NCBI GenBank assembly: GCA_965246855.1
Contig: CBDFFP010000008.1
Coordinates: 1,756-65,755 of the forward strand
Reading direction: 5' to 3'
Source of the DNA: Chitinophagaceae bacterium
GTDB lineage: Bacteria; Bacteroidota; Bacteroidia; Chitinophagales; Chitinophagaceae
DNA: 64,000 nt
A program made the translations under genes and the position numbers. Below are positions 1-64,000 of this stretch, piece after piece. The notes beneath the pieces were generated by a model. That model saw only the letters and a program-made list of their open reading frames with translations, ran no database searches and was not told the DNA's origin. Each line of letters begins with the position of its first letter. Positions within the stretch are counted from its first letter, which is position 1.

Positions 1-237
1 CCGGCCGGCGGCGGGAGGACAAGTGTAGACAAGAGGAGACGGATGCAGGCAGGTGTTGACACGGCGTGACGGTAGGCTACAAACAGCTACAGCAAGCGTT
101 TGTCGCTGAACCCCTCCCGACGAGGGGGCAGCAAATCCTACGGCCACCCTTTACGGGGTGGCCGTGGCGTTTTATGCCGTCCCGACTCCCTGGGGGCGCG
201 GTTCGCCCCAGCCGCTGACCCGGCGAACAAGTCTGAA

Positions 238-328
238 CGAGCCGTCCCCGTCAGGGGTCGGGATACCCCGGAGTCGAGTCGGGCGGAGTCTGCTCCGGGG
301 CATCCCGACCCCTGACGGGGACGGCTCG
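238..328. repeat. 91-nt near-perfect hairpin (27-bp perfect outer arms 238-264 / 302-328, plus inner arms ccccggag/ctccgggg)
   Basis: Arms read directly: cgagccgtccccgtcaggggtcgggat ... atcccgacccctgacggggacggctcg. Lies in the very GC-rich leader upstream of the ATG at 545. Confidence 0.85.
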
Positions 329-544
329 TCGGGAACCCCACGGACCGCGACTGTCAGGGGCCGGGTGACCCCGCCAGACGGAAGGCCGACACCCCGCGGG
401 CTGGTGTGCGGGTCTGACGCCCCGGCCGGCTGCTGTTCGCCCCGGCTGACACCCGCCGCCCGCTCTGCTAACATACTCCTTCGGTGTTCGCGCCCCTCCG
501 CGCCGTTGCGAGAGACCGCTTCTCCCCGCCCGAAAGCCCCCCCG

Positions 545-979
545 ATGACCCGGCGTTACGTCGACCAACTCCGCGACGGCGACACTCTGGACGACGTGTA
601 CCTCGCCACCGACAAGCAGTTGCGGGTCAACCGCAAGGGCGATTCGTTCGTCCAGGTCGATTTGCGCGACCGCACCGGTGGGTTGTCGGCGCGCATCTGG
701 AACGCCGGCGAACACCTGTTTAAGTCGTTCGACAACGGCGATTACGTCCACGTCGAGGGGAAAGTCCAGAACTTCCAGGGGGCACTCCAAGTCATCATGA
801 CCCACGTCGAGCGGGTCGAGGCCGAGAAGGTCGAGGCGGCGGACTTTCTGCCGCACACCGACCAGGACGTGCCGAAACTGCTCGACCGGCTGCGGACGTA
901 CTTACTCCGGCTGACCAACCCGCACCTGCGGGCGTTGGCCGAGGTGTTTTTGATGGACGACGCCTCTCGTGGACGATGA
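545..979 (+). CDS. OB-fold nucleic-acid-binding protein fragment: N-terminal part of a YhaM-like 3'-5' exoribonuclease/HD hydrolase, apparently 3'-truncated
   Basis: ATG at 545 gives MTRRYVDQLRDGDTLDDVYLATDKQLRVNRKGDSFVQVDLRDRTGGLSARIWN...GDYVHVEGKVQNFQGALQV, an OB-fold pattern. The frame ends ...FLMDDASRGR* where an HD domain would be expected. The 158 start in the ORF track adds an implausible Pro/Arg/Gly-rich leader. Confidence 0.55.
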   Translation: MTRRYVDQLRDGDTLDDVYLATDKQLRVNRKGDSFVQVDLRDRTGGLSARIWNAGEHLFKSFDNGDYVHVEGKVQNFQGALQVIMTHVERVEAEKVEAADFLPHTDQDVPKLLDRLRTYLLRLTNPHLRALAEVFLMDDASRGR

Positions 980-1920
980 ATGCCAAGCAGGACAGCCTTC
1001 TTATTCCGCACAACGGCCCGATGCCCATTATCATTCCCGATGCGGCGCACGTGATTGTGGGCGAGGTAACGGAGAAGAAACCGGAAGCCGAATGGATACG
1101 GCAGTTTGCGGTGGCGGGGGATTTTCTTTCCAAAACAAAAGCGTGGGAAGAAATACCTGCAACCACTTTTACGCAGCCGCTGTACGATGCCGCGATGGGG
1201 ATTTTACGGGGAAACCGCGCGCTGTTGAAAGTGGCGGTTTTGCAGGGATTGCCGGAACGAGGAGGCGCGTGGAAAAGTGCGGAACTGCGCGAGTTGTTGC
1301 GGTGGCTGGTGGGGAATGTAAAGGAAGAAATCCCGGTGCGGACGGCAGCGTTGCAGGTCTGTGGGAAATGGGATTCCGGCAAGGGAAACAGCGCGTTTTA
1401 TGCCTCGCTTCTGGGGGACAGTTCTTACTACGTGGCGGGCACGGCGCTGGGCCTTCTCTCCAAAACAGACAGCGCCGAAGCGTTGCGCGCGGCACGAAAA
1501 ATTCTGGACGAAAAAACGGCGCGCTCGCTGCTGCTTTCCAATGCCGCAGAGATTGTGGCGCAAACCGGAAAAGAGGAAGACCTCCTTCGCATTTCCGCCA
1601 ATGCCGAAGGCAAATGGGGAAGCGCCCGCCTGCCGCTCGTGGAGCCGGTGGTTTTGTTTTGGAAAGCCGATGGAACCAATGGCCGGGCCGCGCTGGCGCT
1701 GCTTCAGAAATGGCTTTTTGAGGAAGAAGCGGGCTTTATGAAGGAGCGGCATCTGGGGGAGTGGCAGGATATGGTGGTGCGGGCGCAGGAAGAAAGGGAA
1801 AATCCGTTTTGGCGGGCGAAACGGGAGGCTCTGCGGGCGTTTCTAAAGGAAGTTCAGGCGGCGGAAAAAGACGCGGCTACGGCAGAACGGATTGGGAAGA
1901 TGGCGGAGCGGGTGAAGTAG
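976..1920 (+). CDS. HEAT/ARM-like repeat protein resembling the C-terminal domain of M1-family aminopeptidases; probably a 5'-truncated gene fragment
   Basis: The translation is alpha-helical repeat-like (AAMGILRGNRALLKVAVLQGL..., VRTAALQVCGKW, YYVAGTALGLLSKTDSAEALRAARKIL). There is no catalytic N-domain, and the ORF starts exactly at the compositional junction. Confidence 0.45.
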   Translation: MNAKQDSLLIPHNGPMPIIIPDAAHVIVGEVTEKKPEAEWIRQFAVAGDFLSKTKAWEEIPATTFTQPLYDAAMGILRGNRALLKVAVLQGLPERGGAWKSAELRELLRWLVGNVKEEIPVRTAALQVCGKWDSGKGNSAFYASLLGDSSYYVAGTALGLLSKTDSAEALRAARKILDEKTARSLLLSNAAEIVAQTGKEEDLLRISANAEGKWGSARLPLVEPVVLFWKADGTNGRAALALLQKWLFEEEAGFMKERHLGEWQDMVVRAQEERENPFWRAKREALRAFLKEVQAAEKDAATAERIGKMAERVK

Positions 1921-2020
1921 GGGAGAAGTAGATTTTACGCAAGCGCAATGTTCTGTTTGTTATGCTATTACGACAACAAGACATTTTCTACATATTTTAG
2001 TGCGCTGTACCCTAATTATA

Positions 2021-2578
2021 CTACGAAAGTTGTAAACCTAAATCAGTTGGCAACCCATCAAGGCTTTTCAGGTTGTTGTCTTTCATATACTGAATTAAGC
2101 CTTCTTCGCCTTTCTTTTCGGCCCACTCAAAGTGAATGTCGCGCTCGCCGATGTAATCATAAAGCGGAACGCCAAAGCCGCAGGAGGTTTGAACCAAGTC
2201 AATCTCCGCAACGATTATCTGCCTTGTGCTGGGATAAATGGTAAATTCTTTTGCGTAAGATTCCCACGATTCGGAGCTTGGCAAAACGGTGGCTCCTTTT
2301 CCATAAAGCCGCAAAATATTGGGCTTTCCCACAAAAGAACAAAACATGAAATTTATGCGCCCGTTTTCCAGTGTGTGTGCAGAAGTTTCATTGCCGCTGC
2401 TTATCAAATCCATATAAGCCACTTTGTTGTCGTCCAGCACCCGAAAACAGTCTAAGCCTTTGGGCGAAAGATTGATTCTTCCCTCACTGCTCAGCGGCGC
2501 GGTGGCGACAAAAAAAAGATGCTGCTCGCTGATGAATTCTTTGTGTGCGGCGCTGATGGAATTGCTGAATTTGCCCAT
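2021..2578 (-). CDS. pyridoxamine 5'-phosphate oxidase family (FMN-binding split-barrel) protein
   Basis: 185 aa: HLFFVATAPLSSEGRINLSPKGLDCFRVLDDNKVAYMDLISSGNETSAHTLENGRINFMFCSF is typical of PNPOx-like proteins. Confidence 0.75.
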   Translation of the reverse strand: MGKFSNSISAAHKEFISEQHLFFVATAPLSSEGRINLSPKGLDCFRVLDDNKVAYMDLISSGNETSAHTLENGRINFMFCSFVGKPNILRLYGKGATVLPSSESWESYAKEFTIYPSTRQIIVAEIDLVQTSCGFGVPLYDYIGERDIHFEWAEKKGEEGLIQYMKDNNLKSLDGLPTDLGLQLS

Positions 2579-2697
2579 GAGGTTGAGGGGTGTTTTTTGC
2601 TAAAATTTGCGCGACAAAGATAAGCGCTTGCGCTAATAGGGAAGATTTGCATACCCAAATTTCTGTCCAATTTGCTTCCTGCTTATTTTTGCATCCT

Positions 2698-3183
2698 ATG
2701 AAAGGAAACATTTCCATCCCACCCGTTCCAGAATTCAGAGAGCACATTACCGCCGTCTTGATGATGCTGGATGGGTATTACAAAGCTGTAGAAGCAGAAG
2801 TGCTTCCGGCTACACCAAAATCGCAACGCGTTATAAACATCCTAAGCCCGGCAGATTTACAGGAGCTAAAAGACAAGTTTGACGCGGCCCCGCCCGATGA
2901 AAAAGTGCCGATGACAGCGGCCGAAGCCGTACGGCTTTCTGCCTGCTACCTGCTGTTAAGCCATTTGCTGATATCGGAAGAAGGCGAAAAGTTGTTTGCG
3001 CTGATGTATGCAATCGTACCCGACGATGGTAGTTTGGACAACCCGGGCTTCTATGATTTTCCCACAATACGAAACCGGATTCTGATTATCAACGACCACC
3101 TGATTATCAACAGTGAAGCGCAAATTAGTGACGCGGAAGGCTATGCAGAGATGAAGGCGCAAATAGCGGCCCTGATTGCGTAA
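2698..3183 (+). CDS. hypothetical protein (start chosen at the MKGNISIPP ATG)
   Basis: Long ORF with coding-like composition and no recognisable motif. Its TAA stop is followed by 75 more open codons in the same frame (see findings). Confidence 0.45.
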   Translation: MKGNISIPPVPEFREHITAVLMMLDGYYKAVEAEVLPATPKSQRVINILSPADLQELKDKFDAAPPDEKVPMTAAEAVRLSACYLLLSHLLISEEGEKLFALMYAIVPDDGSLDNPGFYDFPTIRNRILIINDHLIINSEAQISDAEGYAEMKAQIAALIA

Positions 3184-3432
3184 AGCAGACGCTTCCGGGA
3201 AAATCGCTTCTGCAAGTACGATACAAACTTAAAACTCATCTGCACCGTAGCAGGTAGCGAAGCCTATGTGGCCGCTTTGGTGGTAAAGAAGATAGCCGAT
3301 GCCGCCGCACTTGCAGGCATCAACGGCGCAGCGGAAATCAGCCGCAAGCTGGGCGAGCGTTTTGAAGGGCAAGGCGGCAGCGGTAATACCAATACCCCAA
3401 ACCCTTAATTGTTATTATTAATAAAAAGAAGT

Positions 3433-3467
3433 AAAAAAGGCCCTGCCATTGGTGGGGCCTTTTTTTG
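3433..3467 (+). terminator. rho-independent terminator
   Basis: aaaaaaggccc-tgccattggtg-gggcctttttttg: a GC stem flanked by an A-tract and a T-tract. Confidence 0.7.
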
Positions 3468-3539
3468 TGCGGCCATCCGGGTGCTACCCACTGCTGAAGA
3501 GAACCGGTTCGGCAAAAAGGGAAGCGCGCTCGGTTTATA

Positions 3540-3780
3540 GCCAAACCAGTTTGAATAGGAAGTGGGTCTGTTTACTGCGGAGGTAAACGGGTTTGGGTAA
3601 AAAGAGAGCCCGTTCGGTTGGCATCCAAACTTGTTTGGATATTAAGGGAGCCTGTTTGGGTAAAAAGCGAACGGGTTCGGCTGGCATCCAAACGGGTTTG
3701 GCTATGAAGTGGGAGGGGGTACTTGGGAAGTGGGCACCCCCACTTGTGGTGGGAACGACCCCACTTCAGAAGTGGGGGTA
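3540..3780. repeat. tandem array A: two clear 63-bp units (starting 3591 and 3654) plus degenerate flanks and aagtggg/ccccactt motifs
   Basis: gtttgggtaaaaagagagcccgttcggttggcatccaaac recurs as gtttgggtaaaaagcgaacgggttcggctggcatccaaac exactly 63 nt later. The hairpin ccccacttcagaagtgggg sits near 3760. Confidence 0.65.
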
Positions 3781-4068
3781 ATGGGAAAATGTAGTGTTAA
3801 AATAGGTGTGTTTGGAGGAAAAGTGGGAAATGATTATTTTTATAAGAGAAGGCTTGGAGGACTTTTGGGCTAACGCAGAGGGCTTTATGCAGGTTGAGAA
3901 TTAGCATTACGTCTGCCCGAGCCGCTGGTGATTGAAAATATTTTGATGAAGTTAAGTACTAATAATCAGCGATGTTTGTCCAGTCCGAACCAATGGAAGG
4001 TTTTGCAATTTGCTGAAGTTTAGTTTGTCAAGCCCAACTTGCATAAAACCCCATGTTAGCAGCAGGAT

Positions 4069-5001
4069 TTAATGTTCGTTTTTATAGAATTCGTCCATTT
4101 GCAACATCGCTAATCTTCTAGCTTCGTCAATGGAATACTTCCCTTTTAATCTTTTGCCCTCATCAACTATTCCAATTTTATTGGAAATAATTTTCGCTAT
4201 TTTAGAAGTACCTTCTTTTATATCAAGATATCCAATTGCAGACGATAGCCCGTCTACTTTAGAATTGTCAACTCTTACTGGCAAAACATAATATCTTCCC
4301 TTTTCAATCAATAACCTTTCTAATGCAGCCTGTCTTTCATGGATAGTCCATATTTTATTAATATAAGAATTTGAAATCAACATCACACAAAATTGAGACT
4401 TTGAGCTATAAATGTCGTATAAATGTGTAACAAGATTTTTACCTAATAGTTCAGACCTTTCAAAATTATCATAAAATACTCTCAGCTTATTTTTTATGAG
4501 AAATTTGGAAATATCTTCTGCATATAATCTATCCTCTCCGGCAAAAGATAATGCAACATCATACTCATATTGCCTTAACTGCCACTCTTCGCACAAGAGT
4601 AGAATTTGTTCAAATTCGAGTCCAACATCGTAGTTTACTTTATCTTTATCTAAAACCAAATAGTGCTTCAACTTTTCATCAATTTTATCTACAAATGCTT
4701 TTGCGTTATATGTATATATAACAATAATTGCTTTTGGAAAATGTGTTCTAAGTTTTGCAATTAGTTCATATAAGCTATTCATTGCCTCATCTCCATATCC
4801 GAGAATTGAGGGATCAAGAAATACTGTATTAATTCCATTTTTTTGAATCAGAGGTTGGATTTGATCCTCCTTGTGCGTAGAAATTACTCTATGAACTGTT
4901 GGAAACGCGTTTAAATGAGCATATAGAGAATTTACACCAGCAGTTCCATGATGATGCGTTCCAAAAATTAAAACGTTCAAATAAGGTCTAAACCGTTTCA
5001 T
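4069..5001 (-). CDS. TIR domain protein with an N-terminal receiver-like (Rossmannoid) domain
   Basis: The C-terminal half, YDVALSFAGEDRLYAEDISKFLIKNKLRVFYDNFERSELLGKNLVTHLYDIYSSKSQFCVMLISNSYINKIWTIHERQAALERL, matches the bacterial TIR pattern (SFAGEDR ... W..HE). The N-terminal half has alternating beta/alpha character (VLIFGT, TVFLDPS, IIVIYTY, YLVLDKD). The gene is conspicuously AT-rich. Confidence 0.85.
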   Translation of the reverse strand: MKRFRPYLNVLIFGTHHHGTAGVNSLYAHLNAFPTVHRVISTHKEDQIQPLIQKNGINTVFLDPSILGYGDEAMNSLYELIAKLRTHFPKAIIVIYTYNAKAFVDKIDEKLKHYLVLDKDKVNYDVGLEFEQILLLCEEWQLRQYEYDVALSFAGEDRLYAEDISKFLIKNKLRVFYDNFERSELLGKNLVTHLYDIYSSKSQFCVMLISNSYINKIWTIHERQAALERLLIEKGRYYVLPVRVDNSKVDGLSSAIGYLDIKEGTSKIAKIISNKIGIVDEGKRLKGKYSIDEARRLAMLQMDEFYKNEH

Positions 5002-5326
5002 ATTTAGATATTTGTAATAATGTTTCTAGTAATAATTATTTCCCATTTAAGTTAGGGGATTTCAAAGTAGATTTGTCTTGCTGCTAATATTCTGTTTGCC
5101 GCAATTGGAGTAGCGGCAATCCGTCCATAGTCCGCAACCGCGTTTCGGCAATCATCCCAATACGGGTGTATTGCCGCTATTGAAGGTTTTTTCAGGGTTG
5201 CGCATTGCAAAACGCGCCGCAAAATACGAGCGCTCTTCCATATTTCAAAACCCCGCCCAACTTCCCAACCATTTCTCCCGTCTTTTCCTAAACTTATACT
5301 TTCGCAGCCTTTTCAGCAAACGACCT

Positions 5327-6724
5327 ATGCGCCTTCTCTCCTTTCTCCTCTTCTTGACCGCCACTTCTGCAAGCGCCCAACGCTTCACCCTTACCAACTC
5401 CCTTCGCACGGGCGCTTATGGCGCAGCCGCCTGGGGCGACTATGATGGCGATGGCCGGAAAGACCTCGCCTATGGCGCGCAGACGGCGCAAGCCGGCCTG
5501 TCCGATTTCCTTCACATCTACCACAACACAACCGCCGGTATGGTGCTGCTTACGCCAGCATTGCCGTACATGTCTAACCCTTCCATGACGTGGGCCGACC
5601 TGAACAACGACGGCAAAGACGAGTTGATTATCACCGGTATGGGAAGCACGGGCGGAGGCGCAACAACGGTTTATACCTACGATGGCGTAGGCGCGCTGGT
5701 GGAGATGACCAGCGTGCAGATTCCCGGCTTTTCCGCAGGCAGCGTAGCGGCAGTCGACTACAACAACGACGGCTGGAAAGACATCGCGATGATGGGCTTC
5801 GATAGCAGCAGCCAAGTCAATGCTCTTATCCTCAAAGGCGGCGCGGGCCTTTCCTTTACGCCCATTCGCACCCCCGTCGTTGGCGCGCACTTCGGCGAGA
5901 TGAAATGGGGCGATTTCAACAACGATGGCCTCGCCGATTTGCTGGTAAATGGTTATGAAGCAAACACGCCGCTGTCGCGCACCCGGATTTACCAAAACAT
6001 GGGTGCTGATTCTTTCCAGATGCTGTCCACCACTTATCGCGGCTTGTCCGGCACGGTGGACTGGCTGGATTATGATGGCGATGGAAAACCCGACTTCCTC
6101 ACAACAGGTACGGATACTTCCGGCACAAATTCTCTTACGGATTTGTACCACAATGATGGCAATGGCATTTTCAGTCGTGTAACCACCAATCTGCCGGATT
6201 TTGGCGAGCCTTCGGCAGTAGCGATTGCAGATTTTAACCAGGATGGCAAGCCTGATGTTGCCCTTGGCGGCGGCACAGCGTTTAGCAACACCTATTCCGC
6301 CATTGCCTACGGAACCGGCACAGCAACTTTTCTGCTGGATACCATCTACCAGGGAGATGTTCAGAATTGCATTGCCGAAGCCGCCGACTTTGACGGAGAC
6401 AGCTACCCCGACCTGCTTTTTGGAAGCAATCTGCTGCGCAACCGGGGCAGCGCCGCAGCCGTGAAAAATATTTCTGCGCCTGTAGCCAATGCCTGTCTGT
6501 CGCCCAATCCGGTAGCGGAGGACGCAGTGCTTCAGTGGAAAAGTCCGGTAAGCGGAAAAGCAATGCTCACGCTGCACGACGCTACCGGCAGAATGATCTG
6601 GCAACGGCAGGTAAAAACAGAGGTTGGAGAAAATCAGCTTCCAGTTTCCTTTAAGGATGTAGCACCGGGAATCTACTTTTTACGCGTCGGCAACAGCGAG
6701 GCATTGCGGGTGGAAAAGCGTTAA
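5327..6724 (+). CDS. FG-GAP/VCBS repeat protein with a T9SS (Por) C-terminal sorting domain
   Basis: Signal peptide MRLLSFLLFLTATSASAQ. Repeated D.(D/N)GDG..D motifs (WGDYDGDGRKDL, DLNNDGKDEL, DYNNDGWKDI, DFNNDGLADL, DYDGDGKPDF, DFNQDGKPDV, DFDGDSYPDL). C-terminus: LSPNPVAEDAVLQW...GIYFLRVGNSEALRVEKR. Confidence 0.8.
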   Translation: MRLLSFLLFLTATSASAQRFTLTNSLRTGAYGAAAWGDYDGDGRKDLAYGAQTAQAGLSDFLHIYHNTTAGMVLLTPALPYMSNPSMTWADLNNDGKDELIITGMGSTGGGATTVYTYDGVGALVEMTSVQIPGFSAGSVAAVDYNNDGWKDIAMMGFDSSSQVNALILKGGAGLSFTPIRTPVVGAHFGEMKWGDFNNDGLADLLVNGYEANTPLSRTRIYQNMGADSFQMLSTTYRGLSGTVDWLDYDGDGKPDFLTTGTDTSGTNSLTDLYHNDGNGIFSRVTTNLPDFGEPSAVAIADFNQDGKPDVALGGGTAFSNTYSAIAYGTGTATFLLDTIYQGDVQNCIAEAADFDGDSYPDLLFGSNLLRNRGSAAAVKNISAPVANACLSPNPVAEDAVLQWKSPVSGKAMLTLHDATGRMIWQRQVKTEVGENQLPVSFKDVAPGIYFLRVGNSEALRVEKR

Positions 6725-6742
6725 AACGCTTACGGCAAAATG

Positions 6743-6784
6743 AAAAACACCCGTCAGGTTTCAGAAGCCTGACGGGTGTTTTTG
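6743..6784. terminator. bidirectional rho-independent terminator between convergent genes
   Basis: aaaaacacccgtcagg-tttcagaag-cctgacgggtgttttt. Confidence 0.75.
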
Positions 6785-6796
6785 TAGGAAAAGTCT

Positions 6797-7348
6797 TTAA
6801 AATTTCACTGGATTTTCCCGCAACAAGGGCTGCACCAAATCCTTGTCCGAAACAATTGCTTCCCGCACGTCCATCTTCCAATCAATGTTCAGCGCCGGGT
6901 CGTCGAAGCGGATGCCGCCTTCGCTCATTTTGTGATACACGTTGTCACATTTATACAGCACCGAAGCCGTTTCGGATAGCACCGTATAGCCATGCGCAAA
7001 GCCGCGCGGAACCAGAATTTGCAGCTTGTTTTCGGCACTTAGTTCTGCACCAAACCAGCGGCCATAAGTAGGGCTGCCGTCGCGCAAATCCACCACTACA
7101 TCCCAGACAACGCCTTCAAATACCCGGAGCAATTTAGCCTGTGCATACGGTGGCTTCTGGAAATGCAATCCACGCAAAACATTCCGCGCCGAGCGCGCTT
7201 CGTTGTCCTGAATAAACGGCGCAGTATGGCCGGTGGCCTCCTGAAAAACCTTCTCGTTGAAGCTCTCAAAAAAATAGCCCCGGTCGTCGTGAAAAACGCG
7301 CGGCTCCAAAAGCAGCAGTCCCTCTATGGGCGTTGGAATAACCTTCAT
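6797..7348 (-). CDS. rfbC: dTDP-4-dehydrorhamnose 3,5-epimerase
   Basis: MKVIPTPIEGLLLLEPRVFHDDRGYFFESFN...LRGLHFQKPPYAQAKLLRV...GVVWDVVVDLR is the canonical RmlC cupin signature. Confidence 0.9.
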   Translation of the reverse strand: MKVIPTPIEGLLLLEPRVFHDDRGYFFESFNEKVFQEATGHTAPFIQDNEARSARNVLRGLHFQKPPYAQAKLLRVFEGVVWDVVVDLRDGSPTYGRWFGAELSAENKLQILVPRGFAHGYTVLSETASVLYKCDNVYHKMSEGGIRFDDPALNIDWKMDVREAIVSDKDLVQPLLRENPVKF

Positions 7349-7356
7349 TTTCTTTC

Positions 7357-8499
7357 CTATTTCTGGGCCAGTTGCTGAATGGTTTCGTTTACGGCAGTAG
7401 CGATGTAATCCACTTCTTCCGCCGTCAATTCGCTGTGCATCGGCAGGGAAATCACGCAGGTGTTGAGGAAGTCGGTTACCGGAAGGTGTGCTGCGTCGCC
7501 CCCAAATTCCCGGAGCATATTCTGCTTATGGCAAGGCACGGGATAGTAAATCATGTTAGGAATGCCGCGTTCCGTCAACGCCGCTGAAACCGCATCTCTG
7601 TCTACGTCTACAAGCTTCAGGGTGTATTGGTGGAAAACATGTGTGGAGTAGGGGGCGCGAAACGGCGTTTCGATGTGCATGTTGGGTGCGAAAGCAGCGT
7701 CGTAGGCATCGGCGGCGCGACGACGGGCGTCGTTATATCCATCAAGCAAAGGCAACTTGATGCGCAGCACGGCAGCCTGTATGGAATCCAAGCGGCTGTT
7801 GCATCCCACCATCTCATGATAGTAGCGCACTTTTTGTCCGTGATTGGCAATCATGCGCAGCTTCTCCGCCAGCGCGTCGTTGTTGGTGAACATCGCGCCG
7901 CCGTCGCCATAGCAACCAAGGTTTTTGGACGGGAAAAAGGACGTGCAGCCAATGGTTCCCATCGCGCCGGTTCTCGCCTTGCGGCCATCCGGAAAGGTGT
8001 ATTCTGCGCCAATAGCCTGCGCGTTGTCTTCTATTACCGGAAGATTGTGTTCCGCAGCAAGCGCCAGCAAAGGCGCCATGTCCACGCTTTGGCCGTAGAG
8101 ATGCACCGGCATAATGGCTTTCGTGCGCGGCGTAATCGCCTTCCGGACGCTCTCTATGTCCATTGTAAAGGTCTTCTCATCCACTTCCACAAACACCGGC
8201 TTCAGGCGCAGCAGGGCCACTACTTCCACCGTGGCGATATAAGTAAAGGAAGGCGTAATCACCTCGTCGCCCGGTTGAAGGCCAAGGGCCATAAGCGCAA
8301 TCTGAAGCGCATCCGTTCCGTTGGCGCAGGGAATCACGTGCTTCACGCCGAGGTAGTCGGCCAGTTCCTTTCCAAAAACGCCCACGTCCGGCCCGTTGAT
8401 AAAAGCTGTGTTGTCTATCACGTTCTGGATGGCGGCGTCCACCTCTTCTTTGATGTGCAGGTATTGGCGACGGAGGTCCACCATCTGGAGTTTGTGCAT
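7357..8499 (-). CDS. DegT/DnrJ/EryC1/StrS family PLP-dependent sugar aminotransferase
   Basis: FINGPDVGVFGKELADYLGVKHVIPCANGTDALQIALMALGL and FFPSKNLGCYGDGGAM (catalytic Lys region). It lies 8 nt upstream of rfbC on the same strand. Confidence 0.9.
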   Translation of the reverse strand: MHKLQMVDLRRQYLHIKEEVDAAIQNVIDNTAFINGPDVGVFGKELADYLGVKHVIPCANGTDALQIALMALGLQPGDEVITPSFTYIATVEVVALLRLKPVFVEVDEKTFTMDIESVRKAITPRTKAIMPVHLYGQSVDMAPLLALAAEHNLPVIEDNAQAIGAEYTFPDGRKARTGAMGTIGCTSFFPSKNLGCYGDGGAMFTNNDALAEKLRMIANHGQKVRYYHEMVGCNSRLDSIQAAVLRIKLPLLDGYNDARRRAADAYDAAFAPNMHIETPFRAPYSTHVFHQYTLKLVDVDRDAVSAALTERGIPNMIYYPVPCHKQNMLREFGGDAAHLPVTDFLNTCVISLPMHSELTAEEVDYIATAVNETIQQLAQK

Positions 8500-8614
8500 A
8501 GCGCAGGCGTTTTTTTAGGAAAGAGCGCAAAAATAGGCTTTGTCCGGTAGCGGTTTCATGAGCCGCAAACCGAAAGTGTTGTTTTGGAAAAAGCTTTGCG
8601 CCTACTTTTGAACA

Positions 8615-9385
8615 ATGCAAAGAACCCTTGTTTTTCTGTTGCTTTTGCTGTCTCCGGCGCTCCTGCGTGCGCAGCAGGATGCCGATCTCTTTGGCCCCAT
8701 GAGCGGCGGTACTACCCGGCAGGCATTCCTCATCGGCGTGCAGGGCGGATATGACATTCCCTTTGGCGACATGGCAAAACGTTTCGGCAATTCTTTCCGC
8801 GTGGGCGGTTCTTTACAATACCGGCTAAAGAACAACTGGCAGTTTGGCGTGAAAGGCGATTTTCTTTTCGGAACTCAAATCCGGGAGGACAGCCTGTTGG
8901 GAAATCTGCGTGATGTATCGGGCTTCTACCTCAACGACGACGGGCAGCGCACGGGCATGGAAATCGCAGAGCGCGGCTACACGCTGGGCCTCACGGCGGG
9001 CAAGATGATTCCCTTTTCCAAAAACCAGCCGAACCGGGGACTGCTCCTGCAACTTACCGCTGGCTTTATTCAGCACAAGGTTTTTTACTTCAATCTGCAG
9101 GACAATTTTGCGCAGCTCCGCGACGAGTATAAGAAAGGTTATGACCGGCTGACCAACGGAATTTTTGTAGAGCCGTACATCGGCTATCAGCATTTTTCGG
9201 AAAGCGGGCTGGTGAATTTCCACCTCGGTATCAGCAGCACTTTCGGCTTCACGGCAGGCCGCCGCGACTGGCAGCTTGACCTTGCCCGGCCTTATACAGA
9301 ATCGCGCCTGGATGGGCTGTTTGGCTTTCGCGCTGGATGGTATTTCGCGGTGTACAGCCGGAAGAGTGCGGACGTGTATTATTGA
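8615..9385 (+). CDS. hypothetical secreted protein, possibly an outer-membrane beta-barrel
   Basis: Signal peptide MQRTLVFLLLLLSPALLRAQ, alternating hydrophobic pattern, and an aromatic C-terminus (SADVYY). Confidence 0.5.
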   Translation: MQRTLVFLLLLLSPALLRAQQDADLFGPMSGGTTRQAFLIGVQGGYDIPFGDMAKRFGNSFRVGGSLQYRLKNNWQFGVKGDFLFGTQIREDSLLGNLRDVSGFYLNDDGQRTGMEIAERGYTLGLTAGKMIPFSKNQPNRGLLLQLTAGFIQHKVFYFNLQDNFAQLRDEYKKGYDRLTNGIFVEPYIGYQHFSESGLVNFHLGISSTFGFTAGRRDWQLDLARPYTESRLDGLFGFRAGWYFAVYSRKSADVYY

Positions 9386-9484
9386 GTAGAAAGCTGTTAG
9401 TAGAAAGATCGACATTTATCGTCGATGATAGAAAGCTTTTAGGGAATTCCGTAGGGACACGCCGAGCGCGTCCGCATAGTCCAT

Positions 9485-10750
9485 ATGGCCCAACGACTAC
9501 CGACCATCGCCTACAACCTCGCTCTTGCCGCCTATCGCACAGCGGCGCAGACGCTGGCCCATTTCTCCCCGAAGGCGCAGAAGTTCGTGGACGGAAGGAA
9601 AGGACTTTTGGCGAAAATAGAAGCGGCTTTCAAGGAAGAAAAACGCCCCGTCATCTGGATGCATTGCGCGTCGCTCGGCGAGTTTGAGCAAGGACGGCCT
9701 GTATTGGAAGCATTGCGGGAAAAGCATCTTGAGTACGCTTTCCTGCTCACGTTCTTTTCGCCTTCGGGTTACGAGGTGCGAAAGGATTATGCAGGCACAG
9801 ACTACGTGTTTTATCTCCCGCACGATACACCCGCAAACGCCGCCGATTTCATTCGCATTACCAGGCCCGTGCTGGCTTTGATGGTGAAATACGACTTGTG
9901 GCTTCATTACCTAGAAGCACTGAAAGCAGCGGAAATTCCGGTCGTTTTGTTCGCGGCGCGGTTCACGCCAAAACACGGGTTTTTCCGTTGGTATGGAAGC
10001 GTGCAGCGCCGGATGCTGCGTCTGCTCACACACATTTTTGTGCAGGATGAAGCTTCGCAAAAACTGCTCCAAGAAAATGGCTTCAACGCCGTTTCCGTTG
10101 CAGGCGATACACGCTTCGACCGCGTGGCCGAAGCGGCAAAAACAGCGGCAGAACATCCAACCTTATTGGCCTTTGCGCAAGGTGCGCCCCTCCTGATTGC
10201 AGGAAGCACTTGGCCGCAAGACGAAGCCCTTTTAGAACAAATTCTTCCGCAATTGCCGCCGGAATGGAAATTGGTCATCGTGCCGCACGAAGTGGACGAA
10301 GCGCATCTCCAAAAAATAGAAACGCTTTTCGGGAAAGACATCCTTCGCTGGGGCGATGTGGACAAGCGCGAAACTCGCGTGTTGCTGGTGGATAGGGTAG
10401 GCCTGCTGTTGCAGTTGTACAAGTCGGCAACCATTGCTTATTTAGGAGGAGGCTTTGGCCGAGCAGGCGTTCACAATGTGCTGGAACCCGCAGCAATGGG
10501 CGCGCCGGTCATTCACGGGCCAATCTTTCATCAGTTCTTGGAGGCGGAAGAATTGGTGCGGCAGGGTGGGGCCGAAGTGGTGAAGAATGCAGCAGAAACA
10601 GAGGTTGCTTTTCACTGCTGGACGACCGACGAAAAAGCGCGCAAAAAAGCGGGCGAAAAAGCGCGTCAGTATGTGCAATTGCAAAGGGGCGCGACGGAGA
10701 AAATTGTGCGTTTTCTGGAAAAGTTTTTGCCCCATTCTGCGGTGTCATGA
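9485..10750 (+). CDS. waaA: 3-deoxy-D-manno-octulosonic acid (Kdo) transferase
   Basis: RPVIWMHCASLGEFEQGRPVLEAL, FFSPSGYE and the C-terminal GGSF/GGHN-like region (GGGFGRAGVHNVLEPAAMGAPVIHGP). Confidence 0.9.
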   Translation: MAQRLPTIAYNLALAAYRTAAQTLAHFSPKAQKFVDGRKGLLAKIEAAFKEEKRPVIWMHCASLGEFEQGRPVLEALREKHLEYAFLLTFFSPSGYEVRKDYAGTDYVFYLPHDTPANAADFIRITRPVLALMVKYDLWLHYLEALKAAEIPVVLFAARFTPKHGFFRWYGSVQRRMLRLLTHIFVQDEASQKLLQENGFNAVSVAGDTRFDRVAEAAKTAAEHPTLLAFAQGAPLLIAGSTWPQDEALLEQILPQLPPEWKLVIVPHEVDEAHLQKIETLFGKDILRWGDVDKRETRVLLVDRVGLLLQLYKSATIAYLGGGFGRAGVHNVLEPAAMGAPVIHGPIFHQFLEAEELVRQGGAEVVKNAAETEVAFHCWTTDEKARKKAGEKARQYVQLQRGATEKIVRFLEKFLPHSAVS

Positions 10751-10826
10751 GGTGTAGGGACGCGCCGCGCGTGTCCGCCCAGCCCACATTCTCTGCGGAC
10801 ATACACAGCGCGTCTCTACCATTTTT

Positions 10827-10856
10827 GTAAGAACGCGCCTCTTGGCGCGTTCTTAC
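10827..10856 (+). terminator. hairpin downstream of waaA; member of the GTAGGRACGCGCC REP-like family
   Basis: gtaagaacgcgcc-tctt-ggcgcgttcttac is a perfect 13-bp stem. Confidence 0.55.
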
Positions 10857-10865
10857 ATTCGCGCC

Positions 10866-11432
10866 ATGTTTCGCGAACGCCATTTAGGCCGGGAAAAAGG
10901 CGGCTGGATAGAAGTTATCTGCGGCAGCATGTTTTCCGGTAAGACAGAAGAACTCATTCGCCGCCTTCGCCGCGCTGAAATCGCGCGGCTGCCGGTAGAA
11001 GTGTATAAACCTGCTACGGACGTGCGCTATGCACAGGAAGAAGTGGTGTCACACAACACGGGCAAGCTTCCATCGCGACCCGTGCATAATGCTATGGAAA
11101 TCCTTTTGCTGGCTTCTTCCGGTGCGGTGGTGGGTATTGACGAGGCGCAGTTTCTGGACGAAGCCCTGCCCGATGTGGCGGCGCAACTGGCACATCGCGG
11201 CTGCCGCGTAATTGTAGCGGGACTGGACATGGATTTTTCCGGAAAGCCTTTCGGCCCGATGCCGCAGGTTCTGGCCATTGCGGAACACATTACCAAGCTC
11301 CACGCCATCTGCGTTGTGTGTGGCGAACTGGCGAATTTCTCCTTCCGGAAAAATGCGGCTACCGAAACCTTTCAACTGGGCGCAGGCGAGCGCTATGAGC
11401 CGAGATGCCGCCAGTGTTATGGGGAAGAATAA
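10866..11432 (+). CDS. tdk: thymidine kinase
   Basis: GWIEVICGSMFSGKTEELIRRLRRA (P-loop), VIGIDEAQF, and the C-terminal zinc ribbon CVVCG...CRQC. The ATG at 10866 is preferred to the TTG at 10842. Confidence 0.9.
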   Translation: MFRERHLGREKGGWIEVICGSMFSGKTEELIRRLRRAEIARLPVEVYKPATDVRYAQEEVVSHNTGKLPSRPVHNAMEILLLASSGAVVGIDEAQFLDEALPDVAAQLAHRGCRVIVAGLDMDFSGKPFGPMPQVLAIAEHITKLHAICVVCGELANFSFRKNAATETFQLGAGERYEPRCRQCYGEE

Positions 11433-11475
11433 AAGTCCCTTTTCAGGAAACAAAGAATATATTCAGAATGATGCC

Positions 11476-11701
11476 GTCCCCGAAACCGGGGATGGTGCGA
11501 GTAGTCGGTTTTGTGACGTCCCCGATTTCAGGGATAGCGCAAGTAATCGGTTTTGCGGCACCCCCGATTTCAGGGACGCCTAAAATTTCAGAATTTCCTT
11601 TATCCCCAAAATCGGGGATGCCTAAAATTTCAGAACTTCCTTTATCCCCCAAACCGGGGATGCCTAAAGTTCCAGAACTTTAGGCATCCCCGGTTTGGGG
11701 G
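11476..11701. repeat. tandem array B: about five 42-bp units ending in a 27-bp perfect inverted repeat (11646-11672 / 11675-11701)
   Basis: ccccgatttcaggga recurs 42 nt apart. ggatgcctaaaatttcagaa(t/c)ttcctttatcccc also recurs 42 nt apart. The terminal hairpin is cccccaaaccggggatgcctaaagttc-ca-gaactttaggcatccccggtttggggg. Confidence 0.8.
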
Positions 11702-11758
11702 AGGGTTATAATTTAAATATAGCCAGCAGTCCGCGTTTTCCGGGGAAGGCGCTCTCCT

Positions 11759-12865
11759 TTAGAAATTCAAGTCTTCCGGCTCTCCGGCCAGCCGCCGGCC
11801 CTGAAGGATATCCGCCCGAAACCGGTTTGCTCTGTTTGTCATGGTCTCTACTATGTCTTTGGGTACGGGTGCTAATCCAAGATTGTGGTTGAGCAGATAT
11901 TCCTCGTAAGCTATGGGCAGGTGTTCGGCAATCATCCGCAGCCGGTAAAGCTGCTCGGTATTGAGGATGGCTTCTCGAAAGTCGTAATGGCCTTCCATGG
12001 GAATCATCTCGTCGGCTTCCAACAGGCAGGAAATAGCCGTCATGAGCTGCTCGTCCATTTCCCCGTGCCGGTTCTGGTGACTGGCTGCCTCGTAAAACCT
12101 TCGGGTGGGGGCATCTTCAAAAGTGGTTACGAAGTATTTCAGGTGTTCTTCGTCGTATGGCAACGGGGGCCGTTGGTCGCTGTTGCGCTCGTGTTCGGCC
12201 CATTCTTCGGCATGTTCTGCCCGTTGCTTGTCGTAGGCCAGTTGCAGGTAGAAATCTTCCTTTGGCCCCCGGACGTCGGGCAGGGTCATCAGCACCCCTG
12301 CGCCGGTGCGGCCATTGTGGAAGTCATACCATTCCGGGAAGTTGCGGTTGGCATCATCCGTGGCGTAGGCTTCTTTGAGGTCTTCATAGTCCTGCCAGTT
12401 GTGGAGGAACCAGCGCCCCTCATCGGGTTCTACATAGGCGTTGTTGCTCAGCAGGTATTGCCGGTAGAGTTCCACCTCGTGTTCCGCAATGGGTTCCAGA
12501 AAAGGGCAGCGCAGGATGTCGTTTTCCCAACGGAGAAAGTCCTCGCAAATCTCCACGCCCTCATAGGTTTCCTTTTCCGCGCGCCAGAGGCATTGCGCGT
12601 CGAAAAGCTTTTTTTGCAGGATGCATTTCAGGTGTACTGCTGCGGCTTCAATCCACTGCGTTTCGGCTTTTTCGTTTTGTTCCACATTCCACTTCCCGTT
12701 GTCCAGCCACATCTTCTTTCGCTGGGCATAAAAAGGGATAAAGGAATCGACGGAATAGGAAGCAAAGCGTTCAAAATAGGCTTGGAAATGCGGCTCGGTG
12801 CGCAGTTCGTGTTCTATCTGCTCTTGGGTGATTTTTGGGTTCTCTTCGTTTGTTTCTTCAGACAT
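11759..12865 (-). CDS. hypothetical acidic Trp-rich cytoplasmic protein, paralog 1 of a tandem pair
   Basis: Start at MSEETNEENPK (ATG ending at 12865). Shares long identical blocks with the next gene (NEKAETQW, QKKLFDAQCLWRAE, NFPEWYDFHNGRTGAGVLM, IAEHLP.AYEEYLLN, GRRLAGEPEDLNF). Confidence 0.7.
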   Translation of the reverse strand: MSEETNEENPKITQEQIEHELRTEPHFQAYFERFASYSVDSFIPFYAQRKKMWLDNGKWNVEQNEKAETQWIEAAAVHLKCILQKKLFDAQCLWRAEKETYEGVEICEDFLRWENDILRCPFLEPIAEHEVELYRQYLLSNNAYVEPDEGRWFLHNWQDYEDLKEAYATDDANRNFPEWYDFHNGRTGAGVLMTLPDVRGPKEDFYLQLAYDKQRAEHAEEWAEHERNSDQRPPLPYDEEHLKYFVTTFEDAPTRRFYEAASHQNRHGEMDEQLMTAISCLLEADEMIPMEGHYDFREAILNTEQLYRLRMIAEHLPIAYEEYLLNHNLGLAPVPKDIVETMTNRANRFRADILQGRRLAGEPEDLNF

Positions 12866-12935
12866 AAGAAGGGATGTTTTAAGAAAGGTTGAAAATACAA
12901 AACGCGCTGCGGACAAAAAAGAAGGGCTGCCTTCT

Positions 12936-14072
12936 TTAGAAATTCAAATCTTCCGGCTCTCCGGCCAGGCGCCGGCCTGTTAGAATGCGATTATAAGGGG
13001 TTTGGAAAAGCCGGGCATAAAATTCCACCCGCTCTTTATCAACACTGTGCAGGCCGAGGCTTTGGTTCAGGAGGTATTCTTCGTAGGCCAGCGGCAGGTG
13101 TTCGGCAATCTTGCGCAGCCGGTAGCGGTGTTCGGCTTCCCGCAGGGCGTCGCGGAAATCGGCGTGCTTCTCCGTGGGTATCGGCTCGTCGGCATCCAGC
13201 AAAAGCCGAATAATTCCTTCCAGGTTGCTCCGGTCTTCGCTGTTGCGATGGTTGTAGGTAAAGCCCTCGTACAAGGCCCGCGTGCGCGCGTCCTCAAAGG
13301 TGATTACGAAGTGGCGAATTTGTTTTTGGTCGTAGGAATTTATCTCGGGGCGTTTATCCCTTGTGCGTTCCCATTCCGCAAAGTGGGCATCGTCTGCTGG
13401 CCGCTCCAAGGTGTCGTAAGCCAGTTTTATGTAGAAGTCTTCTTTCTCGCCCCGGAGGTCGGGCAGGGCCATAAGCACGCCTGCGCCGGTGCGGCCATTA
13501 TGGAAGTCGTACCACTCCGGGAAGTTGCCTTTGGCATTGTCCGTGTAGTGGGCGGCTTTTATTTCCCTGTAATCCTGCCAGTCCCCGTCTTGCCAGCCGT
13601 CCCAAAGGCGGGATTTCAGTTCGGGGTTGTTGCTTCGTAGATACTGTTGGTACAACCTCATTTCTTCCTCCGTTATCGGCTCCAGAAAAGGACAGTGCAG
13701 GATGTTCTCTCCCCACCGCTTAAAGTCAAAACAAATCTTCACGCCCTCATAAGTTGCCTGTTCGGCGCGCCAGAGGCATTGGGCATCAAAAAGTTTCTTT
13801 TGGAGGGTAAACTTCAGGTGCCTGGCGGCTTCTTCCATCCACTGCGTTTCGGCTTTTTCATTCTGGTCAATGGAGAATTGTCCCCAAGTCAGCCACCTCT
13901 TTTTCTGTCGCGCGTAATCGTGGATAAAATCGTCCACGGAATCTGCCTCAAAGGCTTCAAAATAGCTTTTGAAGCGCGGGTCGGTGCGCAGGAAGTCTTC
14001 TATCTGCTCCTTGGTGATGGGCGGCTCCTGCGGTTGGTCTTCAGTGTCGGGCGCTAAAGGTTCTTCGGGCAT
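12936..14072 (-). CDS. hypothetical acidic Trp-rich cytoplasmic protein, paralog 2 of a tandem pair
   Basis: 378 aa, collinear with 11759-12865. Has no signal peptide, no TM segment and no motif I recognise. Confidence 0.7.
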   Translation of the reverse strand: MPEEPLAPDTEDQPQEPPITKEQIEDFLRTDPRFKSYFEAFEADSVDDFIHDYARQKKRWLTWGQFSIDQNEKAETQWMEEAARHLKFTLQKKLFDAQCLWRAEQATYEGVKICFDFKRWGENILHCPFLEPITEEEMRLYQQYLRSNNPELKSRLWDGWQDGDWQDYREIKAAHYTDNAKGNFPEWYDFHNGRTGAGVLMALPDLRGEKEDFYIKLAYDTLERPADDAHFAEWERTRDKRPEINSYDQKQIRHFVITFEDARTRALYEGFTYNHRNSEDRSNLEGIIRLLLDADEPIPTEKHADFRDALREAEHRYRLRKIAEHLPLAYEEYLLNQSLGLHSVDKERVEFYARLFQTPYNRILTGRRLAGEPEDLNF

Positions 14073-14148
14073 GAGAAAGAGGGGATTTTAGGGAAAGGTT
14101 GAAAATACAAAACACTTCGCTTGTCTGCCACCTGTTACTTTTGCGCCT

Positions 14149-15603
14149 GTGAGAAAAAAGGCTTTTTCAGGTGTCTTCTTTGCATTGCTCTTTTGTCTGC
14201 CGGGCCTTTCTGCGCTTGCGCAGAGCGGGGAAACCTGGAGCCTGCAACGTTGCGTGCAATACGCGCTGGAACACAACATCAGCATTCAGCAAAACGTCCT
14301 CAATGAGCGGCTGTCGCAATTGCGCCTAAAGCAAAGCCGGCTTTCGCAGCTTCCCAACGCCAACCTGAACGGCACTTTCGGGCAGTCGTTTGGCCGCTCG
14401 GTGAACCCCACAACCAACCAGTTTGTGGACGGTAGCTATCGCTACTTTTCCGGCTCCGGTTCGGCAGATGTGCTGCTTTTTGGCTGGTTTTCGCGGCGAC
14501 GTCTGATAGAATCCAACCGCTTTAGCGCGCAGGCTGCCGTGCAAGACCTTTCACAACTGCGTGATGATATTTCGCTCAACGTAGCCAATGGCTACTTGCG
14601 CGCCTTGCTGGCCAAACAGCAAATTGCAGTGCTGGAGCAGCAGACAAAACTTTCTTCTGCCCAGCTTGTGCAGACGCAGAAATTCGTGAGCAGCGGACGG
14701 CTGCCGGAACTGAATGCGGCGCAGTTAGAGTCGCAGTTGGCCTCCGACAGTGCCGCCTATATTTCCGGGGTCGCCGACTACACGTCTGCCATTCTGGACT
14801 TGAAAGCCCTCTTGAATTTTTCTTTTGAAACGCCGCTGGAAATTGAAACGCCCAACCTTTCGCCCGAAGTTTTTGCTGCGCAGGTAAGCGTTTCGCCGGA
14901 AGAAGTGTATGCACTGGCAGCCCGCCGTTTCGGGACGCTCAAAAGTGCGGCGCTGAAAGTTTCTTCCGCTGTCGCTTCCGAGAAATCGGCATCGGCGGCG
15001 CGCTGGCCGCAGCTTAGCCTGACGGCGCAACTGGGCAACAACTGGGCGAGTAATTATCAGACGGTAACAGGTGTCAATCTCGGTGATTACACGCAGTCCG
15101 GTCAGTATTTCACACAAGGCAGCGATGGAAAGTACACGCCCATTTACACGCTGGGCGCAACACCCGTTTTTGGCACCGTTCCATTCGTAACCCAGTTTGA
15201 AAACAACTTCCGGCAGATTATAGGTCTCAATCTTAACGTGCCCATTTTCAACGCTTGGCAAAACCAGTTCAACTACAAACAGGCGCAGATTAACACGTTG
15301 AGCGCGCGCCTCAACAAAGACCAGGCGGAAATCACCCTGAAGCAAAACGTGTATAAAGCCTGTAACGACGCGAAGAACGCCTGGCAACGCTACCACTCCG
15401 CCGAACGCGCCGCCGATGCCGCTAACCGCGCGTTGAATTTTGCGCAGAAACGCTACGCCATCGGATTGACAAATACAGTGGAATATCTGGTAACGCAGAA
15501 CGCCCAATTCCGCGCGGAATCCACGTTGCGCAACGCGCTGTTTGAATACATCTTCCGCGCCAAAGTGCTGGATTATTACCAAGGCAAAGAGCTAAAACTG
15601 TAA
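14149..15603 (+). CDS. TolC family outer-membrane efflux protein
   Basis: Signal peptide, then WSLQRCVQYALEHNISIQQ. Two repeated halves contain RYAIGLTNTVEYL-type OEP motifs. Confidence 0.85.
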   Translation: MRKKAFSGVFFALLFCLPGLSALAQSGETWSLQRCVQYALEHNISIQQNVLNERLSQLRLKQSRLSQLPNANLNGTFGQSFGRSVNPTTNQFVDGSYRYFSGSGSADVLLFGWFSRRRLIESNRFSAQAAVQDLSQLRDDISLNVANGYLRALLAKQQIAVLEQQTKLSSAQLVQTQKFVSSGRLPELNAAQLESQLASDSAAYISGVADYTSAILDLKALLNFSFETPLEIETPNLSPEVFAAQVSVSPEEVYALAARRFGTLKSAALKVSSAVASEKSASAARWPQLSLTAQLGNNWASNYQTVTGVNLGDYTQSGQYFTQGSDGKYTPIYTLGATPVFGTVPFVTQFENNFRQIIGLNLNVPIFNAWQNQFNYKQAQINTLSARLNKDQAEITLKQNVYKACNDAKNAWQRYHSAERAADAANRALNFAQKRYAIGLTNTVEYLVTQNAQFRAESTLRNALFEYIFRAKVLDYYQGKELKL

Positions 15604-15609
15604 AATAAA

Positions 15610-16422
15610 ATGACCGACAGAACTGCGCTTCGGAAGAAGCTGAAAGACTGTGTGTATAAAGGCGGCGGGATGATTCTGGCGCGCTTCGGCGGGCCTTTCA
15701 CCGTGAGCGAAAAAGAAGGCATCAACAATCCCGTTACCGAAGTGGATCAGGCGGTGGAGCGCATGGTTACGGAGATGATTCTGGAAGAATTTCCGGGCCA
15801 TTTTATTTTAGGAGAAGAATACCGGAACGAGCGCCCGAAAGAAGCGGAATACCTGTGGATTCTGGACCCGATTGACGGCACGGTGAACTTCGCGCACAAC
15901 ATTCCCTTGTGCTGCATCAGCCTTGCGCTGCTCCATAACGACGAACTGATTTTGGGCGCGGTGTATAACCCGATGATGGACGAGTTTTTCTTTGCGGAAA
16001 AAGGTGCGGGCGCTTTTCTCAACGGGCAGCCGATTGGCGTTTCTGCTCAAAATAATTTCGCAAAATCCTGCCTCGTTACCGGCTTTCCCTACACATGGGA
16101 CGGCGATGGGCCACATCCGGTGGACGTGTTTGGCCACTTCGTGAAACAAGGACTTCCTATCCGCCGCCTCGGCTCTGCCGCGCTGGATTTGTGCTGGGTG
16201 GCGTGTGGTCGTTTTGACGGTTTTTGGGAGTATAATCTCCAACCGTGGGATATCGCCGCTGGTTATCTTTTGGTAGCCGAAGCAGGCGGAAAAGTAACCG
16301 ATTTTTCCGGCGCTCCGGCCTCGGCTTTTGACAAGCGGACGCTGGCCACCAACGGCCATATTCACGCCGAAATGCAGGCGCAGATTATCCACATTTTTGA
16401 CACTTTTTCCACAAAAAAATAA
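15610..16422 (+). CDS. inositol monophosphatase family protein
   Basis: WILDPIDGTVNFAH and WDIAAGYLLVAEAGG motifs. Confidence 0.9.
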   Translation: MTDRTALRKKLKDCVYKGGGMILARFGGPFTVSEKEGINNPVTEVDQAVERMVTEMILEEFPGHFILGEEYRNERPKEAEYLWILDPIDGTVNFAHNIPLCCISLALLHNDELILGAVYNPMMDEFFFAEKGAGAFLNGQPIGVSAQNNFAKSCLVTGFPYTWDGDGPHPVDVFGHFVKQGLPIRRLGSAALDLCWVACGRFDGFWEYNLQPWDIAAGYLLVAEAGGKVTDFSGAPASAFDKRTLATNGHIHAEMQAQIIHIFDTFSTKK

Positions 16423-17465
16423 TGACTGACAATACGCGGACGGAGCTTTCGTCTATGGGCGAATTCCCCCTGATAGAACATTTGACGCAGGACTTTGAAA
16501 CAAAGAATATTTCCACCCTTACCGGCATCGGCGACGACGCGGCGGTGCTGGACCATTTTGGCCGCCAAACTGTGCTGACAACCGACTTGCTGATTGAAGG
16601 TGTCCACTTTGATTTGAGCTATTGTCCACTGAAACATCTGGGCTACAAAGCCGTGGCAGTGAACCTTTCTGACGTGTATGCGATGATGGCCACACCGACG
16701 CAAATCACGGTTTCTATTGCCGTTTCCAATCGTTTTCCGGTGGAAGCACTTGAAGAATTGTACGCCGGAATTGCAGCAGCCTGCGAGCGTTACAATGTGG
16801 ACTTGGTCGGTGGCGATACGTCTTCTTCCACCAAAGGTTTACTGCTTTCCGTAACGGCCATTGGCGAGCTTGCGCCCGGCACAGCGGCCCTGCGTAGTGG
16901 CGCGCGAGAAGGCGACCTGATTTGCCTCAGCGGCGACGTAGGCGGTGCGTATCTGGGCTTGCAGTTGTTAGAAAGGGAGAAGCGCATTTTTATGGAAAAC
17001 CCGCAGGTGCAGCCCAATCTGGAAGGCCGGGTATATGTGGTTGGCCGGCAGCTAAAACCAGAGCCGCGCGCCGACATTGTGGCGTGGTTGCAGGAGCACC
17101 ACATTACCCCAACGGCCATGATTGACGTGAGCGACGGCGTGTCTTCGGAGCTGATGCACCTGTGCAACAAAAGCGAGGCCGGCTGCGTGATTTACGAAGA
17201 CAAATTGCCCATTCACGATGACAGCCGCGAGGCCGCTTTTGAGTTCAATTTAGACCCGACACTTTGTGCGCTGAACGGCGGTGAAGACTACGAACTGCTG
17301 TTCACCATTCCGCAAACGGCCTACGAAAAAGTAGCAGCCAACGGCAACATTTCCATCATCGGCTACATGACGAAACCCGAAGAAGGCCGGAAAATCCACA
17401 CCAAAGGCAAGACCGTTCACGACCTTCTGGCACAGGGCTGGAAGGCGTTTGGCGAAGGGAAATAA
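16422..17465 (+). CDS. thiL: thiamine-monophosphate kinase
   Basis: GEFPLIEHLT...GIGDDAAVL...DLLIEGVHFDL...GYKAVAVNLSDVYAMMA. The start overlaps the preceding stop (ATGA). Confidence 0.9.
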   Translation: MTDNTRTELSSMGEFPLIEHLTQDFETKNISTLTGIGDDAAVLDHFGRQTVLTTDLLIEGVHFDLSYCPLKHLGYKAVAVNLSDVYAMMATPTQITVSIAVSNRFPVEALEELYAGIAAACERYNVDLVGGDTSSSTKGLLLSVTAIGELAPGTAALRSGAREGDLICLSGDVGGAYLGLQLLEREKRIFMENPQVQPNLEGRVYVVGRQLKPEPRADIVAWLQEHHITPTAMIDVSDGVSSELMHLCNKSEAGCVIYEDKLPIHDDSREAAFEFNLDPTLCALNGGEDYELLFTIPQTAYEKVAANGNISIIGYMTKPEEGRKIHTKGKTVHDLLAQGWKAFGEGK

Positions 17466-17527
17466 GCGCCGATGCGGAGAAGTGGGAAGTTTATTGTAGC
17501 TTGGTAGCCGATTTCTACTCCCTCTGC

Positions 17528-18061
17528 ATGAAGAATTTGAAACAGGGCCTGCTCGCTTTTGTGGCCCTTTTGGGCATCTCTTCCACACTGTTTATAGCCT
17601 CGTGTGAAAAAGATAGCTGCACCACGCTGAAGTGCCAGAATGGTGGCACCTGCGCAGATAATTTCTGCCGCTGCCCCACCGGCTACGAAGGCGCGGAATG
17701 CGAGATAAAAATCGCTCAGAAATTCATTGGCCGCTGGCCGGGTCTTGTGCGCTGCAATGCGGTGAACGATAAGGATTCCCTCGGCCCAACGTTCACGGAT
17801 ACGCTGACGATTTTTCTGGCGCAGAATCCCAATCGGCTGGGTTTGGTACGTTATCGGAACCCCGGAGACACTAGTTACGGAACGGCTTCCGGACAGCAAA
17901 TTGTGTTCACTGACCAATTCACGGACAGCTTCCGCCGTCAGCAATCGCTGGTGCTGAGCGAGCAAAGCATTGACTTCTTGATTGTTACAACCAGAGACAC
18001 CACAGACCCATCTTCGCAAAGCAATTGCCGGTTTATTGGCTACACGGTGAACAAGCGGTAA
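17528..18061 (+). CDS. lipoprotein with an EGF-like domain
   Basis: Lipobox LFIASC, followed by CTTLKCQNGGTCADNFCRCPTGYEGAEC, which is six-Cys EGF spacing including C-x-C-x2-G-Y-x-G-x2-C. Confidence 0.65.
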   Translation: MKNLKQGLLAFVALLGISSTLFIASCEKDSCTTLKCQNGGTCADNFCRCPTGYEGAECEIKIAQKFIGRWPGLVRCNAVNDKDSLGPTFTDTLTIFLAQNPNRLGLVRYRNPGDTSYGTASGQQIVFTDQFTDSFRRQQSLVLSEQSIDFLIVTTRDTTDPSSQSNCRFIGYTVNKR

Positions 18062-18191
18062 TCTTCTGATTTTTCCTCTTAAAAATTCCGGCTTTTTCTT
18101 TCCAAAGAAGCGCCGGTTTTTTGTGCAGAAAACACCTCTGCGTCTCCACGCCTCTGCGAGAAACACATCCACCCGGCATTAGCTTTGCCCC

Positions 18192-19097
18192 ATGTCCATA
18201 CAGGTTCAGGGTCTGACCAAGATTTTTGGCGAACAGAAGGCGGTTCAGAACATCAGCTTTGAGGTGAAGCCTGGTGAGGTCGTTGGTTTTCTGGGCCCAA
18301 ACGGCGCGGGAAAATCCACCACCATGAAGATGATTACCGGCTACCTGCCGCCCACCGAAGGGCGCGCGTTGGTAAGTGGTTTTGACGCGCAAACTGCGCC
18401 GCAGGAAGTGCGCAAAAGGGTAGGCTATCTGCCTGAGGCCAACCCGCTTTATCTGGACATGTATGTGCGCGAATACCTGCAATTTTCCGGGGCCATTCAC
18501 GGGCTTGGAAAAGGCGTTGCCAAGCGCAGCGAGGAGCTGATAGAACGCACCGGACTGACGAAGGAAGCGCACAAAAAAATCGGGCAGCTTTCCAAAGGAT
18601 ACAAGCAGCGGGTGGGGCTGGCGCAGGCCCTGCTCCACGACCCGGAAGTCTTGATTCTGGACGAGCCGACTTCCGGCCTTGACCCGAACCAACTGGTCGA
18701 AATCCGCAACCTGATTACGCAAATCGGGAAGGAGAAAACGGTGTTGCTTTCCACCCACATCATGCAGGAAGTGCAGGCCCTTTGCAGCCGCGTGATTATC
18801 ATCAGCAACGGCCAGATAGCCGCCGACAATGCTATCGGCGAATTAGGAACGGACAAGCGAAAACCGGCACTGCTGCTGCGGCTGGAAAAAGACTTTTCGC
18901 AGAAAGAAATCAAGGGCATTCGCGGTTTGCAAAAAGCCACTGCCGTTTCGCCGAAAGTGTGGCGTTTGGAAGCGGACGATTTGGAAGTACTGCGCCGCAA
19001 TACAATGCAGTGGGCGCTGGATAACAACATCAGTATCGAAGCACTTCAGGCAGATACACAAAGCCTGGAAGAAGTGTTCAGAAGTTTGACGAAGTGA
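18192..19097 (+). CDS. gldA: ABC transporter ATP-binding protein (GldA-like, gliding-motility-associated type)
   Basis: Walker A GPNGAGKST, signature LSKGYKQRVGLAQAL, Walker B VLILDEPTSGLD. The gldA assignment rests only on overall resemblance and phylum context. Confidence 0.7.
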   Translation: MSIQVQGLTKIFGEQKAVQNISFEVKPGEVVGFLGPNGAGKSTTMKMITGYLPPTEGRALVSGFDAQTAPQEVRKRVGYLPEANPLYLDMYVREYLQFSGAIHGLGKGVAKRSEELIERTGLTKEAHKKIGQLSKGYKQRVGLAQALLHDPEVLILDEPTSGLDPNQLVEIRNLITQIGKEKTVLLSTHIMQEVQALCSRVIIISNGQIAADNAIGELGTDKRKPALLLRLEKDFSQKEIKGIRGLQKATAVSPKVWRLEADDLEVLRRNTMQWALDNNISIEALQADTQSLEEVFRSLTK

Positions 19098-19103
19098 GGC
19101 GTA

Positions 19104-19126
19104 GGAACGCGCCAGGAGGCGCGTTC
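19104..19126 (+). terminator. hairpin after the ABC ATPase gene (REP-like GTAGGAACGCGCC family)
   Basis: ggaacgcgcc-agga-ggcgcgttc. Confidence 0.5.
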
Positions 19127-19254
19127 TCGTTCAGCGGGTTCCTCTCGTCCAACAATCTTTATCATCGGAAAAGAACCTGTAGGGAATGTATTTCCGGGAA
19201 TCCAGGTTATACAGATCCCCGAAGAGGATGACAAAGGATTACCGGCAAAACAAA

Positions 19255-19282
19255 GAACGCCCCGCCAATCGGCGGGGCGTTC
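19255..19282 (-). terminator. rho-independent terminator of phoH
   Basis: gaacgccccgcc-aatc-ggcggggcgttc, with T-rich sequence on the minus-strand 3' side. Confidence 0.65.
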
Positions 19283-19308
19283 CTACAAAATCTTTTTTTG
19301 TCTTTTGT

Positions 19309-20385
19309 CTATAAACTTTTGTCTTCTTTCTCTTCCGGCTTCGGCGTCTCTTCTACCGGCGGCTGATTCATCGCGCCGGACTTGCGCAGCTCGCGGTATT
19401 CGCGCTCCTCGGCGCGGCTACTTACCTCGTCCCGCATCTGCTCTTTGTCGTAAGCACGGATAATGTGCTTCACGAGGCGGTGGCGCACCACGTCGCTCTC
19501 ATCCAGTTCAATGTGGGCGATGCCGTCGATGTGGCGCAGTATGCGCACTGCCTTCGCGAGACCTGACCGTTGGTTTTTAGGCAGGTCAATCTGCGTTACA
19601 TCGCCGGTAATAATGGCTTTCGCACTCGGCCCGATGCGTGTCAGAAACATCTTGATTTGCAGGTCGGTGGTGTTCTGTGCTTCGTCCAGAATAATGAACG
19701 AATTGTCCAGCGTGCGGCCCCGCATGTAGGCCAACGGCGCAATCTCAATGATGCGGTTGGTCATGTAATAATTCAGCTTGTCCGATGGCAGCATGTCGTC
19801 CAGCGCGTCATAAAGAGGGCGTAAGTACGGGTCGATTTTCTCCTTTAAATCGCCGGGCAGAAAGCCGAGGTTTTCACCTGCTTCCACCGCCGGGCGCGTA
19901 AGGATAATCTTGCGGACGCTTTTGTTCTTGAGGGCACGCACCGCAAGGGCAACGGCGGTGTAGGTTTTGCCCGTTCCGGCAGGGCCAATGGCGAAGATGA
20001 TGTCATTTTTATCCGCCGCTTCCGCCATGCTTTTTTGATTCTGTGTTTTGGCGCGAATCACTTTTCCATTCGGGCCAAAAACCAGCACGTCGCTTTGCAG
20101 CGCATCGGCTTGCAACGGCGATTCGCCTGCTTCCTCGTCGCCGAGAATCTGGGAGAAATAGTTTTCCGAAAGGTGACCGTTGCGCTCCAGGTATTTCACC
20201 ACTTGGCCAATGCGCATCTGCGCCTGATCGACTTCGCCTGACTGGCCAGTGATTTTTACCTGCGTGCCGCGCGACAGGATTTTAAGGCGCGGGAACCGCT
20301 TCTTGAGAATGTCGAACTTGCTGTTGTTTACCCCGAAAAATTCAATGGGGTTGATGTTTTCTAGGTTGATGATGGCTTCCGTCAA
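19309..20385 (-). CDS. phoH: PhoH family ATPase
   Basis: IFAIGPAGTGKTYTAVALAV, ILTRPAVEAGENLGFLPGDLKEKIDPYLRPLYDAL, AYMRGRTL, GDVTQIDLP. A likely TTG start at 20385 (MTEAIINLENI) is preferred to the track start at 20448. Confidence 0.9.
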   Translation of the reverse strand: MTEAIINLENINPIEFFGVNNSKFDILKKRFPRLKILSRGTQVKITGQSGEVDQAQMRIGQVVKYLERNGHLSENYFSQILGDEEAGESPLQADALQSDVLVFGPNGKVIRAKTQNQKSMAEAADKNDIIFAIGPAGTGKTYTAVALAVRALKNKSVRKIILTRPAVEAGENLGFLPGDLKEKIDPYLRPLYDALDDMLPSDKLNYYMTNRIIEIAPLAYMRGRTLDNSFIILDEAQNTTDLQIKMFLTRIGPSAKAIITGDVTQIDLPKNQRSGLAKAVRILRHIDGIAHIELDESDVVRHRLVKHIIRAYDKEQMRDEVSSRAEEREYRELRKSGAMNQPPVEETPKPEEKEDKSL

Positions 20386-20575
20386 AATTGTAGGATGCTT
20401 GAGATGGGGTTTAGAAGAAAATGCCGCCCGGGAAAGGCAGGGAAACAATGCCTTTGCGCCGCGCGGCTAAATGTATAAACGAAGGGCCGCTCCTAAAGTT
20501 TATTTTTGCCGGAAGCCGGAAATAAAAAGTGTTTCCATGCAGAGAAAGCAGCTTTCTCCCGGTTCAAAAATCTCC

Positions 20576-21391
20576 ATGAATTACTGGTACCAAAAAGTAG
20601 TGGTCGTTACCGGCGGAAGCTCCGGCATTGGTCTTGCGCTGGCGCAAAGTCTTCTGCAGAAAGGCGCGAGCGTGGCCGTTTGTGGTCGCAGCCGCGAAAA
20701 ACTGGTGACCGCGCTGGGCGAAAATTCCGGCGAATTGCTGCTGTTTTCTGCCGATGTTTCCGACGCGGCGCAGTGTGAGGCTTTCCTCCAAAAAACCGTG
20801 GAAAAATGGGGTGGGGTAGACGTGCTGATAAACAACGCGGGCATTTCCATGCGGGCACTTTTTGCCGATGTTTCTTTTGCTGTTTTGCGGGAGCTGATGG
20901 ACATCAATTTCTGGGGGGCGGTCTATTGTTCGCGGTTTGCGCTGCCGCACATCGTGGCGCGCAAAGGCGTGGTGGCGGGTATTTCCTCCATTGCCGGTTA
21001 TCGCGGACTCCCGGCGCGCGCGGGCTATAGTGCAAGCAAGGCGGCGCTTCAGGCTTTTCTGGAAACGCTGCGCACGGAATTGCTTTATACAGGCGCAACG
21101 GCACTGTGGATTAGTCCGGGATTTACGGCGTCCAACATCCGCAACGTGGCGCGCGCGGCCAACGGAACGGCGCAGGGCGAAACGCCGCTGGACGAAGCGA
21201 AACTGATGAGCGCGGAAGAATGCGCAGTGCATATTCTATCCGCCATTGAAAAGCGCAAGCGCAACACGGTGCTGACGTTTCAGGGGAAGCTGACGGTGTG
21301 GCTCAACAAGCTGTTTCCTTCTCTGACGGACAAGCTGGTGTATAATCATTTTGCCAAAGAGCCGGATTCGCCACTGAAAAAACCAAAATGA
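20576..21391 (+). CDS. SDR family oxidoreductase
   Basis: VVVVTGGSSGIGLALA (TGxxxGIG), NNAG, and YSASKAALQAF (YxxxK). Confidence 0.85.
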   Translation: MNYWYQKVVVVTGGSSGIGLALAQSLLQKGASVAVCGRSREKLVTALGENSGELLLFSADVSDAAQCEAFLQKTVEKWGGVDVLINNAGISMRALFADVSFAVLRELMDINFWGAVYCSRFALPHIVARKGVVAGISSIAGYRGLPARAGYSASKAALQAFLETLRTELLYTGATALWISPGFTASNIRNVARAANGTAQGETPLDEAKLMSAEECAVHILSAIEKRKRNTVLTFQGKLTVWLNKLFPSLTDKLVYNHFAKEPDSPLKKPK

Positions 21392-21576
21392 GGCCTCCCA
21401 ACGGGTTGGTCTAAACAACGTGTCTTTCGGGAAGGAAAATATCCGGCAGCCTGAAATCCTGTTTTGCTCCGCTCTTCCAAATACTTTTTCCAAGGGCTGG
21501 AAAAGGCACGTTTCATCCCTTTTGTCAACGCAGCTTGGAGAAAACCTCGCATCTATATGTGGGCCTTTTGCATAAG

Positions 21577-21838
21577 GTGGCGAGCCTTTTGCATCCCCAT
21601 GACGAAGGCTGTCATGAGGTAGCGAGAGTCTGTCATCATGTAGCGAGCCTTTCACTACCCTTCGGCAGCCTCTCACTACCCTTCGGCAGTCTCTCACTAC
21701 CCTTCGGCAGCCTCTCACTACCCTTCGGCAGCCTTTCACTACCCTTCGGCAGCCTTTCACTACCCTTCGGCAGCGGCTCACTACCCTTCGGCAGCGGCTC
21801 ACTACCCTTCGGCAGCGGCTCACTACCCTTCGGCAAAG
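21577..21838. repeat. tandem array C: nine near-identical 21-bp units (cactacccttcggcagcNNNt, starts 21653 to 21821) preceded by three degenerate in-phase units
   Basis: cactaccc starts at 21653, 21674, 21695, 21716, 21737, 21758, 21779, 21800 and 21821. Upstream, g(t/g)agcgag occurs at 21577, 21619 and 21640. Confidence 0.9.
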
Positions 21839-22130
21839 GCCTGAAAAAGCAGAGCGAAACAGCGAGAGAAGAGGCGCGCGCTGCGGAATTTTTTTGGAAG
21901 CTTCCTTAAGAACCTATGTGAAGAATGGGGCGACAAAGTTTTTTCGTTAAAGAAGAACCACACCTTTCACAACCTTTTATGTTGCGGATAGGCGCTAAAA
22001 ATTTCGTGCATCCCAACCAAAAGCGCATTCCAAACGTCTCTTTGAAGGCTAATAAGGAAAACTTTGTCCTTTTCGGATAAAGGTTTTAATTTCAAAGCCT
22101 GAACTACTCCTTTTTTCCCAAAATATTTTC

Positions 22131-24449
22131 ATGAAACACGCTTTACTTCTCGCTGCCTTTGCCGCCGGTTGCAGCTTTGCTTCTGCGCAAACGCTGAACC
22201 TGTATAAGCCCTCCGGAAATATTGCCGTAGAAAAAGGCGCGAAAACAATGTCGGCTCCTTTTGGAGGCGGCTTCAACGTGCCACAGTTTGCAATAGCCGA
22301 TCTGAACAACGATGGCAAGCCGGATCTTGTTACGTTTGAAGGTTATGGGCAAGTAGGTGTTAGTACTTTTATCAACCATGGCACATCCGGGAATCCCAGT
22401 TATGAATATGCTCCGCAATACGCATGGAGTTTTCCAATGGTGTTTAACTACCTGATTTTGCGGGATTATAACCGCGACGGCATCGCCGATTTGTTTTGCG
22501 CAGGTCTGGGCGGTTTCAGCGTTTATAAAGGCCGTTTTGCTAATAGCATGTTGCAATTCGATTACGTGAAAGACTTGCACTATGAATATATTTCTAATGC
22601 TAGTACTGGTGCGCTGGATACGGCCCCCGCATATGTAGGCAATAGTTGTATTCCTGGTATTGAAGATGTGGACGGCGATGGCGATTTGGATTTCCTATCT
22701 TTTTCCATCCTCGGTTCCCGTATTTTGTATTATGAAAACACGCAGGTAGAAGATGGTTTAAGTAAAGATACCATTCGGTTGCGGGTGCGCCACGGTTGCT
22801 GGGGAAATGCGCTTCAGTCCTACATCCGTGCCTACACGCTGGGGGTAGATTCCGCTAATTGCCCGCTGGCCTTCCGTCCGGCACCTGCTCCAACCCCCGA
22901 CAACGGGCAAGCGGGTTCTGTAGATTGGGAAGGCGGAAGAGCAGCTGCAAAAGGTGCCATGCACGGCTCCAATACACTCTGCTTTTTTGATGCAGATAAT
23001 GATGGTGACATCGACTTCCTGAATGGCAATGGCGCATTTAATGACATTCAGTTGCTGCGAAACGGACGGGCGCAATATGGCACCCGGAATGATACGATTG
23101 TTTCCCAGGATACGCTCTGGCAAAGCAATGGCATGGTGTACGAACAAAGCAGCTATCCGGCAGCTTTTCATATTGACTTCAACAACGACGGCAAGCAGGA
23201 CATTCTCATTGCGCCGCACGGCAGTGGACGTGACCGAAACCAGATTTGGTACTACCAAAACAATGGCACGCCGACCGCTCCACGCTTTGATTTTACCACC
23301 GATTCCCTGCTCTCCAATGATGTTATTGACGTAGGGTCAAACTCCCGGCCCCTGTTCTACGATTACAACAAAGACGGCAAACCGGACTTGCTGGTAGGCG
23401 GATTGGAAAAGCTCCAAAACGGACAACAGCTTTCGCGCCTACACTACTACGAGAATATAACAACTGTTGTGGGCCAACCACGATTTCAATTTAAGGCACT
23501 GGATTTGGTAAATCTCTCTGTTCTACCTGTCTATGCCACCGACCCTGCTGTGGGCGATGTGGACGGTGATGGGCTGGACGACCTCGTAATTGGCGGAAAA
23601 GACGGTAATCTGCTGTACTTCCGCAACACCGCTGCCACTGCCAACGTGCCGCCCGTCTGGATGCTACAACAAATGCCGATGACGCGTAACGGAACAGACG
23701 CGCTGAGTGTGTTTTCGAATGCATCACCCGCTTTTTACGACATCAATAAAGACGGCAAACCTGACTTGGTAATCGGTCAGACAAACGGTTCGCTGACAGC
23801 TTATCTGAACACTAATACTGTCCCCGGCAGCGTTTCCTTTGGCCCTGCCATAGACTCTTTTGGCGGCGCTATAATCCCCGCTTCCAGACCTTCGTTTGGA
23901 TATTCCCGCCCGTTCCTTGGAAAACTACAGGCAGGAAGCAACAAAGATTACCTCTTGATGGGTTGCAACGATGGTGTTTTATATGTATGGGACAGCATTG
24001 GTACCGGAAATACGACCCGGCAATTACTCAGGATTGCGGATACTTTTTCCCACATTGTCCTTCAACCCAACACCGCGCCTGCGGTAGCTGATGTGGATGG
24101 CGACGGAAAACTGGAAATGGTGATCGGAACCGACATTGGCGGACTGCAACTTTTCTGGACAGGCATGGGTCTGGATACAGATTCCTCCCTTCTGAGTCCC
24201 ACATACGTCAAGGTGTTTCCCAACCCGGCCAACGAAGATTTTGCCATTTTACGGCAGGGCGTGAGTGGCCGGAGAGAAACCACCGTTTCCGTCATGGACA
24301 TCACCGGCAGGCGGATATATCAGGAGCAATGGGGGGCAGGACAAGTGTCTGGAAGAGTCTCTACCCAAAGCTGGCCGGCGGGAATGTATATGCTTCAAAT
24401 AGCCGCTGCGGAAGGCGTGGAGACACAAAAAATCACCATTACCCATTAA
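22131..24449 (+). CDS. FG-GAP/VCBS repeat protein with a T9SS type A C-terminal sorting domain
   Basis: Signal peptide MKHALLLAAFAAGCSFASAQ. Many DxNxDGxxD repeats (DLNNDGKPDL, DVDGDGDLDF, DADNDGDIDF, DFNNDGKQDI, DYNKDGKPDL, DVDGDGLDDL, DINKDGKPDL, DVDGDGKLEM). C-terminus: VFPNPANEDFAIL...GMYMLQIAAAEGVETQKITITH. Confidence 0.8.
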   Translation: MKHALLLAAFAAGCSFASAQTLNLYKPSGNIAVEKGAKTMSAPFGGGFNVPQFAIADLNNDGKPDLVTFEGYGQVGVSTFINHGTSGNPSYEYAPQYAWSFPMVFNYLILRDYNRDGIADLFCAGLGGFSVYKGRFANSMLQFDYVKDLHYEYISNASTGALDTAPAYVGNSCIPGIEDVDGDGDLDFLSFSILGSRILYYENTQVEDGLSKDTIRLRVRHGCWGNALQSYIRAYTLGVDSANCPLAFRPAPAPTPDNGQAGSVDWEGGRAAAKGAMHGSNTLCFFDADNDGDIDFLNGNGAFNDIQLLRNGRAQYGTRNDTIVSQDTLWQSNGMVYEQSSYPAAFHIDFNNDGKQDILIAPHGSGRDRNQIWYYQNNGTPTAPRFDFTTDSLLSNDVIDVGSNSRPLFYDYNKDGKPDLLVGGLEKLQNGQQLSRLHYYENITTVVGQPRFQFKALDLVNLSVLPVYATDPAVGDVDGDGLDDLVIGGKDGNLLYFRNTAATANVPPVWMLQQMPMTRNGTDALSVFSNASPAFYDINKDGKPDLVIGQTNGSLTAYLNTNTVPGSVSFGPAIDSFGGAIIPASRPSFGYSRPFLGKLQAGSNKDYLLMGCNDGVLYVWDSIGTGNTTRQLLRIADTFSHIVLQPNTAPAVADVDGDGKLEMVIGTDIGGLQLFWTGMGLDTDSSLLSPTYVKVFPNPANEDFAILRQGVSGRRETTVSVMDITGRRIYQEQWGAGQVSGRVSTQSWPAGMYMLQIAAAEGVETQKITITH

Positions 24450-24583
24450 GGCAAGATCTCTTTTACGGCGGCTTTTCTTTTCGTTTGGCCGGGTGGGAAA
24501 AATGATTTAGCTTAGTCCGCTGATAGCCCTTGTTATAAAAGGCTGTCAACGGACACCCTAATTCTTCATTTTTGAAGCAAATT

Positions 24584-27556
24584 ATGATTAAAAAACTACT
24601 TTTTTCGTCGCTGTTTTTGTTGGTAAACATGGCGGGCCTGCGTGCGCAGGCCCCAGTTACGATTATAAGTCCGGTCACCAACAATGGTGGTTTTGAGAGC
24701 GCAACAGCTACGCCGTGGGTAATCGTGAATGGCTCCCAGACCAACAAGTGGGTAATATCCACCAACGCTACGCCGGGGTTTAGCGGAACGAGAGCGGCCT
24801 ACGTCAGCGATGGCACCGTAACGCCTTTCCCGCATACTTACACCTTCACGTCCTCCACCAGTGTTTATCTGTATCAGGACGTAACCTTCCCGGCAGGAAA
24901 TACCGGCCCTTTCACGTTGAGTTTTAAAGCCATTCAGGCTGGAGAAACCAACTTCGACCAGGCAGTGGTGTACATGTCTACCGGCACGCCGGGCACGCCG
25001 CCTACGGCAGGCACTTCTCCCGGCCCCATCGCGTCTCAATCAGCACTGGCAGGCTTTCAGCAGCTTTTTGTTGTTCCTTCACAGACAACGCCGGGCTGGC
25101 AGACCTACAGCATAAGTATTCCTTCTTCTGTTGTAGGCAATTCCGGCACGACCAGCAGCACGCGCCGGCTGATGTTCCGCTGGATGAGCGGAAGCACGCT
25201 GGGCACAAACCCGCCTATCGGCCTGGATGATGTTATGCTCGTTGCAGGCTGCGCAGGTGCCAATATCACACAAGGGCCAACCACCAGCCCAACCACCTGC
25301 ACCGGAACAGACGGAACCATCACGATTAACAACCTGAGTACGAGTGCCGGCGTCACTTACACGCTTCAATACCGCCGCAACGGTGTGCCCGTCAGCGTAC
25401 CGGGCATCTCCCCAAGCCTTGCCGGAACGTATACCATCAGCAACCTGAGCGCAGCGTATTACGACAGCATCAGCGTAGTGGAGACGGGCGGTTGCCAAAG
25501 CAATTTTATTGGCCCGGTAACACTTACCACTGTGGGTTCTCCGGTAGCGCCCACCGCAAGCGCAAACAATCCGGTTTGCCTTGGCAGTACCCTGACGCTG
25601 ACAGTATCAAACCCCAATGCGGCCTCTACCTACAATTGGTTTGGCCCCAACGGATTTACCGCCACGGGTAGCACTGTTACCCGCAACAACATTGGCTATT
25701 CCGACACCGGCACTTACTATGTAACCGCGACCAATGCCTCTGGCTGCGTTTCTGCACCACGCGCGGTGGTAGTAAACATTACACCGCCTTCTCCGGATCC
25801 TACTGCAAACCCGCAGTCTTTCTGCCAGAACTCTTCGGGCCGCAATCTGGTTGCTTTTGGTTCTACTCTGCTTTTCTACACCGCCCCTACAGGCGGAACC
25901 GGTACATCCTCGCTTGCGCCCAACACGTCCACCGCAGGGAACTTCACCTACTACGTTACCCAAAATACCACAGGCTGTCCCAGCCAGCCGCGTACCCCGA
26001 TTGCAGTAACCATCACACCTATTCCAACCGCTCCGCTGGTTCCTTACGATACAGTGGAATATTGCCAGTTTACCAATCCATCGCCCCTGCTTTCCTACGC
26101 TACCAATCCGAAATTCTATACAAACGCTATTGGTGGCTTTGGCTCTTCCTCCTTAACGCCTTCTACTGCCAACCCCGGCAAGACGACGTTCTACGTTTCG
26201 CAAACCGTGAATGGCTGTGAAAGTCCACGCACGCCTATCCTGGTGGTTGTATATCCAAAACCTGCGCCGCCTACGGTTACCAGTCCGGTTAACCTTTGCC
26301 AGAACACGACCCCGCAACCGCTGACTGCACAAGGACAAAATCTGCTGTGGTATGATGTACCGACCGGCGGAACCGGCCTGAGTGTGCCTCCTTCACCGCC
26401 CACGGGAAGAGAAGCATCTTTTACCTATTATGTGGTGCAATCCATTAATGGTTGTGAAAGTGACCGTGTAGCCATACAGGTGAATGTGAACTACCAGCCC
26501 AATGCCACTTTCGTTCCAAGCAAAAACTATGTGTGCGTTGCAGACACCATCAGTTTTAGATATTTTGGCAATGCCCGGCCCGATGCCCAGTATAACTGGA
26601 CGGTGCCGCCTTCCGCACAAATCCTGAGCGGTAACAATACGCAAGGCCCACTCGTGGTTCGCTTCAACGATACGGGCATTTATGAAGTGCGCCTCGACGT
26701 GAACAACAAAGGCTGCGTCTCTAGCCCGGTCTTCCAACGCTTTGAGGTACGCTCCCGTCCCGAAGTGCGTATCAACGCCCGGCGCGAACTGTGTGTCGGG
26801 GAGGTTACAGAAATTACCCTTGATTCCCTCTCCGCCAATATCAGCTCCTTCAACTGGAGTTTTGGCGATGGCGAAGTGGTGTATAGCACACCACCCACAG
26901 GCCCTTACGGCGTTCGGTGGAACACTTCCGGTACCAAAACAATCTTCGTAAACACTGTCTCCCGCCAGTGCGGCTCTTTCCCCCGCGGCGAAGTATTTAC
27001 GGTGCGCCCGGCTCCTGCCGCATCCATCATCAACAAGCCTACCACCCCTTACTGCTCCGGCGACAGCATCCGCCTTCAGGCTACTGACCTCGGCCCCGGC
27101 TATTCTTATGAATGGTCGCCCGCCGGGCTGTTCCGCAGCTTTGAGCGCGCCGGAACCACTGTCTGGGCGATTGCTCCCGGTATCAACGTCGCGGCCATTT
27201 CCACAACCGATGTTACCTTAACGGTTACAGACACGCTCGGCTGTAAAGGGACAGATGCCGTTACCGTAACCTCCGCGCCCTGCTGCGGTGTGGCTTTTCC
27301 CAATGCCTTTACACCTAACGGAGATGGCACAAACGATCTGTTTAGCATCATCACCAACGGCAGACCGCAGATTTCTTCTTTCCGCATCTTCAACCGCATG
27401 GGCAACACCGTGTTTGAAACGGGCAATTCCCTGCTGGGCTGGGATGGTAATTCCGGTAGTGAACCACAACCGATGGGCGTGTACTATTACTACCTCAAAT
27501 ATCGCTGCGCCGGTAGAGATTATGAGACGAAGGGCGACATTACCCTTATCCGATAA
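24584..27556 (+). CDS. large Ig/PKD-like repeat surface protein with a gliding-motility-associated (T9SS type B, CHU_C-like) C-terminal domain
   Basis: Signal peptide. Repeated ~80-aa modules ending C(P/E)S.R. Terminal FPNAFTPNGDGTNDLF...GWDGN...GVYYYYLKY...GDITLIR is characteristic of the type B sorting domain. Confidence 0.8.
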   Translation: MIKKLLFSSLFLLVNMAGLRAQAPVTIISPVTNNGGFESATATPWVIVNGSQTNKWVISTNATPGFSGTRAAYVSDGTVTPFPHTYTFTSSTSVYLYQDVTFPAGNTGPFTLSFKAIQAGETNFDQAVVYMSTGTPGTPPTAGTSPGPIASQSALAGFQQLFVVPSQTTPGWQTYSISIPSSVVGNSGTTSSTRRLMFRWMSGSTLGTNPPIGLDDVMLVAGCAGANITQGPTTSPTTCTGTDGTITINNLSTSAGVTYTLQYRRNGVPVSVPGISPSLAGTYTISNLSAAYYDSISVVETGGCQSNFIGPVTLTTVGSPVAPTASANNPVCLGSTLTLTVSNPNAASTYNWFGPNGFTATGSTVTRNNIGYSDTGTYYVTATNASGCVSAPRAVVVNITPPSPDPTANPQSFCQNSSGRNLVAFGSTLLFYTAPTGGTGTSSLAPNTSTAGNFTYYVTQNTTGCPSQPRTPIAVTITPIPTAPLVPYDTVEYCQFTNPSPLLSYATNPKFYTNAIGGFGSSSLTPSTANPGKTTFYVSQTVNGCESPRTPILVVVYPKPAPPTVTSPVNLCQNTTPQPLTAQGQNLLWYDVPTGGTGLSVPPSPPTGREASFTYYVVQSINGCESDRVAIQVNVNYQPNATFVPSKNYVCVADTISFRYFGNARPDAQYNWTVPPSAQILSGNNTQGPLVVRFNDTGIYEVRLDVNNKGCVSSPVFQRFEVRSRPEVRINARRELCVGEVTEITLDSLSANISSFNWSFGDGEVVYSTPPTGPYGVRWNTSGTKTIFVNTVSRQCGSFPRGEVFTVRPAPAASIINKPTTPYCSGDSIRLQATDLGPGYSYEWSPAGLFRSFERAGTTVWAIAPGINVAAISTTDVTLTVTDTLGCKGTDAVTVTSAPCCGVAFPNAFTPNGDGTNDLFSIITNGRPQISSFRIFNRMGNTVFETGNSLLGWDGNSGSEPQPMGVYYYYLKYRCAGRDYETKGDITLIR

Positions 27557-27578
27557 TACCGGTTCCAAACACAGAAGT

Positions 27579-27612
27579 AAAAAGCAGTGCAGCATCTTTG
27601 CACTGCTTTTTT
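27579..27612 (+). terminator. rho-independent terminator
   Basis: aaagcagtgca-gcatctt-tgcactgcttttttg. Confidence 0.7.
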
Positions 27613-27649
27613 GTTTCCTGTCTGGCCTTGTTTTTATACCTTCCTGCCA

Positions 27650-28579
27650 ATGCTAAAAATCAATCGTACTGCGCTTTTCTCTGCCGCCGGTGGTGCTGTA
27701 GGCGGCTTGCTCGTGGCGTCCCTGCTGGGCTTCTCGCCCGACAAGGGCGATGGCCTCACCAATGTGCTTTCCGATGGGCGGCTGCAATACAAATGGTACG
27801 CCCCGCAGCTTCCGCAGCAAATAACCTTTGCCGGAGAAAAAGTGCCGCTGGAAAAGCGCGACGTGCGCGAAGCTCTTGACCGCGAACTGATTGCCAACTA
27901 CTACGGCCAAACAGGAACTATCTACGCCCTGAAGCTCGCGGGCCGCTGGTTTCCCGTTATTGAGCCGAAGCTGAAAGCCGCCGGTATCCCCGACGATTTC
28001 AAATACCTCTGCATTGCCGAAAGCCACCTTCAAAACCAAACGTCCAAAGCGGGCGCGGTAGGCTTCTGGCAGTTTATGCCCGGCACGGCCCCGCAATACG
28101 GCTTGGAAGTGAGCGACGACGTGGATCAGCGCTACGATGTAGGCAAAGCCACCGACGCAGCCTGTCAGTATTTCCGGCAGGCCTACGCGCGCTTTGGCAA
28201 CTGGACGGCGGCGGCGGCTTCCTACAACTGCGGCATGGGCGGCTACAGCGGCTTCACCTCGGCGCAGGGCCAAAGCTCTTTCTACAACACGCTTTTCCTC
28301 GACGAAACCAACCGCTACGTCTTCCGCATTCTGGCCCTGAAACACCTCATCGGCAACGCGCGCGGAATGGGCTTTATGGTGGAAGGCACAGATGCCTACA
28401 AGCCCGTTCCGGTGCGGAAAATCACGGTCACTTCCTCCATCTCCAACCTCGCGCAATGGGCTTCCCAAAACGGCACCACCTACAAAGCCGTGAAGCAACA
28501 AAACCCGTGGCTGCGCTCCAAATCCCTGAGCGTTTCCGGGGGCAAGAGCTACGAGATAGAAATCCCCACCGACTTATAA
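27650..28579 (+). CDS. lytic transglycosylase (SLT domain) protein with an N-terminal membrane anchor
   Basis: CIAESHLQNQTSKAGAVGFWQFMPGTA (catalytic E-S and GLMQ-like motif) and AASYNCGMGG. Confidence 0.8.
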   Translation: MLKINRTALFSAAGGAVGGLLVASLLGFSPDKGDGLTNVLSDGRLQYKWYAPQLPQQITFAGEKVPLEKRDVREALDRELIANYYGQTGTIYALKLAGRWFPVIEPKLKAAGIPDDFKYLCIAESHLQNQTSKAGAVGFWQFMPGTAPQYGLEVSDDVDQRYDVGKATDAACQYFRQAYARFGNWTAAAASYNCGMGGYSGFTSAQGQSSFYNTLFLDETNRYVFRILALKHLIGNARGMGFMVEGTDAYKPVPVRKITVTSSISNLAQWASQNGTTYKAVKQQNPWLRSKSLSVSGGKSYEIEIPTDL

Positions 28580-28601
28580 GGCTACCTCTTGTTTCCCCCC
28601 C

Positions 28602-28638
28602 AAACCTATAAGGTCTTCAAGACTTTATAGGTTTTTTT
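28602..28638 (+). terminator. rho-independent terminator
   Basis: aaacctataaggtc-ttcaa-gactttataggttttttt. Confidence 0.7.
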
Positions 28639-28653
28639 AGGCGATCACACAGG

Positions 28654-29682
28654 ATGTCCCTATCCAGAATGGAAACCCCTTTCCCCCTGACTGCCGCAAA
28701 GCGCGAAGCCGACCTGCGCCGGGTGCAGCGCCTGATAGCGGGCGTCTCGGCAGCGCTGTTTGCCGTGAAGCTGGGCGCGTGGTTCCTCACGCATTCTGTC
28801 ACGATTCTCACCGATGCGCTGGAAAGCATTGCCAACGTAGCCGCCGGTTTCATTGGCCTCTACAGCCTGCGCATTGCCGCCAAGCCGCGCGACGTAGATC
28901 ACCCTTACGGCCACGCCAAAGCCGAACTGATTTCGGCGGGAATTGAGGGTCTCCTGATTTCCGTTGCAGGTGTGCTGGTGATGTACAGCGCCGCCGTGCA
29001 GCTTTTTCGTCCACAAGAATTCCGGGCGCTGGACATAGGTATTCTCCTCATTGCCGCTACCGGCGCGCTCAATTATCTGCTGGGAATCTATGCCGTCCGC
29101 AAAGGGCAGGCGCAGAAGTCTCTGGTGGTGGAAAGCGCCGGAAAACACCTGAAGTCAGATGCCTACAGCTCGGTGGGCGCGCTGGTAGGGCTGGGATTAA
29201 TTTACTATACCGGCTGGCGCTGGCTGGACAGCGCGGTTGCCGCCCTATTCGGCATCGTGATTCTGGTGACGGGCTACCGCGTTATCCGCGCTGCTTTTGC
29301 GGGCATTATGGACGAAGCCGACCTGCCGTTGCTTACGCAAATCCTCCAGAAACTCCAATCTGCCCGCCGTCCGCGCTGGATAGACCTCCACAATTTGCGC
29401 GTGGTGCAATACGGCGATAAAGTCCACTTGGACGCCCACATGACCTTGCCGTGGTACGACACGGTGCAGCAAGCCGACGAAGAAATCCACGCCTTGGAAG
29501 CCGTTATCCGGGAGAATTTTGGCGACACGGCGGAGCTTTTCATCCATATCGATGCCTGCCAGCCATATCAGTGCAAGCTATGCCGCGTGGAAAGTTGTCC
29601 CGTGCGGCAAGAAGGTTTTAAAGAACTGATTCCCTGGACGCTGGAGACCGTTTGGGAAGACGCGAAGCACGGGAAAGAGTAG
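28654..29682 (+). CDS. cation diffusion facilitator (CDF) family metal efflux transporter
   Basis: LTDALESIANVAAGFIGL, DHPYGHAKAELI, SDAYSSVG, and a C-terminal cytoplasmic domain followed by a Cys-rich tail CQPYQCKLCRVESC. Confidence 0.9.
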   Translation: MSLSRMETPFPLTAAKREADLRRVQRLIAGVSAALFAVKLGAWFLTHSVTILTDALESIANVAAGFIGLYSLRIAAKPRDVDHPYGHAKAELISAGIEGLLISVAGVLVMYSAAVQLFRPQEFRALDIGILLIAATGALNYLLGIYAVRKGQAQKSLVVESAGKHLKSDAYSSVGALVGLGLIYYTGWRWLDSAVAALFGIVILVTGYRVIRAAFAGIMDEADLPLLTQILQKLQSARRPRWIDLHNLRVVQYGDKVHLDAHMTLPWYDTVQQADEEIHALEAVIRENFGDTAELFIHIDACQPYQCKLCRVESCPVRQEGFKELIPWTLETVWEDAKHGKE

Positions 29683-29734
29683 GAAATGCTTGTCTTTTCA
29701 TCCTTTTGAAGTGTTCTTATTAACAAAATGGTCC

Positions 29735-29935
29735 CGTCAAGCCTTCGGGAAGTCATTTCAACCCCTGCCACGGGCCGCCGAAGGTTTCGGGACGCCGTGG
29801 CCCAACGTCCATGAGCTGCTGGCGGCTTCGGGAAGTCGTGGCCCGACGTCCACGGGCCGCTGGAGGCTTCGGGGAGCCGTGGTCCAATGTCCACGAGCCG
29901 CTGGAGGCTTCGGGAAGCCATGGTATCAAATTCCA
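29735..29935. repeat. tandem array D: five units of 41-42 bp
   Basis: The anchor ttcggg occurs at 29744, 29786, 29827, 29868 and 29909. The unit resembles gtccacgggccgctggaggcttcgggaagccgtggcccaac. Confidence 0.75.
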
Positions 29936-29973
29936 TGACAATACAAGAGGAAATTAGGATGCTTTGTGGAGCA

Positions 29974-30444
29974 TTAACGCGATGAAATAGCGGACGCCTT
30001 CCATTCATCTTCTGCCCATGGCCCGTTGTCCGCCGCTGCGGTTGCCAACTGGTCGCAGCGGTTGTTCAGCGGGTTTTCGGCGTGGCCTTTCACCCAGACA
30101 AACCGCACGCGGTGCGCCTGCTGAAGCGCGTGGTAGCGCCGCCACAGGTCGGGGTTTTTCTTGTCTTTAAAATCCTTCCGTATCCAGTTGAAAAGCCAGC
30201 CCTTTTCCACTGCATCCACCACATACTTGGAGTCGCTGTAAATGGTAACGTCCAAGCCGTTGCGCGTCAGGGCTTCCAGCCCGGCGATGACGGCCATCAA
30301 TTCCATGCGGTTGTTGGTGGTGTGGCGGAAAGCGCCGCTGATTTCCCGCCTTTTCTCGCCCCAGATCAGAATCGTCCCAAAGCCGCCGCGCCCCGGATTG
30401 CCGCGCGCCGCGCCGTCGGTGTACATCAGAAGTTGGGAAGCCAT
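29974..30444 (-). CDS. rnhA: ribonuclease HI
   Basis: MYTDGAARGNPGRGGFG, TTNNRMELMAVIAGLEAL, IYSDSKYVV, VKGHAENPLNNRCDQLA. Confidence 0.9.
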   Translation of the reverse strand: MASQLLMYTDGAARGNPGRGGFGTILIWGEKRREISGAFRHTTNNRMELMAVIAGLEALTRNGLDVTIYSDSKYVVDAVEKGWLFNWIRKDFKDKKNPDLWRRYHALQQAHRVRFVWVKGHAENPLNNRCDQLATAAADNGPWAEDEWKASAISSR

Positions 30445-30521
30445 AAAACAGGGGCGCAAAGCTATAGCGCGCCCGCGCGCCTTCCCGCTACCTTTGCGCC
30501 CGCCGAAAAAGCCGCTTTGTT

Positions 30522-31256
30522 TTGAAAGATAAAATCCGCGTTGCTGCCGTTAATTACCTCAATGCCAAGCCCTTGTTGTGGGGACTGGAACACCACCCGG
30601 TTTCGGAAGACATCTTGTGGTGCAATGATTATCCTGCCCGCGTAGCCGATGCTTTGCGCGAAGGCCGGGCCGATATTGCGCTATTGCCGATAGCCGCCAT
30701 ACCAACAATTCCGGGCAGCTATGTGGTGGGGAATTACGGCATTGCCGCGCATGGAAATGTAGTGTCCGTTGCGCTGTTCAGCCAGGTGCCGCTGGAGGAA
30801 ATAGAAGCCGTGTATCTGGATTATCAAAGCAGGACATCCGTGCGCCTCGCGCAGTTGCTTTTGCGGGATTTCTGGAAGAAAGAGGCACAATTCCTCCCTG
30901 CGCCGGAAGATTATATTTCCCGCATCGGCGGCACCGCGGCAGGCGTGATTATCGGAGACCGCGCGCTGGTGCAGCTCCCGCATTTCCCCTACGTTTACGA
31001 CCTTTCTAAGGCGTGGCAGCAGTGGCAGGGATTGCCGTTTGTATTTGCCGCGTGGATCGCCCGCGCGCCGCTGCCGGAGGATTTCATCCGCGCTTTTGAC
31101 GAAGCGCAGGCGCAGGGCCTGCAACATCTGGATGAGGTGATTGCCGCAAATCCTTTCCCGCCTTACAGCCTGCGGACGTACTACACGGAGAACATCGTGT
31201 ATAGGTTAGGCGCGGAAGAGCGGAAGGGAATGGAAAGGTTTTTAGGGATGCTATAA
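30522..31256 (+). CDS. mqnA: chorismate dehydratase (futalosine pathway)
   Basis: IRVAAVNYLNAKPLLWGL, ALLPIAA and GLPFVFAAW give an MqnA-like periplasmic-binding fold pattern. TTG start. Confidence 0.75.
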   Translation: MKDKIRVAAVNYLNAKPLLWGLEHHPVSEDILWCNDYPARVADALREGRADIALLPIAAIPTIPGSYVVGNYGIAAHGNVVSVALFSQVPLEEIEAVYLDYQSRTSVRLAQLLLRDFWKKEAQFLPAPEDYISRIGGTAAGVIIGDRALVQLPHFPYVYDLSKAWQQWQGLPFVFAAWIARAPLPEDFIRAFDEAQAQGLQHLDEVIAANPFPPYSLRTYYTENIVYRLGAEERKGMERFLGML

Positions 31257-31293
31257 CCCTCGCATGGCAACCCGTTACGCCCAATAGCATTCC

Positions 31294-31395
31294 GTCATCC
31301 CGAACCCTGACGCAGGAAGGGGAGGGAACTGCTGAAATCAAGTGGTTAAGCTTAGGCAACCGCATCCAAACAGGTTCTTCCTTCGTCGGAATGAC
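31294..31395. repeat. MITE/REP-like element with gtcat(c/t)ccga termini in inverted orientation
   Basis: gtcatcccgaaccctgacgcaggaagggg ... ttcttccttcgtcggaatgac. Confidence 0.5.
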
Positions 31396-31426
31396 TGGCC
31401 TTGATTAGGCTGATTTTTGGCAAGGC

Positions 31427-31744
31427 TTAAACCACCACCGCCGTGCCCGACGTGCTCACCATCAGCATGGAGCCTCTTTCGCCCACCACTTCGTAGTCAA
31501 TATCAATCCCCACAATCGCGTTTGCGCCGAGGGCCGTTGCACGCTGCTGCATTTCCGAAAGGGCGGTTTCGCGGGCCTCGGCCAGCACGCGCTCGTAGGT
31601 GCCGGAGCGCCCGCCCACAAAGTCGCGGACAGCCGCCAGAAAATCCCGGAAAACATTGGCGCCGATAATGGTTTCGCCAAAAACAACGCCTTTGTATTCG
31701 CGGATAGCGCGGCCTTCGAGAGTAGGGGTGGTGGAGAGAAGCAT
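31427..31744 (-). CDS. YbjQ (UPF0145) family protein
   Basis: [20 protein letters not shown]...[13 protein letters not shown]. Confidence 0.85.
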
Positions 31745-31940
31745 GGTTACTAGTGATTAGTGGTGAGTGATAAATGATTAATGGAGCGTGGTAAAGGAGG
31801 AATTACGTTCCCCTTGCAATACTACAACCGACAACGAGGGCAGGACGAGTAATTGACGTGCAGAATTCAGCTATTCCACCATTGAGAAAGCGCATTTCCA
31901 CATTTTCCCATTCCCCACATTACCGCATTACTTTCGTCCC

Positions 31941-32801
31941 ATGAACGCTTCGCTTCAAATAGTAGAATGCCCGCGCGACGCCATGCAGGGCTGGGCGCAT
32001 TTCATCCCGACGGAAGAAAAGATTACCTACCTCAACAAGCTTTTGCGCTGCGGTTTCCCTATTCTGGACTGCGGCTCTTTTGTTTCCCCCAAAGCCATTC
32101 CGCAGATGCGCGACACGGCAGAAGTGCTTTCCCAAATAGACACCGGAAACAGCGCCACCAAACTGCTGGTGATCGTCGCCAACCGGCGCGGAATGGAAGA
32201 AGCGGCAGCAGTAGAGAAAGTGCATTATCTGGGTTTTCCGCTCTCTGTCTCCGAAACCTTTCAGCAGCGCAATACCAACAAAAGCATTGCCGAAGCGATG
32301 GACGACGTAAAGGCCATGCAGGAACTGTGTGAGGCGAACGGAAAAGAAGCAATGGTATATCTCTCCATGGGCTTTGGTAATCCTTACGGCGACCCGTATT
32401 CCCCCCAATATGTAGCAGAGCAGGCGGCCAATCTTGCCGCGCTGGGCGTGAAAAACATCTCCCTTGCTGACACCGTAGGCGTAGCGCAAACCGAAACGAT
32501 TACCGCGCTTTTTGAGCAGTTGATTCCCCAATTCCCCAACGTGGTTTTCTCCGCGCATTTCCATGCTACCCCTACCGACTGGCAATCCAAAGTAGAAGCC
32601 GCGTGGGCCGCAGGTTGTCGCCGCTTTGACAGCGCTATTGGCGGCATCGGCGGCTGCCCCATGGCGAAAGATGAACTGGTAGGCAACCTGGCGACGGAAA
32701 ATCTCTTGCGCTGGACAGAAGAAAAAGGCATTGAAACAGGAATAGATAAAGGTGCTTTCAGCGAAGCGGCTAATGCGGCGCGGATGGTTTTCGTGTCGTG
32801 A
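31941..32801 (+). CDS. hydroxymethylglutaryl-CoA lyase
   Basis: IVECPRDAMQG, GSFVSPKAIPQM, ISLADTVG, HFH...G, GGCPMA. Confidence 0.85.
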   Translation: MNASLQIVECPRDAMQGWAHFIPTEEKITYLNKLLRCGFPILDCGSFVSPKAIPQMRDTAEVLSQIDTGNSATKLLVIVANRRGMEEAAAVEKVHYLGFPLSVSETFQQRNTNKSIAEAMDDVKAMQELCEANGKEAMVYLSMGFGNPYGDPYSPQYVAEQAANLAALGVKNISLADTVGVAQTETITALFEQLIPQFPNVVFSAHFHATPTDWQSKVEAAWAAGCRRFDSAIGGIGGCPMAKDELVGNLATENLLRWTEEKGIETGIDKGAFSEAANAARMVFVS

Positions 32802-32842
32802 ATGTCTGTTCCATTAACCACTAATCATTAACCATTAGCTCC

Positions 32843-33658
32843 ATGTCTGTCCACAGCGAAATCAAAAAAGTAACCACCCACACACTGCAAGCGATGAAGA
32901 AGCGCGGCGAGCCAATTTCTATGCTCACCGCCTACGACTTCTCTATGGCGCGCGTGCTGGACGATGCCGGTATTGACGTGCTGCTGGTGGGCGACTCGGC
33001 ATCCAACGTGATGGCCGGCCATGAAACCACGCTACCCATCACGCTTGACCAGATGATCTACCACGCGCAAAGCGTGGTGCGGGCCGTGAATCGCGCACTC
33101 GTGGTGGTGGATTTGCCCTTCGGCTCCTATCAGGGCGATTCCAAGCAGGCGCTGCATTCGGCTATCCGCATCATGAAGGAATCCGGCGCGCACGCGATCA
33201 AATTGGAGGGTGGGGCAGAAGTGGAAGACAGCATCCGGCGCATCATCTCCGCAGGCGTTCCGGTGATGGGACATCTGGGCCTTACGCCGCAAAGCATCTA
33301 TCAGTTCGGGACCTATTCGGTGCGGGCAAAGGAAGAAGCGGAAGCGGCGCTGCTGGTAGAGAATGCGGCGTTGTTGGAGAAAGCAGGTTGCTTTTCGGTG
33401 GTGCTAGAAAAGATTCCGGCAGCATTGGGCACTAAGGTGGCACAGTCGGTTTCCATTCCCATTATCGGCATTGGCGCGGGTGGTGGTGTGGACGGACAAG
33501 TGCTGGTCATCCACGATTTGCTGGGTATCACCAAAGGCTTCTCGCCTCGCTTTCTGCGCCGCTATCTGGACTTGTATGAAGAGATGAAAGGTGCAGTAGA
33601 ACATTACATCAAGGACGTAAAGAGCAAGGACTTTCCAAGTGCGGAAGAGCAGTATTGA
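32843..33658 (+). CDS. panB: 3-methyl-2-oxobutanoate hydroxymethyltransferase
   Basis: [62 protein letters not shown]. Confidence 0.95.
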
Positions 33659-33691
33659 GTTAGGCGTTTGATGTTGGCACAAAAACAAAAC

Positions 33692-33721
33692 ACCCGTCCG
33701 GTTTTGGAAAACCAGACGGGT
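33692..33721. terminator. bidirectional terminator hairpin between panB and the OmpA-family gene
   Basis: acccgtccggttttggaaaaccagacgggt, preceded by an A-tract. Confidence 0.65.
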
Positions 33722-33775
33722 ATCTCTGTAAAAGGTGTTTGCAGATTAGAATACCTAACCTGTAGCGCCTGACAC

Positions 33776-34396
33776 TTACGCTTTGTGCGCTACGATTTTC
33801 ACGCGGCGGTCGGCTGCGTTAGCGCCGCCTGAAGCAGCAGCTTCGCCCATCGCGCTGATAGTTACTTTCTCGGCATTAAGGCCGTCAGCCATCAGTTGTG
33901 CACGAACGGCGTCGGCACGCTTCTTAGAAAGCTCTTGGTTGGCATCGGCTGCACCAGTAGCATCAGTGAACCCGATGATGCGGATGTCAGCCTCTTTGTA
34001 GCGTTGGTTGATGGAGCCTGCAACAGACTTCAGTTTCGTTTTCGCGGCGGGCGTCAGCGATGCAGAGCCGGTTGCGAAAAGCAAATCCTGACCGAGGCTG
34101 TAGATACCGTAACGGTCGTTGCCACGCACCTCAATGTCTTTGTCGCCGATTTCTTTCCAGTCGGTAACTACCGGGCTACGGAAGTCCACGTCGTCCCATG
34201 CGTCGGCTACTTTGTCGCCTGCGCGGTTCATTTTGTTTCCGGCACTATCGGCAAGGTCAGCAGCAGTTGGGTCGCCGTTGCGCATCAGTACACCGGTGTC
34301 TTCGCCCACTTTCGCTTCTTCAGCGGGCGTGGAGTTGCGGCAAGCGGTGAAGGTCAGCGCGAGAAGTGCGGCTGGAATCAGGAGGGTCTTTTTCAT
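33776..34396 (-). CDS. OmpA family lipoprotein
   Basis: Lipobox LTFTAC. OmpA_C motifs FATGSASL, IIGFTDATGAADANQELSKKRADAV. Confidence 0.85.
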   Translation of the reverse strand: MKKTLLIPAALLALTFTACRNSTPAEEAKVGEDTGVLMRNGDPTAADLADSAGNKMNRAGDKVADAWDDVDFRSPVVTDWKEIGDKDIEVRGNDRYGIYSLGQDLLFATGSASLTPAAKTKLKSVAGSINQRYKEADIRIIGFTDATGAADANQELSKKRADAVRAQLMADGLNAEKVTISAMGEAAASGGANAADRRVKIVAHKA

Positions 34397-34505
34397 GGGA
34401 GAGAAAATTTTTAGGAAAGAAGAGAAGAAAGAAAAAATGCGGACGGTATGAAGTCATCCGCCCGCATTTTGTGTTGGGTAATTTCAGCTTAAAGATAGCC
34501 GGATA

Positions 34506-35069
34506 CTAGCGATGAATTTCGCGTCCGTTGGCAGCGCGCCATTCGTTCTCAAAGTAGTCGGCGTCTTCAGCGTTGCGGGGTTTTACGCCCATTACGATGT
34601 GACCTTCCTTCACGCCGCTTTCATACACTTTAGCGCGGTCTTCAGGAATGCCTGCGCCTACGAGGCCACCAAGAAGGCCGCCTGTCAATCCGCCTGCACC
34701 TGCACCGGCAAGAGCGCCTGCCAGCGGGCCAGCTACTACAAGGCCGAGACCTGGCAGCAAGAGGTTGGTTCCCAGCGCAGCAACTGCGCCTACGATAGCA
34801 CCCAGTGTTCCGCCGATGGCAGAGCCGGTTCCGGCTTTTTCCATAGCCTTGTTGCCCAGTTCAGTTTCTACATGGCCATCTGTGTTAACGAAGTGGCGGT
34901 CGCGGGCTTCGTCGCTCATCACCACGTTGATGTCGTCAGCGGCATAGCCACGGGAAGTGAGGGAGCTGTAAGCGCGTTCAGCGCTTGTGCGGTCTGCAAA
35001 CATACCCGTCATGTGGCTGTCGGGATTGTAGGACGTTTGTGTGGTTGTGGTTTGGTGTGTGGTTTCCAT
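34506..35069 (-). CDS. general-stress-protein-like (YflT/GSP17M-like ends) with a central Gly-zipper hydrophobic segment
   Basis: MFADRTSAERAYSSLTSRGYAADDINVV at the N-terminus. GxxxG-rich AIGGTLGAIVGAVAALG...GLLGGLVGAGIP in the centre. DRAKVYESGVKEGHIVMGV at the C-terminus. Confidence 0.5.
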   Translation of the reverse strand: METTHQTTTTQTSYNPDSHMTGMFADRTSAERAYSSLTSRGYAADDINVVMSDEARDRHFVNTDGHVETELGNKAMEKAGTGSAIGGTLGAIVGAVAALGTNLLLPGLGLVVAGPLAGALAGAGAGGLTGGLLGGLVGAGIPEDRAKVYESGVKEGHIVMGVKPRNAEDADYFENEWRAANGREIHR

Positions 35070-35450
35070 GATGGGAGAAATTGGGGGTGAATAAAAAAAG
35101 ATGGTTCGGTTTTCCTCCTTAAAATGATTGTGCCAGCTTTAGCGGTCGGGGTGAAAAATCTTTCCACAGAACAGAAGAATGATGTTCACAAAGAGTGATT
35201 GCCATCTACCCCTTCTCCGGGCGGGAGGGTTTTCGCGCTAGGGATAGGAGCGGATATCCTTTTTGCTGCGTGGGCCTTTTTGTGCGGTGGGGCAAAAAGA
35301 TAGCAGCGGATAGCCCGGGCCGAAGGCAGCGCCCGGATCATAGGTCATAAGCCATGGGTCATGCGACTCTGTGATAAATCCTAAAGAAGCTCCACAAAAA
35401 AGCGCCGCCCGAAAACAGACGACGCTTTGTTACAAAAGACTTTCTTTTAT

Positions 35451-36422
35451 CTACATCCGGTGCCGCTTGTTAAAGCGCGGGCTAACGACCAGTTCTTTGG
35501 AGCCGGGTGTGTATTTGTAAAAACCTTCGCCGCTTTTTACGCCCAGGTAGCCTGCCTGCACCATGTTGGCCAGCAGGGTTGCGGGTGCGTATTTCGTAGC
35601 GCCAAAGCCCATGTGAAGGACGTGCATGATGTTGTAGCAAGTGTCCAGTCCAATGAAATCAGCAAGCTGCAACGGCCCCATCGGGTGGGCCATGCCGAGG
35701 CGCATAATGGTGTCGATTTCTTCCACACCGGCCACGCCTTCCTGCAAAGCCGTAATGGCTTCGTTAATCATCGGCATTAGGATGCGGTTGGAGATAAAGC
35801 CTGGGTAATCAGCAACCACAGCAGGCTCTTTGCCGAGGAAAAGGCTCAATTCGTGTACCGTCTGCGTTACGGCTTCTTCGGTAGCATAGCCGTTGATGAT
35901 TTCCACCAGCTTCATCACCGGAACGGGATTGAAGAAGTGCATCCCGATGATTTTTCCGGGGCGCGATGTGTAAGAGCCGATACGAGTAATGGAGATGGAA
36001 GACGTGTTGGTGGCCAGAATGGTATGCTCCGGGCAAAGCTTGTCCAACTGCTGAAAGATTTTTACTTTCAGGTCAATGTTTTCCGTTGCCGCTTCAATCA
36101 CAAGGTCGGCATCCTGTACAGCTTCCGCTGTGTCGGTGAAGGTTTTGATGCGGCCCATGGCGGCGACTTTGTCGTCTTCCGAAAGCGCATTTTTGGCAAT
36201 CTGCCGGTCCATGTTTTTGCCGATGGTGGCCAGTGCTTTGTCAAGCGCAAGCTGGTTAATGTCCATCAGGTGAACGTCAAAACCTTTCTGGGCGAAGAGG
36301 TGACAAATGCCATTCCCCATCGTGCCGGAGCCGATGATGGTTACGGTTTTGATGGAAGAAGACGGAGTCGTGTTTTCCTGAGTTTCCGGCGCGGTCATGG
36401 TGTCGGCGGTGTTTTGAGCCAT
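35451..36422 (-). CDS. hbd: 3-hydroxybutyryl-CoA / 3-hydroxyacyl-CoA dehydrogenase
   Basis: VTIIGSGTMGNGICH (NAD fold), ATNTSSISIT, HFFNPVPVMKLVE, PGFISNRILMPMINEA. Confidence 0.9.
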   Translation of the reverse strand: MAQNTADTMTAPETQENTTPSSSIKTVTIIGSGTMGNGICHLFAQKGFDVHLMDINQLALDKALATIGKNMDRQIAKNALSEDDKVAAMGRIKTFTDTAEAVQDADLVIEAATENIDLKVKIFQQLDKLCPEHTILATNTSSISITRIGSYTSRPGKIIGMHFFNPVPVMKLVEIINGYATEEAVTQTVHELSLFLGKEPAVVADYPGFISNRILMPMINEAITALQEGVAGVEEIDTIMRLGMAHPMGPLQLADFIGLDTCYNIMHVLHMGFGATKYAPATLLANMVQAGYLGVKSGEGFYKYTPGSKELVVSPRFNKRHRM

Positions 36423-36612
36423 TTTGTGGGGGAAAAGAATGAAGTTTTGAAAGGGCTTCAAAGATAAGCGACGGGCTTTAGGGTTTGGCTTCTTCTAAAC
36501 CCATAAGCTTCCTGAAACCTTATGGGTTTCGCCGTGTTCTCTATGGCAATCCGAAAGGCTTCCCGGCGCGGTTTTAGCTTTGTCGGAAACGCTTCTCCGG
36601 CTTTCTCTTTCC

Positions 36613-39276
36613 ATGTCTTCGCCGCTTCCCGATGTGCCCCTTAAAAGGCTGCTTCCGCTTATTGTTCTGTTCCTGATTCTGCCGGTGGCGGCGATGGGCT
36701 ATTATGTGCTGCTTTTGCTCAACGCCTATTTCGGCGTGTTGCAGTCGGGAGCTGGGATTCTCAGCGAGGTGCGGGTAAATATGAGCGCCCTGATGCAAAC
36801 CGTTGCCTTCGGTGGCGGGATGGTGGTGGCGGCGACTTTCTACAGCTTCCGGTTTCGGTTTTTGCTGCCTGCGGCGCTGCTGTTTTTCGGATTGTACGCG
36901 GCCTATGGACTCGTGCAGCATTTCGCCATCGGGGAATTTGACGGCTTCTTCCTCTCTGTGGCTTTTCTGACCTATGGTGTCTTGTTTGCGCTGGGATGGA
37001 TCGTGGGTTGGGGCTTTGTGCGCTGGCGTTATTGGCACATGCTCGTCGCCGCGCTTTTCCTGTTAGCAGGCATTCTCACCGTCGTTCATTTCTCCGAAAA
37101 AACCTACGAAAACCTTGTACGGCAGGCACTGCCCCTGACGCTCGCGGCGGTGTACCTCGTCTTCATAGGCGAGCAGATTTACCGGAAGGAAGAAAGCGGC
37201 GCGGCGTTGTGGAAAGGTGCGCTTCGGCGGCTGGCTGTTTTCGTGCTTTTGCTGGGCGGCCTTTCGCTGGCAGCCATAGCAATTTTCCGGCCCAAAATCA
37301 CCCAGACGATTGCGAAGATCACGGGCGAGAATGGGAAGGGCGAAAAGGAGAAAGGCATGGTGAAAGAAGACAAAAGCGGCGCGATGAGCCTGAAAAATTC
37401 CATGACCCCGCAAGCTGGTTTTAAGCGTAGCAAGGAACTGGTTTTTGCCGCCCACATCAACAACTTTTTCCCCGGAACCAAATTCCCCAATCCGCTGTAC
37501 CTCACCTCTTTTTACTACAGCAAGTTTGACTCGGAAACAGAGACATTTGAGCGCGACAGCCTTCTTCCCGAAAGCGATTTGTTCCAGCCGGATTTGAATA
37601 ATGTCCCGCTTTTCCGCACCCTTACCGACAGCGTCATTTATCGCCGCCAAAAGCGCCACGAGCTGATGAAGGATGTGGAGATTGAGGTGTATAGCAAACG
37701 GTTGAGTAAAAGCAATTTTCTGGCGCCGCACATTGGTTATTGGGTGCAGCCCATCACGGTGGAAGAGGATTTTAAGGACGAGTTTTCCTTTGCCTACCGT
37801 TCTCACAGTCTCAGCAGCGAGCTGAACTCCGCCTATTTTGTCTATAACGTCAATGCGGAAAAGAACCCGGAAATCGCGCAGTTTCAGGAAGACCGTTTTA
37901 CCACTTTGCGGAAGGAAAAGAAAGTGCCGATAGCCGACAATTTCCGGCGCTACTACACCACCGTTCCTGCCGACCCCAAATGGAACCAAATCCGGGATTT
38001 GGCGCAGCAGTTGAGCGCCGGAAAGAAAACCACGATTGACAAAGTGCTGACCATCCGTGATTTCTTCACGGCCAAAGACGCCGCCGGAAATCCCACGTTC
38101 CAATACTCCGACAACCCCGGCATTCCTGATATTCCATCTGCTTCTCGGCTCTCGTATTTCCTTTTTGAAAACCGCAAAGGCTATTGCGCGTATTACGCCG
38201 GAGCCACGCTTTTTCTCTTGCGCTTTATGGGCATTCCCAGCCGAATTGCTGTAGGCTATCTCACGGTGGACCGGAGCGGCGGGAAGAACGAAGGCTGGTA
38301 TTGGTACTACGCCGACCAAGCCCATGCCTGGGTGCAGGTCTATTTTCCGGGCTATGGCTGGCTGGACTTTGACACCACCGTAGGCAATAGCGAAGCGCAG
38401 GAAAGTCCGCAACCCGACGGTACGCCGCCGATGCAGCCGCCCAAAGCCATTCTGGCGATTGATGGACTTGTGGAAAGCGTGGATACCGCGACGGGCGTTA
38501 TTTCCCTACGAACCACCGGCCTTACGTACAAAGACCAGCCGCTGACCGTAACCGCAAACCTATCCGCGCTGCTGAACGGCAAGGCCGCATCTATCCGGCA
38601 AGACACGCTGCGACGAATGCTGCGCGACATCCACAAAGACGATACACTGACCGGCGTAGCCTACCGCGATATTTTCAAGGTGGAAAAGCCGCAGAATGCC
38701 ACTGCTTTTTTGGCGAAAGCGCCGCGTCCACTGCCGGTGGATGAGCTTTACCTGAAGCCGAAAGTTTCCACCAAGAACATTCCTCAAAATCCCAAGACCG
38801 CTCCGGCGATTGCGAGCAACAAAGTGTGGTGGATCGTGGGCGGCGCGCTGCTTCTGCTTTCCTTGATTGCGCTTTGGCTGGCCGTTCCGCGCTTGCTGTT
38901 GCGCTACCTGAAAAAGAAGATTTCCACTGCTACCGATGACCGCCAAAAAGTGTATTGGGCGGCGCGCGCAGCGCGCTACCGGCTGGGGTTGCAGGGCTTG
39001 GAAAAGAGTGGCTCTTTTGAGGATTTCTCCACGCACGCTGACGCCGCTTTGAACGCTCATGTGTTCCGCGATTTCAACTGCGTGTACCAGAAAGTACGCT
39101 TCTCGCCGCGCCCGCTTTCGGAAGCGGAAAATGCGGTGGTGGAAGGTTTTTATCCAGCAGTGGAAGCGGCTGTGAAACAGCAATTCACGCCTAAGCAAAT
39201 CCGCCTTGCATTGCTACAGCCGGGTAGAGCAGTGGCTGTTTTTCAGGGGCAAAAGCCAGAAACGAAGCGCCAATAG
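36613..39276 (+). CDS. transglutaminase-like domain membrane protein
   Basis: Multiple N-terminal TM helices. Transglutaminase core GYCAYYAGATLFLLRFMGIPSRIAVGY...AHAWVQVYFPGYGWLDFDTT (Cys-His-Asp pattern). Confidence 0.8.
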   Translation: MSSPLPDVPLKRLLPLIVLFLILPVAAMGYYVLLLLNAYFGVLQSGAGILSEVRVNMSALMQTVAFGGGMVVAATFYSFRFRFLLPAALLFFGLYAAYGLVQHFAIGEFDGFFLSVAFLTYGVLFALGWIVGWGFVRWRYWHMLVAALFLLAGILTVVHFSEKTYENLVRQALPLTLAAVYLVFIGEQIYRKEESGAALWKGALRRLAVFVLLLGGLSLAAIAIFRPKITQTIAKITGENGKGEKEKGMVKEDKSGAMSLKNSMTPQAGFKRSKELVFAAHINNFFPGTKFPNPLYLTSFYYSKFDSETETFERDSLLPESDLFQPDLNNVPLFRTLTDSVIYRRQKRHELMKDVEIEVYSKRLSKSNFLAPHIGYWVQPITVEEDFKDEFSFAYRSHSLSSELNSAYFVYNVNAEKNPEIAQFQEDRFTTLRKEKKVPIADNFRRYYTTVPADPKWNQIRDLAQQLSAGKKTTIDKVLTIRDFFTAKDAAGNPTFQYSDNPGIPDIPSASRLSYFLFENRKGYCAYYAGATLFLLRFMGIPSRIAVGYLTVDRSGGKNEGWYWYYADQAHAWVQVYFPGYGWLDFDTTVGNSEAQESPQPDGTPPMQPPKAILAIDGLVESVDTATGVISLRTTGLTYKDQPLTVTANLSALLNGKAASIRQDTLRRMLRDIHKDDTLTGVAYRDIFKVEKPQNATAFLAKAPRPLPVDELYLKPKVSTKNIPQNPKTAPAIASNKVWWIVGGALLLLSLIALWLAVPRLLLRYLKKKISTATDDRQKVYWAARAARYRLGLQGLEKSGSFEDFSTHADAALNAHVFRDFNCVYQKVRFSPRPLSEAENAVVEGFYPAVEAAVKQQFTPKQIRLALLQPGRAVAVFQGQKPETKRQ

Positions 39277-39296
39277 ATTATGACCCATGACTCACG

Positions 39297-39947
39297 TCAC
39301 GTTCCGGGCTTCACCAGCGCCGCCGCCGCGCTTTGCTGCGACTGATAGCGGTAATAATTGTTGGTTTCCAGTTCCCGCACGACGGCTTCAATATCACGGT
39401 CTCGGTCTGCCGGGTCGTATTCCCGCTTCAAATTATTGTTAAACAGCAGGGCCACCGATTGAAACACAAACGCACTAAATCCGCCCTTGAACTCCTTGAT
39501 AATATGGAAACACGGACGGCCTGTTTGCCGTGAAATAAGTTTTACTAAAATCTGCCCTTCGCTAATCGTGAAATTGCTCAGTTCGCCTTTAAAACGTTTG
39601 TTCAGTCGCGCCTCCAGGTCTTTCAGATACGCTTTGCGTACCTTCTTGTCATCGCCGATTTGAACCAGCTTTTCATCCACACCTTTCAGGAGTTCGCCCG
39701 CCGTCACGGCATAAGGATAGACCTTGTAAACCCGCTGTTTCAAGCGGTTCCATTCCATTCGCTGCTTCGCCAGGTGGTGCGGCATTTTTGCCCATACTTC
39801 CACCTCGTTCAAGTACATGGATGGAATCGTATCTCGACCCACAATTTCTCCTCCCACCAAGATTGTATTTCCGCCTTCTTTTTCCTGCGCAAAAGCGCCC
39901 GCCCCATTAAGCAGTAGCACTAAAAAGAAGGGAATGATTTTTGGCAC
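39297..39947 (-). CDS. DUF4294-like secreted protein
   Basis: LNEVEVWAKMPHHLAKQRMEWNRLKQRVYKVYPYA...ISRQTGRPCFHIIKEFKGG. A likely GTG start (MPKIIPFFLVLLLNGAGAFAQ) gives a signal peptide. Confidence 0.65.
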   Translation of the reverse strand: MPKIIPFFLVLLLNGAGAFAQEKEGGNTILVGGEIVGRDTIPSMYLNEVEVWAKMPHHLAKQRMEWNRLKQRVYKVYPYAVTAGELLKGVDEKLVQIGDDKKVRKAYLKDLEARLNKRFKGELSNFTISEGQILVKLISRQTGRPCFHIIKEFKGGFSAFVFQSVALLFNNNLKREYDPADRDRDIEAVVRELETNNYYRYQSQQSAAAALVKPGT

Positions 39948-40024
39948 AGAGACGACGTAGGACTCTTCTAAGTTAAAGCCGTTTAGTGGAAAAAGTAACC
40001 TTCTTGAAAACGCTAATTTTGTCC

Positions 40025-40258
40025 ATGGATTTTTTTGAGAGAAAAGCACTGACTCTGCTGGTGCTGGCAATCGTTTTGACTGCTGCGTCGTGTCAAAAAG
40101 AAAAAACCAACTTCACTGATAGCGAACTTCGCCATCGCTCCGATTCTGTGGTGCAGGAAAATACCGAGCTGCTGCGCAAACAGTTTGACGAAGACCTAGA
40201 CCGCCGCCTGAGCATTGAAGTGCGCCCGCTGGCGGATTCTTTCCTGAAGAAGAAATAG
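40025..40258 (+). CDS. small lipoprotein, hypothetical
   Basis: MDFFERKALTLLVLAIVLTAASC lipobox. Confidence 0.45.
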   Translation: MDFFERKALTLLVLAIVLTAASCQKEKTNFTDSELRHRSDSVVQENTELLRKQFDEDLDRRLSIEVRPLADSFLKKK

Positions 40259-40293
40259 GAATGTTGCGGCGCAGTTTTTAAACACTTCTCAAC

Positions 40294-40749
40294 GTGAAAC
40301 AGGCGATTATTCTCTACGACGGCTACTGCAATCTCTGCGCCAAAACGGTGCACTACATCCTGCGCCACGACCGCAAAAAACGATTCCGGTTTTCGCCGCT
40401 GCAATCGCCCTTTGGGGCTACCGTTCAGGGCCGCCTAAAAGCGCGCTACGGTGCGGTTCCCGACAGTGTAGTGCTCGTTTTAGACAACAAGGTTTATGTC
40501 CGCTCCGACGCTATTCTGCGCATTGCTGCTATCATTGGTGGCGTGTGGTATCTCTTAATGCCGCTGTGGATTTTGCCGCGCAAAGTGCGCAATGCGCTTT
40601 ATGACCTTTTTGCCCGCAAACGCTACCGTTGGTTCGGACAGCGTGAGACGTGTTATTTGCCGCGGGCAAACGGCAGCACTTCCCGCTTCCTTACCCAAGA
40701 GGAAGATGTTCCGCAACTGCGCGCGGCCCCGCAGAGCGCCGACTTTTAA
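40294..40749 (+). CDS. thiol-disulfide oxidoreductase DCC family (DUF393) protein
   Basis: ILYDGYCNLCAKTVHYILRHDRKKRFRFSPLQS (CxxC). Confidence 0.8.
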   Translation: MKQAIILYDGYCNLCAKTVHYILRHDRKKRFRFSPLQSPFGATVQGRLKARYGAVPDSVVLVLDNKVYVRSDAILRIAAIIGGVWYLLMPLWILPRKVRNALYDLFARKRYRWFGQRETCYLPRANGSTSRFLTQEEDVPQLRAAPQSADF

Positions 40750-40866
40750 GGACTAAAAGTCGGCTTTAAAGAAGGAAACGGTATTTTTGGGAACTTCCGG
40801 CACTGTCAAACCGGACACGTTTCTCTCCTCAAAACAAAGCCTTCATCCGCAGCGTTTATCCTTTAA

Positions 40867-42330
40867 ATGAAAAGCATTCTCCGGCTCCTTTCTGCTTGTC
40901 TTCTCTGCCTCGCAACCGCATTTCCAACGGCTGCACAACAGGTACAGTATTCCCCTTACAGTGATTTTAGCATTAAGGACGGCAACATGGCCGTGGTGGG
41001 CAAAACCGGCGGGCGCATCTATACTTTCCGGGGCGATGCCGAAGGCTATTTCTTAGATGCATGGAACGATTCCATGCAACTCGCCGCAACGGTGATTCTG
41101 GACTTTCTGCCCCAGAAAATTTACGATAACTATTTCGCCGTTTCCGGCGATTCCATCACGATGCTGTACCAATACCTGCAAGGCCGGGATTTGTTTCTCT
41201 ACGGCGCGGTGATGGATAAAGAAGGAAGGCTCCTGCGACGCCCCTTGAAACTGGACCAGAAACGCACCGGTTTTCTCGGCGTCGGCGATAACGAGTACTA
41301 CACCTTCGCGGCCTCTGACGACAAGCGCTGCTTTGTGGCCTATACTCTCACTGACGACTCGCGGGAAATGGAAGTGAAAGCCGTAGTTTGCCAGAACGAC
41401 CTTTCGGCTATCCGGCGCATCAACAGCACCGTGAAGCGGGACGGTAACCTGCTGGCCGGACGACCGGCGCTCACCAACAACCGCGACTTTGTTATTCCCG
41501 TGCGGCAGGCTACCGGTCGGCGCGATGCTTACGACGCGCTCTTGCTTGTTCGCTTCTCCGATTCCCTTAAAGGATTCAGCGCCACTTCGGTTCCGTTGGA
41601 AAATGTTTTTGTAGAAGAGCCTTTCATCCGCACCGCGCCGCAAGACGGAAATCTCTACCTCGCCGCCTTTTATGATTCCAATAAAAGCGGCAATCCTGAC
41701 GGGATTCTCTACGCGGGTTTTGACGGAAAAACCTTTAGCGAAATTCGCCGATTGAAAGTGCCTTTTGACGACCGGCTGCGCGCCATGACGGGCGAGCGCT
41801 CGCTGCGCCATGCCTTCGCCAATCAGCACATGCGGCAGTTGATTATCCGCAACGACGGCGGCTTTGTGGCGATTTCTGAGGAAAGCTATGTGAACCTGCG
41901 CAACAACTATTCGCCCGGCTGGGGCTACTATAGCATGTATGGCCCGTTCATGGGCGGACAGCAGGTGCGCGAGTATTACTTCAACGATATTCTGGCGCTT
42001 TCGGTGGACAGCGCGGGCGCGATGCAATGGCCTTCGTTTATCCGCAAAGAGCAGTATTCGCAGGAAGACGGCGGACTTTTTTCTTCCTATTCCTTTGTGA
42101 ATACCGGCAGCAATCTGGGCTTTCTGTTCAACAATTTCAACCGGCAGCGCAGCAGCATCAGTCTTGTGGAAATGGAAGACGACGGAAAGCAGCAATCCCG
42201 CAGTTTTGACATTGAAGGCGAAACCACGCCCGACTGGATTCCGCGCATGGCGAAGCAAGTGAGCGCAAGCGAAGTGGTGGTTCCATGCCTTTTGCGGAAG
42301 AAGATTTGCTTTGCGAAGGTTGTTTTTTAA
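40867..42330 (+). CDS. hypothetical secreted protein
   Basis: Signal peptide MKSILRLLSACLLCLATAFPTAAQ. 487 aa with beta-rich composition and no motif I recognise. Confidence 0.6.
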   Translation: MKSILRLLSACLLCLATAFPTAAQQVQYSPYSDFSIKDGNMAVVGKTGGRIYTFRGDAEGYFLDAWNDSMQLAATVILDFLPQKIYDNYFAVSGDSITMLYQYLQGRDLFLYGAVMDKEGRLLRRPLKLDQKRTGFLGVGDNEYYTFAASDDKRCFVAYTLTDDSREMEVKAVVCQNDLSAIRRINSTVKRDGNLLAGRPALTNNRDFVIPVRQATGRRDAYDALLLVRFSDSLKGFSATSVPLENVFVEEPFIRTAPQDGNLYLAAFYDSNKSGNPDGILYAGFDGKTFSEIRRLKVPFDDRLRAMTGERSLRHAFANQHMRQLIIRNDGGFVAISEESYVNLRNNYSPGWGYYSMYGPFMGGQQVREYYFNDILALSVDSAGAMQWPSFIRKEQYSQEDGGLFSSYSFVNTGSNLGFLFNNFNRQRSSISLVEMEDDGKQQSRSFDIEGETTPDWIPRMAKQVSASEVVVPCLLRKKICFAKVVF

Positions 42331-42386
42331 AGATTTATCTCCTCAAAAGGGTTATGAAAGGGAGGACGCTTCTTCTCAAAAACCTT

Positions 42387-42560
42387 CTGCCCGATCATTG
42401 GGCAGCACTGCCCGACGACAAAAAAGCACTGCCCATCAATCGGGCAGTGCTGCCCATCCATCGGGCAGTGCTGCCCGACGACAAAAAAGTACTGCCCAAT
42501 CATCGGGCAGCACTGCCCAATCATCCGGCAGCACTGCCCAATGATCGGGCAGTGCTGCCG
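42387..42560. repeat. tandem array E: eight 21-bp units, each ctgccc-N9-(g/a)gcag(c/t)(a/g)
   Basis: Successive 21-mers: ctgcccgatcattgggcagca / ctgcccgacgacaaaaaagca / ctgcccatcaatcgggcagtg / ctgcccatccatcgggcagtg / ctgcccgacgacaaaaaagta / ctgcccaatcatcgggcagca / ctgcccaatcatccggcagca / ctgcccaatgatcgggcagtg. Confidence 0.9.
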
Positions 42561-42797
42561 GAAGACTAAAACAGCGGAAAAATGCTTTGGAAGGGCCTTC
42601 GGGAGCAGAAAAACAGGAGACAGGATTGACAAACAGGATTGTATGCGTTTATAAAATTTATCTTTATCTGAAAAAATCAGGCGTGAATCGGTCTATAGTC
42701 CTCATCTTTTGGCCCCCCAAAAGGGCCTTGCCGGACGCAATCCGCTAAAGCCCACCTTTGCGCCGGTTTTTCTCTTCCCTTCTTTCTGTAAAAGCGC

Positions 42798-43784
42798 GTG
42801 CTTCATCTCGTCCGAAACAATACGCCCTATGCCGTTTTCACGCTGTTGATTCTGGCGATTGTTATTACCGCTATTCCGACGACTCCGGTGGCGCCTGTGG
42901 CCTTGCCGCCCGTCTCGCAGCCGCTGTATTATCTCTTTATTCGCGGGGGGGGAATCCTTACCGGAAATCATTCGTGGGCGTGGCAGATGCTCTACCTGGT
43001 GCTGCTTTTTTCGCAGGCGCTCTACGTTCATCTTATCACGCTTCGCCACCGGCTCTTGCCAAATGTGACCTTCACACCAGCATTTGCCTTCCTCATTTTT
43101 GCGGCGCTTTCCCCCCAGCTCAAAACCATTAGTCCGCCGCTTCTCGCCAATTTCTTTGTTCTCGGCGCGCTGGATGCGATGCTGCAATTTGGGAAACCCA
43201 CGCAGCCCCGCCGCCTCATTTTCAACGCCGGTTTTCTGATTGGAACGGCAGCCTTCGTGCAGTTTTCTTATCTGTTTATGGGCGGAATGCTGCTGATGGC
43301 GTTGCTGCTTTTGCGACCTTTTCATCCCGGCGAATATTTCTCGGCGTTGCTCGGGCTTATCACACCGCTGTATTTCATGGCGGGCATCATGTTCCTCACC
43401 GATGCGCTGCTGATGCTGCGGTCCTGGCCACTTTTACACATTCAATCGCCGCCGTGGGCAGCTGCACAGAAGGGTGTTTTTATCGCGATTTATGCCGGAG
43501 CCGGACTGCTTTTGCTGGCCGGTTTGTGGCAACTGAACTTGCAAATGAATCGCAGTGCGATTTATGTGCGGCGCAGTTGGGGCGTGGTCGTGAGCGGCTT
43601 ATTGGTCTCTATTGCAACGGCGGTTTTCACCGCTACACGCGGCACACAAAGCTGGCTGGCGATAGCGCCGTTTTACGCATGGGTTGTCTCTGCTGCTTTG
43701 GAAGCCGAAAAGCCCCGTCGCTTTGCTATTTTCGCATTCTGGGTAGCCTTGGCGCTGCCTTTTGTGGGCAAGTTTTTCCTTTAA
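42798..43784 (+). CDS. multi-pass integral membrane protein, hypothetical
   Basis: About eight hydrophobic helices with a GTG start. Ends at 43784, shortly before the proposed purQ start at 43807. Confidence 0.55.
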   Translation: MLHLVRNNTPYAVFTLLILAIVITAIPTTPVAPVALPPVSQPLYYLFIRGGGILTGNHSWAWQMLYLVLLFSQALYVHLITLRHRLLPNVTFTPAFAFLIFAALSPQLKTISPPLLANFFVLGALDAMLQFGKPTQPRRLIFNAGFLIGTAAFVQFSYLFMGGMLLMALLLLRPFHPGEYFSALLGLITPLYFMAGIMFLTDALLMLRSWPLLHIQSPPWAAAQKGVFIAIYAGAGLLLLAGLWQLNLQMNRSAIYVRRSWGVVVSGLLVSIATAVFTATRGTQSWLAIAPFYAWVVSAALEAEKPRRFAIFAFWVALALPFVGKFFL

Positions 43785-43806
43785 AATTCTCAACCTTTTT
43801 ATTCCC

Positions 43807-44502
43807 TTGAAATTCGGAATCGTTGTCTTTCCCGGCTCCAACTGCGACCGCGATATGATGCACGCTTTGCAGGATGATTTGCAACAGGACGTGCAGATGC
43901 TCTGGCACAAAGACAATGACCTTTCGGTTTTTTCACCGGAGCGCGACTGCATTGTTTTGCCCGGCGGCTTTTCCTACGGCGACTACTTGCGGTGCGGCGC
44001 ACTGGCGCGTTTTTCCCCCATGATGGAAGCGGTGATAGGTTTTGCGAAAGAAGGCGGTAAAGTGCTGGGCGTGTGCAATGGCTTCCAGATTTTGTGTGAA
44101 AGCGGATTGCTTCCGGGCGTGCTGCTGCAAAACGACCACCAGAAATTTGTGTGCAAAAACGTCTTTCTCAAAAGCGCCGAGAAGGAAAGCCTTATCGGAA
44201 TGCGGGTGGGGGAGCGGGTCTTGAAAATTCCGGTGGCGCACGGTGAAGGCCGCTATCATGCTGACGCGGAGACGATGCAGAAACTGGAGGAAAACAATCA
44301 GATTCTCTTCCGTTATTGTAACGAAGCGGGCGAGATTCATCTGGATTCCAACCCCAACGGCGCAACAGCGAATATTGCGGGCATCTGCAACGAAGGCCGT
44401 AATGTTTTCGGGATGATGCCCCACCCGGAACGCGCTACCAGCGAGACGCTTGGCAACACGGATGGCCGACTCATTTTGAGCGCGCTGAATATGTGGAATT
44501 GA
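43807..44502 (+). CDS. purQ: phosphoribosylformylglycinamidine synthase subunit PurQ (glutaminase)
   Basis: [50 protein letters not shown] start at 43807. Confidence 0.9.
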
Positions 44503-44559
44503 GTGGTTGAAGTCTTTGCTTTCTTTTCTTTAAAAAAAATTTCCCCCAGCTTTTTCCCG

Positions 44560-46695
44560 ATGCGCAAATACCTTCTGCTTCTCCTTCTTACGCTGGCCTT
44601 TTCCTTTCCGGGAATGGCCCAGATAATTGCCGACCCAACTACCTGGACGTATGGAGTGAAGGAAAAAAGTGCCGGGAAATATGAGGTGCTTTTCCGGCTG
44701 AAGCTGAAGGAAAAGTGGCACATCTGGAGTCTGGAGCCGGGCGGCGATGGCTTACAGGTTCCGCCAAGCTTTACGTTTGAGCCACAGCCGGGATTAAAAG
44801 TTCTGGGCAGCGTTACAGAGAAAGGCGCAACCAAGCATACCGGCCCGATGGACGGCGTGGACGGCATCGTGAATTATTTTGAGGGCAGCGTTACCTACAC
44901 GCAAAACATTGAAGCGAAGGCCGGAATGAAACTCACTGGCTCACACAAGTATCAGGTCTGCGACGACAAAATGTGCCTCGCGCCAAAAAACAAAAAATTC
45001 TCTGTACAAATTGGCGGCAGCGCAGACAGCGCAAAAAAAAAAGATGACACGGTAGCGGCGATTAGCCCCGTTATTCCAGTGGATACACTGGTTTCCACAA
45101 CCGGAAATGCAAGCAATGACTCCAGCAAAACGGCGATTGTTGCGGAAAACCCTACTGCTCCGAATACGCCTTCTAACCCCGGAGATTCAACGCCTGATTC
45201 GGGCGGCAAAGGCTTGCTCTGGCTGTTTCTCGCGGCTTTCGGTGGCGGGCTGCTGGCGGTAACTACGCCCTGCGTCTATTCCATGATTCCGATTACGGTG
45301 AGCTTCTTCACCAAGCGTAGCAAAACGCGGCAGGAAGGCATCCGAAACGCACTACTGTATTCCGCATCCATCATCATCATCTTCACGCTGCTCGGTGTGC
45401 TGATTTCAGCAGCATTTGGGGGAAATGCACTGAACAATCTGAGTACCAACTGGATCGCCAACCTGTTTTTCTTCGTCATTTTCGTGGTGTTCGGCATCTC
45501 GTTTCTGGGCGCTTTTGAAATCACGCTGCCGTCGTCGTGGACGAATGTTACCGACTCCAAAGCCAACACCAAATCTTTTGGCGGTATCTTCTTCATGGCG
45601 CTCACGCTGGTGATTGTTTCCTTCTCCTGCACCGGGCCGATTGTGGGGCCGCTGTTGGTAGCGGCGGGCAAAGGCGGACGCGTTGGCCCTGCTGTGGGTA
45701 TGTTTGGCTTTTCCTGCGGACTGGCGTTGCCGTTTGCACTTTTTGCCATTTTTCCAAGCGCGCTCAACAAGCTTGCGGCGGGTGGCGGCTGGCTTAATCA
45801 GGTAAAGGTTTTCCTGGGCTTTATAGAGCTGATGCTGGCGCTGAAATTCTTTTCCAACGCCGACCTCGCGCGCGGCTGGCGCATCCTTGACCGCGAAATT
45901 TTCATCAGTCTTTGGGTGGTGCTGAGCGTGCTGCTGGGCTTGTATTTGTTGGGAAGACTCAAACTCTCGCACGACGACGCGACGGCCAAAAACGTGTACG
46001 GGCAGGAATACGTTTCCTTGCCGAAACTGTTCCTTGCCATTGCTTCCTTCGCTTTTGCAGTTTATATGATTCCCGGACTTTGGGGCGCTCCGCTGAAAGG
46101 CTTGAGCCAGTTTTTGCCGCCGATGGGCACGCAGGATTTTGTGTCGGGTGGGGGAAGCAGCCACGCTTCTTCGGAAGGCGGAAATGGTCCCGTGCCGGTG
46201 AAGTATGCAGAAGAGTTAAGAATTTATGAGCCGGAAGTGGTGACCAAATTCGGGCTGCAAACCTTCTACGATTACGACGAAGCACTGGCTGCCGGGAAGG
46301 CTTTGAATAAACCCGTGATGCTGGATTTTACGGGCATCAACTGCGTAAACTGCCGCAAGATGGAAAGCCAAGTGTGGAGCGACCCGGGCGTGATGAAAAT
46401 GCTGAAAGAAGACTTCGTCATTGCCTCTCTTTACTGTGATTACGACAAGATGGATTTGCCCAAGAGCGAGCAACGCTTCTCGAAGATTCTGAACTCGGAA
46501 GTCGTTACCCTCGGCGATTATAACGAAGCCTTACAGGCCGAGAAATTCGGGGCAAACTCCCAGCCGTTCTACTTTTTTGTGGATGGAGAAGGCAACAAGC
46601 TAACAGACAAAGGCTATGGCTATGACCCGAATGTGGCGAAGTTTATCCGGCATCTGGAAGACGTGAAAAAAACGTTTGCCGAAAGCGCAAAGTAG
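44560..46695 (+). CDS. DsbD-like thiol:disulfide interchange protein (N-terminal domain + cytochrome c biogenesis TM domain + thioredoxin-like domain)
   Basis: Signal peptide, TM core with [15 protein letters not shown] and [11 protein letters not shown], and C-terminal [14 protein letters not shown] (CxxC). Confidence 0.85.
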
Positions 46696-46776
46696 CGGGT
46701 TTGGTTAGAATGATAGTGGAGACAGACTTGATGGAAGCCCTTTAAGGGCGTAAGGTCTGTGGGAAAGCAAAGAAAG

Positions 46777-46844
46777 AAGAAGTCCCGTAAGGACACAGGT
46801 TTGACCTTTTCTAAAATCAAACCTGCGCCCTACGGGACTTCTTC
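46777..46844 (+). terminator. long imperfect hairpin downstream of the dsbD-like gene
   Basis: gaagaagtcccgtaaggacacaggtttga ... tcaaacctgcgccctacgggacttcttc. Confidence 0.55.
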
Positions 46845-46959
46845 TTTTAAAACCACCTTCTCTTCTAGCAAACACTGCGTCCCTACGGGATTTGGGTTCC
46901 CCTTTCTATTAAAACGTCCATGCATCCTATACAGACGGGATACAGCGCTGCATTAAACC

Positions 46960-47185
46960 GGTACAATGATAAAAATAATTAGTACATTAGCTTTAAAAAT
47001 TGGTACAATGATAAAAATAGCTGCTGCTTTACTATTTAAAGGACTGTCATGGGCATTTTTTGCCGTCTTGTTTTTCCTTAAAGTCGGTTATCCGTTTTGT
47101 CAGAAGGCGTTTTCAGAGCCTCGTAAGCGGAAGGCATGCCTTATCTTTCAGCGTTAAAAGGCTGTCGCAGAAAAAACGGTACAAT
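46960..47185 (+). promoter_or_regulatory. three GGTACAAT boxes upstream of dps (two 18-nt identical copies 42 bp apart, a third 38 nt before the dps ATG); candidate operator sites
   Basis: ggtacaatgataaaaata at 46960-46977 and at 47002-47019. ggtacaat at 47178-47185. Confidence 0.3.
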
Positions 47186-47222
47186 TCTTGCAACGTCGTA
47201 AAATTCCAATCCAACAACATTC

Positions 47223-47699
47223 ATGGAACACACCAACCAAATCGGCCTAGACGGCGCTAAAAGCCAGCAACTTGCTAACCTGTTGAACGATCTTCTTTCC
47301 AACTATTCCGTTTTCTACCAAAATGCGCGCGGCTATCACTGGAACATTCAGGGCGAGAAATTCTTTGAGCTTCACCTTAAGTTTGAAGAGCTTTACAACG
47401 ACCTTTTTCTGAAAATAGACGAAGTGGCCGAGCGCATCCTCACGCTGGGACACCGCCCGGAATATCGTTTTTCCAGTTACCTCTCCGAGGCGGCCATCCC
47501 CGAAAGCAAAGAAGTGAGTGATGGCAAAACGGCCATTGAAGAAATCCTTACCGCCTTCAAAACCCTGCTCACCAAACAGCGCGAAATCCTGCGCCTCGCT
47601 GCCGAGACCGAAGACGAAGGCACCAACGCCCTGATGAGCGATTATATCCGCGCGCAGGAAAAGCTGGTGTGGATGTACTCGGCATATCTGAGCCGGTAA
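47223..47699 (+). CDS. dps: Dps family DNA starvation/stationary-phase protection protein
   Basis: YQNARGYHWNIQGEKFFELHLKFEELY...DEVAERILTLG shows the ferroxidase-site pattern. Confidence 0.9.
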   Translation: MEHTNQIGLDGAKSQQLANLLNDLLSNYSVFYQNARGYHWNIQGEKFFELHLKFEELYNDLFLKIDEVAERILTLGHRPEYRFSSYLSEAAIPESKEVSDGKTAIEEILTAFKTLLTKQREILRLAAETEDEGTNALMSDYIRAQEKLVWMYSAYLSR

Positions 47700-47819
47700 A
47701 GGAACTGCTTTGCGGTAAGCCCCGAAGTGCTTTTTTAACAGCACTTCGGGGCTTTTTCAGGTTTGGGAACGGGTCACAAAAGGCACCGGGCAGCGATCAA
47801 CCTTCAAACCCTTTTCCCT

Positions 47820-48689
47820 ATGAAATCCCTTTCTCTTCTGGCCGGTTTTTGCCTTTTGCTGGCATCCTGCCAAAGTCGCCCGGAATCTGCCGCTTCTGAA
47901 AAAGCCGCATTGGATGGCAGCCAGGAAGACGCCTCTGTTTCCGGCCTCACGGGCGATTCTGCGAAGCTGATTACCACCAGCAGCATGAGCCTTCAGGTGG
48001 CGCATGTGGACAGCTTTGTACGCGACGCAATCCAGCTGACGCAGGCACTGGGCGGAACGGTTGTGCGGCAGGAAATAACCTACACACCTGTACGCCACCG
48101 TGAAGAGCCCATTTCTTCGGATTCCCTGCTCCTGATAGAAGCCATTGCACCGCAGGCGACGCTCGCGGTTCGCATTCCCGTACTGCAACTGGACAGTTTT
48201 TTGTTTGTGGTAACCGACAGAAGCCTGTATCCATTAAGTCGTTTAGTAGAAACAGAAGATGCAAGTCTGCGTTATCTGGAAAACACCCTAAAACTTCAAA
48301 ACCGGGACAAAACGGTTTCCGAAGCGCCTGCGGCGGTGAAAAATACTTCTTTGCGCGACCGCATAGCCTTGCGCGACGAAGCCATTACACACGATTTGGA
48401 CAACCGCAGCATCAACGCTGAAGTGCGCTATAGCTTGTTGAACCTGACGCTCACGCAAAACCCGGTTGTTCGGCGAACAACCGTGGCAAACCTTGCGATT
48501 GACGATTACCGGCTGCCGGTTTCTGCGCGGCTCTCAGGCGCGTTCAGCAGCGGCTTCCGTTATTTTGGGGATTTCCTTTTCGGGGTGTTGCACCTGTGGC
48601 TCTTTATCGTTGTTGGCATCGCTGGTTTTCTGGTGCTGCGCCATTTCCGCCGAACCCGAAAAGCGCCTTTCCCGGCCTTGAAATCCTAG
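47820..48689 (+). CDS. DUF4349-like lipoprotein with a C-terminal TM helix
   Basis: Lipobox LLLASC. SMSLQVAHVDSFVRDAIQLTQALGGTVV. C-terminal FGVLHLWLFIVVGIAGFLVL. Confidence 0.65.
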   Translation: MKSLSLLAGFCLLLASCQSRPESAASEKAALDGSQEDASVSGLTGDSAKLITTSSMSLQVAHVDSFVRDAIQLTQALGGTVVRQEITYTPVRHREEPISSDSLLLIEAIAPQATLAVRIPVLQLDSFLFVVTDRSLYPLSRLVETEDASLRYLENTLKLQNRDKTVSEAPAAVKNTSLRDRIALRDEAITHDLDNRSINAEVRYSLLNLTLTQNPVVRRTTVANLAIDDYRLPVSARLSGAFSSGFRYFGDFLFGVLHLWLFIVVGIAGFLVLRHFRRTRKAPFPALKS

Positions 48690-48729
48690 CGCGGCACGCC
48701 GGATTTTTACCTGCTGCTACCTTTACCGC

Positions 48730-49527
48730 ATGGCGCAAAATCTTTTTCCGCTGCTGCGCACCGTGCAGGTAACGCGCTACGTGATGCCGTTGCGCGAAGG
48801 CGGCTCGCTGCCGGCTATTACCGAAGCCGACGACGGCTTCCAGTACGTGCTGAAATTCCTGGGCGCGGGGCAGGGCGTGAAAGCGCTGATTGCGGAATTG
48901 ATTGGCGGCGAAATTGCCCGTGCGATGGGATTGAAAATGCCGGAAATGGTATTGGCTATGCTGGACGAAGCCTTTGGCCGCACCGAGCCGGACGAAGAAA
49001 TTCAGGACTTGCTGAAGAAAAGCGTGGGGCTGAATTTGGGTGTGCATTTCCTCAGCGGTGCAATGACCTACGACATTGCCGTGGAGCAGCCCGACCCGTT
49101 TCTGGCTTCGCAGATTGTGTGGCTGGATGCTTTGCTTTTCAACGTGGACCGCACCGCGCGTAACCCGAATATGCTGTTCTGGAAAGATGAATTGTGGCTG
49201 ATAGACCACGGCGCCAGTCTGTTCTTCCACCACAACTGGGACCGCCGCGAAAGCTATATCCACAAACCGTTTGCGCAGATAAAAGACCATGTGCTTTTGC
49301 CTTATGCTACGGCATTGCAAGAAGCAGATGCACAGGCGAAAAAAGCCCTGACACCGGACGTGATTAGTCGCATCACCGACGCCCTTCCTGACGACTGGCT
49401 GCAATGGCCGGATGCAACAGAAAATCCTGCTGAAATCCGTGCTTTTTACAACCGCTTCCTGCAAGAGCGGATTGCCGATTCTTCCACGTTCTTAAACGCC
49501 GCCGAAGATGAAGCCGCACTTGTATGA
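48730..49527 (+). CDS. HipA-like kinase family protein
   Basis: G-rich loop LKFLGAGQG. FNVDRTARNPNML is analogous to the HipA catalytic D-x-H-x-x-N segment. LIDHGASLFFHH follows it. Confidence 0.6.
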   Translation: MAQNLFPLLRTVQVTRYVMPLREGGSLPAITEADDGFQYVLKFLGAGQGVKALIAELIGGEIARAMGLKMPEMVLAMLDEAFGRTEPDEEIQDLLKKSVGLNLGVHFLSGAMTYDIAVEQPDPFLASQIVWLDALLFNVDRTARNPNMLFWKDELWLIDHGASLFFHHNWDRRESYIHKPFAQIKDHVLLPYATALQEADAQAKKALTPDVISRITDALPDDWLQWPDATENPAEIRAFYNRFLQERIADSSTFLNAAEDEAALV

Positions 49528-49891
49528 ATACAGCGTAATTCGCATCGTGCCCCGCGTGGAGCGCGAAGAATTTATCAACGCGGGCGTTATTGTTTTTTGC
49601 AAAAAAGAGAAGTTTTTGCGCTGCCTTTGGGAGTTGGACAAAGCCAAAATAAAGGCGCTTGACCCGGAGGCTGACCTGCTGCTTTTGCGCCGAAATCTGG
49701 AAGCTTTCGCCGCCATTGCGGCGGGTGAAAAAGGATGCAAAAGTCTGATTGCACATCTGGAGCCGCCGGAGCGTTTTCGCTGGCTGACGGCGACGCGCAG
49801 CACGATGATTCAGGCAGGAAAAATCCACGCCGGACTGACAGATGACCTGCCCAGAATCACCCGCAGTTTGTTTGGGAAAATGGTGCACTGA
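49508..49891 (+). CDS. DUF3037-like protein, translationally coupled to the HipA-like gene
   Basis: YEYSVIRIVPRVEREEFINAGVIVFC...RFRWLTATRSTMIQ. The start overlaps the upstream gene by 20 nt. Confidence 0.6.
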   Translation: MKPHLYEYSVIRIVPRVEREEFINAGVIVFCKKEKFLRCLWELDKAKIKALDPEADLLLLRRNLEAFAAIAAGEKGCKSLIAHLEPPERFRWLTATRSTMIQAGKIHAGLTDDLPRITRSLFGKMVH

Positions 49892-49924
49892 AAGGCTGTT
49901 TGTTTAAACAATTTTAACGTTATA

Positions 49925-49960
49925 AAAAAGGCTTTTGGACAACTCCAAAGCCTTTTTTTT
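49925..49960 (+). terminator. rho-independent terminator
   Basis: aaaaaaggcttttgg-acaact-ccaaagcctttttttt. Confidence 0.65.
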
Positions 49961-49997
49961 GTTCTATTCCGTACTCACTTAACTCCCTCAAAATCAG

Positions 49998-50843
49998 ATG
50001 AAAACGACAGAAAAAACAACGGCCCAACAGACGAGCAATGAAGCCATTCTGACCAGCATTATTACCAACGGAGACCTTTCTAAACTAAGCACCGACCAGA
50101 AGGTTTCCTACTATCGGAACTTCTGTGAGCGCCTCGGTTTAGACCCCATTTCGCAGCCTTTCAAACTGCTTCGCTTGAACGGTCGGGAGATTCTTTATTG
50201 TGACCGTACGGGCGCGCAGCAGTTGAACAAGCTCCACAGCGTGAGCCACGAAATCCGCGCACGCGAAATCGTGAACGGCTGCTATGTAGTGACTGCGCAG
50301 GCATCTACACCGGATGGCCGCCACACCGAATCCATTGGTGCTGTGCCGATTGAAAATCTCAAAGGTGACAACCTCTGCAATGCGATGATGAAAGGCGAAA
50401 CAAAAGCTAAACGCCGCGCAACGCTTGACCTTCTCGGCCTCGGTATCTTGGACGAAACCGAAACCGACAGCATCCCGAATGCAAGTGCCGCGCCTGCGCC
50501 CGTAGCAGCTGTTGCTAAACCAACTACGGTTCCTGTAGAAGCACAAGAACCTGTGCTTGCCGCCGAGCCGCAGGAGGAAAAGAAAGCGCCGGCAAAAGCG
50601 TCTGAAAAGATTAAAATGCTGAAACCTGATTTGGACAATACTGACCCGATGAAGGTGAAATACTCTACACCGGCGGCTTTGGAAGAAGCGCTCGGCAATG
50701 CCAATACGGTAGCACAGCTTGCTGATCTTTACTACACGAATATTGAAATGATTGAAAAGAACGCAGCGCTGAAAGCGTTGTTCACCGCCCGCAAAGGCCG
50801 GATTAACAGTGGTACTTTGCAGGCTGACGCGCTGGCTGCGTAA
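49998..50843 (+). CDS. phage-type single-strand annealing protein (Red-beta/RecT-like) with a low-complexity Pro/Ala/Glu linker and a C-terminal helical tail
   Basis: LSTDQKVSYYRNFCERLGLDPISQPF and MMKGETKAKRRATLDLLGLGILDETE parallel the lambda Beta segments ...ANQYGLNPW... and ...HKAMIQCARLAFGFAGIYDKDE. The assignment is by pattern only. Confidence 0.5.
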   Translation: MKTTEKTTAQQTSNEAILTSIITNGDLSKLSTDQKVSYYRNFCERLGLDPISQPFKLLRLNGREILYCDRTGAQQLNKLHSVSHEIRAREIVNGCYVVTAQASTPDGRHTESIGAVPIENLKGDNLCNAMMKGETKAKRRATLDLLGLGILDETETDSIPNASAAPAPVAAVAKPTTVPVEAQEPVLAAEPQEEKKAPAKASEKIKMLKPDLDNTDPMKVKYSTPAALEEALGNANTVAQLADLYYTNIEMIEKNAALKALFTARKGRINSGTLQADALAA

Positions 50844-50926
50844 AAACAAAATCGCTTTTGATAGCACGAAACGGCTTCTGTACGGAACAGGGGCCGTTTC
50901 TATTTTTGGCACTTATTCCTTCTCTA

Positions 50927-51496
50927 ATGCAACTCGTTCTGGCTTCCAACAATAAAAAGAAAATCGCAGAAATAAAGGCGCTTTTGCCGCAAATAAAATT
51001 GCTTTCTTTAGAAGAAATCGGCTTCGCGGAAGACATTCCCGAACCGTTCCACACCTTCCGGGAAAATGCCGCGCACAAGGCAGAAACCATCCATCGCTTT
51101 TGCGGCTTGCCAACGCTTGCGGATGACAGCGGACTGTGTGTGAAAGCCTTGAACAATGCGCCCGGCGTGTTCAGCGCGCGCTACGGTGGAACGCCCACAA
51201 ACGACGTGCGCAACAATGAAAAACTGCTGCGGGAGATGTGGAGGATTCCTAACCGCGATGCTTTTTTCGTTTGCACAATCGCGCTGGCCGGAGTGGGGGA
51301 GAAGACGCTGTTTTTTGAAGGACAAATGCGGGGGGAAATCGCTCTTGAAATAAGCGGTGTAGGTGGCTTTGGTTATGACCCGCTGTTCCTTCCCGACGGA
51401 CAAAACGAAAGCCTTGCCACAGTCCCCCCGGACTTCAAAAAGACGCATAGCCACCGCGCGCAAGCACTTCAAAAGCTCCGGGATTATCTTTCCTGA
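50927..51496 (+). CDS. rdgB: non-canonical purine NTP pyrophosphatase (RdgB/HAM1)
   Basis: LVLASNNKKKIAEI, ADDSGLCV, GFGYDPLF, SHRAQAL. Confidence 0.9.
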   Translation: MQLVLASNNKKKIAEIKALLPQIKLLSLEEIGFAEDIPEPFHTFRENAAHKAETIHRFCGLPTLADDSGLCVKALNNAPGVFSARYGGTPTNDVRNNEKLLREMWRIPNRDAFFVCTIALAGVGEKTLFFEGQMRGEIALEISGVGGFGYDPLFLPDGQNESLATVPPDFKKTHSHRAQALQKLRDYLS

Positions 51497-51573
51497 ACCG
51501 TTCCGGTGCTTTGCTTGTTTCTTTGCGGGGAAGGGCGACCGAACAGGGTCGCCCCTACCATTTACGGTAAACA

Positions 51574-52557
51574 ATGAAATTCTCGCTCGGCGACGCGGTC
51601 TGGCTGCGGCAAACGGAGGAGGAAGGAAGCATCACAGCTTTCCTGTCCAAAACGCTCTACGAAGTGGAAGTGGGCGGCGTGCGCTTTCCGGTTTTTGCCG
51701 ATTCGCTGGAGCATCCTTACCTGCGGCGTTTTCAGAAAACGGGCATTTTTAAAAAAGAAGAAGTTCCGCTTCCGGCCCCGGAAAAGACACCACCGCCGCG
51801 CCTGCCGCAAGGCTGTTATTTCTCCTTCCTACCTGTCTATAAAGAAGAAGCGAAAAAGACCAACGAGATTGATGCGGTGAAGCTTTACTTAGTAAACGAA
51901 CTTCCCGACAGCCTGCGTTTTGACTATGATTTGCGCACTGCCGGAAAGGCCTCTTTCTTCGGGTTGGTCGGTAATATACCCGCGTATTCAAACCTGTATC
52001 TACACATGGTTCCGTGGGAAATAATGGCCGCACAGCCGCGTTTTCACTGGCGATTGCAACCCACGTTTGACGGAAGAATGGGGCCGCAGCAAGAAGGCGT
52101 TTTTTCGTTGCGCGCCCGGCAATTGGTGCAGCGCATCAGTGCGCTGGAGGAAAGCGGAAGTCCGGCTTTTTCGGAGCTTTTGGTAGATCAATTTGTAGAA
52201 GCGCCTGCGCTGCCTTTACCGCAACTGAAAGCTGTTTCTGTCCCGGAAAATACGCTCGTTGCAAAACCTTTTTCGCCCGTCATTGACCTACACGCCTCGG
52301 TACTTTTGTCCGGCGCAGAGGACTATCTGCCGATGGAAATTTTCCGGACGCAGTTGGACGTACTGCACCGTTTTTTAGAAGAAGCAATCGCGCATAAAAC
52401 GCCGCATCTCACCCTTATTCACGGCGTAGGAAACGGTGTATTGCGCCGTGCCGTCACGGAGATTTTACAGACCCACCGCGAAGCGTTTCGCATTACCCAC
52501 GACTGGCATCCGTGCTACGGTTTTGGGGCAACAGGCGTGAAGATGAAATATAAATAA
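51574..52557 (+). CDS. Smr domain protein (MutS2 C-terminal-like nuclease domain)
   Basis: C-terminal VIDLHA...LTLIHGVGNGVLRRAV. Confidence 0.75.
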   Translation: MKFSLGDAVWLRQTEEEGSITAFLSKTLYEVEVGGVRFPVFADSLEHPYLRRFQKTGIFKKEEVPLPAPEKTPPPRLPQGCYFSFLPVYKEEAKKTNEIDAVKLYLVNELPDSLRFDYDLRTAGKASFFGLVGNIPAYSNLYLHMVPWEIMAAQPRFHWRLQPTFDGRMGPQQEGVFSLRARQLVQRISALEESGSPAFSELLVDQFVEAPALPLPQLKAVSVPENTLVAKPFSPVIDLHASVLLSGAEDYLPMEIFRTQLDVLHRFLEEAIAHKTPHLTLIHGVGNGVLRRAVTEILQTHREAFRITHDWHPCYGFGATGVKMKYK

Positions 52558-52666
52558 GGGCGCTGGAGCAGGGAAGAGGTACCAATCTTCCAACGCGAAA
52601 CTTCCAACCTTCCAACGGCTTTAGCCACTCCAACGCCGAAGGTATCCAACGCGCAGCATCCAACCG

Positions 52667-54886
52667 CTACAACTTCACCCCAATTCCCACAAACACATTC
52701 CGCCCTTCTGCCGGCAGCAATCCCGGCCCCGGATAGCCACCTGATCGCCGCGTGAAATACCGCGCATCGCTGAGGTTGTTGATGCCCGCGCGCAAGGTGT
52801 AGCGGCCCCAGTTGGCACTGCCCGTCAGGTCGTGAACCAGGTAGGAAGGAATCGTTCCGTTAGTGCCGTCTGCCGTTGGCGTGGCGGTGTTATTGGCGTT
52901 GGAGAAGGCCGCGTCTACGTAGCTCGTTTGCCACGTCAGCGACCAGCGTTTGCGGCTGTAAGTCGCGCCGTTGCGCAGGATGTTTCGTGGTGCATTCTCC
53001 ACTTGCTTTCCTTCTAAGGTTGTTTGGGCCAATTGGCTCGCGGCGTTCTTTATAATCACCTGCAGCGCGCCGTACTGCGCATCCGTAAAGCTATAGGAGC
53101 CAAACACACGCAAGTCGCCCCGGCTCGTTTTTCCATTCAGCAAAGCCGCTTCTACAAACGCTTCCACACCCCGGCTCTTGCTCTGGCCTACGTTGGTGCG
53201 CAGGTTGTAGAAAGAGCCGTCTGTGCGTTGCTGTGTCAGCGTGCCAATGCGGTTGGCGTAGCTCAGGTAAAATGCGCTCACGTCAAAGCGTAGCCAATCG
53301 CCCACCGTTCCGCGACAGCCGAGGTCGGCGTTGTAGCCTGTCGCGTCCTTTAGGTTCGGGTCAATCACATCTGTTGTGGGCAGGGCCGAAAGGTCAGAGA
53401 ACAGCATCGGGCGGTAAGCTTGTGTGAGGTTTCCGTAGAGTTCGGTTTTGCGCGTCAGGTGGTATTCCGCGCTCAATCCTGCTAAGAGAAAACGGCGCGT
53501 GCGTGTCTCCTCCACAATCGTGTTTGGCGCGCCGTCTGCCCTGAATCCCTGCCGTCCTGAAACGCCCGCTTGTATCCACTCGGCGCGCAATCCCGGCATC
53601 AGCATCAGCTTCCCGCCCATGTGAATTGCACCTTCCACAAAGGCCGCTCCGTTGCGGGTTTGGAATTGCAACTCGTTGGGAAACTGCGCGTCCACAATGT
53701 TGAAGTTCATATCGCTGCCCGTCGTGCCTTTCCCTTTCTGGAAGCGGCGTGTATCGCCCGAATAAAAGCGCAATCCCCCTGAGAGTTCATGCCTGCGGCC
53801 CAACACTTTCAGGGGTTGCAGGAAGCGCGCTTCTGTGCCCCAGTTGCGGTAATGGTCAATCGCCACCTCGCGGTTGTTCTGCTGTCCGGTGCCCATATTC
53901 ACGCTGTCGCGCGCGGTAATCGGGGCCATAAAACCCACGCTGCTGCGGTCTCCGGCCATGCCAAAGACTTTCACGTTCAATTCCCCCCCGCCCGCAGGCC
54001 GCCAGCGGAGTGTGAGTGCACTTGTTGTCCACGGTGTGCTTATCCAGTTGCGGCCACGAAGGGATTGCTGCGCGTCCCGTGCAAACTGCGCGTCGGTCAG
54101 TCCGCCTGCCTGCTGGCTGCGCATATCAAAGCGCAAGACCTCACCGGTAAGCGAAAGGCGCGGCGTAAAAGCATAGGTCAGCGTAGCAAAGCCCGTGTTG
54201 GTTTGGTAGGCGCTGTTGTCGCGCCAGCCCGCGCCCTGCCGGTGGTCAAAAGCGGCGTAGTAGTGGAGTTTTCGCGTCGCACCGCCAAGGGCGTTGTAGC
54301 TGTTGAAAAGCCCGTAGGAACCCACCGTTTGCTCGCTTTGCACGTTGAAGGGCTTCCCGAATTCCGAGCCGTCGCGCAGCACGTAGTTCACCATCCCGCC
54401 AAACTGCGGGCCGTATTGCAACGCACCCGCGCCGCGCACAATCTGCATCTGCTTCACGGCGTGGAGTGGAGGCGTGTAATAGGCTTCCGGGTAGCCAAAC
54501 GGGTCGGCGGCAATATCGGCGCCGTTCTGCCGCATGTTGAACTCCCACGAACGATTGGGTGAAAGGCCGCGCGTAGAGATGCCGGTCTGAATACCGCTCG
54601 CATCGCTCTCCCAAATCTGAATGCCCGGAACCTTGGCCAGCACCTGCCGCATATTGTTGGTGGAAAGATTGGCAGGAACGGCATCCACATTCACCACGTG
54701 GGTTTTCTTGCCTGCATAAATAGCCGTACCCAGAATTTCCGGGAGCGGCTGTACGTCATTGGTGCGGGTTGTTTTCACTTCCACCTCGCCAAGGTGGCGC
54801 AGGCTGTCGGCGCTGTTTTGGGCGAAGGAAGCAGTAGTAAGCAGCAGGGAAGAAAAGAGAAAAGGGCGGGTCAGGCGTGGATGCAT
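52667..54886 (-). CDS. TonB-dependent receptor (siderophore type)
   Basis: Signal peptide. Plug motifs GEVEVKT, VPGIQIWESDASG, ISTRGL, IVRGAGALQYGPQFGG. C-terminal VFVGIGVKL. Confidence 0.9.
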   Translation of the reverse strand: MHPRLTRPFLFSSLLLTTASFAQNSADSLRHLGEVEVKTTRTNDVQPLPEILGTAIYAGKKTHVVNVDAVPANLSTNNMRQVLAKVPGIQIWESDASGIQTGISTRGLSPNRSWEFNMRQNGADIAADPFGYPEAYYTPPLHAVKQMQIVRGAGALQYGPQFGGMVNYVLRDGSEFGKPFNVQSEQTVGSYGLFNSYNALGGATRKLHYYAAFDHRQGAGWRDNSAYQTNTGFATLTYAFTPRLSLTGEVLRFDMRSQQAGGLTDAQFARDAQQSLRGRNWISTPWTTSALTLRWRPAGGGELNVKVFGMAGDRSSVGFMAPITARDSVNMGTGQQNNREVAIDHYRNWGTEARFLQPLKVLGRRHELSGGLRFYSGDTRRFQKGKGTTGSDMNFNIVDAQFPNELQFQTRNGAAFVEGAIHMGGKLMLMPGLRAEWIQAGVSGRQGFRADGAPNTIVEETRTRRFLLAGLSAEYHLTRKTELYGNLTQAYRPMLFSDLSALPTTDVIDPNLKDATGYNADLGCRGTVGDWLRFDVSAFYLSYANRIGTLTQQRTDGSFYNLRTNVGQSKSRGVEAFVEAALLNGKTSRGDLRVFGSYSFTDAQYGALQVIIKNAASQLAQTTLEGKQVENAPRNILRNGATYSRKRWSLTWQTSYVDAAFSNANNTATPTADGTNGTIPSYLVHDLTGSANWGRYTLRAGINNLSDARYFTRRSGGYPGPGLLPAEGRNVFVGIGVKL

Positions 54887-55026
54887 CCGGCGGGCTTTCG
54901 TGTTTTTTGGGAAAGCGGGCACAAAAGTCCTTTGTGAATGAAGGGCGTGTTTTCAGAATTGGGAAAGGGTTTTGCGGGATTGGGAAAAAGAAGGGGCAAT
55001 TAGGCTGTATTGATAGAAGATGTTTA

Positions 55027-55074
55027 AACCCTGTAGAGCCTGTCCCGACGCGTCGGGACAGGCTCTACAGGGTT
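55027..55074 (-). terminator. perfect 48-bp palindrome downstream of the lipoprotein gene
   Basis: aaccctgtagagcctgtcccgacg|cgtcgggacaggctctacagggtt. Confidence 0.75.
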
Positions 55075-55112
55075 GCAAAAGACTCCTCCACAAAGAAAGT
55101 CAACACCTCCCA

Positions 55113-55727
55113 TCACTTCTTCGTGCCGCGCACCATTCTCTCCAGGTTGCTCATTTTGTAGGTCTCAGTGCTGCCGTTCTCCAGTTGCACCTTCAGCTTC
55201 CCGTCAGCGGTTTGTTCCAGCATCGTTCCGCGCACCACGCGCCCGCCAGTAAAGTAGTAGGTGTCCAGGCCATCCGCAACCTTCGGTGCATCAGCAGCTC
55301 CGCAGCCATTATAGGGAAGCGTATAGCGGAAGTGCATGTAGTCCATCTTCGACACACCCGGCTCATTCACGTTAGGTTTCCAGACCGCGCCGGTAGCAAA
55401 GTCTATCGCGATGCCTATCAGACCGCCTATTCCCAGCAAATTTCCTGCTATAGTGCCGCCCCGCACCTCACGCGTGGCGTAGCGAAAAGTCTGTTCCGGG
55501 CAGCCTTCCTCGCGCACGGTGAACACCACCTTATCGGCATTTTTGCGCTCTATGGAAGCAATACCAGTGCCCGTACCCAAATGGGTTCCGTTGTAAGAGA
55601 TAGCCGCATTGGAATGGTTGGGCGTAACCACATGCGCGGCGTAATCGGTGCCGCCAATAATAGTGGCACAGCCACTTGCGCCAAGCAGCAAGAAAGAAAA
55701 GGCACTCAGAAGACGGACGGATTTCAT
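55113..55727 (-). CDS. lipoprotein, hypothetical
   Basis: Start at MKSVRLLSAFSFLLLGASGC (lipobox). The upstream 173 codons of track ORF 55113..56246 run through repeat array F. Confidence 0.6.
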   Translation of the reverse strand: MKSVRLLSAFSFLLLGASGCATIIGGTDYAAHVVTPNHSNAAISYNGTHLGTGTGIASIERKNADKVVFTVREEGCPEQTFRYATREVRGGTIAGNLLGIGGLIGIAIDFATGAVWKPNVNEPGVSKMDYMHFRYTLPYNGCGAADAPKVADGLDTYYFTGGRVVRGTMLEQTADGKLKVQLENGSTETYKMSNLERMVRGTKK

Positions 55728-55848
55728 GCAGGAGGAGCGTCTGGCTTTTTGGAAAGGAGAAAGGGAGGCAAGATAATGCAGGCCATTAAAAGGGAAACCT
55801 CTTTTTAGGGGGATAGAAAGATTCACGCCCACTGCGATTTCCCAAAAA

Positions 55849-56038
55849 GTCATTCGGAAAAGACTGCCTGTCATTTTTAAAAGTAGAAAGGTCATAACGA
55901 TAAGGAGCAAGGTCATGTTTAAAAAAAGCCCTGTCATGTTTAAAATAGAGTCTATCACGAAGAAAAGCATATCGTTCATGTTTAAAATAGAGCCTATAAC
56001 GAAGAAAAGTAGACCGGTCACTTTTAAAAGAAGAACGT
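55849..56038. repeat. tandem array F: nine AT-rich 21-bp units (gtcat-phase), the last ones paired as 42-bp units
   Basis: gtcat/gtcac/ttcat anchors at 55849, 55870, 55891, 55912, 55933, (55954), 55975 and 56017. catgtttaaaatagag.ctat.acgaagaaaag is repeated 42 nt apart. Confidence 0.8.
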
Positions 56039-56105
56039 CCTGAACGGCCCGTGTTTCAGGGCCATTTTCCTTATTTTCGAAGCCACCCAAGCCTTTTTCC
56101 TCCCC

Positions 56106-56477
56106 ATGCTTCGCCTCAACCTGAAAGCCGTTTGCCTTTTGCGTGGCATCCAAAAGCCCTACGCCTGGCTCCTGAAGGCCGGTTTCCCGCCCTCCGCCGC
56201 TTTCCGGCTGAACGGAGAAGATTACAGCAACCTGCCGCTGGCGCATTTAGAAAAGCTCTGCCTGCTCCTGCGCTGTACGCCCCACGACCTCTTGCGCTGG
56301 ACGCCCGACGCCGACACCGTGGAGGCCGATAGTCAGCCGCTTGCGGCCCTCCACCGCAAGGAAGAAAACGACCTCCACTGGATTTCCAACATGAACGCCA
56401 AAAGCGTGGACGAACTGCGCGAAATAGGCCGCAAATTGAGCCAGATGGAGGGGGGAAATGATTTGCCGAAGCCATAG
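56106..56477 (+). CDS. helix-turn-helix (XRE-like) transcriptional regulator
   Basis: LNLKAVCLLRGIQKPYAWLLKAGFPPSAAFRL...LAHLEKLCLLLRCTPHDLL is a typical short Bacteroidota HTH protein. Confidence 0.55.
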   Translation: MLRLNLKAVCLLRGIQKPYAWLLKAGFPPSAAFRLNGEDYSNLPLAHLEKLCLLLRCTPHDLLRWTPDADTVEADSQPLAALHRKEENDLHWISNMNAKSVDELREIGRKLSQMEGGNDLPKP

Positions 56478-56582
56478 CTGCGCCCGCGTTTTCTTAAGAC
56501 CGAAATAACCCGGCTCCTTCACGGCCAAAACCTACTTTCGTCTTTCACCTTTTTTCCAAAACCACTCCCTCCACCCCCTTTT

Positions 56583-56939
56583 ATGACTACCCAACAAGTA
56601 GCTGACCGCTTCCACGAGCTGGCCGAGCAAGGCCAGTATCAGACCATTCAGGACGAGCTGTACGCGCAGGACGTTGTCAGCGTTGAACCAAACGAAGCTT
56701 TTGGCCCGCGCGAAGCCCACGGCCTGGACGCCATCAAGGAGAAGAGCCGACTCTTGAACGAATCAATAGAGGAAATGCACGGCGGCTGGTGCTCCAAGCC
56801 AGCCGTAGGCGGCAAGTATTTCACCGTAGCGATGGGCATGGACGTAACCATGAAAGGCCGTCCGCGCGGGCAGATGAATGAGGTGTGCGTGTATGAAGTG
56901 CAGGACGGAAAAGTGGTGAAGGAGCAGTTCTTCTTCTAA
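56583..56939 (+). CDS. SnoaL-like / NTF2-fold protein
   Basis: 118 aa: VADRFHELAEQGQYQTIQDELYAQDVVSVEP...VCVYEVQDGKVVKEQFFF. Confidence 0.7.
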   Translation: MTTQQVADRFHELAEQGQYQTIQDELYAQDVVSVEPNEAFGPREAHGLDAIKEKSRLLNESIEEMHGGWCSKPAVGGKYFTVAMGMDVTMKGRPRGQMNEVCVYEVQDGKVVKEQFFF

Positions 56940-56955
56940 AAAGCCGCAGCCCCCG

Positions 56956-56998
56956 AAAAGAAACAGGCCCTCTTTTGCGAGTGCCTGTTTCTTTTGCT
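56956..56998 (+). terminator. rho-independent terminator
   Basis: aaaagaaacaggc-N14-gcctgtttcttttgc. Confidence 0.65.
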
Positions 56999-57005
56999 TG
57001 GAAAC

Positions 57006-57060
57006 GATGGTTGTGGTAGGTGCGGATACGCGCAGCGTATCCGCACCTACCACAACCATC
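57006..57060. repeat. 26-bp perfect-stem hairpin with a 3-nt loop, upstream of mutS
   Basis: gatggttgtggtaggtgcggatacgc-gca-gcgtatccgcacctaccacaaccatc. Confidence 0.9.
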
Positions 57061-57122
57061 CAACGGCTTTAGCTATTCCAACGCGAAGCCTCCAACCACG
57101 CAACGCGCCTACCTTCGCCCCT

Positions 57123-59747
57123 ATGGCTAAGGAAACGCCCATGATGCAGCAGCACCGGGAGATAAAAGCAAAATATCCCGACGCGGTTTTGCTGTTCCGG
57201 GTAGGCGATTTTTACGAGACTTTCGGGGAAGATGCCGTCATTGCCGCCCGCGTTCTGGGCATCACGCTGACGGCCCGCAACAACGGCGCAGCGGGTTCTA
57301 CCGAACTGGCAGGATTTCCCCACCACTCGCTGGATACCTACCTGCACAAGCTGGTGAAAGCGGGCCACCGCGTAGCGATTTGCGACCAACTGGAAGACCC
57401 GAAGGAAGCAAAAGGGGTGGTGAAGCGCGGCGTAACAGAACTGGTAACGCCCGGCATGGCCACCGACGACAAGCTGCTGGAATTCAAGACCAACAACTTC
57501 CTCGCCGCGTGGCTGCCCGCCGGAACGGAATACGGACTTGCTTTTCTGGATATCTCCACCGGCGAAGCCTATTGTGCGCAAGGCGACGCGGAATACGCGG
57601 ATAAACTGTTGCAGGGATTGCAGCCAGCTGAGGTTTTGGTTCCCAAATCATCACAAGCGCGCTTCCGCGAGCAGTATGGAAAGGAGTGGTATTTATTTCC
57701 GTTGGAAGACTGGATTTTCACGGAAAGCTATGGCCGCGAAACGCTGCTGAACCACTACAAAACGCAGACGCTCAAGGGCTTCGGGATTGAGGATTTAAAA
57801 GCCGCCGCTACGGCTGCGGGCGCAGTCCTTCACTACCTCAAAGACACCGAGCATCCTAACCTGCAACACATCACCGGGCTGCAACGGATGATGCCCGACA
57901 CGTTTTTGTGGATGGATAGATTCACGGTGCGGAATCTGGAATTGCTTTCCGCGCAAGACGGTTCGCCGGGCGGATTGCTCGCCGCGATTGACACGACGCT
58001 TACACCGATGGGCGGACGGCTGTTGCGTCGCCGCATTGTGTTTCCCCTTTCCGACAGGCTGAAGCTGGAGGCCCGCCACGACGCGGTGGAAAGTTTTTTA
58101 CAAAACAAAGACCTCCACGAAGCAACGCGCACACAACTAAAAGCGATTGGCGATTTGGAAAGATTGGTGGCGAAAATTCCGCTGAAGAAATCCTCGCCGC
58201 GCGAACTGATTGCACTGGCGCGCGGACTGTCTAAAGTCTGCACGCTGAAATTTATTCTCTCCGATTCCGCCTATCCGGCGCTGGAGAAATTAGTGGCCCA
58301 CATCCATACCTGCGACGAGTTGCAGGAGCGCATCAACAAGACGCTGGCCGAAGAAGCGCCCGCCGTAGCGGCCAAAGGAAATTTTATCCGCGAAGGCGTT
58401 TCTGAAGCGTTGGACGAACTGCGCGGAATCTCGCGCGGGGCGAAAGATTATCTCCTGGACCTGCAAAAACGCGAGGCACAAACAACGGGTATTTCTTCCC
58501 TGAAAGTATCTTTCAACAACGTTTTTGGCTACTATCTGGAAGTAACGCACACCCACAAAGACAAGGTTCCACCCACTTGGATTCGGAAGCAAACACTGGC
58601 AGCGGCGGAGCGCTACATCACGCCGGAGTTGAAGGAATACGAAGACAAAATTCTGGGCGCGGATGAAAAGATTTTGACGCTGGAGATGGCCGCTTTTGCG
58701 GAGCTTTTGGATTTTATTTCGCCGTGGATTCCGCGCATTCAGCAGGCCGCCAAAGCGGTTGCGAATCTGGACTGTCTTTCCGCCCACGCCACCACCGCGC
58801 GGCAGTGGAATTACGTGCGCCCCACCCTGACCGACGACGCGACGCTGCGCCTGAAAGCCGCGCGCCACCCGGTGATTGAGCAGAAGCTGCCGCCGGGTGA
58901 AAGCTATATCTCCAACGACCTTTTCCTGGACCGCGACACGGAGCAAATCATCATCCTGACCGGGCCGAACATGAGCGGCAAAAGCGCGGTGCTGCGCCAA
59001 ACGGCGCTCTGTGTTTTGCTGGCCCACATGGGCGCTTTCGTGCCTGCCGCCGAAGCGTACATTGGCATTACCGACCGCATTTTTACCCGCGTCGGCGCAA
59101 GCGATAATCTGGCGGGCGGCGAAAGCACGTTTATGGTGGAGATGACCGAAACGGCGTCTATCGTGAACAACCTGAGCGAGCGCAGTCTGGTGCTTCTGGA
59201 TGAAATCGGGCGCGGCACGAGCACCTACGACGGCATCTCCATTGCGTGGAGTCTGGTGGAATATCTGCACAGCCATGCCACGCATCCGAAGACGCTTTTC
59301 GCCACGCACTACCACGAGCTAAACGACCTGGAAAACAGCCTGGGGCGGGTGAAGAATTTCCACATCACGCACCAAGAGACGGCGCATAAAATCATTTTCC
59401 TGCGCAAGATGGCGCGGGGCGGAAGTCGCCGGTCTTTTGGGATTCAGGTGGCGCGCATGGCAGGAATGCCGCCCACGCTGATAAGCCGCGCAGAAGAACT
59501 GTTGCACCATTTGGAGCAAACCCACGCAGACGCGGGCAGCACCGGGACAGAGACTTCTTCCAAAAAGAAAACACCCGCGCCCGTCGCGCCAATACAGCAA
59601 ATCCAACTAAGCGTGTTTGGCGACGTGCCGGAGCATCTGCGCCGCTTGCAGCAGGAGTTGGAGGCAATAGACATTAATACCCTTTCGCCGGTGGAGGCGT
59701 TGCTGCGGTTAAACGCGTTGAAGGCCTCCATCAGCCATGGGTCATGA
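57123..59747 (+). CDS. mutS: DNA mismatch repair protein MutS
   Basis: TPMMQQHREIKAKYPDAVLLFRVGDFYETFGEDA, GPNMSGKSAVLRQ (Walker A), LLDEIGRGTSTYDGISIAWS, ATHYHEL. The ATG at 57123 is preferred to the track start at 56994. Confidence 0.95.
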   Translation: MAKETPMMQQHREIKAKYPDAVLLFRVGDFYETFGEDAVIAARVLGITLTARNNGAAGSTELAGFPHHSLDTYLHKLVKAGHRVAICDQLEDPKEAKGVVKRGVTELVTPGMATDDKLLEFKTNNFLAAWLPAGTEYGLAFLDISTGEAYCAQGDAEYADKLLQGLQPAEVLVPKSSQARFREQYGKEWYLFPLEDWIFTESYGRETLLNHYKTQTLKGFGIEDLKAAATAAGAVLHYLKDTEHPNLQHITGLQRMMPDTFLWMDRFTVRNLELLSAQDGSPGGLLAAIDTTLTPMGGRLLRRRIVFPLSDRLKLEARHDAVESFLQNKDLHEATRTQLKAIGDLERLVAKIPLKKSSPRELIALARGLSKVCTLKFILSDSAYPALEKLVAHIHTCDELQERINKTLAEEAPAVAAKGNFIREGVSEALDELRGISRGAKDYLLDLQKREAQTTGISSLKVSFNNVFGYYLEVTHTHKDKVPPTWIRKQTLAAAERYITPELKEYEDKILGADEKILTLEMAAFAELLDFISPWIPRIQQAAKAVANLDCLSAHATTARQWNYVRPTLTDDATLRLKAARHPVIEQKLPPGESYISNDLFLDRDTEQIIILTGPNMSGKSAVLRQTALCVLLAHMGAFVPAAEAYIGITDRIFTRVGASDNLAGGESTFMVEMTETASIVNNLSERSLVLLDEIGRGTSTYDGISIAWSLVEYLHSHATHPKTLFATHYHELNDLENSLGRVKNFHITHQETAHKIIFLRKMARGGSRRSFGIQVARMAGMPPTLISRAEELLHHLEQTHADAGSTGTETSSKKKTPAPVAPIQQIQLSVFGDVPEHLRRLQQELEAIDINTLSPVEALLRLNALKASISHGS

Positions 59748-59751
59748 GTTA

Positions 59752-59839
59752 TGGGTCATTCCGAGCGCGGAGCGAGGAATCTCACGGCAGGTAAGACACA
59801 GCGTAAGTGAGATCTCTCCCTAGCGGTCGAGATGACCCA
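59752..59839. repeat. imperfect inverted-repeat element with tgggtcat / atgaccca termini
   Basis: tgggtcattccgagcgcggagcgaggaatctcac ... gtgagatctctccctagcggtcgagatgaccca. Confidence 0.6.
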
Positions 59840-59871
59840 CGTTATATGAACACACAGATTGTAGCTACAAC

Positions 59872-59979
59872 ATGTGGGTCATTGCGAGTGCAGCGAAGCA
59901 ACCTGCACATAACGTTGGGGATTTCAATCAACACAGCATATTGTGCAGGTTGCTTCGCTGCACTCGCAATGACCCACAT
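59872..59979. repeat. perfect 38-bp inverted repeat with a 32-nt loop (MITE/REP-like)
   Basis: atgtgggtcattgcgagtgcagcgaagcaacctgcaca (59872-59909) is the exact reverse complement of 59942-59979. Confidence 0.9.
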
Positions 59980-60032
59980 TTTTCAAGTGTCCTTGCAGGC
60001 TCCATTATCCATTATCCATTATTCATTGCCGT

Positions 60033-61622
60033 TTACAGCATCCTTAACCGCTCTTCTTCCAAGTCAATCTGATAAAGCTGTTTGCGGATGATTTCCTCGT
60101 TCAGCTTCGGGTCTTTGTTGGCTTCGGCGAGGTAGCGGCGCTGACTTTCCAACATTTCCAAGTAGATGACCTTGTGGCGTTCCGTGAACATTTCTTCGCG
60201 GGGTTTAATGGCTTTTTCTTCCCAGAATTGCAGGATTTTACGGAGAATGTCTTCGTTGTGCGCTTCGGTCTCGTATTTCTGCTTGTAGAAATCAAGGATG
60301 TGCTGTTTCAGGCCGTGCCGCAGGTGGCGGTGCGACTCCTCTTCCTCTCCTTCATCCGCAAAACCTTCAAAAATGCGGCTGCGGCGGATGATAACCGGCA
60401 GCGTCAGTCCCTGCAAAAGCAGCGTGAGCAGGATAACCACGAAAGTGATGAACAGAATAAGATTGCGGTACGGAAAAGCCGTTCCATCGCTGAGCGTTAC
60501 CGGAATGGCCAGCGCCGCCGCCAGCGACACCACGCCGCGCATCCCCGTCCAGCCCAGAATAAGCGGAATCAACCTGCGACGCCGGGCCGCGCCGGGAAGA
60601 TGTCTGGGCATGACGCCGGGCCGGAAAATGGCCGTTGCCATCATGGCCGCATAGGCGCTGATGACACGGGAAAGAATAAGTACACCGGTGACGACTACGC
60701 CATACCAGATGCCTCGGCTTAGGGGAATGCCGCTCCCCCTCATGCCCTGCACAATTTCCGGGAGCGAAAGGCCGATGAGGAGAAAGACGACACCGTTGAG
60801 AATGAACACCAGACTCTCCCACACACTTTGTCCGCGAATGCGGCTCGCACTGTTGAGGAAAAGCAGCCGCTGCGACGACATCAGCAGCCCGCCACTCACC
60901 ACCGCCATTACGCCGGAAGCATGGAACTGCTCGGCCAGCCAGTACATCGCATACGGCTCCAGAACAGTGAGGATGATATCGGTTGTGGCGTCGGTGGGCA
61001 GCTTTTTATGGGCCTGGATGAAAATCCAACCCATCGCCAGCCCGATGCCTGTGCCGCCTGCTACCATCCACAAAAAGCTTCCAGCCGCATCCTGCCACAC
61101 GAAATTTCCGGTGGCAACGGCCAAGAGTGCGAAACGGAAAATGATGAGCGAAGAAGCGTCGTTGAGCAGGCTTTCGCCTTCCAGAATGGCGGAGGTGGAA
61201 GGGGGGATTTTGACGAATTTGGTGATGGCTCCCGTGCTAACCGCGTCGGGTGGAGAAACGATGCCGCCGAGCAAAAAGCCCAGCGCCAAGGTGAAGCCGG
61301 GAATCAGCCAGTGCGTCGCCAGCGCAACAGAAGAGGCAGTGAAAAACACCACCAGAAAAGCAAAGCTTCCAATCATCCGCCACCACTTCTTCATCTCCTT
61401 AAAAGAAATTGTCCACGCGGCTTCAAAGAGTAACGGCGGCAGGAAAATGAAGAAAATAAGGTCGGGATTCACCTTTACCTGCGGCAGGCCGGGCACAAAA
61501 CCAAGAAGCAGTCCCGCCAGTACCAGCACCACCGGATAAGCGACTTTGAGCTTGGCAGCCAGCATTTCCAACAGGATAATTGCGGCCACCATGAGGAGGA
61601 GAAAAGGAAGCGTGCTGTGCAT
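60033..61622 (-). CDS. Na+/H+ antiporter (CPA1/NhaP type) with a C-terminal cytoplasmic helical domain
   Basis: About 12 TM helices, SPPDAVS and LLNDASSLIIF motifs. The ATG ending at 61622 (MHSTLPFLLL) is preferred. Confidence 0.9.
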   Translation of the reverse strand: MHSTLPFLLLMVAAIILLEMLAAKLKVAYPVVLVLAGLLLGFVPGLPQVKVNPDLIFFIFLPPLLFEAAWTISFKEMKKWWRMIGSFAFLVVFFTASSVALATHWLIPGFTLALGFLLGGIVSPPDAVSTGAITKFVKIPPSTSAILEGESLLNDASSLIIFRFALLAVATGNFVWQDAAGSFLWMVAGGTGIGLAMGWIFIQAHKKLPTDATTDIILTVLEPYAMYWLAEQFHASGVMAVVSGGLLMSSQRLLFLNSASRIRGQSVWESLVFILNGVVFLLIGLSLPEIVQGMRGSGIPLSRGIWYGVVVTGVLILSRVISAYAAMMATAIFRPGVMPRHLPGAARRRRLIPLILGWTGMRGVVSLAAALAIPVTLSDGTAFPYRNLILFITFVVILLTLLLQGLTLPVIIRRSRIFEGFADEGEEEESHRHLRHGLKQHILDFYKQKYETEAHNEDILRKILQFWEEKAIKPREEMFTERHKVIYLEMLESQRRYLAEANKDPKLNEEIIRKQLYQIDLEEERLRML

Positions 61623-61769
61623 AGGGCGAAAGTAGCGGCTTACATGTATTGGCCGGGGAATAGCCAGCAAGGGCAGCACTTATCCTGTTACACTTCTTCG
61701 GGTAGCCGTCAGAAAGTGCGGGGGGGCTGCTTAAACGAAATTTTGGATACAATCAGCCCTGGGTTGAGC

Positions 61770-61969
61770 CCAACCGCCGCGCCGTTGGACCCAACCGCGC
61801 GATGGTTGGGTCCAACGGCGCGGTGGTCGGGCCCAACGGCGCAGTGGTTGGGTCCGACGGCGCAGTGGTTGGATCCAACGGCGCAATGGTTGGATCCAAC
61901 GGCGCAATGGTTGGGTCCGACGGAAGCGTGGTTGGATCCAATCACGCTTCCGTTGGGCCCAACGAAGCA
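61770..61969. repeat. tandem array G: nine-plus 21-bp units (ccaacggcgcaRtggttggRt), each internally palindromic (ccaac...gttgg)
   Basis: Units read consecutively: ccaaccgccgcgccgttggac / ccaaccgcgcgatggttgggt / ccaacggcgcggtggtcgggc / ccaacggcgcagtggttgggt / ccgacggcgcagtggttggat / ccaacggcgcaatggttggat / ccaacggcgcaatggttgggt / ccgacggaagcgtggttggat / ccaatcacgcttccgttgggc. Confidence 0.9.
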
Positions 61970-62149
61970 CTAAAAAAACGCTTTTTAAGGCATTTTGGGC
62001 CATTTTTGGGGTAAAAAAGAGAATATATAATCTATTTTCTTCCTTAAACGACCCAAAAATCCTTTCCATTCCTCAACTCATTCTCCCCATTTTTGTTTCC
62101 TGTTACCTTCGCTCCTTTGACGAAAAACGCAGACTTTACGACCCAACAG

Positions 62150-64000
62150 ATGATAGAAGAAACAACGAATGGAAATGCTCCCAACGGACAAGCGCATGTG
62201 GAAGACATGTATCAAAGCTGGTTTCTGGATTATGCCTCCTACGTGATTCTGGAACGCGCCGTTCCTGCCGGGGCCGACGGCCTGAAGCCGGTGCAGCGCC
62301 GCATCCTCCACGCGATGAAGGAAATGGACGATGGCCGCTTCAACAAGGTAGCCAACGTGATTGGCCAGACAATGCAATACCACCCGCACGGCGACGCCTC
62401 CATTGGCGACGCAATGGTGGGGCTGGGCCAAAAGGAACTGATGATTGAGACGCAGGGCAACTGGGGCGACGTGCGCACCGGCGACCCGGCGGCGGCCTCA
62501 CGCTACATTGAAGCGCGCCTTTCCAAATTTGCGAATGAGGTGGCTTTTAATGGAAAAACCACTCAGTGGCAACTGAGCTACGACGGGCGCAAAAACGAGC
62601 CGGTGGCCTTGCCGATGAAGTTTCCGCTCTTGCTTGCGCAGGGCGTGGATGGCATTGCGGTGGGCCTTTCCACCAAGATTCTCCCCCACAACTTTTGCGA
62701 GCTTATCCAGGCTTCCATTCAGCACCTGAAAGGCCGGAAATTTGAGCTTTTCCCAGACTTTCTGACCGGCGCATCGATGGACGCGGGCAACTACAACGAC
62801 GGGCAGCGCGGCGGAAAAGTGCGGGTGCGCGCGCGCATTGAAAAAGGCGACGCGAAGACGCTGCTGATTAAGGACGTGCCCTATGGCGTAACCACGTCGC
62901 AGTTGGTGGATTCCATCCTGAAAGCCAACGACGGCGGGAAAATCAAGATTAAAAGCGTTACCGACAACACGGCGGCGGACGTGGAACTGAACATTCAACT
63001 GGCCACCGGTATTTCTGCCGACCAGACGATTGACGCGCTGTATCTGTTTACGGATTGCGAGGTCAGCATTTCGCCCAACGCCTGCGTGATTATCGACGAT
63101 AAGCCGCGCTTCACCAACGCTACCGATTTGCTGAAATTCTCGGTGCAGCACACCAAGGAGTTGTTGCTGCGGGAGTTGGAAATCCGGCAGGGCGAGCTGG
63201 AGAACGACTGGCATTATTCCTCGCTGGAGAAGCTGTTTATTGAGAACCGCATCTACCGCGACATTGAGGAAGAAACCACGTGGGAAGGCGTGCTGGCAGC
63301 GATAGACAAAGGCTTGGAAAAGCACAAGAAAAAGCTGCGCCGCGCGGTGGTGGAAGACGACCTTGTGCGCTTGACGGAAATCCGCATCAAGCGCATTTCC
63401 AAGTTTGATTCCTTCAAAGCCGACGAGCATATCCGGGGCGTGGAAACGGCGCTGGAAGAAGTGGCGCACAACATTGCCAATCTCACCGACTACGCCATTA
63501 AATACTATGAAGGCCTGCTGAAAAAGTACGGAAAAGGCCGCGAGCGCAAAACCGAAATCCGCTCTTTTGAAACGCTGAATGCCTCGCAGGCGGTACTGGC
63601 AAATGCGCGGCTTTATGTGAACTACAAGGAAGGTTTTGTGGGAACGGGATTGAAGAAAGACGAGTTTGCCTTTGACTGCTCCGACATTGACAACCTGATT
63701 GTTTTTCGCCGCGATGGGAGGATGATGATTACCAAAGTGGCCGACAAAACCTTTGTGGGCAAGGACATTATCTACCTCGCTATTTTCCAGAAGAGCGATG
63801 AGCGCACGACCTACAATCTGGTTTATACCGACGGCAAAACCGGCACCGCGTTTGCGAAGCGCTTCAACGTAACGGGCATCACCCGCGACAAGGAATACGA
63901 TCTGACGAAAGGCAATCCGCAGAGCAAGGTTTTGTACTTCTCGGCCAACGCCAACGGCGAGGCAGAAGTGGTGCGCGTGATGCTGAATCCGGCTTCTAAA
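62150..64000 (+). CDS. parC: DNA topoisomerase IV subunit A (type IIA topoisomerase A subunit), partial: runs off the window end
   Basis: My own translation from the ATG at 62150: MIEETTNGN...MYQSWFLDYASYVILERAVPAGADGLKPVQRRILHAM...QTMQYHPHGDASIGDAMV...AAASRYIEARLS (active-site Tyr region). There is no stop before 64000, so this ORF is absent from the supplied track. Confidence 0.9.
   Translation, partial: MIEETTNGNAPNGQAHVEDMYQSWFLDYASYVILERAVPAGADGLKPVQRRILHAMKEMDDGRFNKVANVIGQTMQYHPHGDASIGDAMVGLGQKELMIETQGNWGDVRTGDPAAASRYIEARLSKFANEVAFNGKTTQWQLSYDGRKNEPVALPMKFPLLLAQGVDGIAVGLSTKILPHNFCELIQASIQHLKGRKFELFPDFLTGASMDAGNYNDGQRGGKVRVRARIEKGDAKTLLIKDVPYGVTTSQLVDSILKANDGGKIKIKSVTDNTAADVELNIQLATGISADQTIDALYLFTDCEVSISPNACVIIDDKPRFTNATDLLKFSVQHTKELLLRELEIRQGELENDWHYSSLEKLFIENRIYRDIEEETTWEGVLAAIDKGLEKHKKKLRRAVVEDDLVRLTEIRIKRISKFDSFKADEHIRGVETALEEVAHNIANLTDYAIKYYEGLLKKYGKGRERKTEIRSFETLNASQAVLANARLYVNYKEGFVGTGLKKDEFAFDCSDIDNLIVFRRDGRMMITKVADKTFVGKDIIYLAIFQKSDERTTYNLVYTDGKTGTAFAKRFNVTGITRDKEYDLTKGNPQSKVLYFSANANGEAEVVRVMLNPASK

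What the first reader, a model, noticed from the sequence alone, without database searches (positions are those of the whole stretch)
3781..5100. Low-GC single-gene islet encoding a receiver-like N-domain fused to a C-terminal TIR domain (candidate NADase-type immune effector or sensor)
The gene 4069-5001 is sharply AT-rich: sampled 60-nt lines contain 18-21 G+C, against 41 of 60 in the adjacent FG-GAP gene. That points to recent horizontal acquisition. Its C-terminal half carries a bacterial TIR signature (YDVALSFAGEDR...VFYD...CVMLIS..Y....W..HE). Bacterial TIR domains are established NAD+-consuming or signal-generating modules in Thoeris, TIR-STING CBASS, Pycsar and other anti-phage systems. 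The roughly 150-aa N-terminal domain looks like a five-strand Rossmannoid or CheY-like fold: an Asp after beta3 (VFLDPS), a Thr after beta4 (IYTY) and a Lys after beta5 (LDK), but without the acidic pair after beta1. That would make it a pseudo-receiver or ligand-sensing domain. No partner gene (SIR2/SLOG, cyclase, STING) is present, so this would be a stand-alone sensor-effector architecture. The islet lies next to tandem array A.
Basis: partly seen in the sequence, partly recalled or inferred. Interest (0 to 1): 0.72.

Follow-up and report, generated by a model that had tools for sequence, protein, structure and literature searches.

The report
Stand-alone pseudo-receiver–TIR immune-type gene
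A foreign, AT-rich single gene in a Bacteroidota genome encodes an NAD-cleaving-type TIR domain fused to a degenerate, apparently kinase-independent "receiver" switch domain from an uncatalogued family, so it is most likely a one-protein anti-phage suicide effector.

Summary
It is the only such trough in 64 kb.

Residues 146-264 are a bona fide TIR domain. Pfam TIR_2 scores 58.9 bits (cut-off 28), the closest fold is AbTir, and the WxxxE catalytic motif (W218, E222) is intact.

Residues 1-143 match no Pfam model, but they are a divergent receiver (REC/CheY) domain:
- The AF2 model is a (βα)5 fold (pLDDT 92).
- All top Foldseek PDB hits are REC domains.
- A family profile hits solved response regulators (E 7e-5).
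- Relatives give sub-threshold Response_reg matches on this same domain.

D63, T97 and probably K119 are kept. The Mg-binding acidic pair is replaced by G14-T15 within a GxHxH loop, which makes it a pseudo-receiver.

The N-domain family has about 300 clusters at 50% identity. It is mostly fused to TIR, and also to EAD11, nucleoside deoxyribosyltransferase-like, DUF4145 and, singly, CHAT or KAP domains. Twelve loci share no neighbouring gene and no kinase.

Best reading: a stand-alone, horizontally acquired sensor-effector in which a phosphorylation-independent REC switch gates the TIR NADase. It is a new variant of known kinds (single-gene TIR defences; Detocs). Function is untested.

The parts
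4069..5001 (-). Complete CDS (310 aa plus stop) of the pseudo-receiver-TIR protein
   Evidence: ORF list. A 100% identical protein, P0001, is in the public collection, and the full-length homologue P0002 (313 aa) is 51% identical. AF2 full-length model: pLDDT 81, pTM 0.82.
4573..5001 (-). N-terminal divergent REC-derived (pseudo-receiver) domain, aa 1-143: β1 8-13, α1 21-32, β2 36-42, α2 45-55, β3 59-62, α3 70-87, β4 92-97, α4 100-106, β5 115-118, α5 128-142
   Evidence: No Pfam hit. AF2 model pLDDT 92.3. Foldseek PDB top hits are all REC/CheY-like: RcsB, 3cu5, ComE, TadZ, HupR, FrzS, E from 8e-5. The family profile against PDB sequences gives response regulators, 2qxy E 6.7e-5. hhalign against canonical REC: 94.8% probability.
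4945..4962 (-). GTHHHG loop (aa 14-19) after β1, which replaces the Mg-binding acidic pair (CheY D12/D13) of true receivers
   Evidence: hhalign maps G14 and T15 onto CheY D12 and D13. In the family, this column is D in 26/71 and G in 22/71 sequences. The GxHxH(x)GAG form is shared by the closest relatives P0002-P0006 and P0009. Coordinates verified.
4813..4815 (-). D63, the equivalent of the receiver phospho-acceptor Asp, within the family signature N58-T59-x-F-x-D63-P64
   Evidence: hhalign aligns D63 with CheY D57. D is present in 54/71 and P64 in 63/71 family members.
4210..4566 (-). TIR domain (aa 146-264)
   Evidence: Pfam TIR_2, 58.9 bits, E 9.1e-16. phmmer matches solved TIRs 7uxr, L7, Roq1 and AbTir. 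Foldseek: AbTir 7uxu, TM (target) 0.81, rmsd 2.9.
4336..4350 (-). WxxxE catalytic motif (W218-T-I-H-E222) of the TIR αC region
   Evidence: E222 aligns with the catalytic Glu of the plant TIRs L7 and Roq1 and with the Glu of 7uxr's WTEYE motif. W218 and E222 are invariant in 16 relatives. The roles of the equivalent AbTir W204 and E208 come from 10.1101/2022.05.07.491051. Coordinates verified.
4072..4209 (-). C-terminal tail (aa 265-310): helix, short strand, long helix. Only the closest homologue P0002 shares it.
   Evidence: Alignment A1. AF2 secondary structure H265-276, E277-280, H291-309. Some relatives carry a SUKH/SMI1_KNR4 domain at this position instead.
3750..5100 (.). Low-GC islet that contains the gene
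   Evidence: Composition profile. Tiles under 0.42 GC occur only here in the 64 kb.
4039..4067 (.). Left arm of an imperfect inverted repeat that brackets the CDS (partner arm 5076-5104). Significance uncertain.
   Evidence: the repeat finder I1: 29 nt, 72% complementary. 21/29 matches exceeded all 300 shuffles of the 120-nt flanks (maximum 20), but the arm length was chosen after seeing the repeat.
5076..5104 (.). Right arm of the same imperfect inverted repeat

Best explanation
The gene encodes a stand-alone, horizontally acquired sensor-effector of the bacterial conflict or anti-phage type.

Shown:
- The C-terminal TIR domain has everything sequence can show of an NAD+-cleaving TIR: the fold, the WxxxE Trp and the catalytic Glu.
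- The N-terminal domain descends from two-component receiver domains. It has lost the Mg-binding acidic pair, so it is a pseudo-receiver, and no kinase accompanies it.

Inferred:
- The N-domain no longer works by phosphotransfer. It acts as the regulatory switch.
- In the resting state it holds the TIR domain monomeric or occluded.
- A trigger, either a phage protein or a small ligand or metal bound at the remodelled pocket (H16/H18 loop plus D63), flips it into a REC-like dimerising or oligomerising state.
- TIR domains then assemble head-to-tail into composite active sites, as in AbTir and SARM1, and hydrolyse or cyclise NAD+.
- The infected cell is arrested (abortive infection).

No partner protein is needed.
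For: TIR domain: Pfam TIR_2 is above its cut-off. W218 and E222 are conserved and align to catalytic residues of solved TIRs. The fold is closest to AbTir.

REC ancestry of the N-domain:
- The family profile hits solved response regulators.
- All top Foldseek hits of the pLDDT-92 model are REC domains. In the viral library too, most top hits are response regulators or histidine kinases.
- hhalign gives 94.8% probability.
- Relatives P0234 and P0239 give sub-threshold Pfam Response_reg matches on exactly this domain.

Loss of phosphochemistry: G14 and T15 sit at the acidic-pair positions. By the definition in PMC12632262, that makes it a pseudo-receiver.

Module behaviour typical of conflict systems:
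- The N-domain family has 301 representatives at E <= 1e-3.
- It is fused mainly to TIR (66/145), and also to EAD11, Nuc_deoxyrib_tr, DUF4145 and HTH, singly to CHAT and KAP NTPase, and as TIR+SUKH.
- Homologues sit in a defence island (Vsr/Z1/DUF4420/HATPase_c_3/Dcm/HNH/transposase), near an integrase, next to IS200 and next to a DUF4258 gene followed by a small ORF.

Stand-alone status: neighbours within about 7 kb are housekeeping genes. No protein family is shared among the ±5-kb flanks of 12 loci.

Foreign origin: GC 0.316 against 0.535, GC3 0.24. In 6 of 8 homologous loci the gene is also GC-poorer than its surroundings.
Against: - No activity, phenotype or trigger was tested. 'Defence' rests on domain identity and on context in a minority of loci.
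- In this window, and in two other loci, the gene sits among housekeeping genes, not in a defence island.
- The only PADLOC match is to the TIR part of the candidate system PDC-S66.
- D63, T97 and K119 are retained, so residual phosphorylation or phosphomimetic ligand binding cannot be excluded.
- The most conserved N-domain residues (N58, R85, P89, R110, H113, Y114, C137) lie, from their positions in the predicted secondary structure, mostly on the face opposite the receiver active site. Their role is unexplained.
- Autoinhibition and REC-driven oligomerisation are analogy only.
Confidence: 0.55

Rival explanations
1. Detocs-like phosphorelay effector. The protein would be an orphan response regulator whose REC domain is phosphorylated at D63 by an unlinked histidine kinase, and phosphorylation would switch on the TIR NADase.
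For: D63, T97 and possibly K119 occupy the receiver D, T and K positions. About a third of family members keep an Asp after β1. Detocs shows that REC-effector fusions can be anti-phage systems and that the effector domain is swappable (10.1101/2023.01.24.525353).
Against: Both acidic-pair positions are G14 and T15, so Mg-dependent phosphotransfer is not expected (definition in PMC12632262). No histidine kinase or buffer REC lies within about 7 kb. No neighbour is shared across 12 loci. Kaur et al. 2020 likewise found receiver domains among conflict-system effectors without kinases. The near-invariant P64 directly after the Asp is not, to my knowledge, usual in canonical receivers.
Confidence: 0.12
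2. The N-domain is not a passive switch. It would be a neo-functionalised small-molecule or metal-binding module, or even a catalytic one (compare cREC). It would either sense a nucleotide or metal signal at the HxH-plus-Asp pocket or process the ADPR-derived product of its own TIR domain.
For: The family has its own near-invariant polar residues that receivers do not share: N58, R85, R110, H113 and C137. The subclade-specific GxHxH loop sits beside D63. There is precedent for a REC-derived domain predicted to process ADPr cyclic phosphate (cREC, PMC9503650).
Against: Structurally the domain is much nearer canonical REC (E about 1e-4, TM 0.6-0.7) than the annotated cREC protein (rank 48, E 0.057, TM 0.42). 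There are no PHROG hits. The HxH loop has low model confidence and is not conserved across the whole family. The domain is also fused to non-NAD effectors such as EAD11, CHAT and KAP, which favours a generic regulatory role.
Confidence: 0.15
3. The gene has no immune role. The TIR protein would serve host physiology or interbacterial or host interaction (NAD-derived signalling, NAD-RNA decapping or protein scaffolding), or it is a drifting foreign gene with no current role.
For: The genes around it in the window are housekeeping, apart from weak PADLOC matches I did not locate. Bacterial TIRs also show NAD-RNA decapping (title of PMC10937652). In three loci the gene sits among metabolic genes.
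Against: The reading frame is intact and the catalytic and family-signature residues are conserved at 35-51% identity to relatives, which implies purifying selection. The distribution is sporadic and GC-discordant, and some copies lie next to mobile elements or in a defence island. Fusions to EAD11, SUKH and CHAT are typical of conflict systems (PMC7159879).
Confidence: 0.12

Closest known systems
Single-protein bacterial TIR NADase effectors (AbTir/BtTir-type TIR proteins; SpbK of Bacillus subtilis)
   Same: A one-gene architecture: an N-terminal non-catalytic domain followed by a C-terminal TIR with the WxxxE Trp and Glu. The predicted TIR fold is closest to AbTir and the best solved-sequence match is 7uxr. 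SpbK is a stand-alone TIR abortive-infection NADase triggered by a phage protein (abstract of PMC12847820).
   Different: The N-terminal domain here is a REC-derived pseudo-receiver. No homology to SpbK was tested. Activity and trigger are unknown.
Detocs (DtcA kinase / DtcB buffer receiver / DtcC receiver-effector)
   Same: A receiver-fold domain is fused N-terminally to a nucleotide-degrading immune effector, and the effector domain is swappable.
   Different: Detocs is a three-gene operon that depends on His-to-Asp phosphotransfer. Here there is no kinase and no buffer receiver, the acidic pair is lost, the effector is TIR rather than PNP, and no PADLOC model other than PDC-S66, RT-TIR and Cas11 matched.
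Bacterial pseudo-receiver (PsR) domains / atypical response regulators
   Same: [quoted passage not shown] The FrzS and TadZ atypical receivers are among the structural hits.
   Different: PsRs as defined are recognised by Pfam PF00072. This domain falls below that model. It has its own signature (NT-x-F-x-DP, R85, P89, R110, HY, C137). It is coupled to TIR, EAD and other conflict-type domains rather than DNA-binding outputs.
PADLOC candidate system PDC-S66 (single gene)
   Same: It is the best defence-database match (E 1.4e-12), and its profile is of similar size (282 positions) with the TIR in the C-terminal half.
   Different: Only residues 142-242 match, to profile positions 144-240. The N-terminal halves do not align. 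TIR proteins that lack the N-domain (P0014, P0084) match equally well.
Thoeris ThsB
   Same: It is a TIR protein. Nine of 16 relatives show weak ThsB-model similarity.
   Different: No ThsA (SIR2/Macro-SLOG) gene lies nearby. The window protein itself has no ThsB hit at E <= 10.
cREC (catalytic receiver-like domain predicted to process ADPr cyclic phosphate)
   Same: It is a receiver-derived domain working in an NAD/ADPR context without a kinase.
   Different: The structural match is weak (rank 48, E 0.057). cREC is mainly phage-borne, whereas this family gave no PHROG hit, and the viral-contig matches covered the TIR only.

Membership tests
TIR domain (Pfam PF13676 TIR_2) | Profile match above the curated gathering score | tested here: met
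   58.9 bits against 28, E 9.1e-16, aa 149-264
TIR domain (Pfam PF13676 TIR_2) | Flavodoxin-like TIR fold superposable on solved TIR domains | tested here: met
   Foldseek of the full-length model: AbTir 7uxu, TM (target) 0.81, rmsd 2.9; also MAL, MyD88, SPARTA and plant TIRs
Enzymatic (NADase) TIRs | Catalytic Glu, plus the aromatic residue four positions upstream (WxxxE) | tested here: met
   W218 and E222. E222 aligns with the catalytic Glu of L7 and Roq1 and with the WTEYE motif of 7uxr. Both residues are invariant in 16 relatives.
Enzymatic (NADase) TIRs | NAD+ hydrolase or cyclase activity | not testable with these tools
   Requires biochemistry
Canonical receiver domain (Pfam PF00072 Response_reg) | Profile match above the gathering score | tested here: not met
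   No hit for the window protein even at E <= 10 and none among 14 close N-domains. The best relative reaches 25.7 bits against a cut-off of 30.2.
Canonical receiver domain (Pfam PF00072 Response_reg) | (βα)5 CheY-like fold | tested here: met
   AF2 pLDDT 92.3 with β-α order 1-5. All top PDB hits are REC domains. Profile against PDB, E 6.7e-5. hhalign 94.8%.
Canonical receiver domain (Pfam PF00072 Response_reg) | Acidic pair after β1 (CheY D12/D13) for Mg2+ binding | tested here: not met
   G14 and T15 occupy these columns. The family column is D in only 26/71 sequences.
Canonical receiver domain (Pfam PF00072 Response_reg) | Phospho-acceptor Asp at the end of β3 | tested here: met
   D63 aligns with CheY D57. 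D is present in 54/71 family members.
Canonical receiver domain (Pfam PF00072 Response_reg) | Thr/Ser at the end of β4 and Lys after β5 | tested here: inconclusive
   T97 aligns with T87 by hhalign, but HMMER puts Y96 there, and T/S is present in only 26/71 sequences. K119 aligns with K109 only in the low-confidence global alignment, with a 2-residue insertion; K is present in 35/71.
Two-component system / Detocs | Genetically linked histidine kinase (and, for Detocs, a buffer receiver) | tested here: not met
   Neighbours within about 7 kb are PNPOx, FG-GAP/T9SS, RfbC, DegT, KdtA and TK. Nothing is shared in the ±5-kb flanks of 12 loci.
Thoeris | ThsB TIR gene adjacent to a ThsA (SIR2 or Macro-SLOG) gene | tested here: not met
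   No such neighbour. No ThsB hit for this protein.
PADLOC PDC-S66 | Full-length match to the system's single-gene profile | tested here: not met
   Only the TIR part aligns (aa 142-242 to profile positions 144-240 of 282). Proteins without the N-domain match as well.
cREC | Closest structural or sequence relationship to cyclic-phosphate-processing receiver proteins; phage or RNA-repair context | tested here: not met
   BFVD rank 48, E 0.057, TM 0.42. No PHROG hit. The context is not RNA repair.

The most novel reading that the evidence does not exclude
The N-domain would define an uncatalogued, kinase-independent branch of the receiver superfamily. This branch has been recruited repeatedly as the ON/OFF module of prokaryotic immune effectors (TIR, EAD11-linked, deoxyribosyltransferase-like, CHAT, KAP). 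In the window's subclade, the former phospho-acceptor pocket has been rebuilt as a His-x-His-plus-Asp site that directly senses a metal, a nucleotide or a phage protein. A two-component 'switch' fold would then have been converted into a self-contained pathogen sensor that gates a TIR NADase.
Probability: 0.25. Interest if true: 0.7.

Novelty: new variant of a known kind. Interest (0 to 1): 0.5.

Why it matters
TIR NADases and receiver-effector fusions (Detocs) are both established immune themes. How stand-alone TIR proteins sense infection is still mostly unknown, and how pseudo-receivers are switched without phosphorylation is called a mystery in the field's own review (PMC12632262).

This family is compact and soluble, about 300 aa, with roughly 300 clusters at 50% identity and no Pfam model for its N-domain. 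It joins the two questions in one polypeptide. An easily scored output (NAD+ loss, toxicity, phage resistance) could be used to find what flips a pseudo-receiver.

The family would also add a model to defence-annotation databases, which at present recognise only its TIR half.

Tried and rejected
- Exact-sequence contig look-up of the window protein and of its identical twin P0001 returned nothing. The source genome and strain-level comparisons were therefore unavailable.
- I spent the single genome-contig scan on the adjacent FG-GAP gene, hoping to find orthologous 'empty sites'. The best hit was only 36% identical (Taishania), with no synteny, so the presence/absence test failed.
- A scan of JGI metagenomes with the three closest N-domains found no relatives.
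- Viral contigs contained only TIR-only relatives.
- PHROGs gave nothing for the N-domain.
- The cREC identity of the N-domain was considered and rejected.
- Membership of PDC-S66, ThsB or retron-TIR was rejected, because only the TIR part matches.
- Searches for a conserved partner found none: tblastn of the window neighbours against 19 homologue loci, and all-against-all blastp of the ±5-kb flanks of 12 loci.
- There is no tRNA integration site in the window, and no terminator-like site in the islet.
- Full-text searches for 'REC-TIR', 'TIR-REC' and 'receiver-TIR' found no paper describing this architecture. The library is incomplete, so this is weak evidence of novelty.
The conclusion does not rest on them alone.
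Full report
**1. What is there**

The minus-strand ORF 4069-5001 (ATG start, 310 aa) is intact. An identical protein exists once in the public protein collection (P0001), on a 93.6-kb contig. Its contig could not be retrieved.

The gene is 31.6% GC, against 53.5% for the 64-kb window (933-nt tiles: sd 3.9%, z = -5.5). No other part of the window falls below 42%. Third-position GC is 24%, against 60-68% in the neighbouring FG-GAP, rfbC and degT genes. The trough spans about 3750-5100.

The genes at 2021-3183 are mildly GC-poor too (46-47%). The islet may therefore be the extreme part of a roughly 3-kb variable stretch.

A Flavo-1 RNA and a T9SS sorting domain on the neighbouring FG-GAP protein place the host in the Bacteroidota.

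**2. The C-terminal half is a TIR domain with catalytic residues**

- Pfam TIR_2 matches residues 149-264 at 58.9 bits (cut-off 28).
- phmmer finds solved bacterial and plant TIRs: 7uxr, L7, Roq1 and AbTir.
- The AF2 full-length model (pLDDT 81, pTM 0.82) superposes best on the AbTir TIR domain (TM 0.81 on the target, rmsd 2.9 Å).
- The motif W218-T-I-H-E222 is a WxxxE motif. E222 aligns with the catalytic Glu of L7 and Roq1. W218 and E222 are invariant in 16 relatives.
- In AbTir the equivalent E208 is essential for NADase activity. The equivalent W204 is needed for ADPR cyclisation (10.1101/2022.05.07.491051).

By sequence the domain therefore looks like a competent NAD+-cleaving TIR, possibly a cyclising one. 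Activity itself was not testable.

**3. The N-terminal half is a divergent, degenerate receiver domain**

Residues 1-143 match no Pfam, NCBIfam or PADLOC model.

A profile of 14 N-domains, searched against 1.84 billion cluster representatives, found 301 proteins at E <= 1e-3 and 175 at E <= 1e-10. This is a real family of moderate size.

With a 71-sequence alignment, AF2 gives a pLDDT-92 model with strict β1α1-β5α5 order. Four lines of evidence tie it to receivers:

- Foldseek against the PDB returns only CheY-like domains at the top. These are RcsB, an AraC-type response regulator (3cu5), ComE, AraT, TadZ, HupR, KdpE, DesR, Spo0A and FrzS, plus the CheY-like wing of AdiA/LdcF. E-values run from 8e-5 to 3e-3, with TM 0.55-0.71. 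In the viral structure library too, most top matches are response regulators or histidine kinases.
- The family profile hits solved response regulators by sequence alone (2qxy E 6.7e-5, 4e7o, 4hye, HupR, NtrC1).
- hhalign against seven canonical receivers gives 94.8% probability.
- Two relatives (P0234, P0239) give sub-threshold Pfam Response_reg matches that lie exactly on this domain (25.7 bits against a cut-off of 30.2).

The alignments map the receiver catalytic positions as follows:

| CheY position | Window residue | Basis |
|---|---|---|
| D12/D13 (acidic pair) | G14/T15 | hhalign |
| D57 (phospho-acceptor) | D63 | hhalign |
| T87 | T97 | hhalign; HMMER shifts it by one |
| K109 | K119 | low-confidence global alignment only, with a two-residue insertion |

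By the published definition, a receiver lacking any of the five catalytic residues is a pseudo-receiver (PMC12632262). This domain qualifies.

The family has its own near-invariant signature: N58-T59, D63-P64, R85, P89, R110, H113-Y114, L117 and C137. In the window's subclade the β1-α1 loop reads G-x-H-x-H-(x)-G-A-G.

**4. Family behaviour and context**

Of 145 family representatives, 66 carry TIR_2. Others carry EAD11 (6), nucleoside 2-deoxyribosyltransferase-like (5), DUF4145 (3) or HTH domains, and single representatives carry CHAT or KAP NTPase. Some have TIR followed by a SUKH/SMI1_KNR4 domain.

EADs are adaptor domains of NTP-dependent conflict systems. The paper that describes those systems noted receiver domains among effectors with no histidine kinases (PMC7159879).

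Genomic contexts of full-length homologues differ completely from one another:

- a defence island with Vsr, Z1, DUF4420, HATPase_c_3, Dcm, HNH and a transposase;
- a locus near an integrase;
- a locus next to IS200;
- a locus next to a DUF4258 gene followed by a small ORF;
- loci among metabolic genes.

No protein family recurs in the ±5-kb flanks of 12 loci. None of the window's neighbours recurs either. In the window itself the neighbours are PNPOx, an unknown ORF, FG-GAP/T9SS, RfbC, DegT, KdtA and TK. The rest of the 64 kb looks mostly housekeeping among the families shown (panB, PhoH, MutS and others).

In six of eight homologous loci the gene is GC-poorer than its surroundings.

Together these results support a mobile, self-sufficient, single-gene module.

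**5. Mechanism**

Shown:
- a two-domain protein with a TIR that looks catalytically competent by sequence;
- a REC-derived N-domain lacking the metal-binding acidic pair;
- no linked kinase or partner;
- foreign composition.

Inferred, by analogy with AbTir/SARM1 assembly-dependent catalysis and with receiver dimerisation:
- The pseudo-receiver is the switch that keeps the TIR inactive until a trigger promotes oligomerisation.
- NAD+ depletion, or production of a cADPR isomer, then follows.
- With no ThsA-like receptor present, NAD+ depletion and abortive infection is the simplest output.

I put about 0.55 on this overall picture. The domain assignments alone deserve more than 0.9. The specific trigger and autoinhibition model deserves much less.

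Rivals:
- Phosphorelay control by an unlinked kinase, Detocs-like (0.12). This is disfavoured by the missing acidic pair and the absence of any linked kinase.
- A ligand-binding, metal-binding or catalytic N-domain at the HxH-plus-Asp site, cREC-like (0.15). cREC itself is structurally distant.
- A non-immune or vestigial role (0.12).

**6. Comparison with the known, and novelty**

The protein works like single-gene TIR defences (SpbK, AbTir-type proteins). Architecturally it resembles DtcC of Detocs, which is a receiver fused to a nucleotide-degrading effector. It fails the defining features of Detocs: no kinase, no buffer receiver and no acidic pair. It also fails those of:

- Thoeris (no ThsA);
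- PDC-S66 (only the TIR part aligns);
- canonical receivers (below the Pfam threshold, acidic pair lost).

Full-text searches for REC-TIR-type terms found no description of the architecture. The library is incomplete.

I rate it a new variant of a known kind. It is a sound, well-supported candidate with an unannotated regulatory domain, but not a categorical surprise.

**7. Limits**

- No experiment was possible.
- No close relatives of the host locus were found, so recent acquisition rests on composition only.
- Model coordinates could not be inspected.
- The imperfect 29-nt inverted repeat bracketing the CDS (4039-4067 and 5076-5104) beat all 300 shuffles. It was tested post hoc and is only a lead.

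Noticed in passing
window 1-980: The first ~950 bases are 63-73% GC, against about 54% for the rest of the window. They end in an ORF (545-979, +) that resembles, from memory and untested, the N-terminal part of a YhaM-like exoribonuclease, and whose stop overlaps the start of the next ORF (976-1920). This could be an assembly chimera or a junction with foreign DNA.
   Followed up: no
window 3591-3776, 11475-11680, 21646-21835, 29768-29923, 42387-42559, 55870-56029, 61784-61964: The window holds many tandem arrays, mostly between genes, with periods of about 21, 42 or 63 nt but unrelated unit sequences. 'Tandem array A' beside the TIR gene is one of these arrays rather than a feature of the islet. 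The shared 21-nt periodicity is unexplained.
   Followed up: partly
window 4039-4067 and 5076-5104: An imperfect 29-nt inverted repeat (21/29 complementary) brackets the TIR CDS almost exactly. A second pair lies at 3821-3845 and 5024-5048 (80% complementary). The first pair exceeded all 300 flank shuffles, but the test was post hoc. These may be cassette or MITE-like ends.
   Followed up: partly
window 1950-3300: The PNPOx-like gene (2021-2578, GC 0.46) and the unknown ORF 2590-3183 (GC 0.47, no Pfam hit) are also below the window's GC. The variable region may therefore extend left of the TIR islet.
   Followed up: partly
window, position not determined: A PADLOC scan of 52 window ORFs gave matches to the two-gene candidate system PDC-M66A/B (E 2e-23 and 3e-11), to mad3 (E 1e-30) and to mad8. 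A DUF3037 protein is also present. The tool output does not say which ORFs matched, so these could be a second candidate defence locus or generic ATPase or helicase similarity.
   Followed up: no
window 35230-35324 (+): A Flavo-1 sRNA (Rfam RF01705, 48.5 bits) is present. It is consistent with a Bacteroidota host.
   Followed up: no
L107 2581-4122: A 513-aa relative has three domains: pseudo-receiver, TIR and a C-terminal SUKH (SMI1_KNR4) domain. It lies next to an IS200 transposase. In some family members the C-terminal extension, not the N-domain, may be the protein-binding sensor.
   Followed up: partly
L002 15509-16375: In the locus of homologue P0010, a second, unrelated TIR-domain gene (288 aa) lies about 4.5 kb downstream of the pseudo-receiver-TIR gene.
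   Followed up: no

Follow-up and report, generated by a model that had tools for sequence, protein, structure and literature searches.

The REP and BIME elements of enterobacteria and pseudomonads belong to a few sequence families that occur at hundreds of loci and are mobilized by RAYT transposases. Plasmid iterons and partition-site arrays are direct repeats of ~20-22 bp whose bound protein lies on one face of the helix. P. gingivalis carries minisatellites with units of 23 nt (BrickBuilt) and 41 nt (PgRS/MITE464), plus 22-nt repeats, and these are variable in copy number (PMC4596501). The Borg elements of Methanoperedens contain pervasive tandem repeats, for which replication slippage was proposed (PMC9879509). 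Finally, heptanucleotide repeats such as TAACTGA are found in cyanobacteria, Beggiatoaceae, and some Bacteroidetes (PMC4679880).

Here we describe seven strong tandem arrays (A to G) in 64 kb of DNA from the genome of an uncultured Chitinophagales bacterium; we refer to this whole stretch as the window. Tandem Repeats Finder (TRF), a repeat search, a lag scan, and a register print-out recovered all seven where a first-pass annotation had placed them. Its statement that they are all intergenic also holds; the ORF at 55113-56246 (−) that runs across array F is a spurious N-terminal extension of the lipoprotein gene. The arrays and the smaller 21-bp repeats of the window are as follows.

Array A, 3486-3779: ~14 units in a strict 21-bp register (at 3591-3716 there is also a 63-bp higher-order block); 10 units open with GTTYGG (register print-out), and the terminal three units (3717-3779) have turned into CCCCACTT...AAGTGGGG hairpins.
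Array B, 11478-11708: 42-bp units, each made of the palindrome CCCCGnnnnCGGGGA and a "filler" that is of either of two types; flanked by convergent genes, thymidine kinase (+) and an unknown gene (−).
Array C, 21583-21834: nine near-perfect 21-mers, AGC(CTY/GGC)TCACTACCCTTCGGC, at 21646-21834 (TRF: period 21, 9.0 copies, 95% identity), preceded in unchanged register by three degenerate units at 21583-21645; between an SDR gene at 20471-21391 (+) and an FG-GAP/T9SS gene at 22131-24449 (+).
Array D, 29727-29931: four units plus a degenerate one, each strictly 41 bp and forming a GC-rich imperfect hairpin, CCACGG...GGCTTCGGGAAGCC...CCGTGG; between convergent genes, cation efflux (+) and RNase H (−).
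Array E, 42387-42575: nine 21-bp units in 63-bp blocks (six are CTGCCC-N7-GGGCAG hairpins, two are A-tract units, CTGCCCGACGACAAAAAAG, and the terminal one is degenerate).
Array F, 55849-56037: nine diverged, AT-rich 21-bp units in 42-bp blocks; flanked by two divergent genes, one for a lipoprotein (−) and one for an XRE-type HTH protein at 56106-56477 (+; HTH_26 match).
Array G, 61762-61971: ten 21-bp units, GGTTGGRYCCAACGGCGCAGT; flanked by two divergent genes, one for a Na+/H+ exchanger (−) and one that is gyrA/parC-like (+) (Pfam matches).
Repeat upstream of dps, 46960-47025: three 21-bp units, of which units 1 and 3 carry GGTACAATGATAAAAATA.
Two-copy direct repeat, 31754-31795: 21 bp, 80% identity, in a promoter region.
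Two-copy direct repeat, 54949-54987: 21 bp, 84% identity, upstream of a TonB-dependent receptor gene.

The base period is 21 bp in five of the seven arrays (A, C, E, F, and G). Higher-order blocks of 63 bp occur in A and E (by one listing also in G), and blocks of 42 bp occur in F. B has a genuine 42-bp period, and the register print-out shows no division of its unit into 21-bp parts. So, the earlier claim that every period is 21 bp or a multiple of it stands for six arrays, whose base is 21 or 42 bp, but not for D, which keeps strictly to 41 bp. As first reported, the two GGTACAATGATAAAAATA boxes upstream of dps (47223-47699; Ferritin/Dps Pfam match) are 42 bp apart (46960 and 47002), but the 21-bp units there are probably an ordinary regulator site and not a minisatellite. 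The arrays occupy ~2.5% of the window, or roughly a fifth of its intergenic DNA, and the genes that flank them are chromosomal housekeeping genes (as judged from Pfam).

What the arrays do not share is sequence. An all-against-all comparison of the intergenic regions of the window found no cross-matches above chance among the arrays or their flanks, and no hidden similarity among the units of A to G was found in any rotation or on either strand. Each unit is restricted to its own array within the 64 kb, and the GC content of the arrays spans 35% to 66%; the first-pass description of the arrays as unrelated in sequence and base composition is thus borne out. Beyond the window, an exact search of genome contigs with the array C unit returned chance single matches only, and when 185,579 genomes were searched for hairpins like those of E at a spacing of 21 bp, there were scattered chance matches but no related arrays.

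The arrays differ from each of the described systems. Like REP and BIME elements, many of them are extragenic imperfect palindromes of ~20-40 bp that are clustered in tandem, frequently where two genes converge, and the orientation of some copies alternates, as it does here where arrays B and G end. However, REP/BIME-like palindromes are present in A, B, E, and G, and structurally in D, but not in C or F, and here each unit belongs to one array at one locus, in a window without a RAYT gene. The P. gingivalis minisatellites come from the same phylum and are likewise strictly intergenic, direct, and free of spacers, with units near two or four helical turns (PMC4596501). Those repeats, however, lie inside MITEs with IS5-like inverted ends, a leader, and a tail, none of which we find here, and one unit recurs ~19 times per genome, with periods of 22, 23, or 41, whereas the units here are locus-specific (PMC4596501). 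The Borg repeats are similar in that there are many arrays with locus-unique units, which are independent and recent, absent in relatives, and partly intergenic (PMC9879509). They differ in being perfect, A-rich, and about half inside genes, whereas ours range from young to old, are often palindromic, and are all intergenic (PMC9879509). Also, no single unit length is shared by the Borg repeats, and only 14-38% of those in intergenic DNA are a multiple of three, in contrast to the single register here (PMC9879509), and the share of intergenic DNA taken up by the arrays exceeds that reported for Borgs.

The heptanucleotide repeats are another case of a preferred period across different intergenic units (PMC4679880), but they are simple-sequence repeats, often near start codons, and neither a lag scan nor a period analysis found a 7-bp substructure within our 21-mers. 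Heptamer arrays are common in the Bacteroidota comparison loci, and three small ones lie in the window (19296-19325, 59736-59759, and 60001-60027). We considered a link between them and the 21-bp arrays and rejected it: the excess of multiples of seven in the comparison set consists of true heptamers and degenerate 14-mers. Iterons and partition-site arrays were rejected as well, as they are single arrays beside plasmid rep or par genes, whereas the seven arrays here are unrelated to each other and lie among housekeeping genes, with no replication-initiator or partition genes adjacent (Pfam). Nor are the arrays CRISPRs: the units abut without spacers, the "fillers" of B are themselves repeated, and the window has no cas domains (Pfam). 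Repeats of the ToxI type, which belong to type III toxin-antitoxin systems, have units of ~36 nt. The units here are 21 nt, and the flanking genes encode no ToxN/AbiQ-type domain. In form, the arrays are minisatellites (candidate VNTRs), with spacer-free head-to-tail copies in strict register, variant blocks, and higher-order units.

The shared period is not a matter of chance. Of the 7 strong arrays here, 6 had a period of 21, 42, or 63 bp; in 4.7 Mb of comparison DNA from other loci, only 8 of the 61 strong arrays did (Fisher p = 1.7e-4). The window shows the kind of enrichment that the first-pass annotation had suggested looking for, and a period that is common to the arrays while their sequence is not is a real, non-random feature. 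Strong arrays are also ~8 times as dense as in the background (7 observed versus 0.83 expected per 64 kb, P(≥7) = 2.6e-5). In the TRF output for the window, 12 of 16 array clusters had a period of 21, 42, or 63 bp, and genuine 21-mers made up ~10.6% of the TRF arrays in each comparison set. With an identical criterion, 2.2 Mb from other Chitinophagales gave 0.29 arrays per 64 kb, as compared to 5 here. The preference for 21 bp does reappear sporadically within the order: locus L132 has ~17 units of 21 bp around the palindrome TTGATCAA, in 63-bp blocks, and locus L149 has two adjacent, unrelated 21-mer arrays. The 21-bp pattern is real, statistically unusual, and specific to the lineage, within a scope of 64 kb of one low-coverage metagenomic genome. 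Our full-text literature search found no earlier description of a genome-wide shared 21-bp repeat period, and the first-pass annotation had known of none.

We considered whether the arrays are artefacts of metagenome assembly, such as de Bruijn graph cycles at k=21 or repeats that were collapsed or expanded from the reads. The smallest k-mer size of assemblers is commonly 21, the read depth of the organism in run X1 is low (word depth about 3-9x), and Logan contigs break inside the near-perfect array C, whose count of identical units is beyond the reach of 31-mers. (Run X1 is the sole public run with this DNA at usable depth; run X2 has only traces of it.) Nevertheless, arrays A, E, and G are each spanned without a single difference by independent k=31 Logan contigs from run X1, and the one that covers E is 15.9 kb long. 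All of the words of array C, including every junction word, are present in the Logan unitigs of this run. Furthermore, graph cycles would not yield diverged units, higher-order blocks, or inverted copies. The artefact reading, about which the first-pass annotation had also warned, is largely refuted, and we give it almost no credence.

We give just as little credence to the idea that the arrays are heptad (7-residue) repeats of unannotated or decayed genes. It starts from the fact that 21 bp is seven codons, and arrays C, E, F, and G do have at least two open frames each. But stops interrupt every one of the six frames of A and B, and the 41-bp unit of D is not divisible by three, which rules out a coding tandem repeat for these three arrays; the ORF over F is the spurious one described above. 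In addition, the conserved positions of the arrays are contiguous and not spaced three apart, and the relatives have no gene at these sites. Palindromic units are open on both strands simply through symmetry, and spurious ORFs of 100-195 amino acids cross arrays C, D, E, and G. The earlier remark that most arrays are stop-free in several frames is true of five of the seven, with A and B closed in six, but the seven-codon idea that went with it fails.

We compared the orthologous spacers of arrays B, C, and D in four syntenic relatives and found no arrays there; the relatives' spacers are short. Relatives without the arrays include UBA1952, OH_PBB_261, OH_PBB_176, and PMG_148. The array C spacer is 739 bp here versus 150-230 bp in the relatives, where it holds one terminator hairpin, and the array D spacer is 291 bp here versus 92-127 bp in L030 and L032, where it holds a TTTCCGGAAA palindrome. 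Array B lies in a 326-bp spacer beside a two-gene insertion, in a gap that measures 120-170 bp in relatives; B is absent from L030-L032. As judged from these alignments, the arrays appear to be lineage-specific insertions that arose in place. The C unit is weakly similar to the orthologous spacers of three of the four relatives (p about 0.03-0.06), which would be a marginal hint of a local seed. Protein-anchored scans of genome and metagenome contigs found no relative above 81% amino-acid identity. For the F and G spacers, a mutS-anchored scan gave only distant phyla among the matches listed, and a SnoaL-anchored look-up for orthologous spacers led to loci without synteny.

That the arrays are insertions relative to the relatives would also fit common descent, in which a mobile element with a 21-bp minisatellite, comparable to BrickBuilt or PgRS in P. 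gingivalis, would have left decayed copies of itself behind as the arrays; their sequence similarity, but not their period, would then have been lost as each array evolved in concert and diverged from the others. Bacteroidota MITEs with internal tandem repeats of 23 and 41 nt do exist (PMC4596501), and unequal exchange can hold a period while the sequence drifts. However, the all-against-all comparison found only chance matches in place of shared flanks, inverted ends, or leader or tail segments, and no residual similarity of units or flanks, so we rejected a MITE-borne minisatellite of this type. Unit GC from 35% to 66% and the absence of a transposase from the window (Pfam) also argue against common descent, as would the resemblance of the C unit to the local ancestral spacer. 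Overall, we consider common descent to be quite improbable.

Within arrays, the copies record how they grew. The sub-variants of array C (CTT, CTC, and GGC) are grouped in blocks, with one unit being a TCTC variant, as expected from the recent stepwise expansion that the first-pass annotation had read from them. Together with the 42-bp and 63-bp higher-order blocks, they show that arrays grow by whole-unit steps. The identity between adjacent units goes from 0.95-1.0 (the nine near-perfect units of C) down to ~0.5 (A and F), with zero indels. The arrays thus form an age continuum, with the register preserved throughout.

Most of the array units are short palindromes, and some units were copied inverted, which gave rise to perfect hairpin arms of 27-34 nt within arrays or at their ends. 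At the end of array B, the last unit recurs in inverted orientation, with perfect arms of 28 nt (11645-11702), and array G has inverted unit copies at both ends (34-nt arms at 61763-61837 and 27-nt arms at 61910-61963). Long perfect hairpins (stems of 18 bp or more) are ~7 times enriched, with four in the 64 kb versus 0.57 in the background. Two perfect inverted repeats lie outside the arrays.

Perfect palindrome, 55027-55074: 48 bp (24+24 nt, no loop).
Perfect hairpin, 57006-57060: stem of 26 bp and loop of 3 nt, immediately upstream of mutS.

The palindrome at 55027-55074 is one of the four long perfect hairpins and belongs to a window-wide excess of locally generated repeats. The palindromic units, the inverted end copies of B and G, the hairpin enrichment, and the absence of the arrays from relatives had all escaped the first-pass annotation.

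Given these hairpins, the arrays might act at the RNA level, as 3' or 5' UTRs that contain multiple terminators, REP-like stabilizers, or processed small RNAs. Compared with shuffled sequence, folding is far stronger in arrays A, B, E, and G, with z from −7 to −16 (A, −7.1; B, −8.8 and −14; G, −13.7; E, about −15 to −16 on both strands). The minus strand of E reads as a hairpin followed by TGCTTTTTTG, which is terminator-like; a 28-bp stem ends B between convergent genes; and the corresponding sites of the relatives carry single terminator hairpins. On the other hand, there was no significant folding for D or F, or for C on the sense strand (C folds only on the strand that is not transcribed from the flanking genes), so palindromes are not universal among the arrays. 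F and G lie in divergent promoter regions. No Rfam family reached its gathering score on the arrays, where the only matches were sub-threshold ones to generic microRNA hairpin models. (The sole Rfam match in the window that passes the gathering score is a Flavo-1 RNA at 35230-35324.) Finally, a function in RNA leaves the common length of 21 nt without a reason. We therefore doubt strongly that this is the main explanation.

Another possibility is that the arrays are selected as phased protein-binding sites, to which an architectural or nucleoid protein, or several regulators, would bind every two turns on one face of the helix. The arrays would then be retained as titration sites or as the nuclei of a filament or an insulator. 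This would account for a register without indels in arrays whose units are only 45-55% identical (A and F) and for conserved short motifs at set positions: GTTYGG in A, and in F, GTCAT and AAAA ~9 bp apart, to which per-position conservation is confined. An XRE-type HTH gene starts 68 bp downstream of array F, spacings of 21 and 42 bp also occur upstream of dps, and the small 21-bp duplications are limited to promoter regions. However, the motif differs in every array, so a single sequence-specific protein cannot account for all of them, and seven different ones in 64 kb are implausible. Four or five of the arrays lie between the 3' ends of genes, where regulation is not expected, and the relatives have the same genes without the arrays. 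Nor does a wedge model of curvature give a common shape signal. Predicted curvature is in the top 5% for A and the top 1.5% for G, but B, C, E, and F rank unremarkably at the 11th to 54th percentile, and D (164 bp) is predicted to be nearly straight, although it is too short for ranking. Because only A and G stand out, we rejected strong intrinsic curvature (phased A-tracts) as a predicted common property, and the curvature that the first-pass annotation had proposed computing is not shared. Overall, selection for protein binding is rather unlikely.

A third possibility is that an enzyme sets the length: a lineage-specific nuclease, integrase, or transposase would nick two turns apart, fill-in would duplicate 21 bp, and repeated events would build the arrays, as in target-site duplication or the duplication of CRISPR repeats. 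This would account directly for a fixed length that is independent of sequence, the two-copy duplications in the window are also mostly 21 bp, and the density of arrays is specific to the lineage. But among all called genes of the window, Pfam and NCBIfam gave no transposase, RAYT, or cas gene and no other suggestive candidate for a generating enzyme, and we know of no enzyme that makes a 21-bp duplication. TRF found no 21-bp duplications inside genes, in frame or otherwise, in the ~55 kb of coding DNA in the window, which speaks against a mutation of the ruler type that acts without selectivity. Nor does a single ruler account for the periods of B (42 bp) and D (41 bp), and ordinary slippage already yields variant blocks and higher-order units. 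So, an enzymatic ruler seems very improbable. More generally, a sequence-independent ruler, whether a protein lattice with a 21-bp step or a two-turn nicking enzyme, that creates or protects copies of any intergenic sequence in 21-bp phase is rather unlikely. If true, it would be a chromatin-like or integrase-like process of a kind so far undescribed in bacteria.

The explanation that we tentatively prefer, while putting its chances a little below even, is that the arrays are minisatellites that were amplified in place by slippage and strand switching and were filtered by a constraint of two-turn phasing. Arrays would start from local palindromes, often terminator-like ones. Direct copies would expand through slipped-strand or unequal exchange, and inverted copies would arise through intramolecular strand switching, in a lineage where such events would be uncommonly frequent or uncommonly well tolerated. 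The shared 21-bp register would then be a filter on what amplifies or persists. No smaller integer number of base pairs than 21 completes whole turns of B-DNA (2 x 10.5), so every copy, with whatever binds to it or extrudes from it, would stay on one face, and the gain or loss of a unit would leave the flanking DNA unrotated. The arrays may have further roles as terminators, insulators, or protein landing pads. The 41-bp period of D and the 42-bp period of B, which has no 21-bp substructure, argue against this explanation. Also, periods of 42 and 63 bp are mostly higher-order blocks on a 21-bp base, from which they follow automatically, so they are not independent support for helical phasing, which leaves about five independent arrays as its basis. 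The first-pass proposal, in which a common mechanism generates or selects the arrays, is supported in part. The period is non-random and lineage-specific, but the arrays share no predicted curvature and the longer periods add no independent evidence.

Usually, bacterial minisatellites between genes are viewed one by one, as markers for typing, or as components of mobile elements. The genome described here appears to produce them wholesale, with a length rule that is independent of sequence. A practical caution is that the array regions break short-read assemblies and generate long spurious ORFs. If the rule is genome-wide, then this lineage would be a natural experiment on what sets the length of repeat units in bacteria (helical phasing, protein footprint, or enzyme reach), and it would bear on how hairpins and terminator-like structures are born from local sequence.

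Across the whole window, Tandem Repeats Finder (TRF) returned 34 rows, and all arrays scoring at least 100 were among those singled out by the first-pass annotation, which had described seven intergenic arrays of unrelated units with periods of 21 bp or its multiples. TRF, a repeat search, a lag scan and a print of each array in its register confirmed this observation with small corrections. In particular, the period of array D, previously given as 41-42 bp, is strictly 41 bp.

Tandem arrays A to G and smaller 21-bp direct repeats in the window
Array A, 3486-3779: 21-bp register with a 63-bp block at 3591-3716; between gene 3' ends; unit palindromes CCAAACnnGTTTGG and CCCCACTTnnnAAGTGGGG
Array B, 11478-11708: period 42; convergent genes; unit palindrome CCCCGnnnnCGGGGA
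Array C, 21583-21834: period 21, 9.0 copies at 95% plus three degenerate in-phase units upstream; tandem genes
Array D, 29727-29931: period 41; convergent genes; unit a GC-rich imperfect hairpin with 21-nt and 20-nt halves
Array E, 42387-42575: period 21 with 63-bp blocks; after a gene 3' end; unit CTGCCC-N7-GGGCAG
Array F, 55849-56037: period 21 with 42-bp blocks; divergent genes
Array G, 61762-61971: period 21; divergent genes; unit palindrome GGTTGGRYCCAACC
Smaller repeats: 31754-31795; 46960-47025 (upstream of dps); 54949-54987

In the repeat search, the start-to-start distances of units were exactly 21, 42 or 41 bp, with zero slips. When set in a 21-bp register, the arrays are in phase from end to end, despite unit identities of 45-55% in places. 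Among the 33 intergenic regions, a lag scan found such an array in nearly all of those longer than about 290 bp. The repeat upstream of dps comprises three 21-bp units, two of them with GGTACAATGATAAAAATA; its direct repeats are spaced by two and four turns, and the region resembles a binding site for a regulator, not a minisatellite.

The window's DNA is present in one public sequencing run (X1), with traces in another (X2). The Logan contigs of X1, which are assembled from 31-letter words and are independent of the window's own assembly, run through arrays A, E and G without a single difference. At array C, these contigs break up, as near-identical units would lead one to expect, and each of the resulting short unitigs matches the window exactly. 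So, the arrays are present in the reads, and their recovery in independent 31-mer contigs excludes an artefact of a k=21 graph. (The number of identical units in array C is beyond the reach of 31-mers, and the depth is only about 3-9x.)

To define a background, we used 3.13 Mb from relatives, other Chitinophagales and unrelated genomes and 1.57 Mb mostly from other Bacteroidota, and we considered an array to be strong if its score was at least 100 and its period at least 10. The period was 21, 42 or 63 for 6 of the 7 strong arrays in the window but for only 8 of 61 in the background (P = 1.7e-4, Fisher test). This test is conservative because two of the eight background matches came from a targeted search for hairpins spaced by 21 bp. 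The density is also unusual: from the background, 0.83 strong arrays are expected per 64 kb (P(>=7) = 2.6e-5), and under a stricter cutoff that demands at least 3 copies and at least 75% identity, the density is 5 per 64 kb for the window, as compared to 0.29 in 2.2 Mb of other Chitinophagales. Among all TRF clusters in the window, 12 of 16 have a period of 21, 42 or 63, while in each comparison set the share of genuine 21-mers among the arrays is about 10.6%. Multiples of 7 make up 35-37% of arrays in the Bacteroidota comparison loci, versus 16% in the other phyla that were sampled. This excess is due to true heptamer arrays and degenerate 14-mers, about a quarter of the Bacteroidota TRF arrays (examples of the heptamer type are at 2694-2760 of locus L031 and 18986-19292 of locus L112). 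Neither the lag scan nor a period analysis found a 7-bp substructure in the window's 21-mers.

As 21 bp is seven codons, the arrays had been suspected of coding potential. This fails: stop codons interrupt every one of the six frames in arrays A and B, the 41-bp period of array D is not divisible by three, and conserved unit positions run contiguously instead of lying three apart. Five long spurious ORFs (100-377 aa, on both strands) arise from the arrays, and an automatic annotator could call them as hypothetical proteins.

ORFs created by the arrays
21236-21823, minus strand
21535-21909, plus strand
42327-42632, minus strand
55113-56246, minus strand: 377 aa over array F, a false N-terminal extension (168 residues) of a lipoprotein whose true start is MKSVRLL...
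61617-61973, plus strand

The units are also unrelated to each other. Each is restricted to its own array within the window, and array GC content ranges from 35% (F) to 66% (G). When the unit consensuses were compared in all rotations and on both strands, the mean best match was 9.6/21, versus 9.9 for shuffled units. Comparisons between the intergenic regions gave chance matches only, with no common ends, leaders or tails. A common mobile ancestry is disfavoured by this lack of shared ends and of similarity between units.

The window carries ordinary chromosomal genes, namely phoH, SDR, thymidine kinase, RNase H, dps, mutS and gyrA/parC-like genes and those for FG-GAP and CHU_C proteins, which bear type IX secretion tails. 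The nearest genomes are the uncultured Chitinophagales UBA1952, OH_PBB_261, OH_PBB_176 and PMG_148 (70-81% amino-acid identity for the SDR), and no closer relative was found among the metagenome contigs or the protein collection searched. Between roughly 7 kb and 30 kb of the window, gene order is shared with these four. Array C lies in the spacer between the SDR and FG-GAP genes, which measures 739 bp in the window versus 150-230 bp in the relatives, where it contains one plain terminator hairpin. The convergent spacer of array D is 291 bp, versus 92-127 bp in relatives, in which it has a TTTCCGGAAA palindrome. Array B adjoins two inserted paralogous genes, and the corresponding gap in the relatives is 120-170 bp. 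(These tandem genes, at 11759-14072 on the minus strand, encode 385 and 378 aa, share 72-80% nucleotide identity, have no Pfam or NCBIfam match, and split thymidine kinase from a TolC-like gene that adjoins it in three syntenic relatives.) We found no 21-, 42- or 63-bp arrays in 67 kb from the four relatives. By this comparison at the sites of B, C and D, the arrays are lineage-specific insertions. The array C unit is weakly similar to the orthologous spacers in three of the four relatives (P ~ 0.03-0.06), always over TACCCTTCGGCAGCC, which hints, suggestively only, that it may have been seeded from local sequence.

Most units are short palindromes. For arrays A, B, E and G, folding on both strands is far stronger than in dinucleotide shuffles (z of −7 to −16); this holds for array C on the minus strand only, and it does not hold for arrays D and F. 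One hypothesis is that the arrays function as RNA; however, two or three of them do not fold on any transcribed strand, and they match no Rfam family. Inverted copies occur as well: at its end, array B carries its last unit again as a perfect inverted copy (28-nt arms separated by 2 nt), array G has inverted unit copies at both ends (arms of 34 and 27 nt), and array E has similar local inversions. Elsewhere in the window are a loopless perfect palindrome of 48 bp (55027-55074, on the downstream side of the lipoprotein gene), a 26-bp stem, also perfect, around a 3-nt loop (57006-57060, just upstream of mutS), and an inverted repeat with 41-nt arms that are 98% complementary (59869-59982). In E. 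coli, perfect palindromes of such length are unstable, and the first two suggest a different tolerance or a recent origin.

The earlier claim that array C expanded stepwise holds up, as units of the same variant sit in runs (CTT, CTC, TCTC, CTC, CTT, CTT, GGC, GGC, GGC); these runs mean recent single-unit duplications. The 63-bp blocks within A, E and G and the 42-bp blocks within F are in-register duplications of several units. Identity between adjacent units is 0.95-1.0 for the nine near-perfect units of C, about 0.8 for D and G, and about 0.5 for A and F, which implies that the process is old and still active. The register persists through heavy substitution without indels, and at the right end of array A, the unit gives way to a different hairpin that retains the register and has the GAAGTGGG core in common with it.

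What maintains the register? The earlier proposal that one constraint acts on all arrays is reasonable, yet it is unproven, and its intrinsic-curvature version fails. In a Bolshoy-Trifonov wedge calculation (indicative only), A (top 5% of 168-bp windows) and G (top 1.5%) alone stood out; B, C, E and F were unremarkable, and array D (164 bp, too short to rank) was nearly straight. A ruler enzyme could set the length, but the roughly 55 kb of coding DNA contains no 21-bp duplications, though these would be in frame, no candidate gene was found in the window, and B (42) and D (41) are incompatible with one ruler. Alternatively, a bound protein might fix the phase. In line with this, conservation is confined to short motifs at fixed positions, and array F precedes the gene of an XRE-type regulator by 68 bp, but the motif differs from array to array and the majority of them sit between the 3' ends of genes. 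We prefer the explanation, inferred from these patterns, that the arrays were amplified in place and that a filter for two full helical turns would retain the 21-bp register. (Twice 10.5 is 21, its first multiple that is a whole number.) Since the periods of 42 and 63 are higher-order blocks built from a 21-bp base, about five independent arrays carry this helical argument.

Several other features lie near or between the arrays. Array A adjoins a TIR-domain gene (4069-5001, minus strand) in a low-GC island (3400-5100, 43-47% versus ~54%). At 3921-3959, the unitigs of a 30-40-bp stretch reach X1 word depths of 14-59 (at most 108 as a bin mean) versus 2.8 around it, which indicates a short sequence common to something far more abundant in the sample. 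The first 2,000 nt have a GC content of 61.5% (window mean ~54%), and ORF 158-979, whose only match is an OB-fold anticodon-binding domain, contains a hairpin (237-329; 44-nt arms, 91% complementary, 5-nt loop). A Flavo-1 RNA (Rfam RF01705, 35230-35324; 48.5 bits versus a gathering score of 42), which has a 17-bp direct repeat of its own, sits in a 381-bp spacer without a 21-bp array. The spacer at 59748-60032 also lacks a 21-bp array and has many small repeats: the inverted repeat at 59869-59982, heptamer runs (CATGGGT x3.4 at 59736-59759 and TCCATTA x3.9 at 60001-60027) and hairpin motifs (GTCATTCCGAGCG...CGAGGAATC and GTCATTGCGAG...CGAAGCAAC), which resemble short palindromic elements of many Bacteroidota and cyanobacterial genomes. 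Finally, a HipA-like kinase gene and the DUF3037 gene that comes after it (48730-49891, 20-bp overlap) are a possible toxin-antitoxin-like or signalling pair.

Parallels exist. Of two Chitinophagales metagenome contigs, L132 has, in the spacer between two convergent genes (7222-7594), about 17 21-bp units around TTGATCAA that also form 63-bp blocks, and in L149 an FG-GAP gene is followed by a pair of neighbouring 21-mer arrays unrelated to each other (5181-5363). P. gingivalis has tandem repeats of 22, 23 and 41 nt, the latter two inside MITEs (PMC4596501). Borg elements resemble the window in having many locus-unique repeats, but these lack a common length (PMC9879509). In a contig from an uncultured Prevotellaceae (L328, 3695-16991), five strong arrays fall within 23 kb and their periods are 27, 39, 54, 18 and 71, so a high array density is possible without a shared period. 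Searches of the full-text literature, for which coverage is incomplete, turned up no account of unrelated arrays that keep one 21-bp register, and this silence is weak evidence of novelty. The arrays belong with bacterial intergenic minisatellites and palindromic repeat clusters, which are of a known kind; what is notable here is their density, their local uniqueness and their common 21-bp register. These conclusions are drawn from a single 64-kb sample of a low-coverage metagenomic genome. Perfect stems of at least 18 bp are in excess as well (4 per 64 kb in the window, versus 0.57 in other Chitinophagales and 0.49 elsewhere), and together with the direct arrays, they point to a lineage that is rich in locally made direct and inverted repeats.
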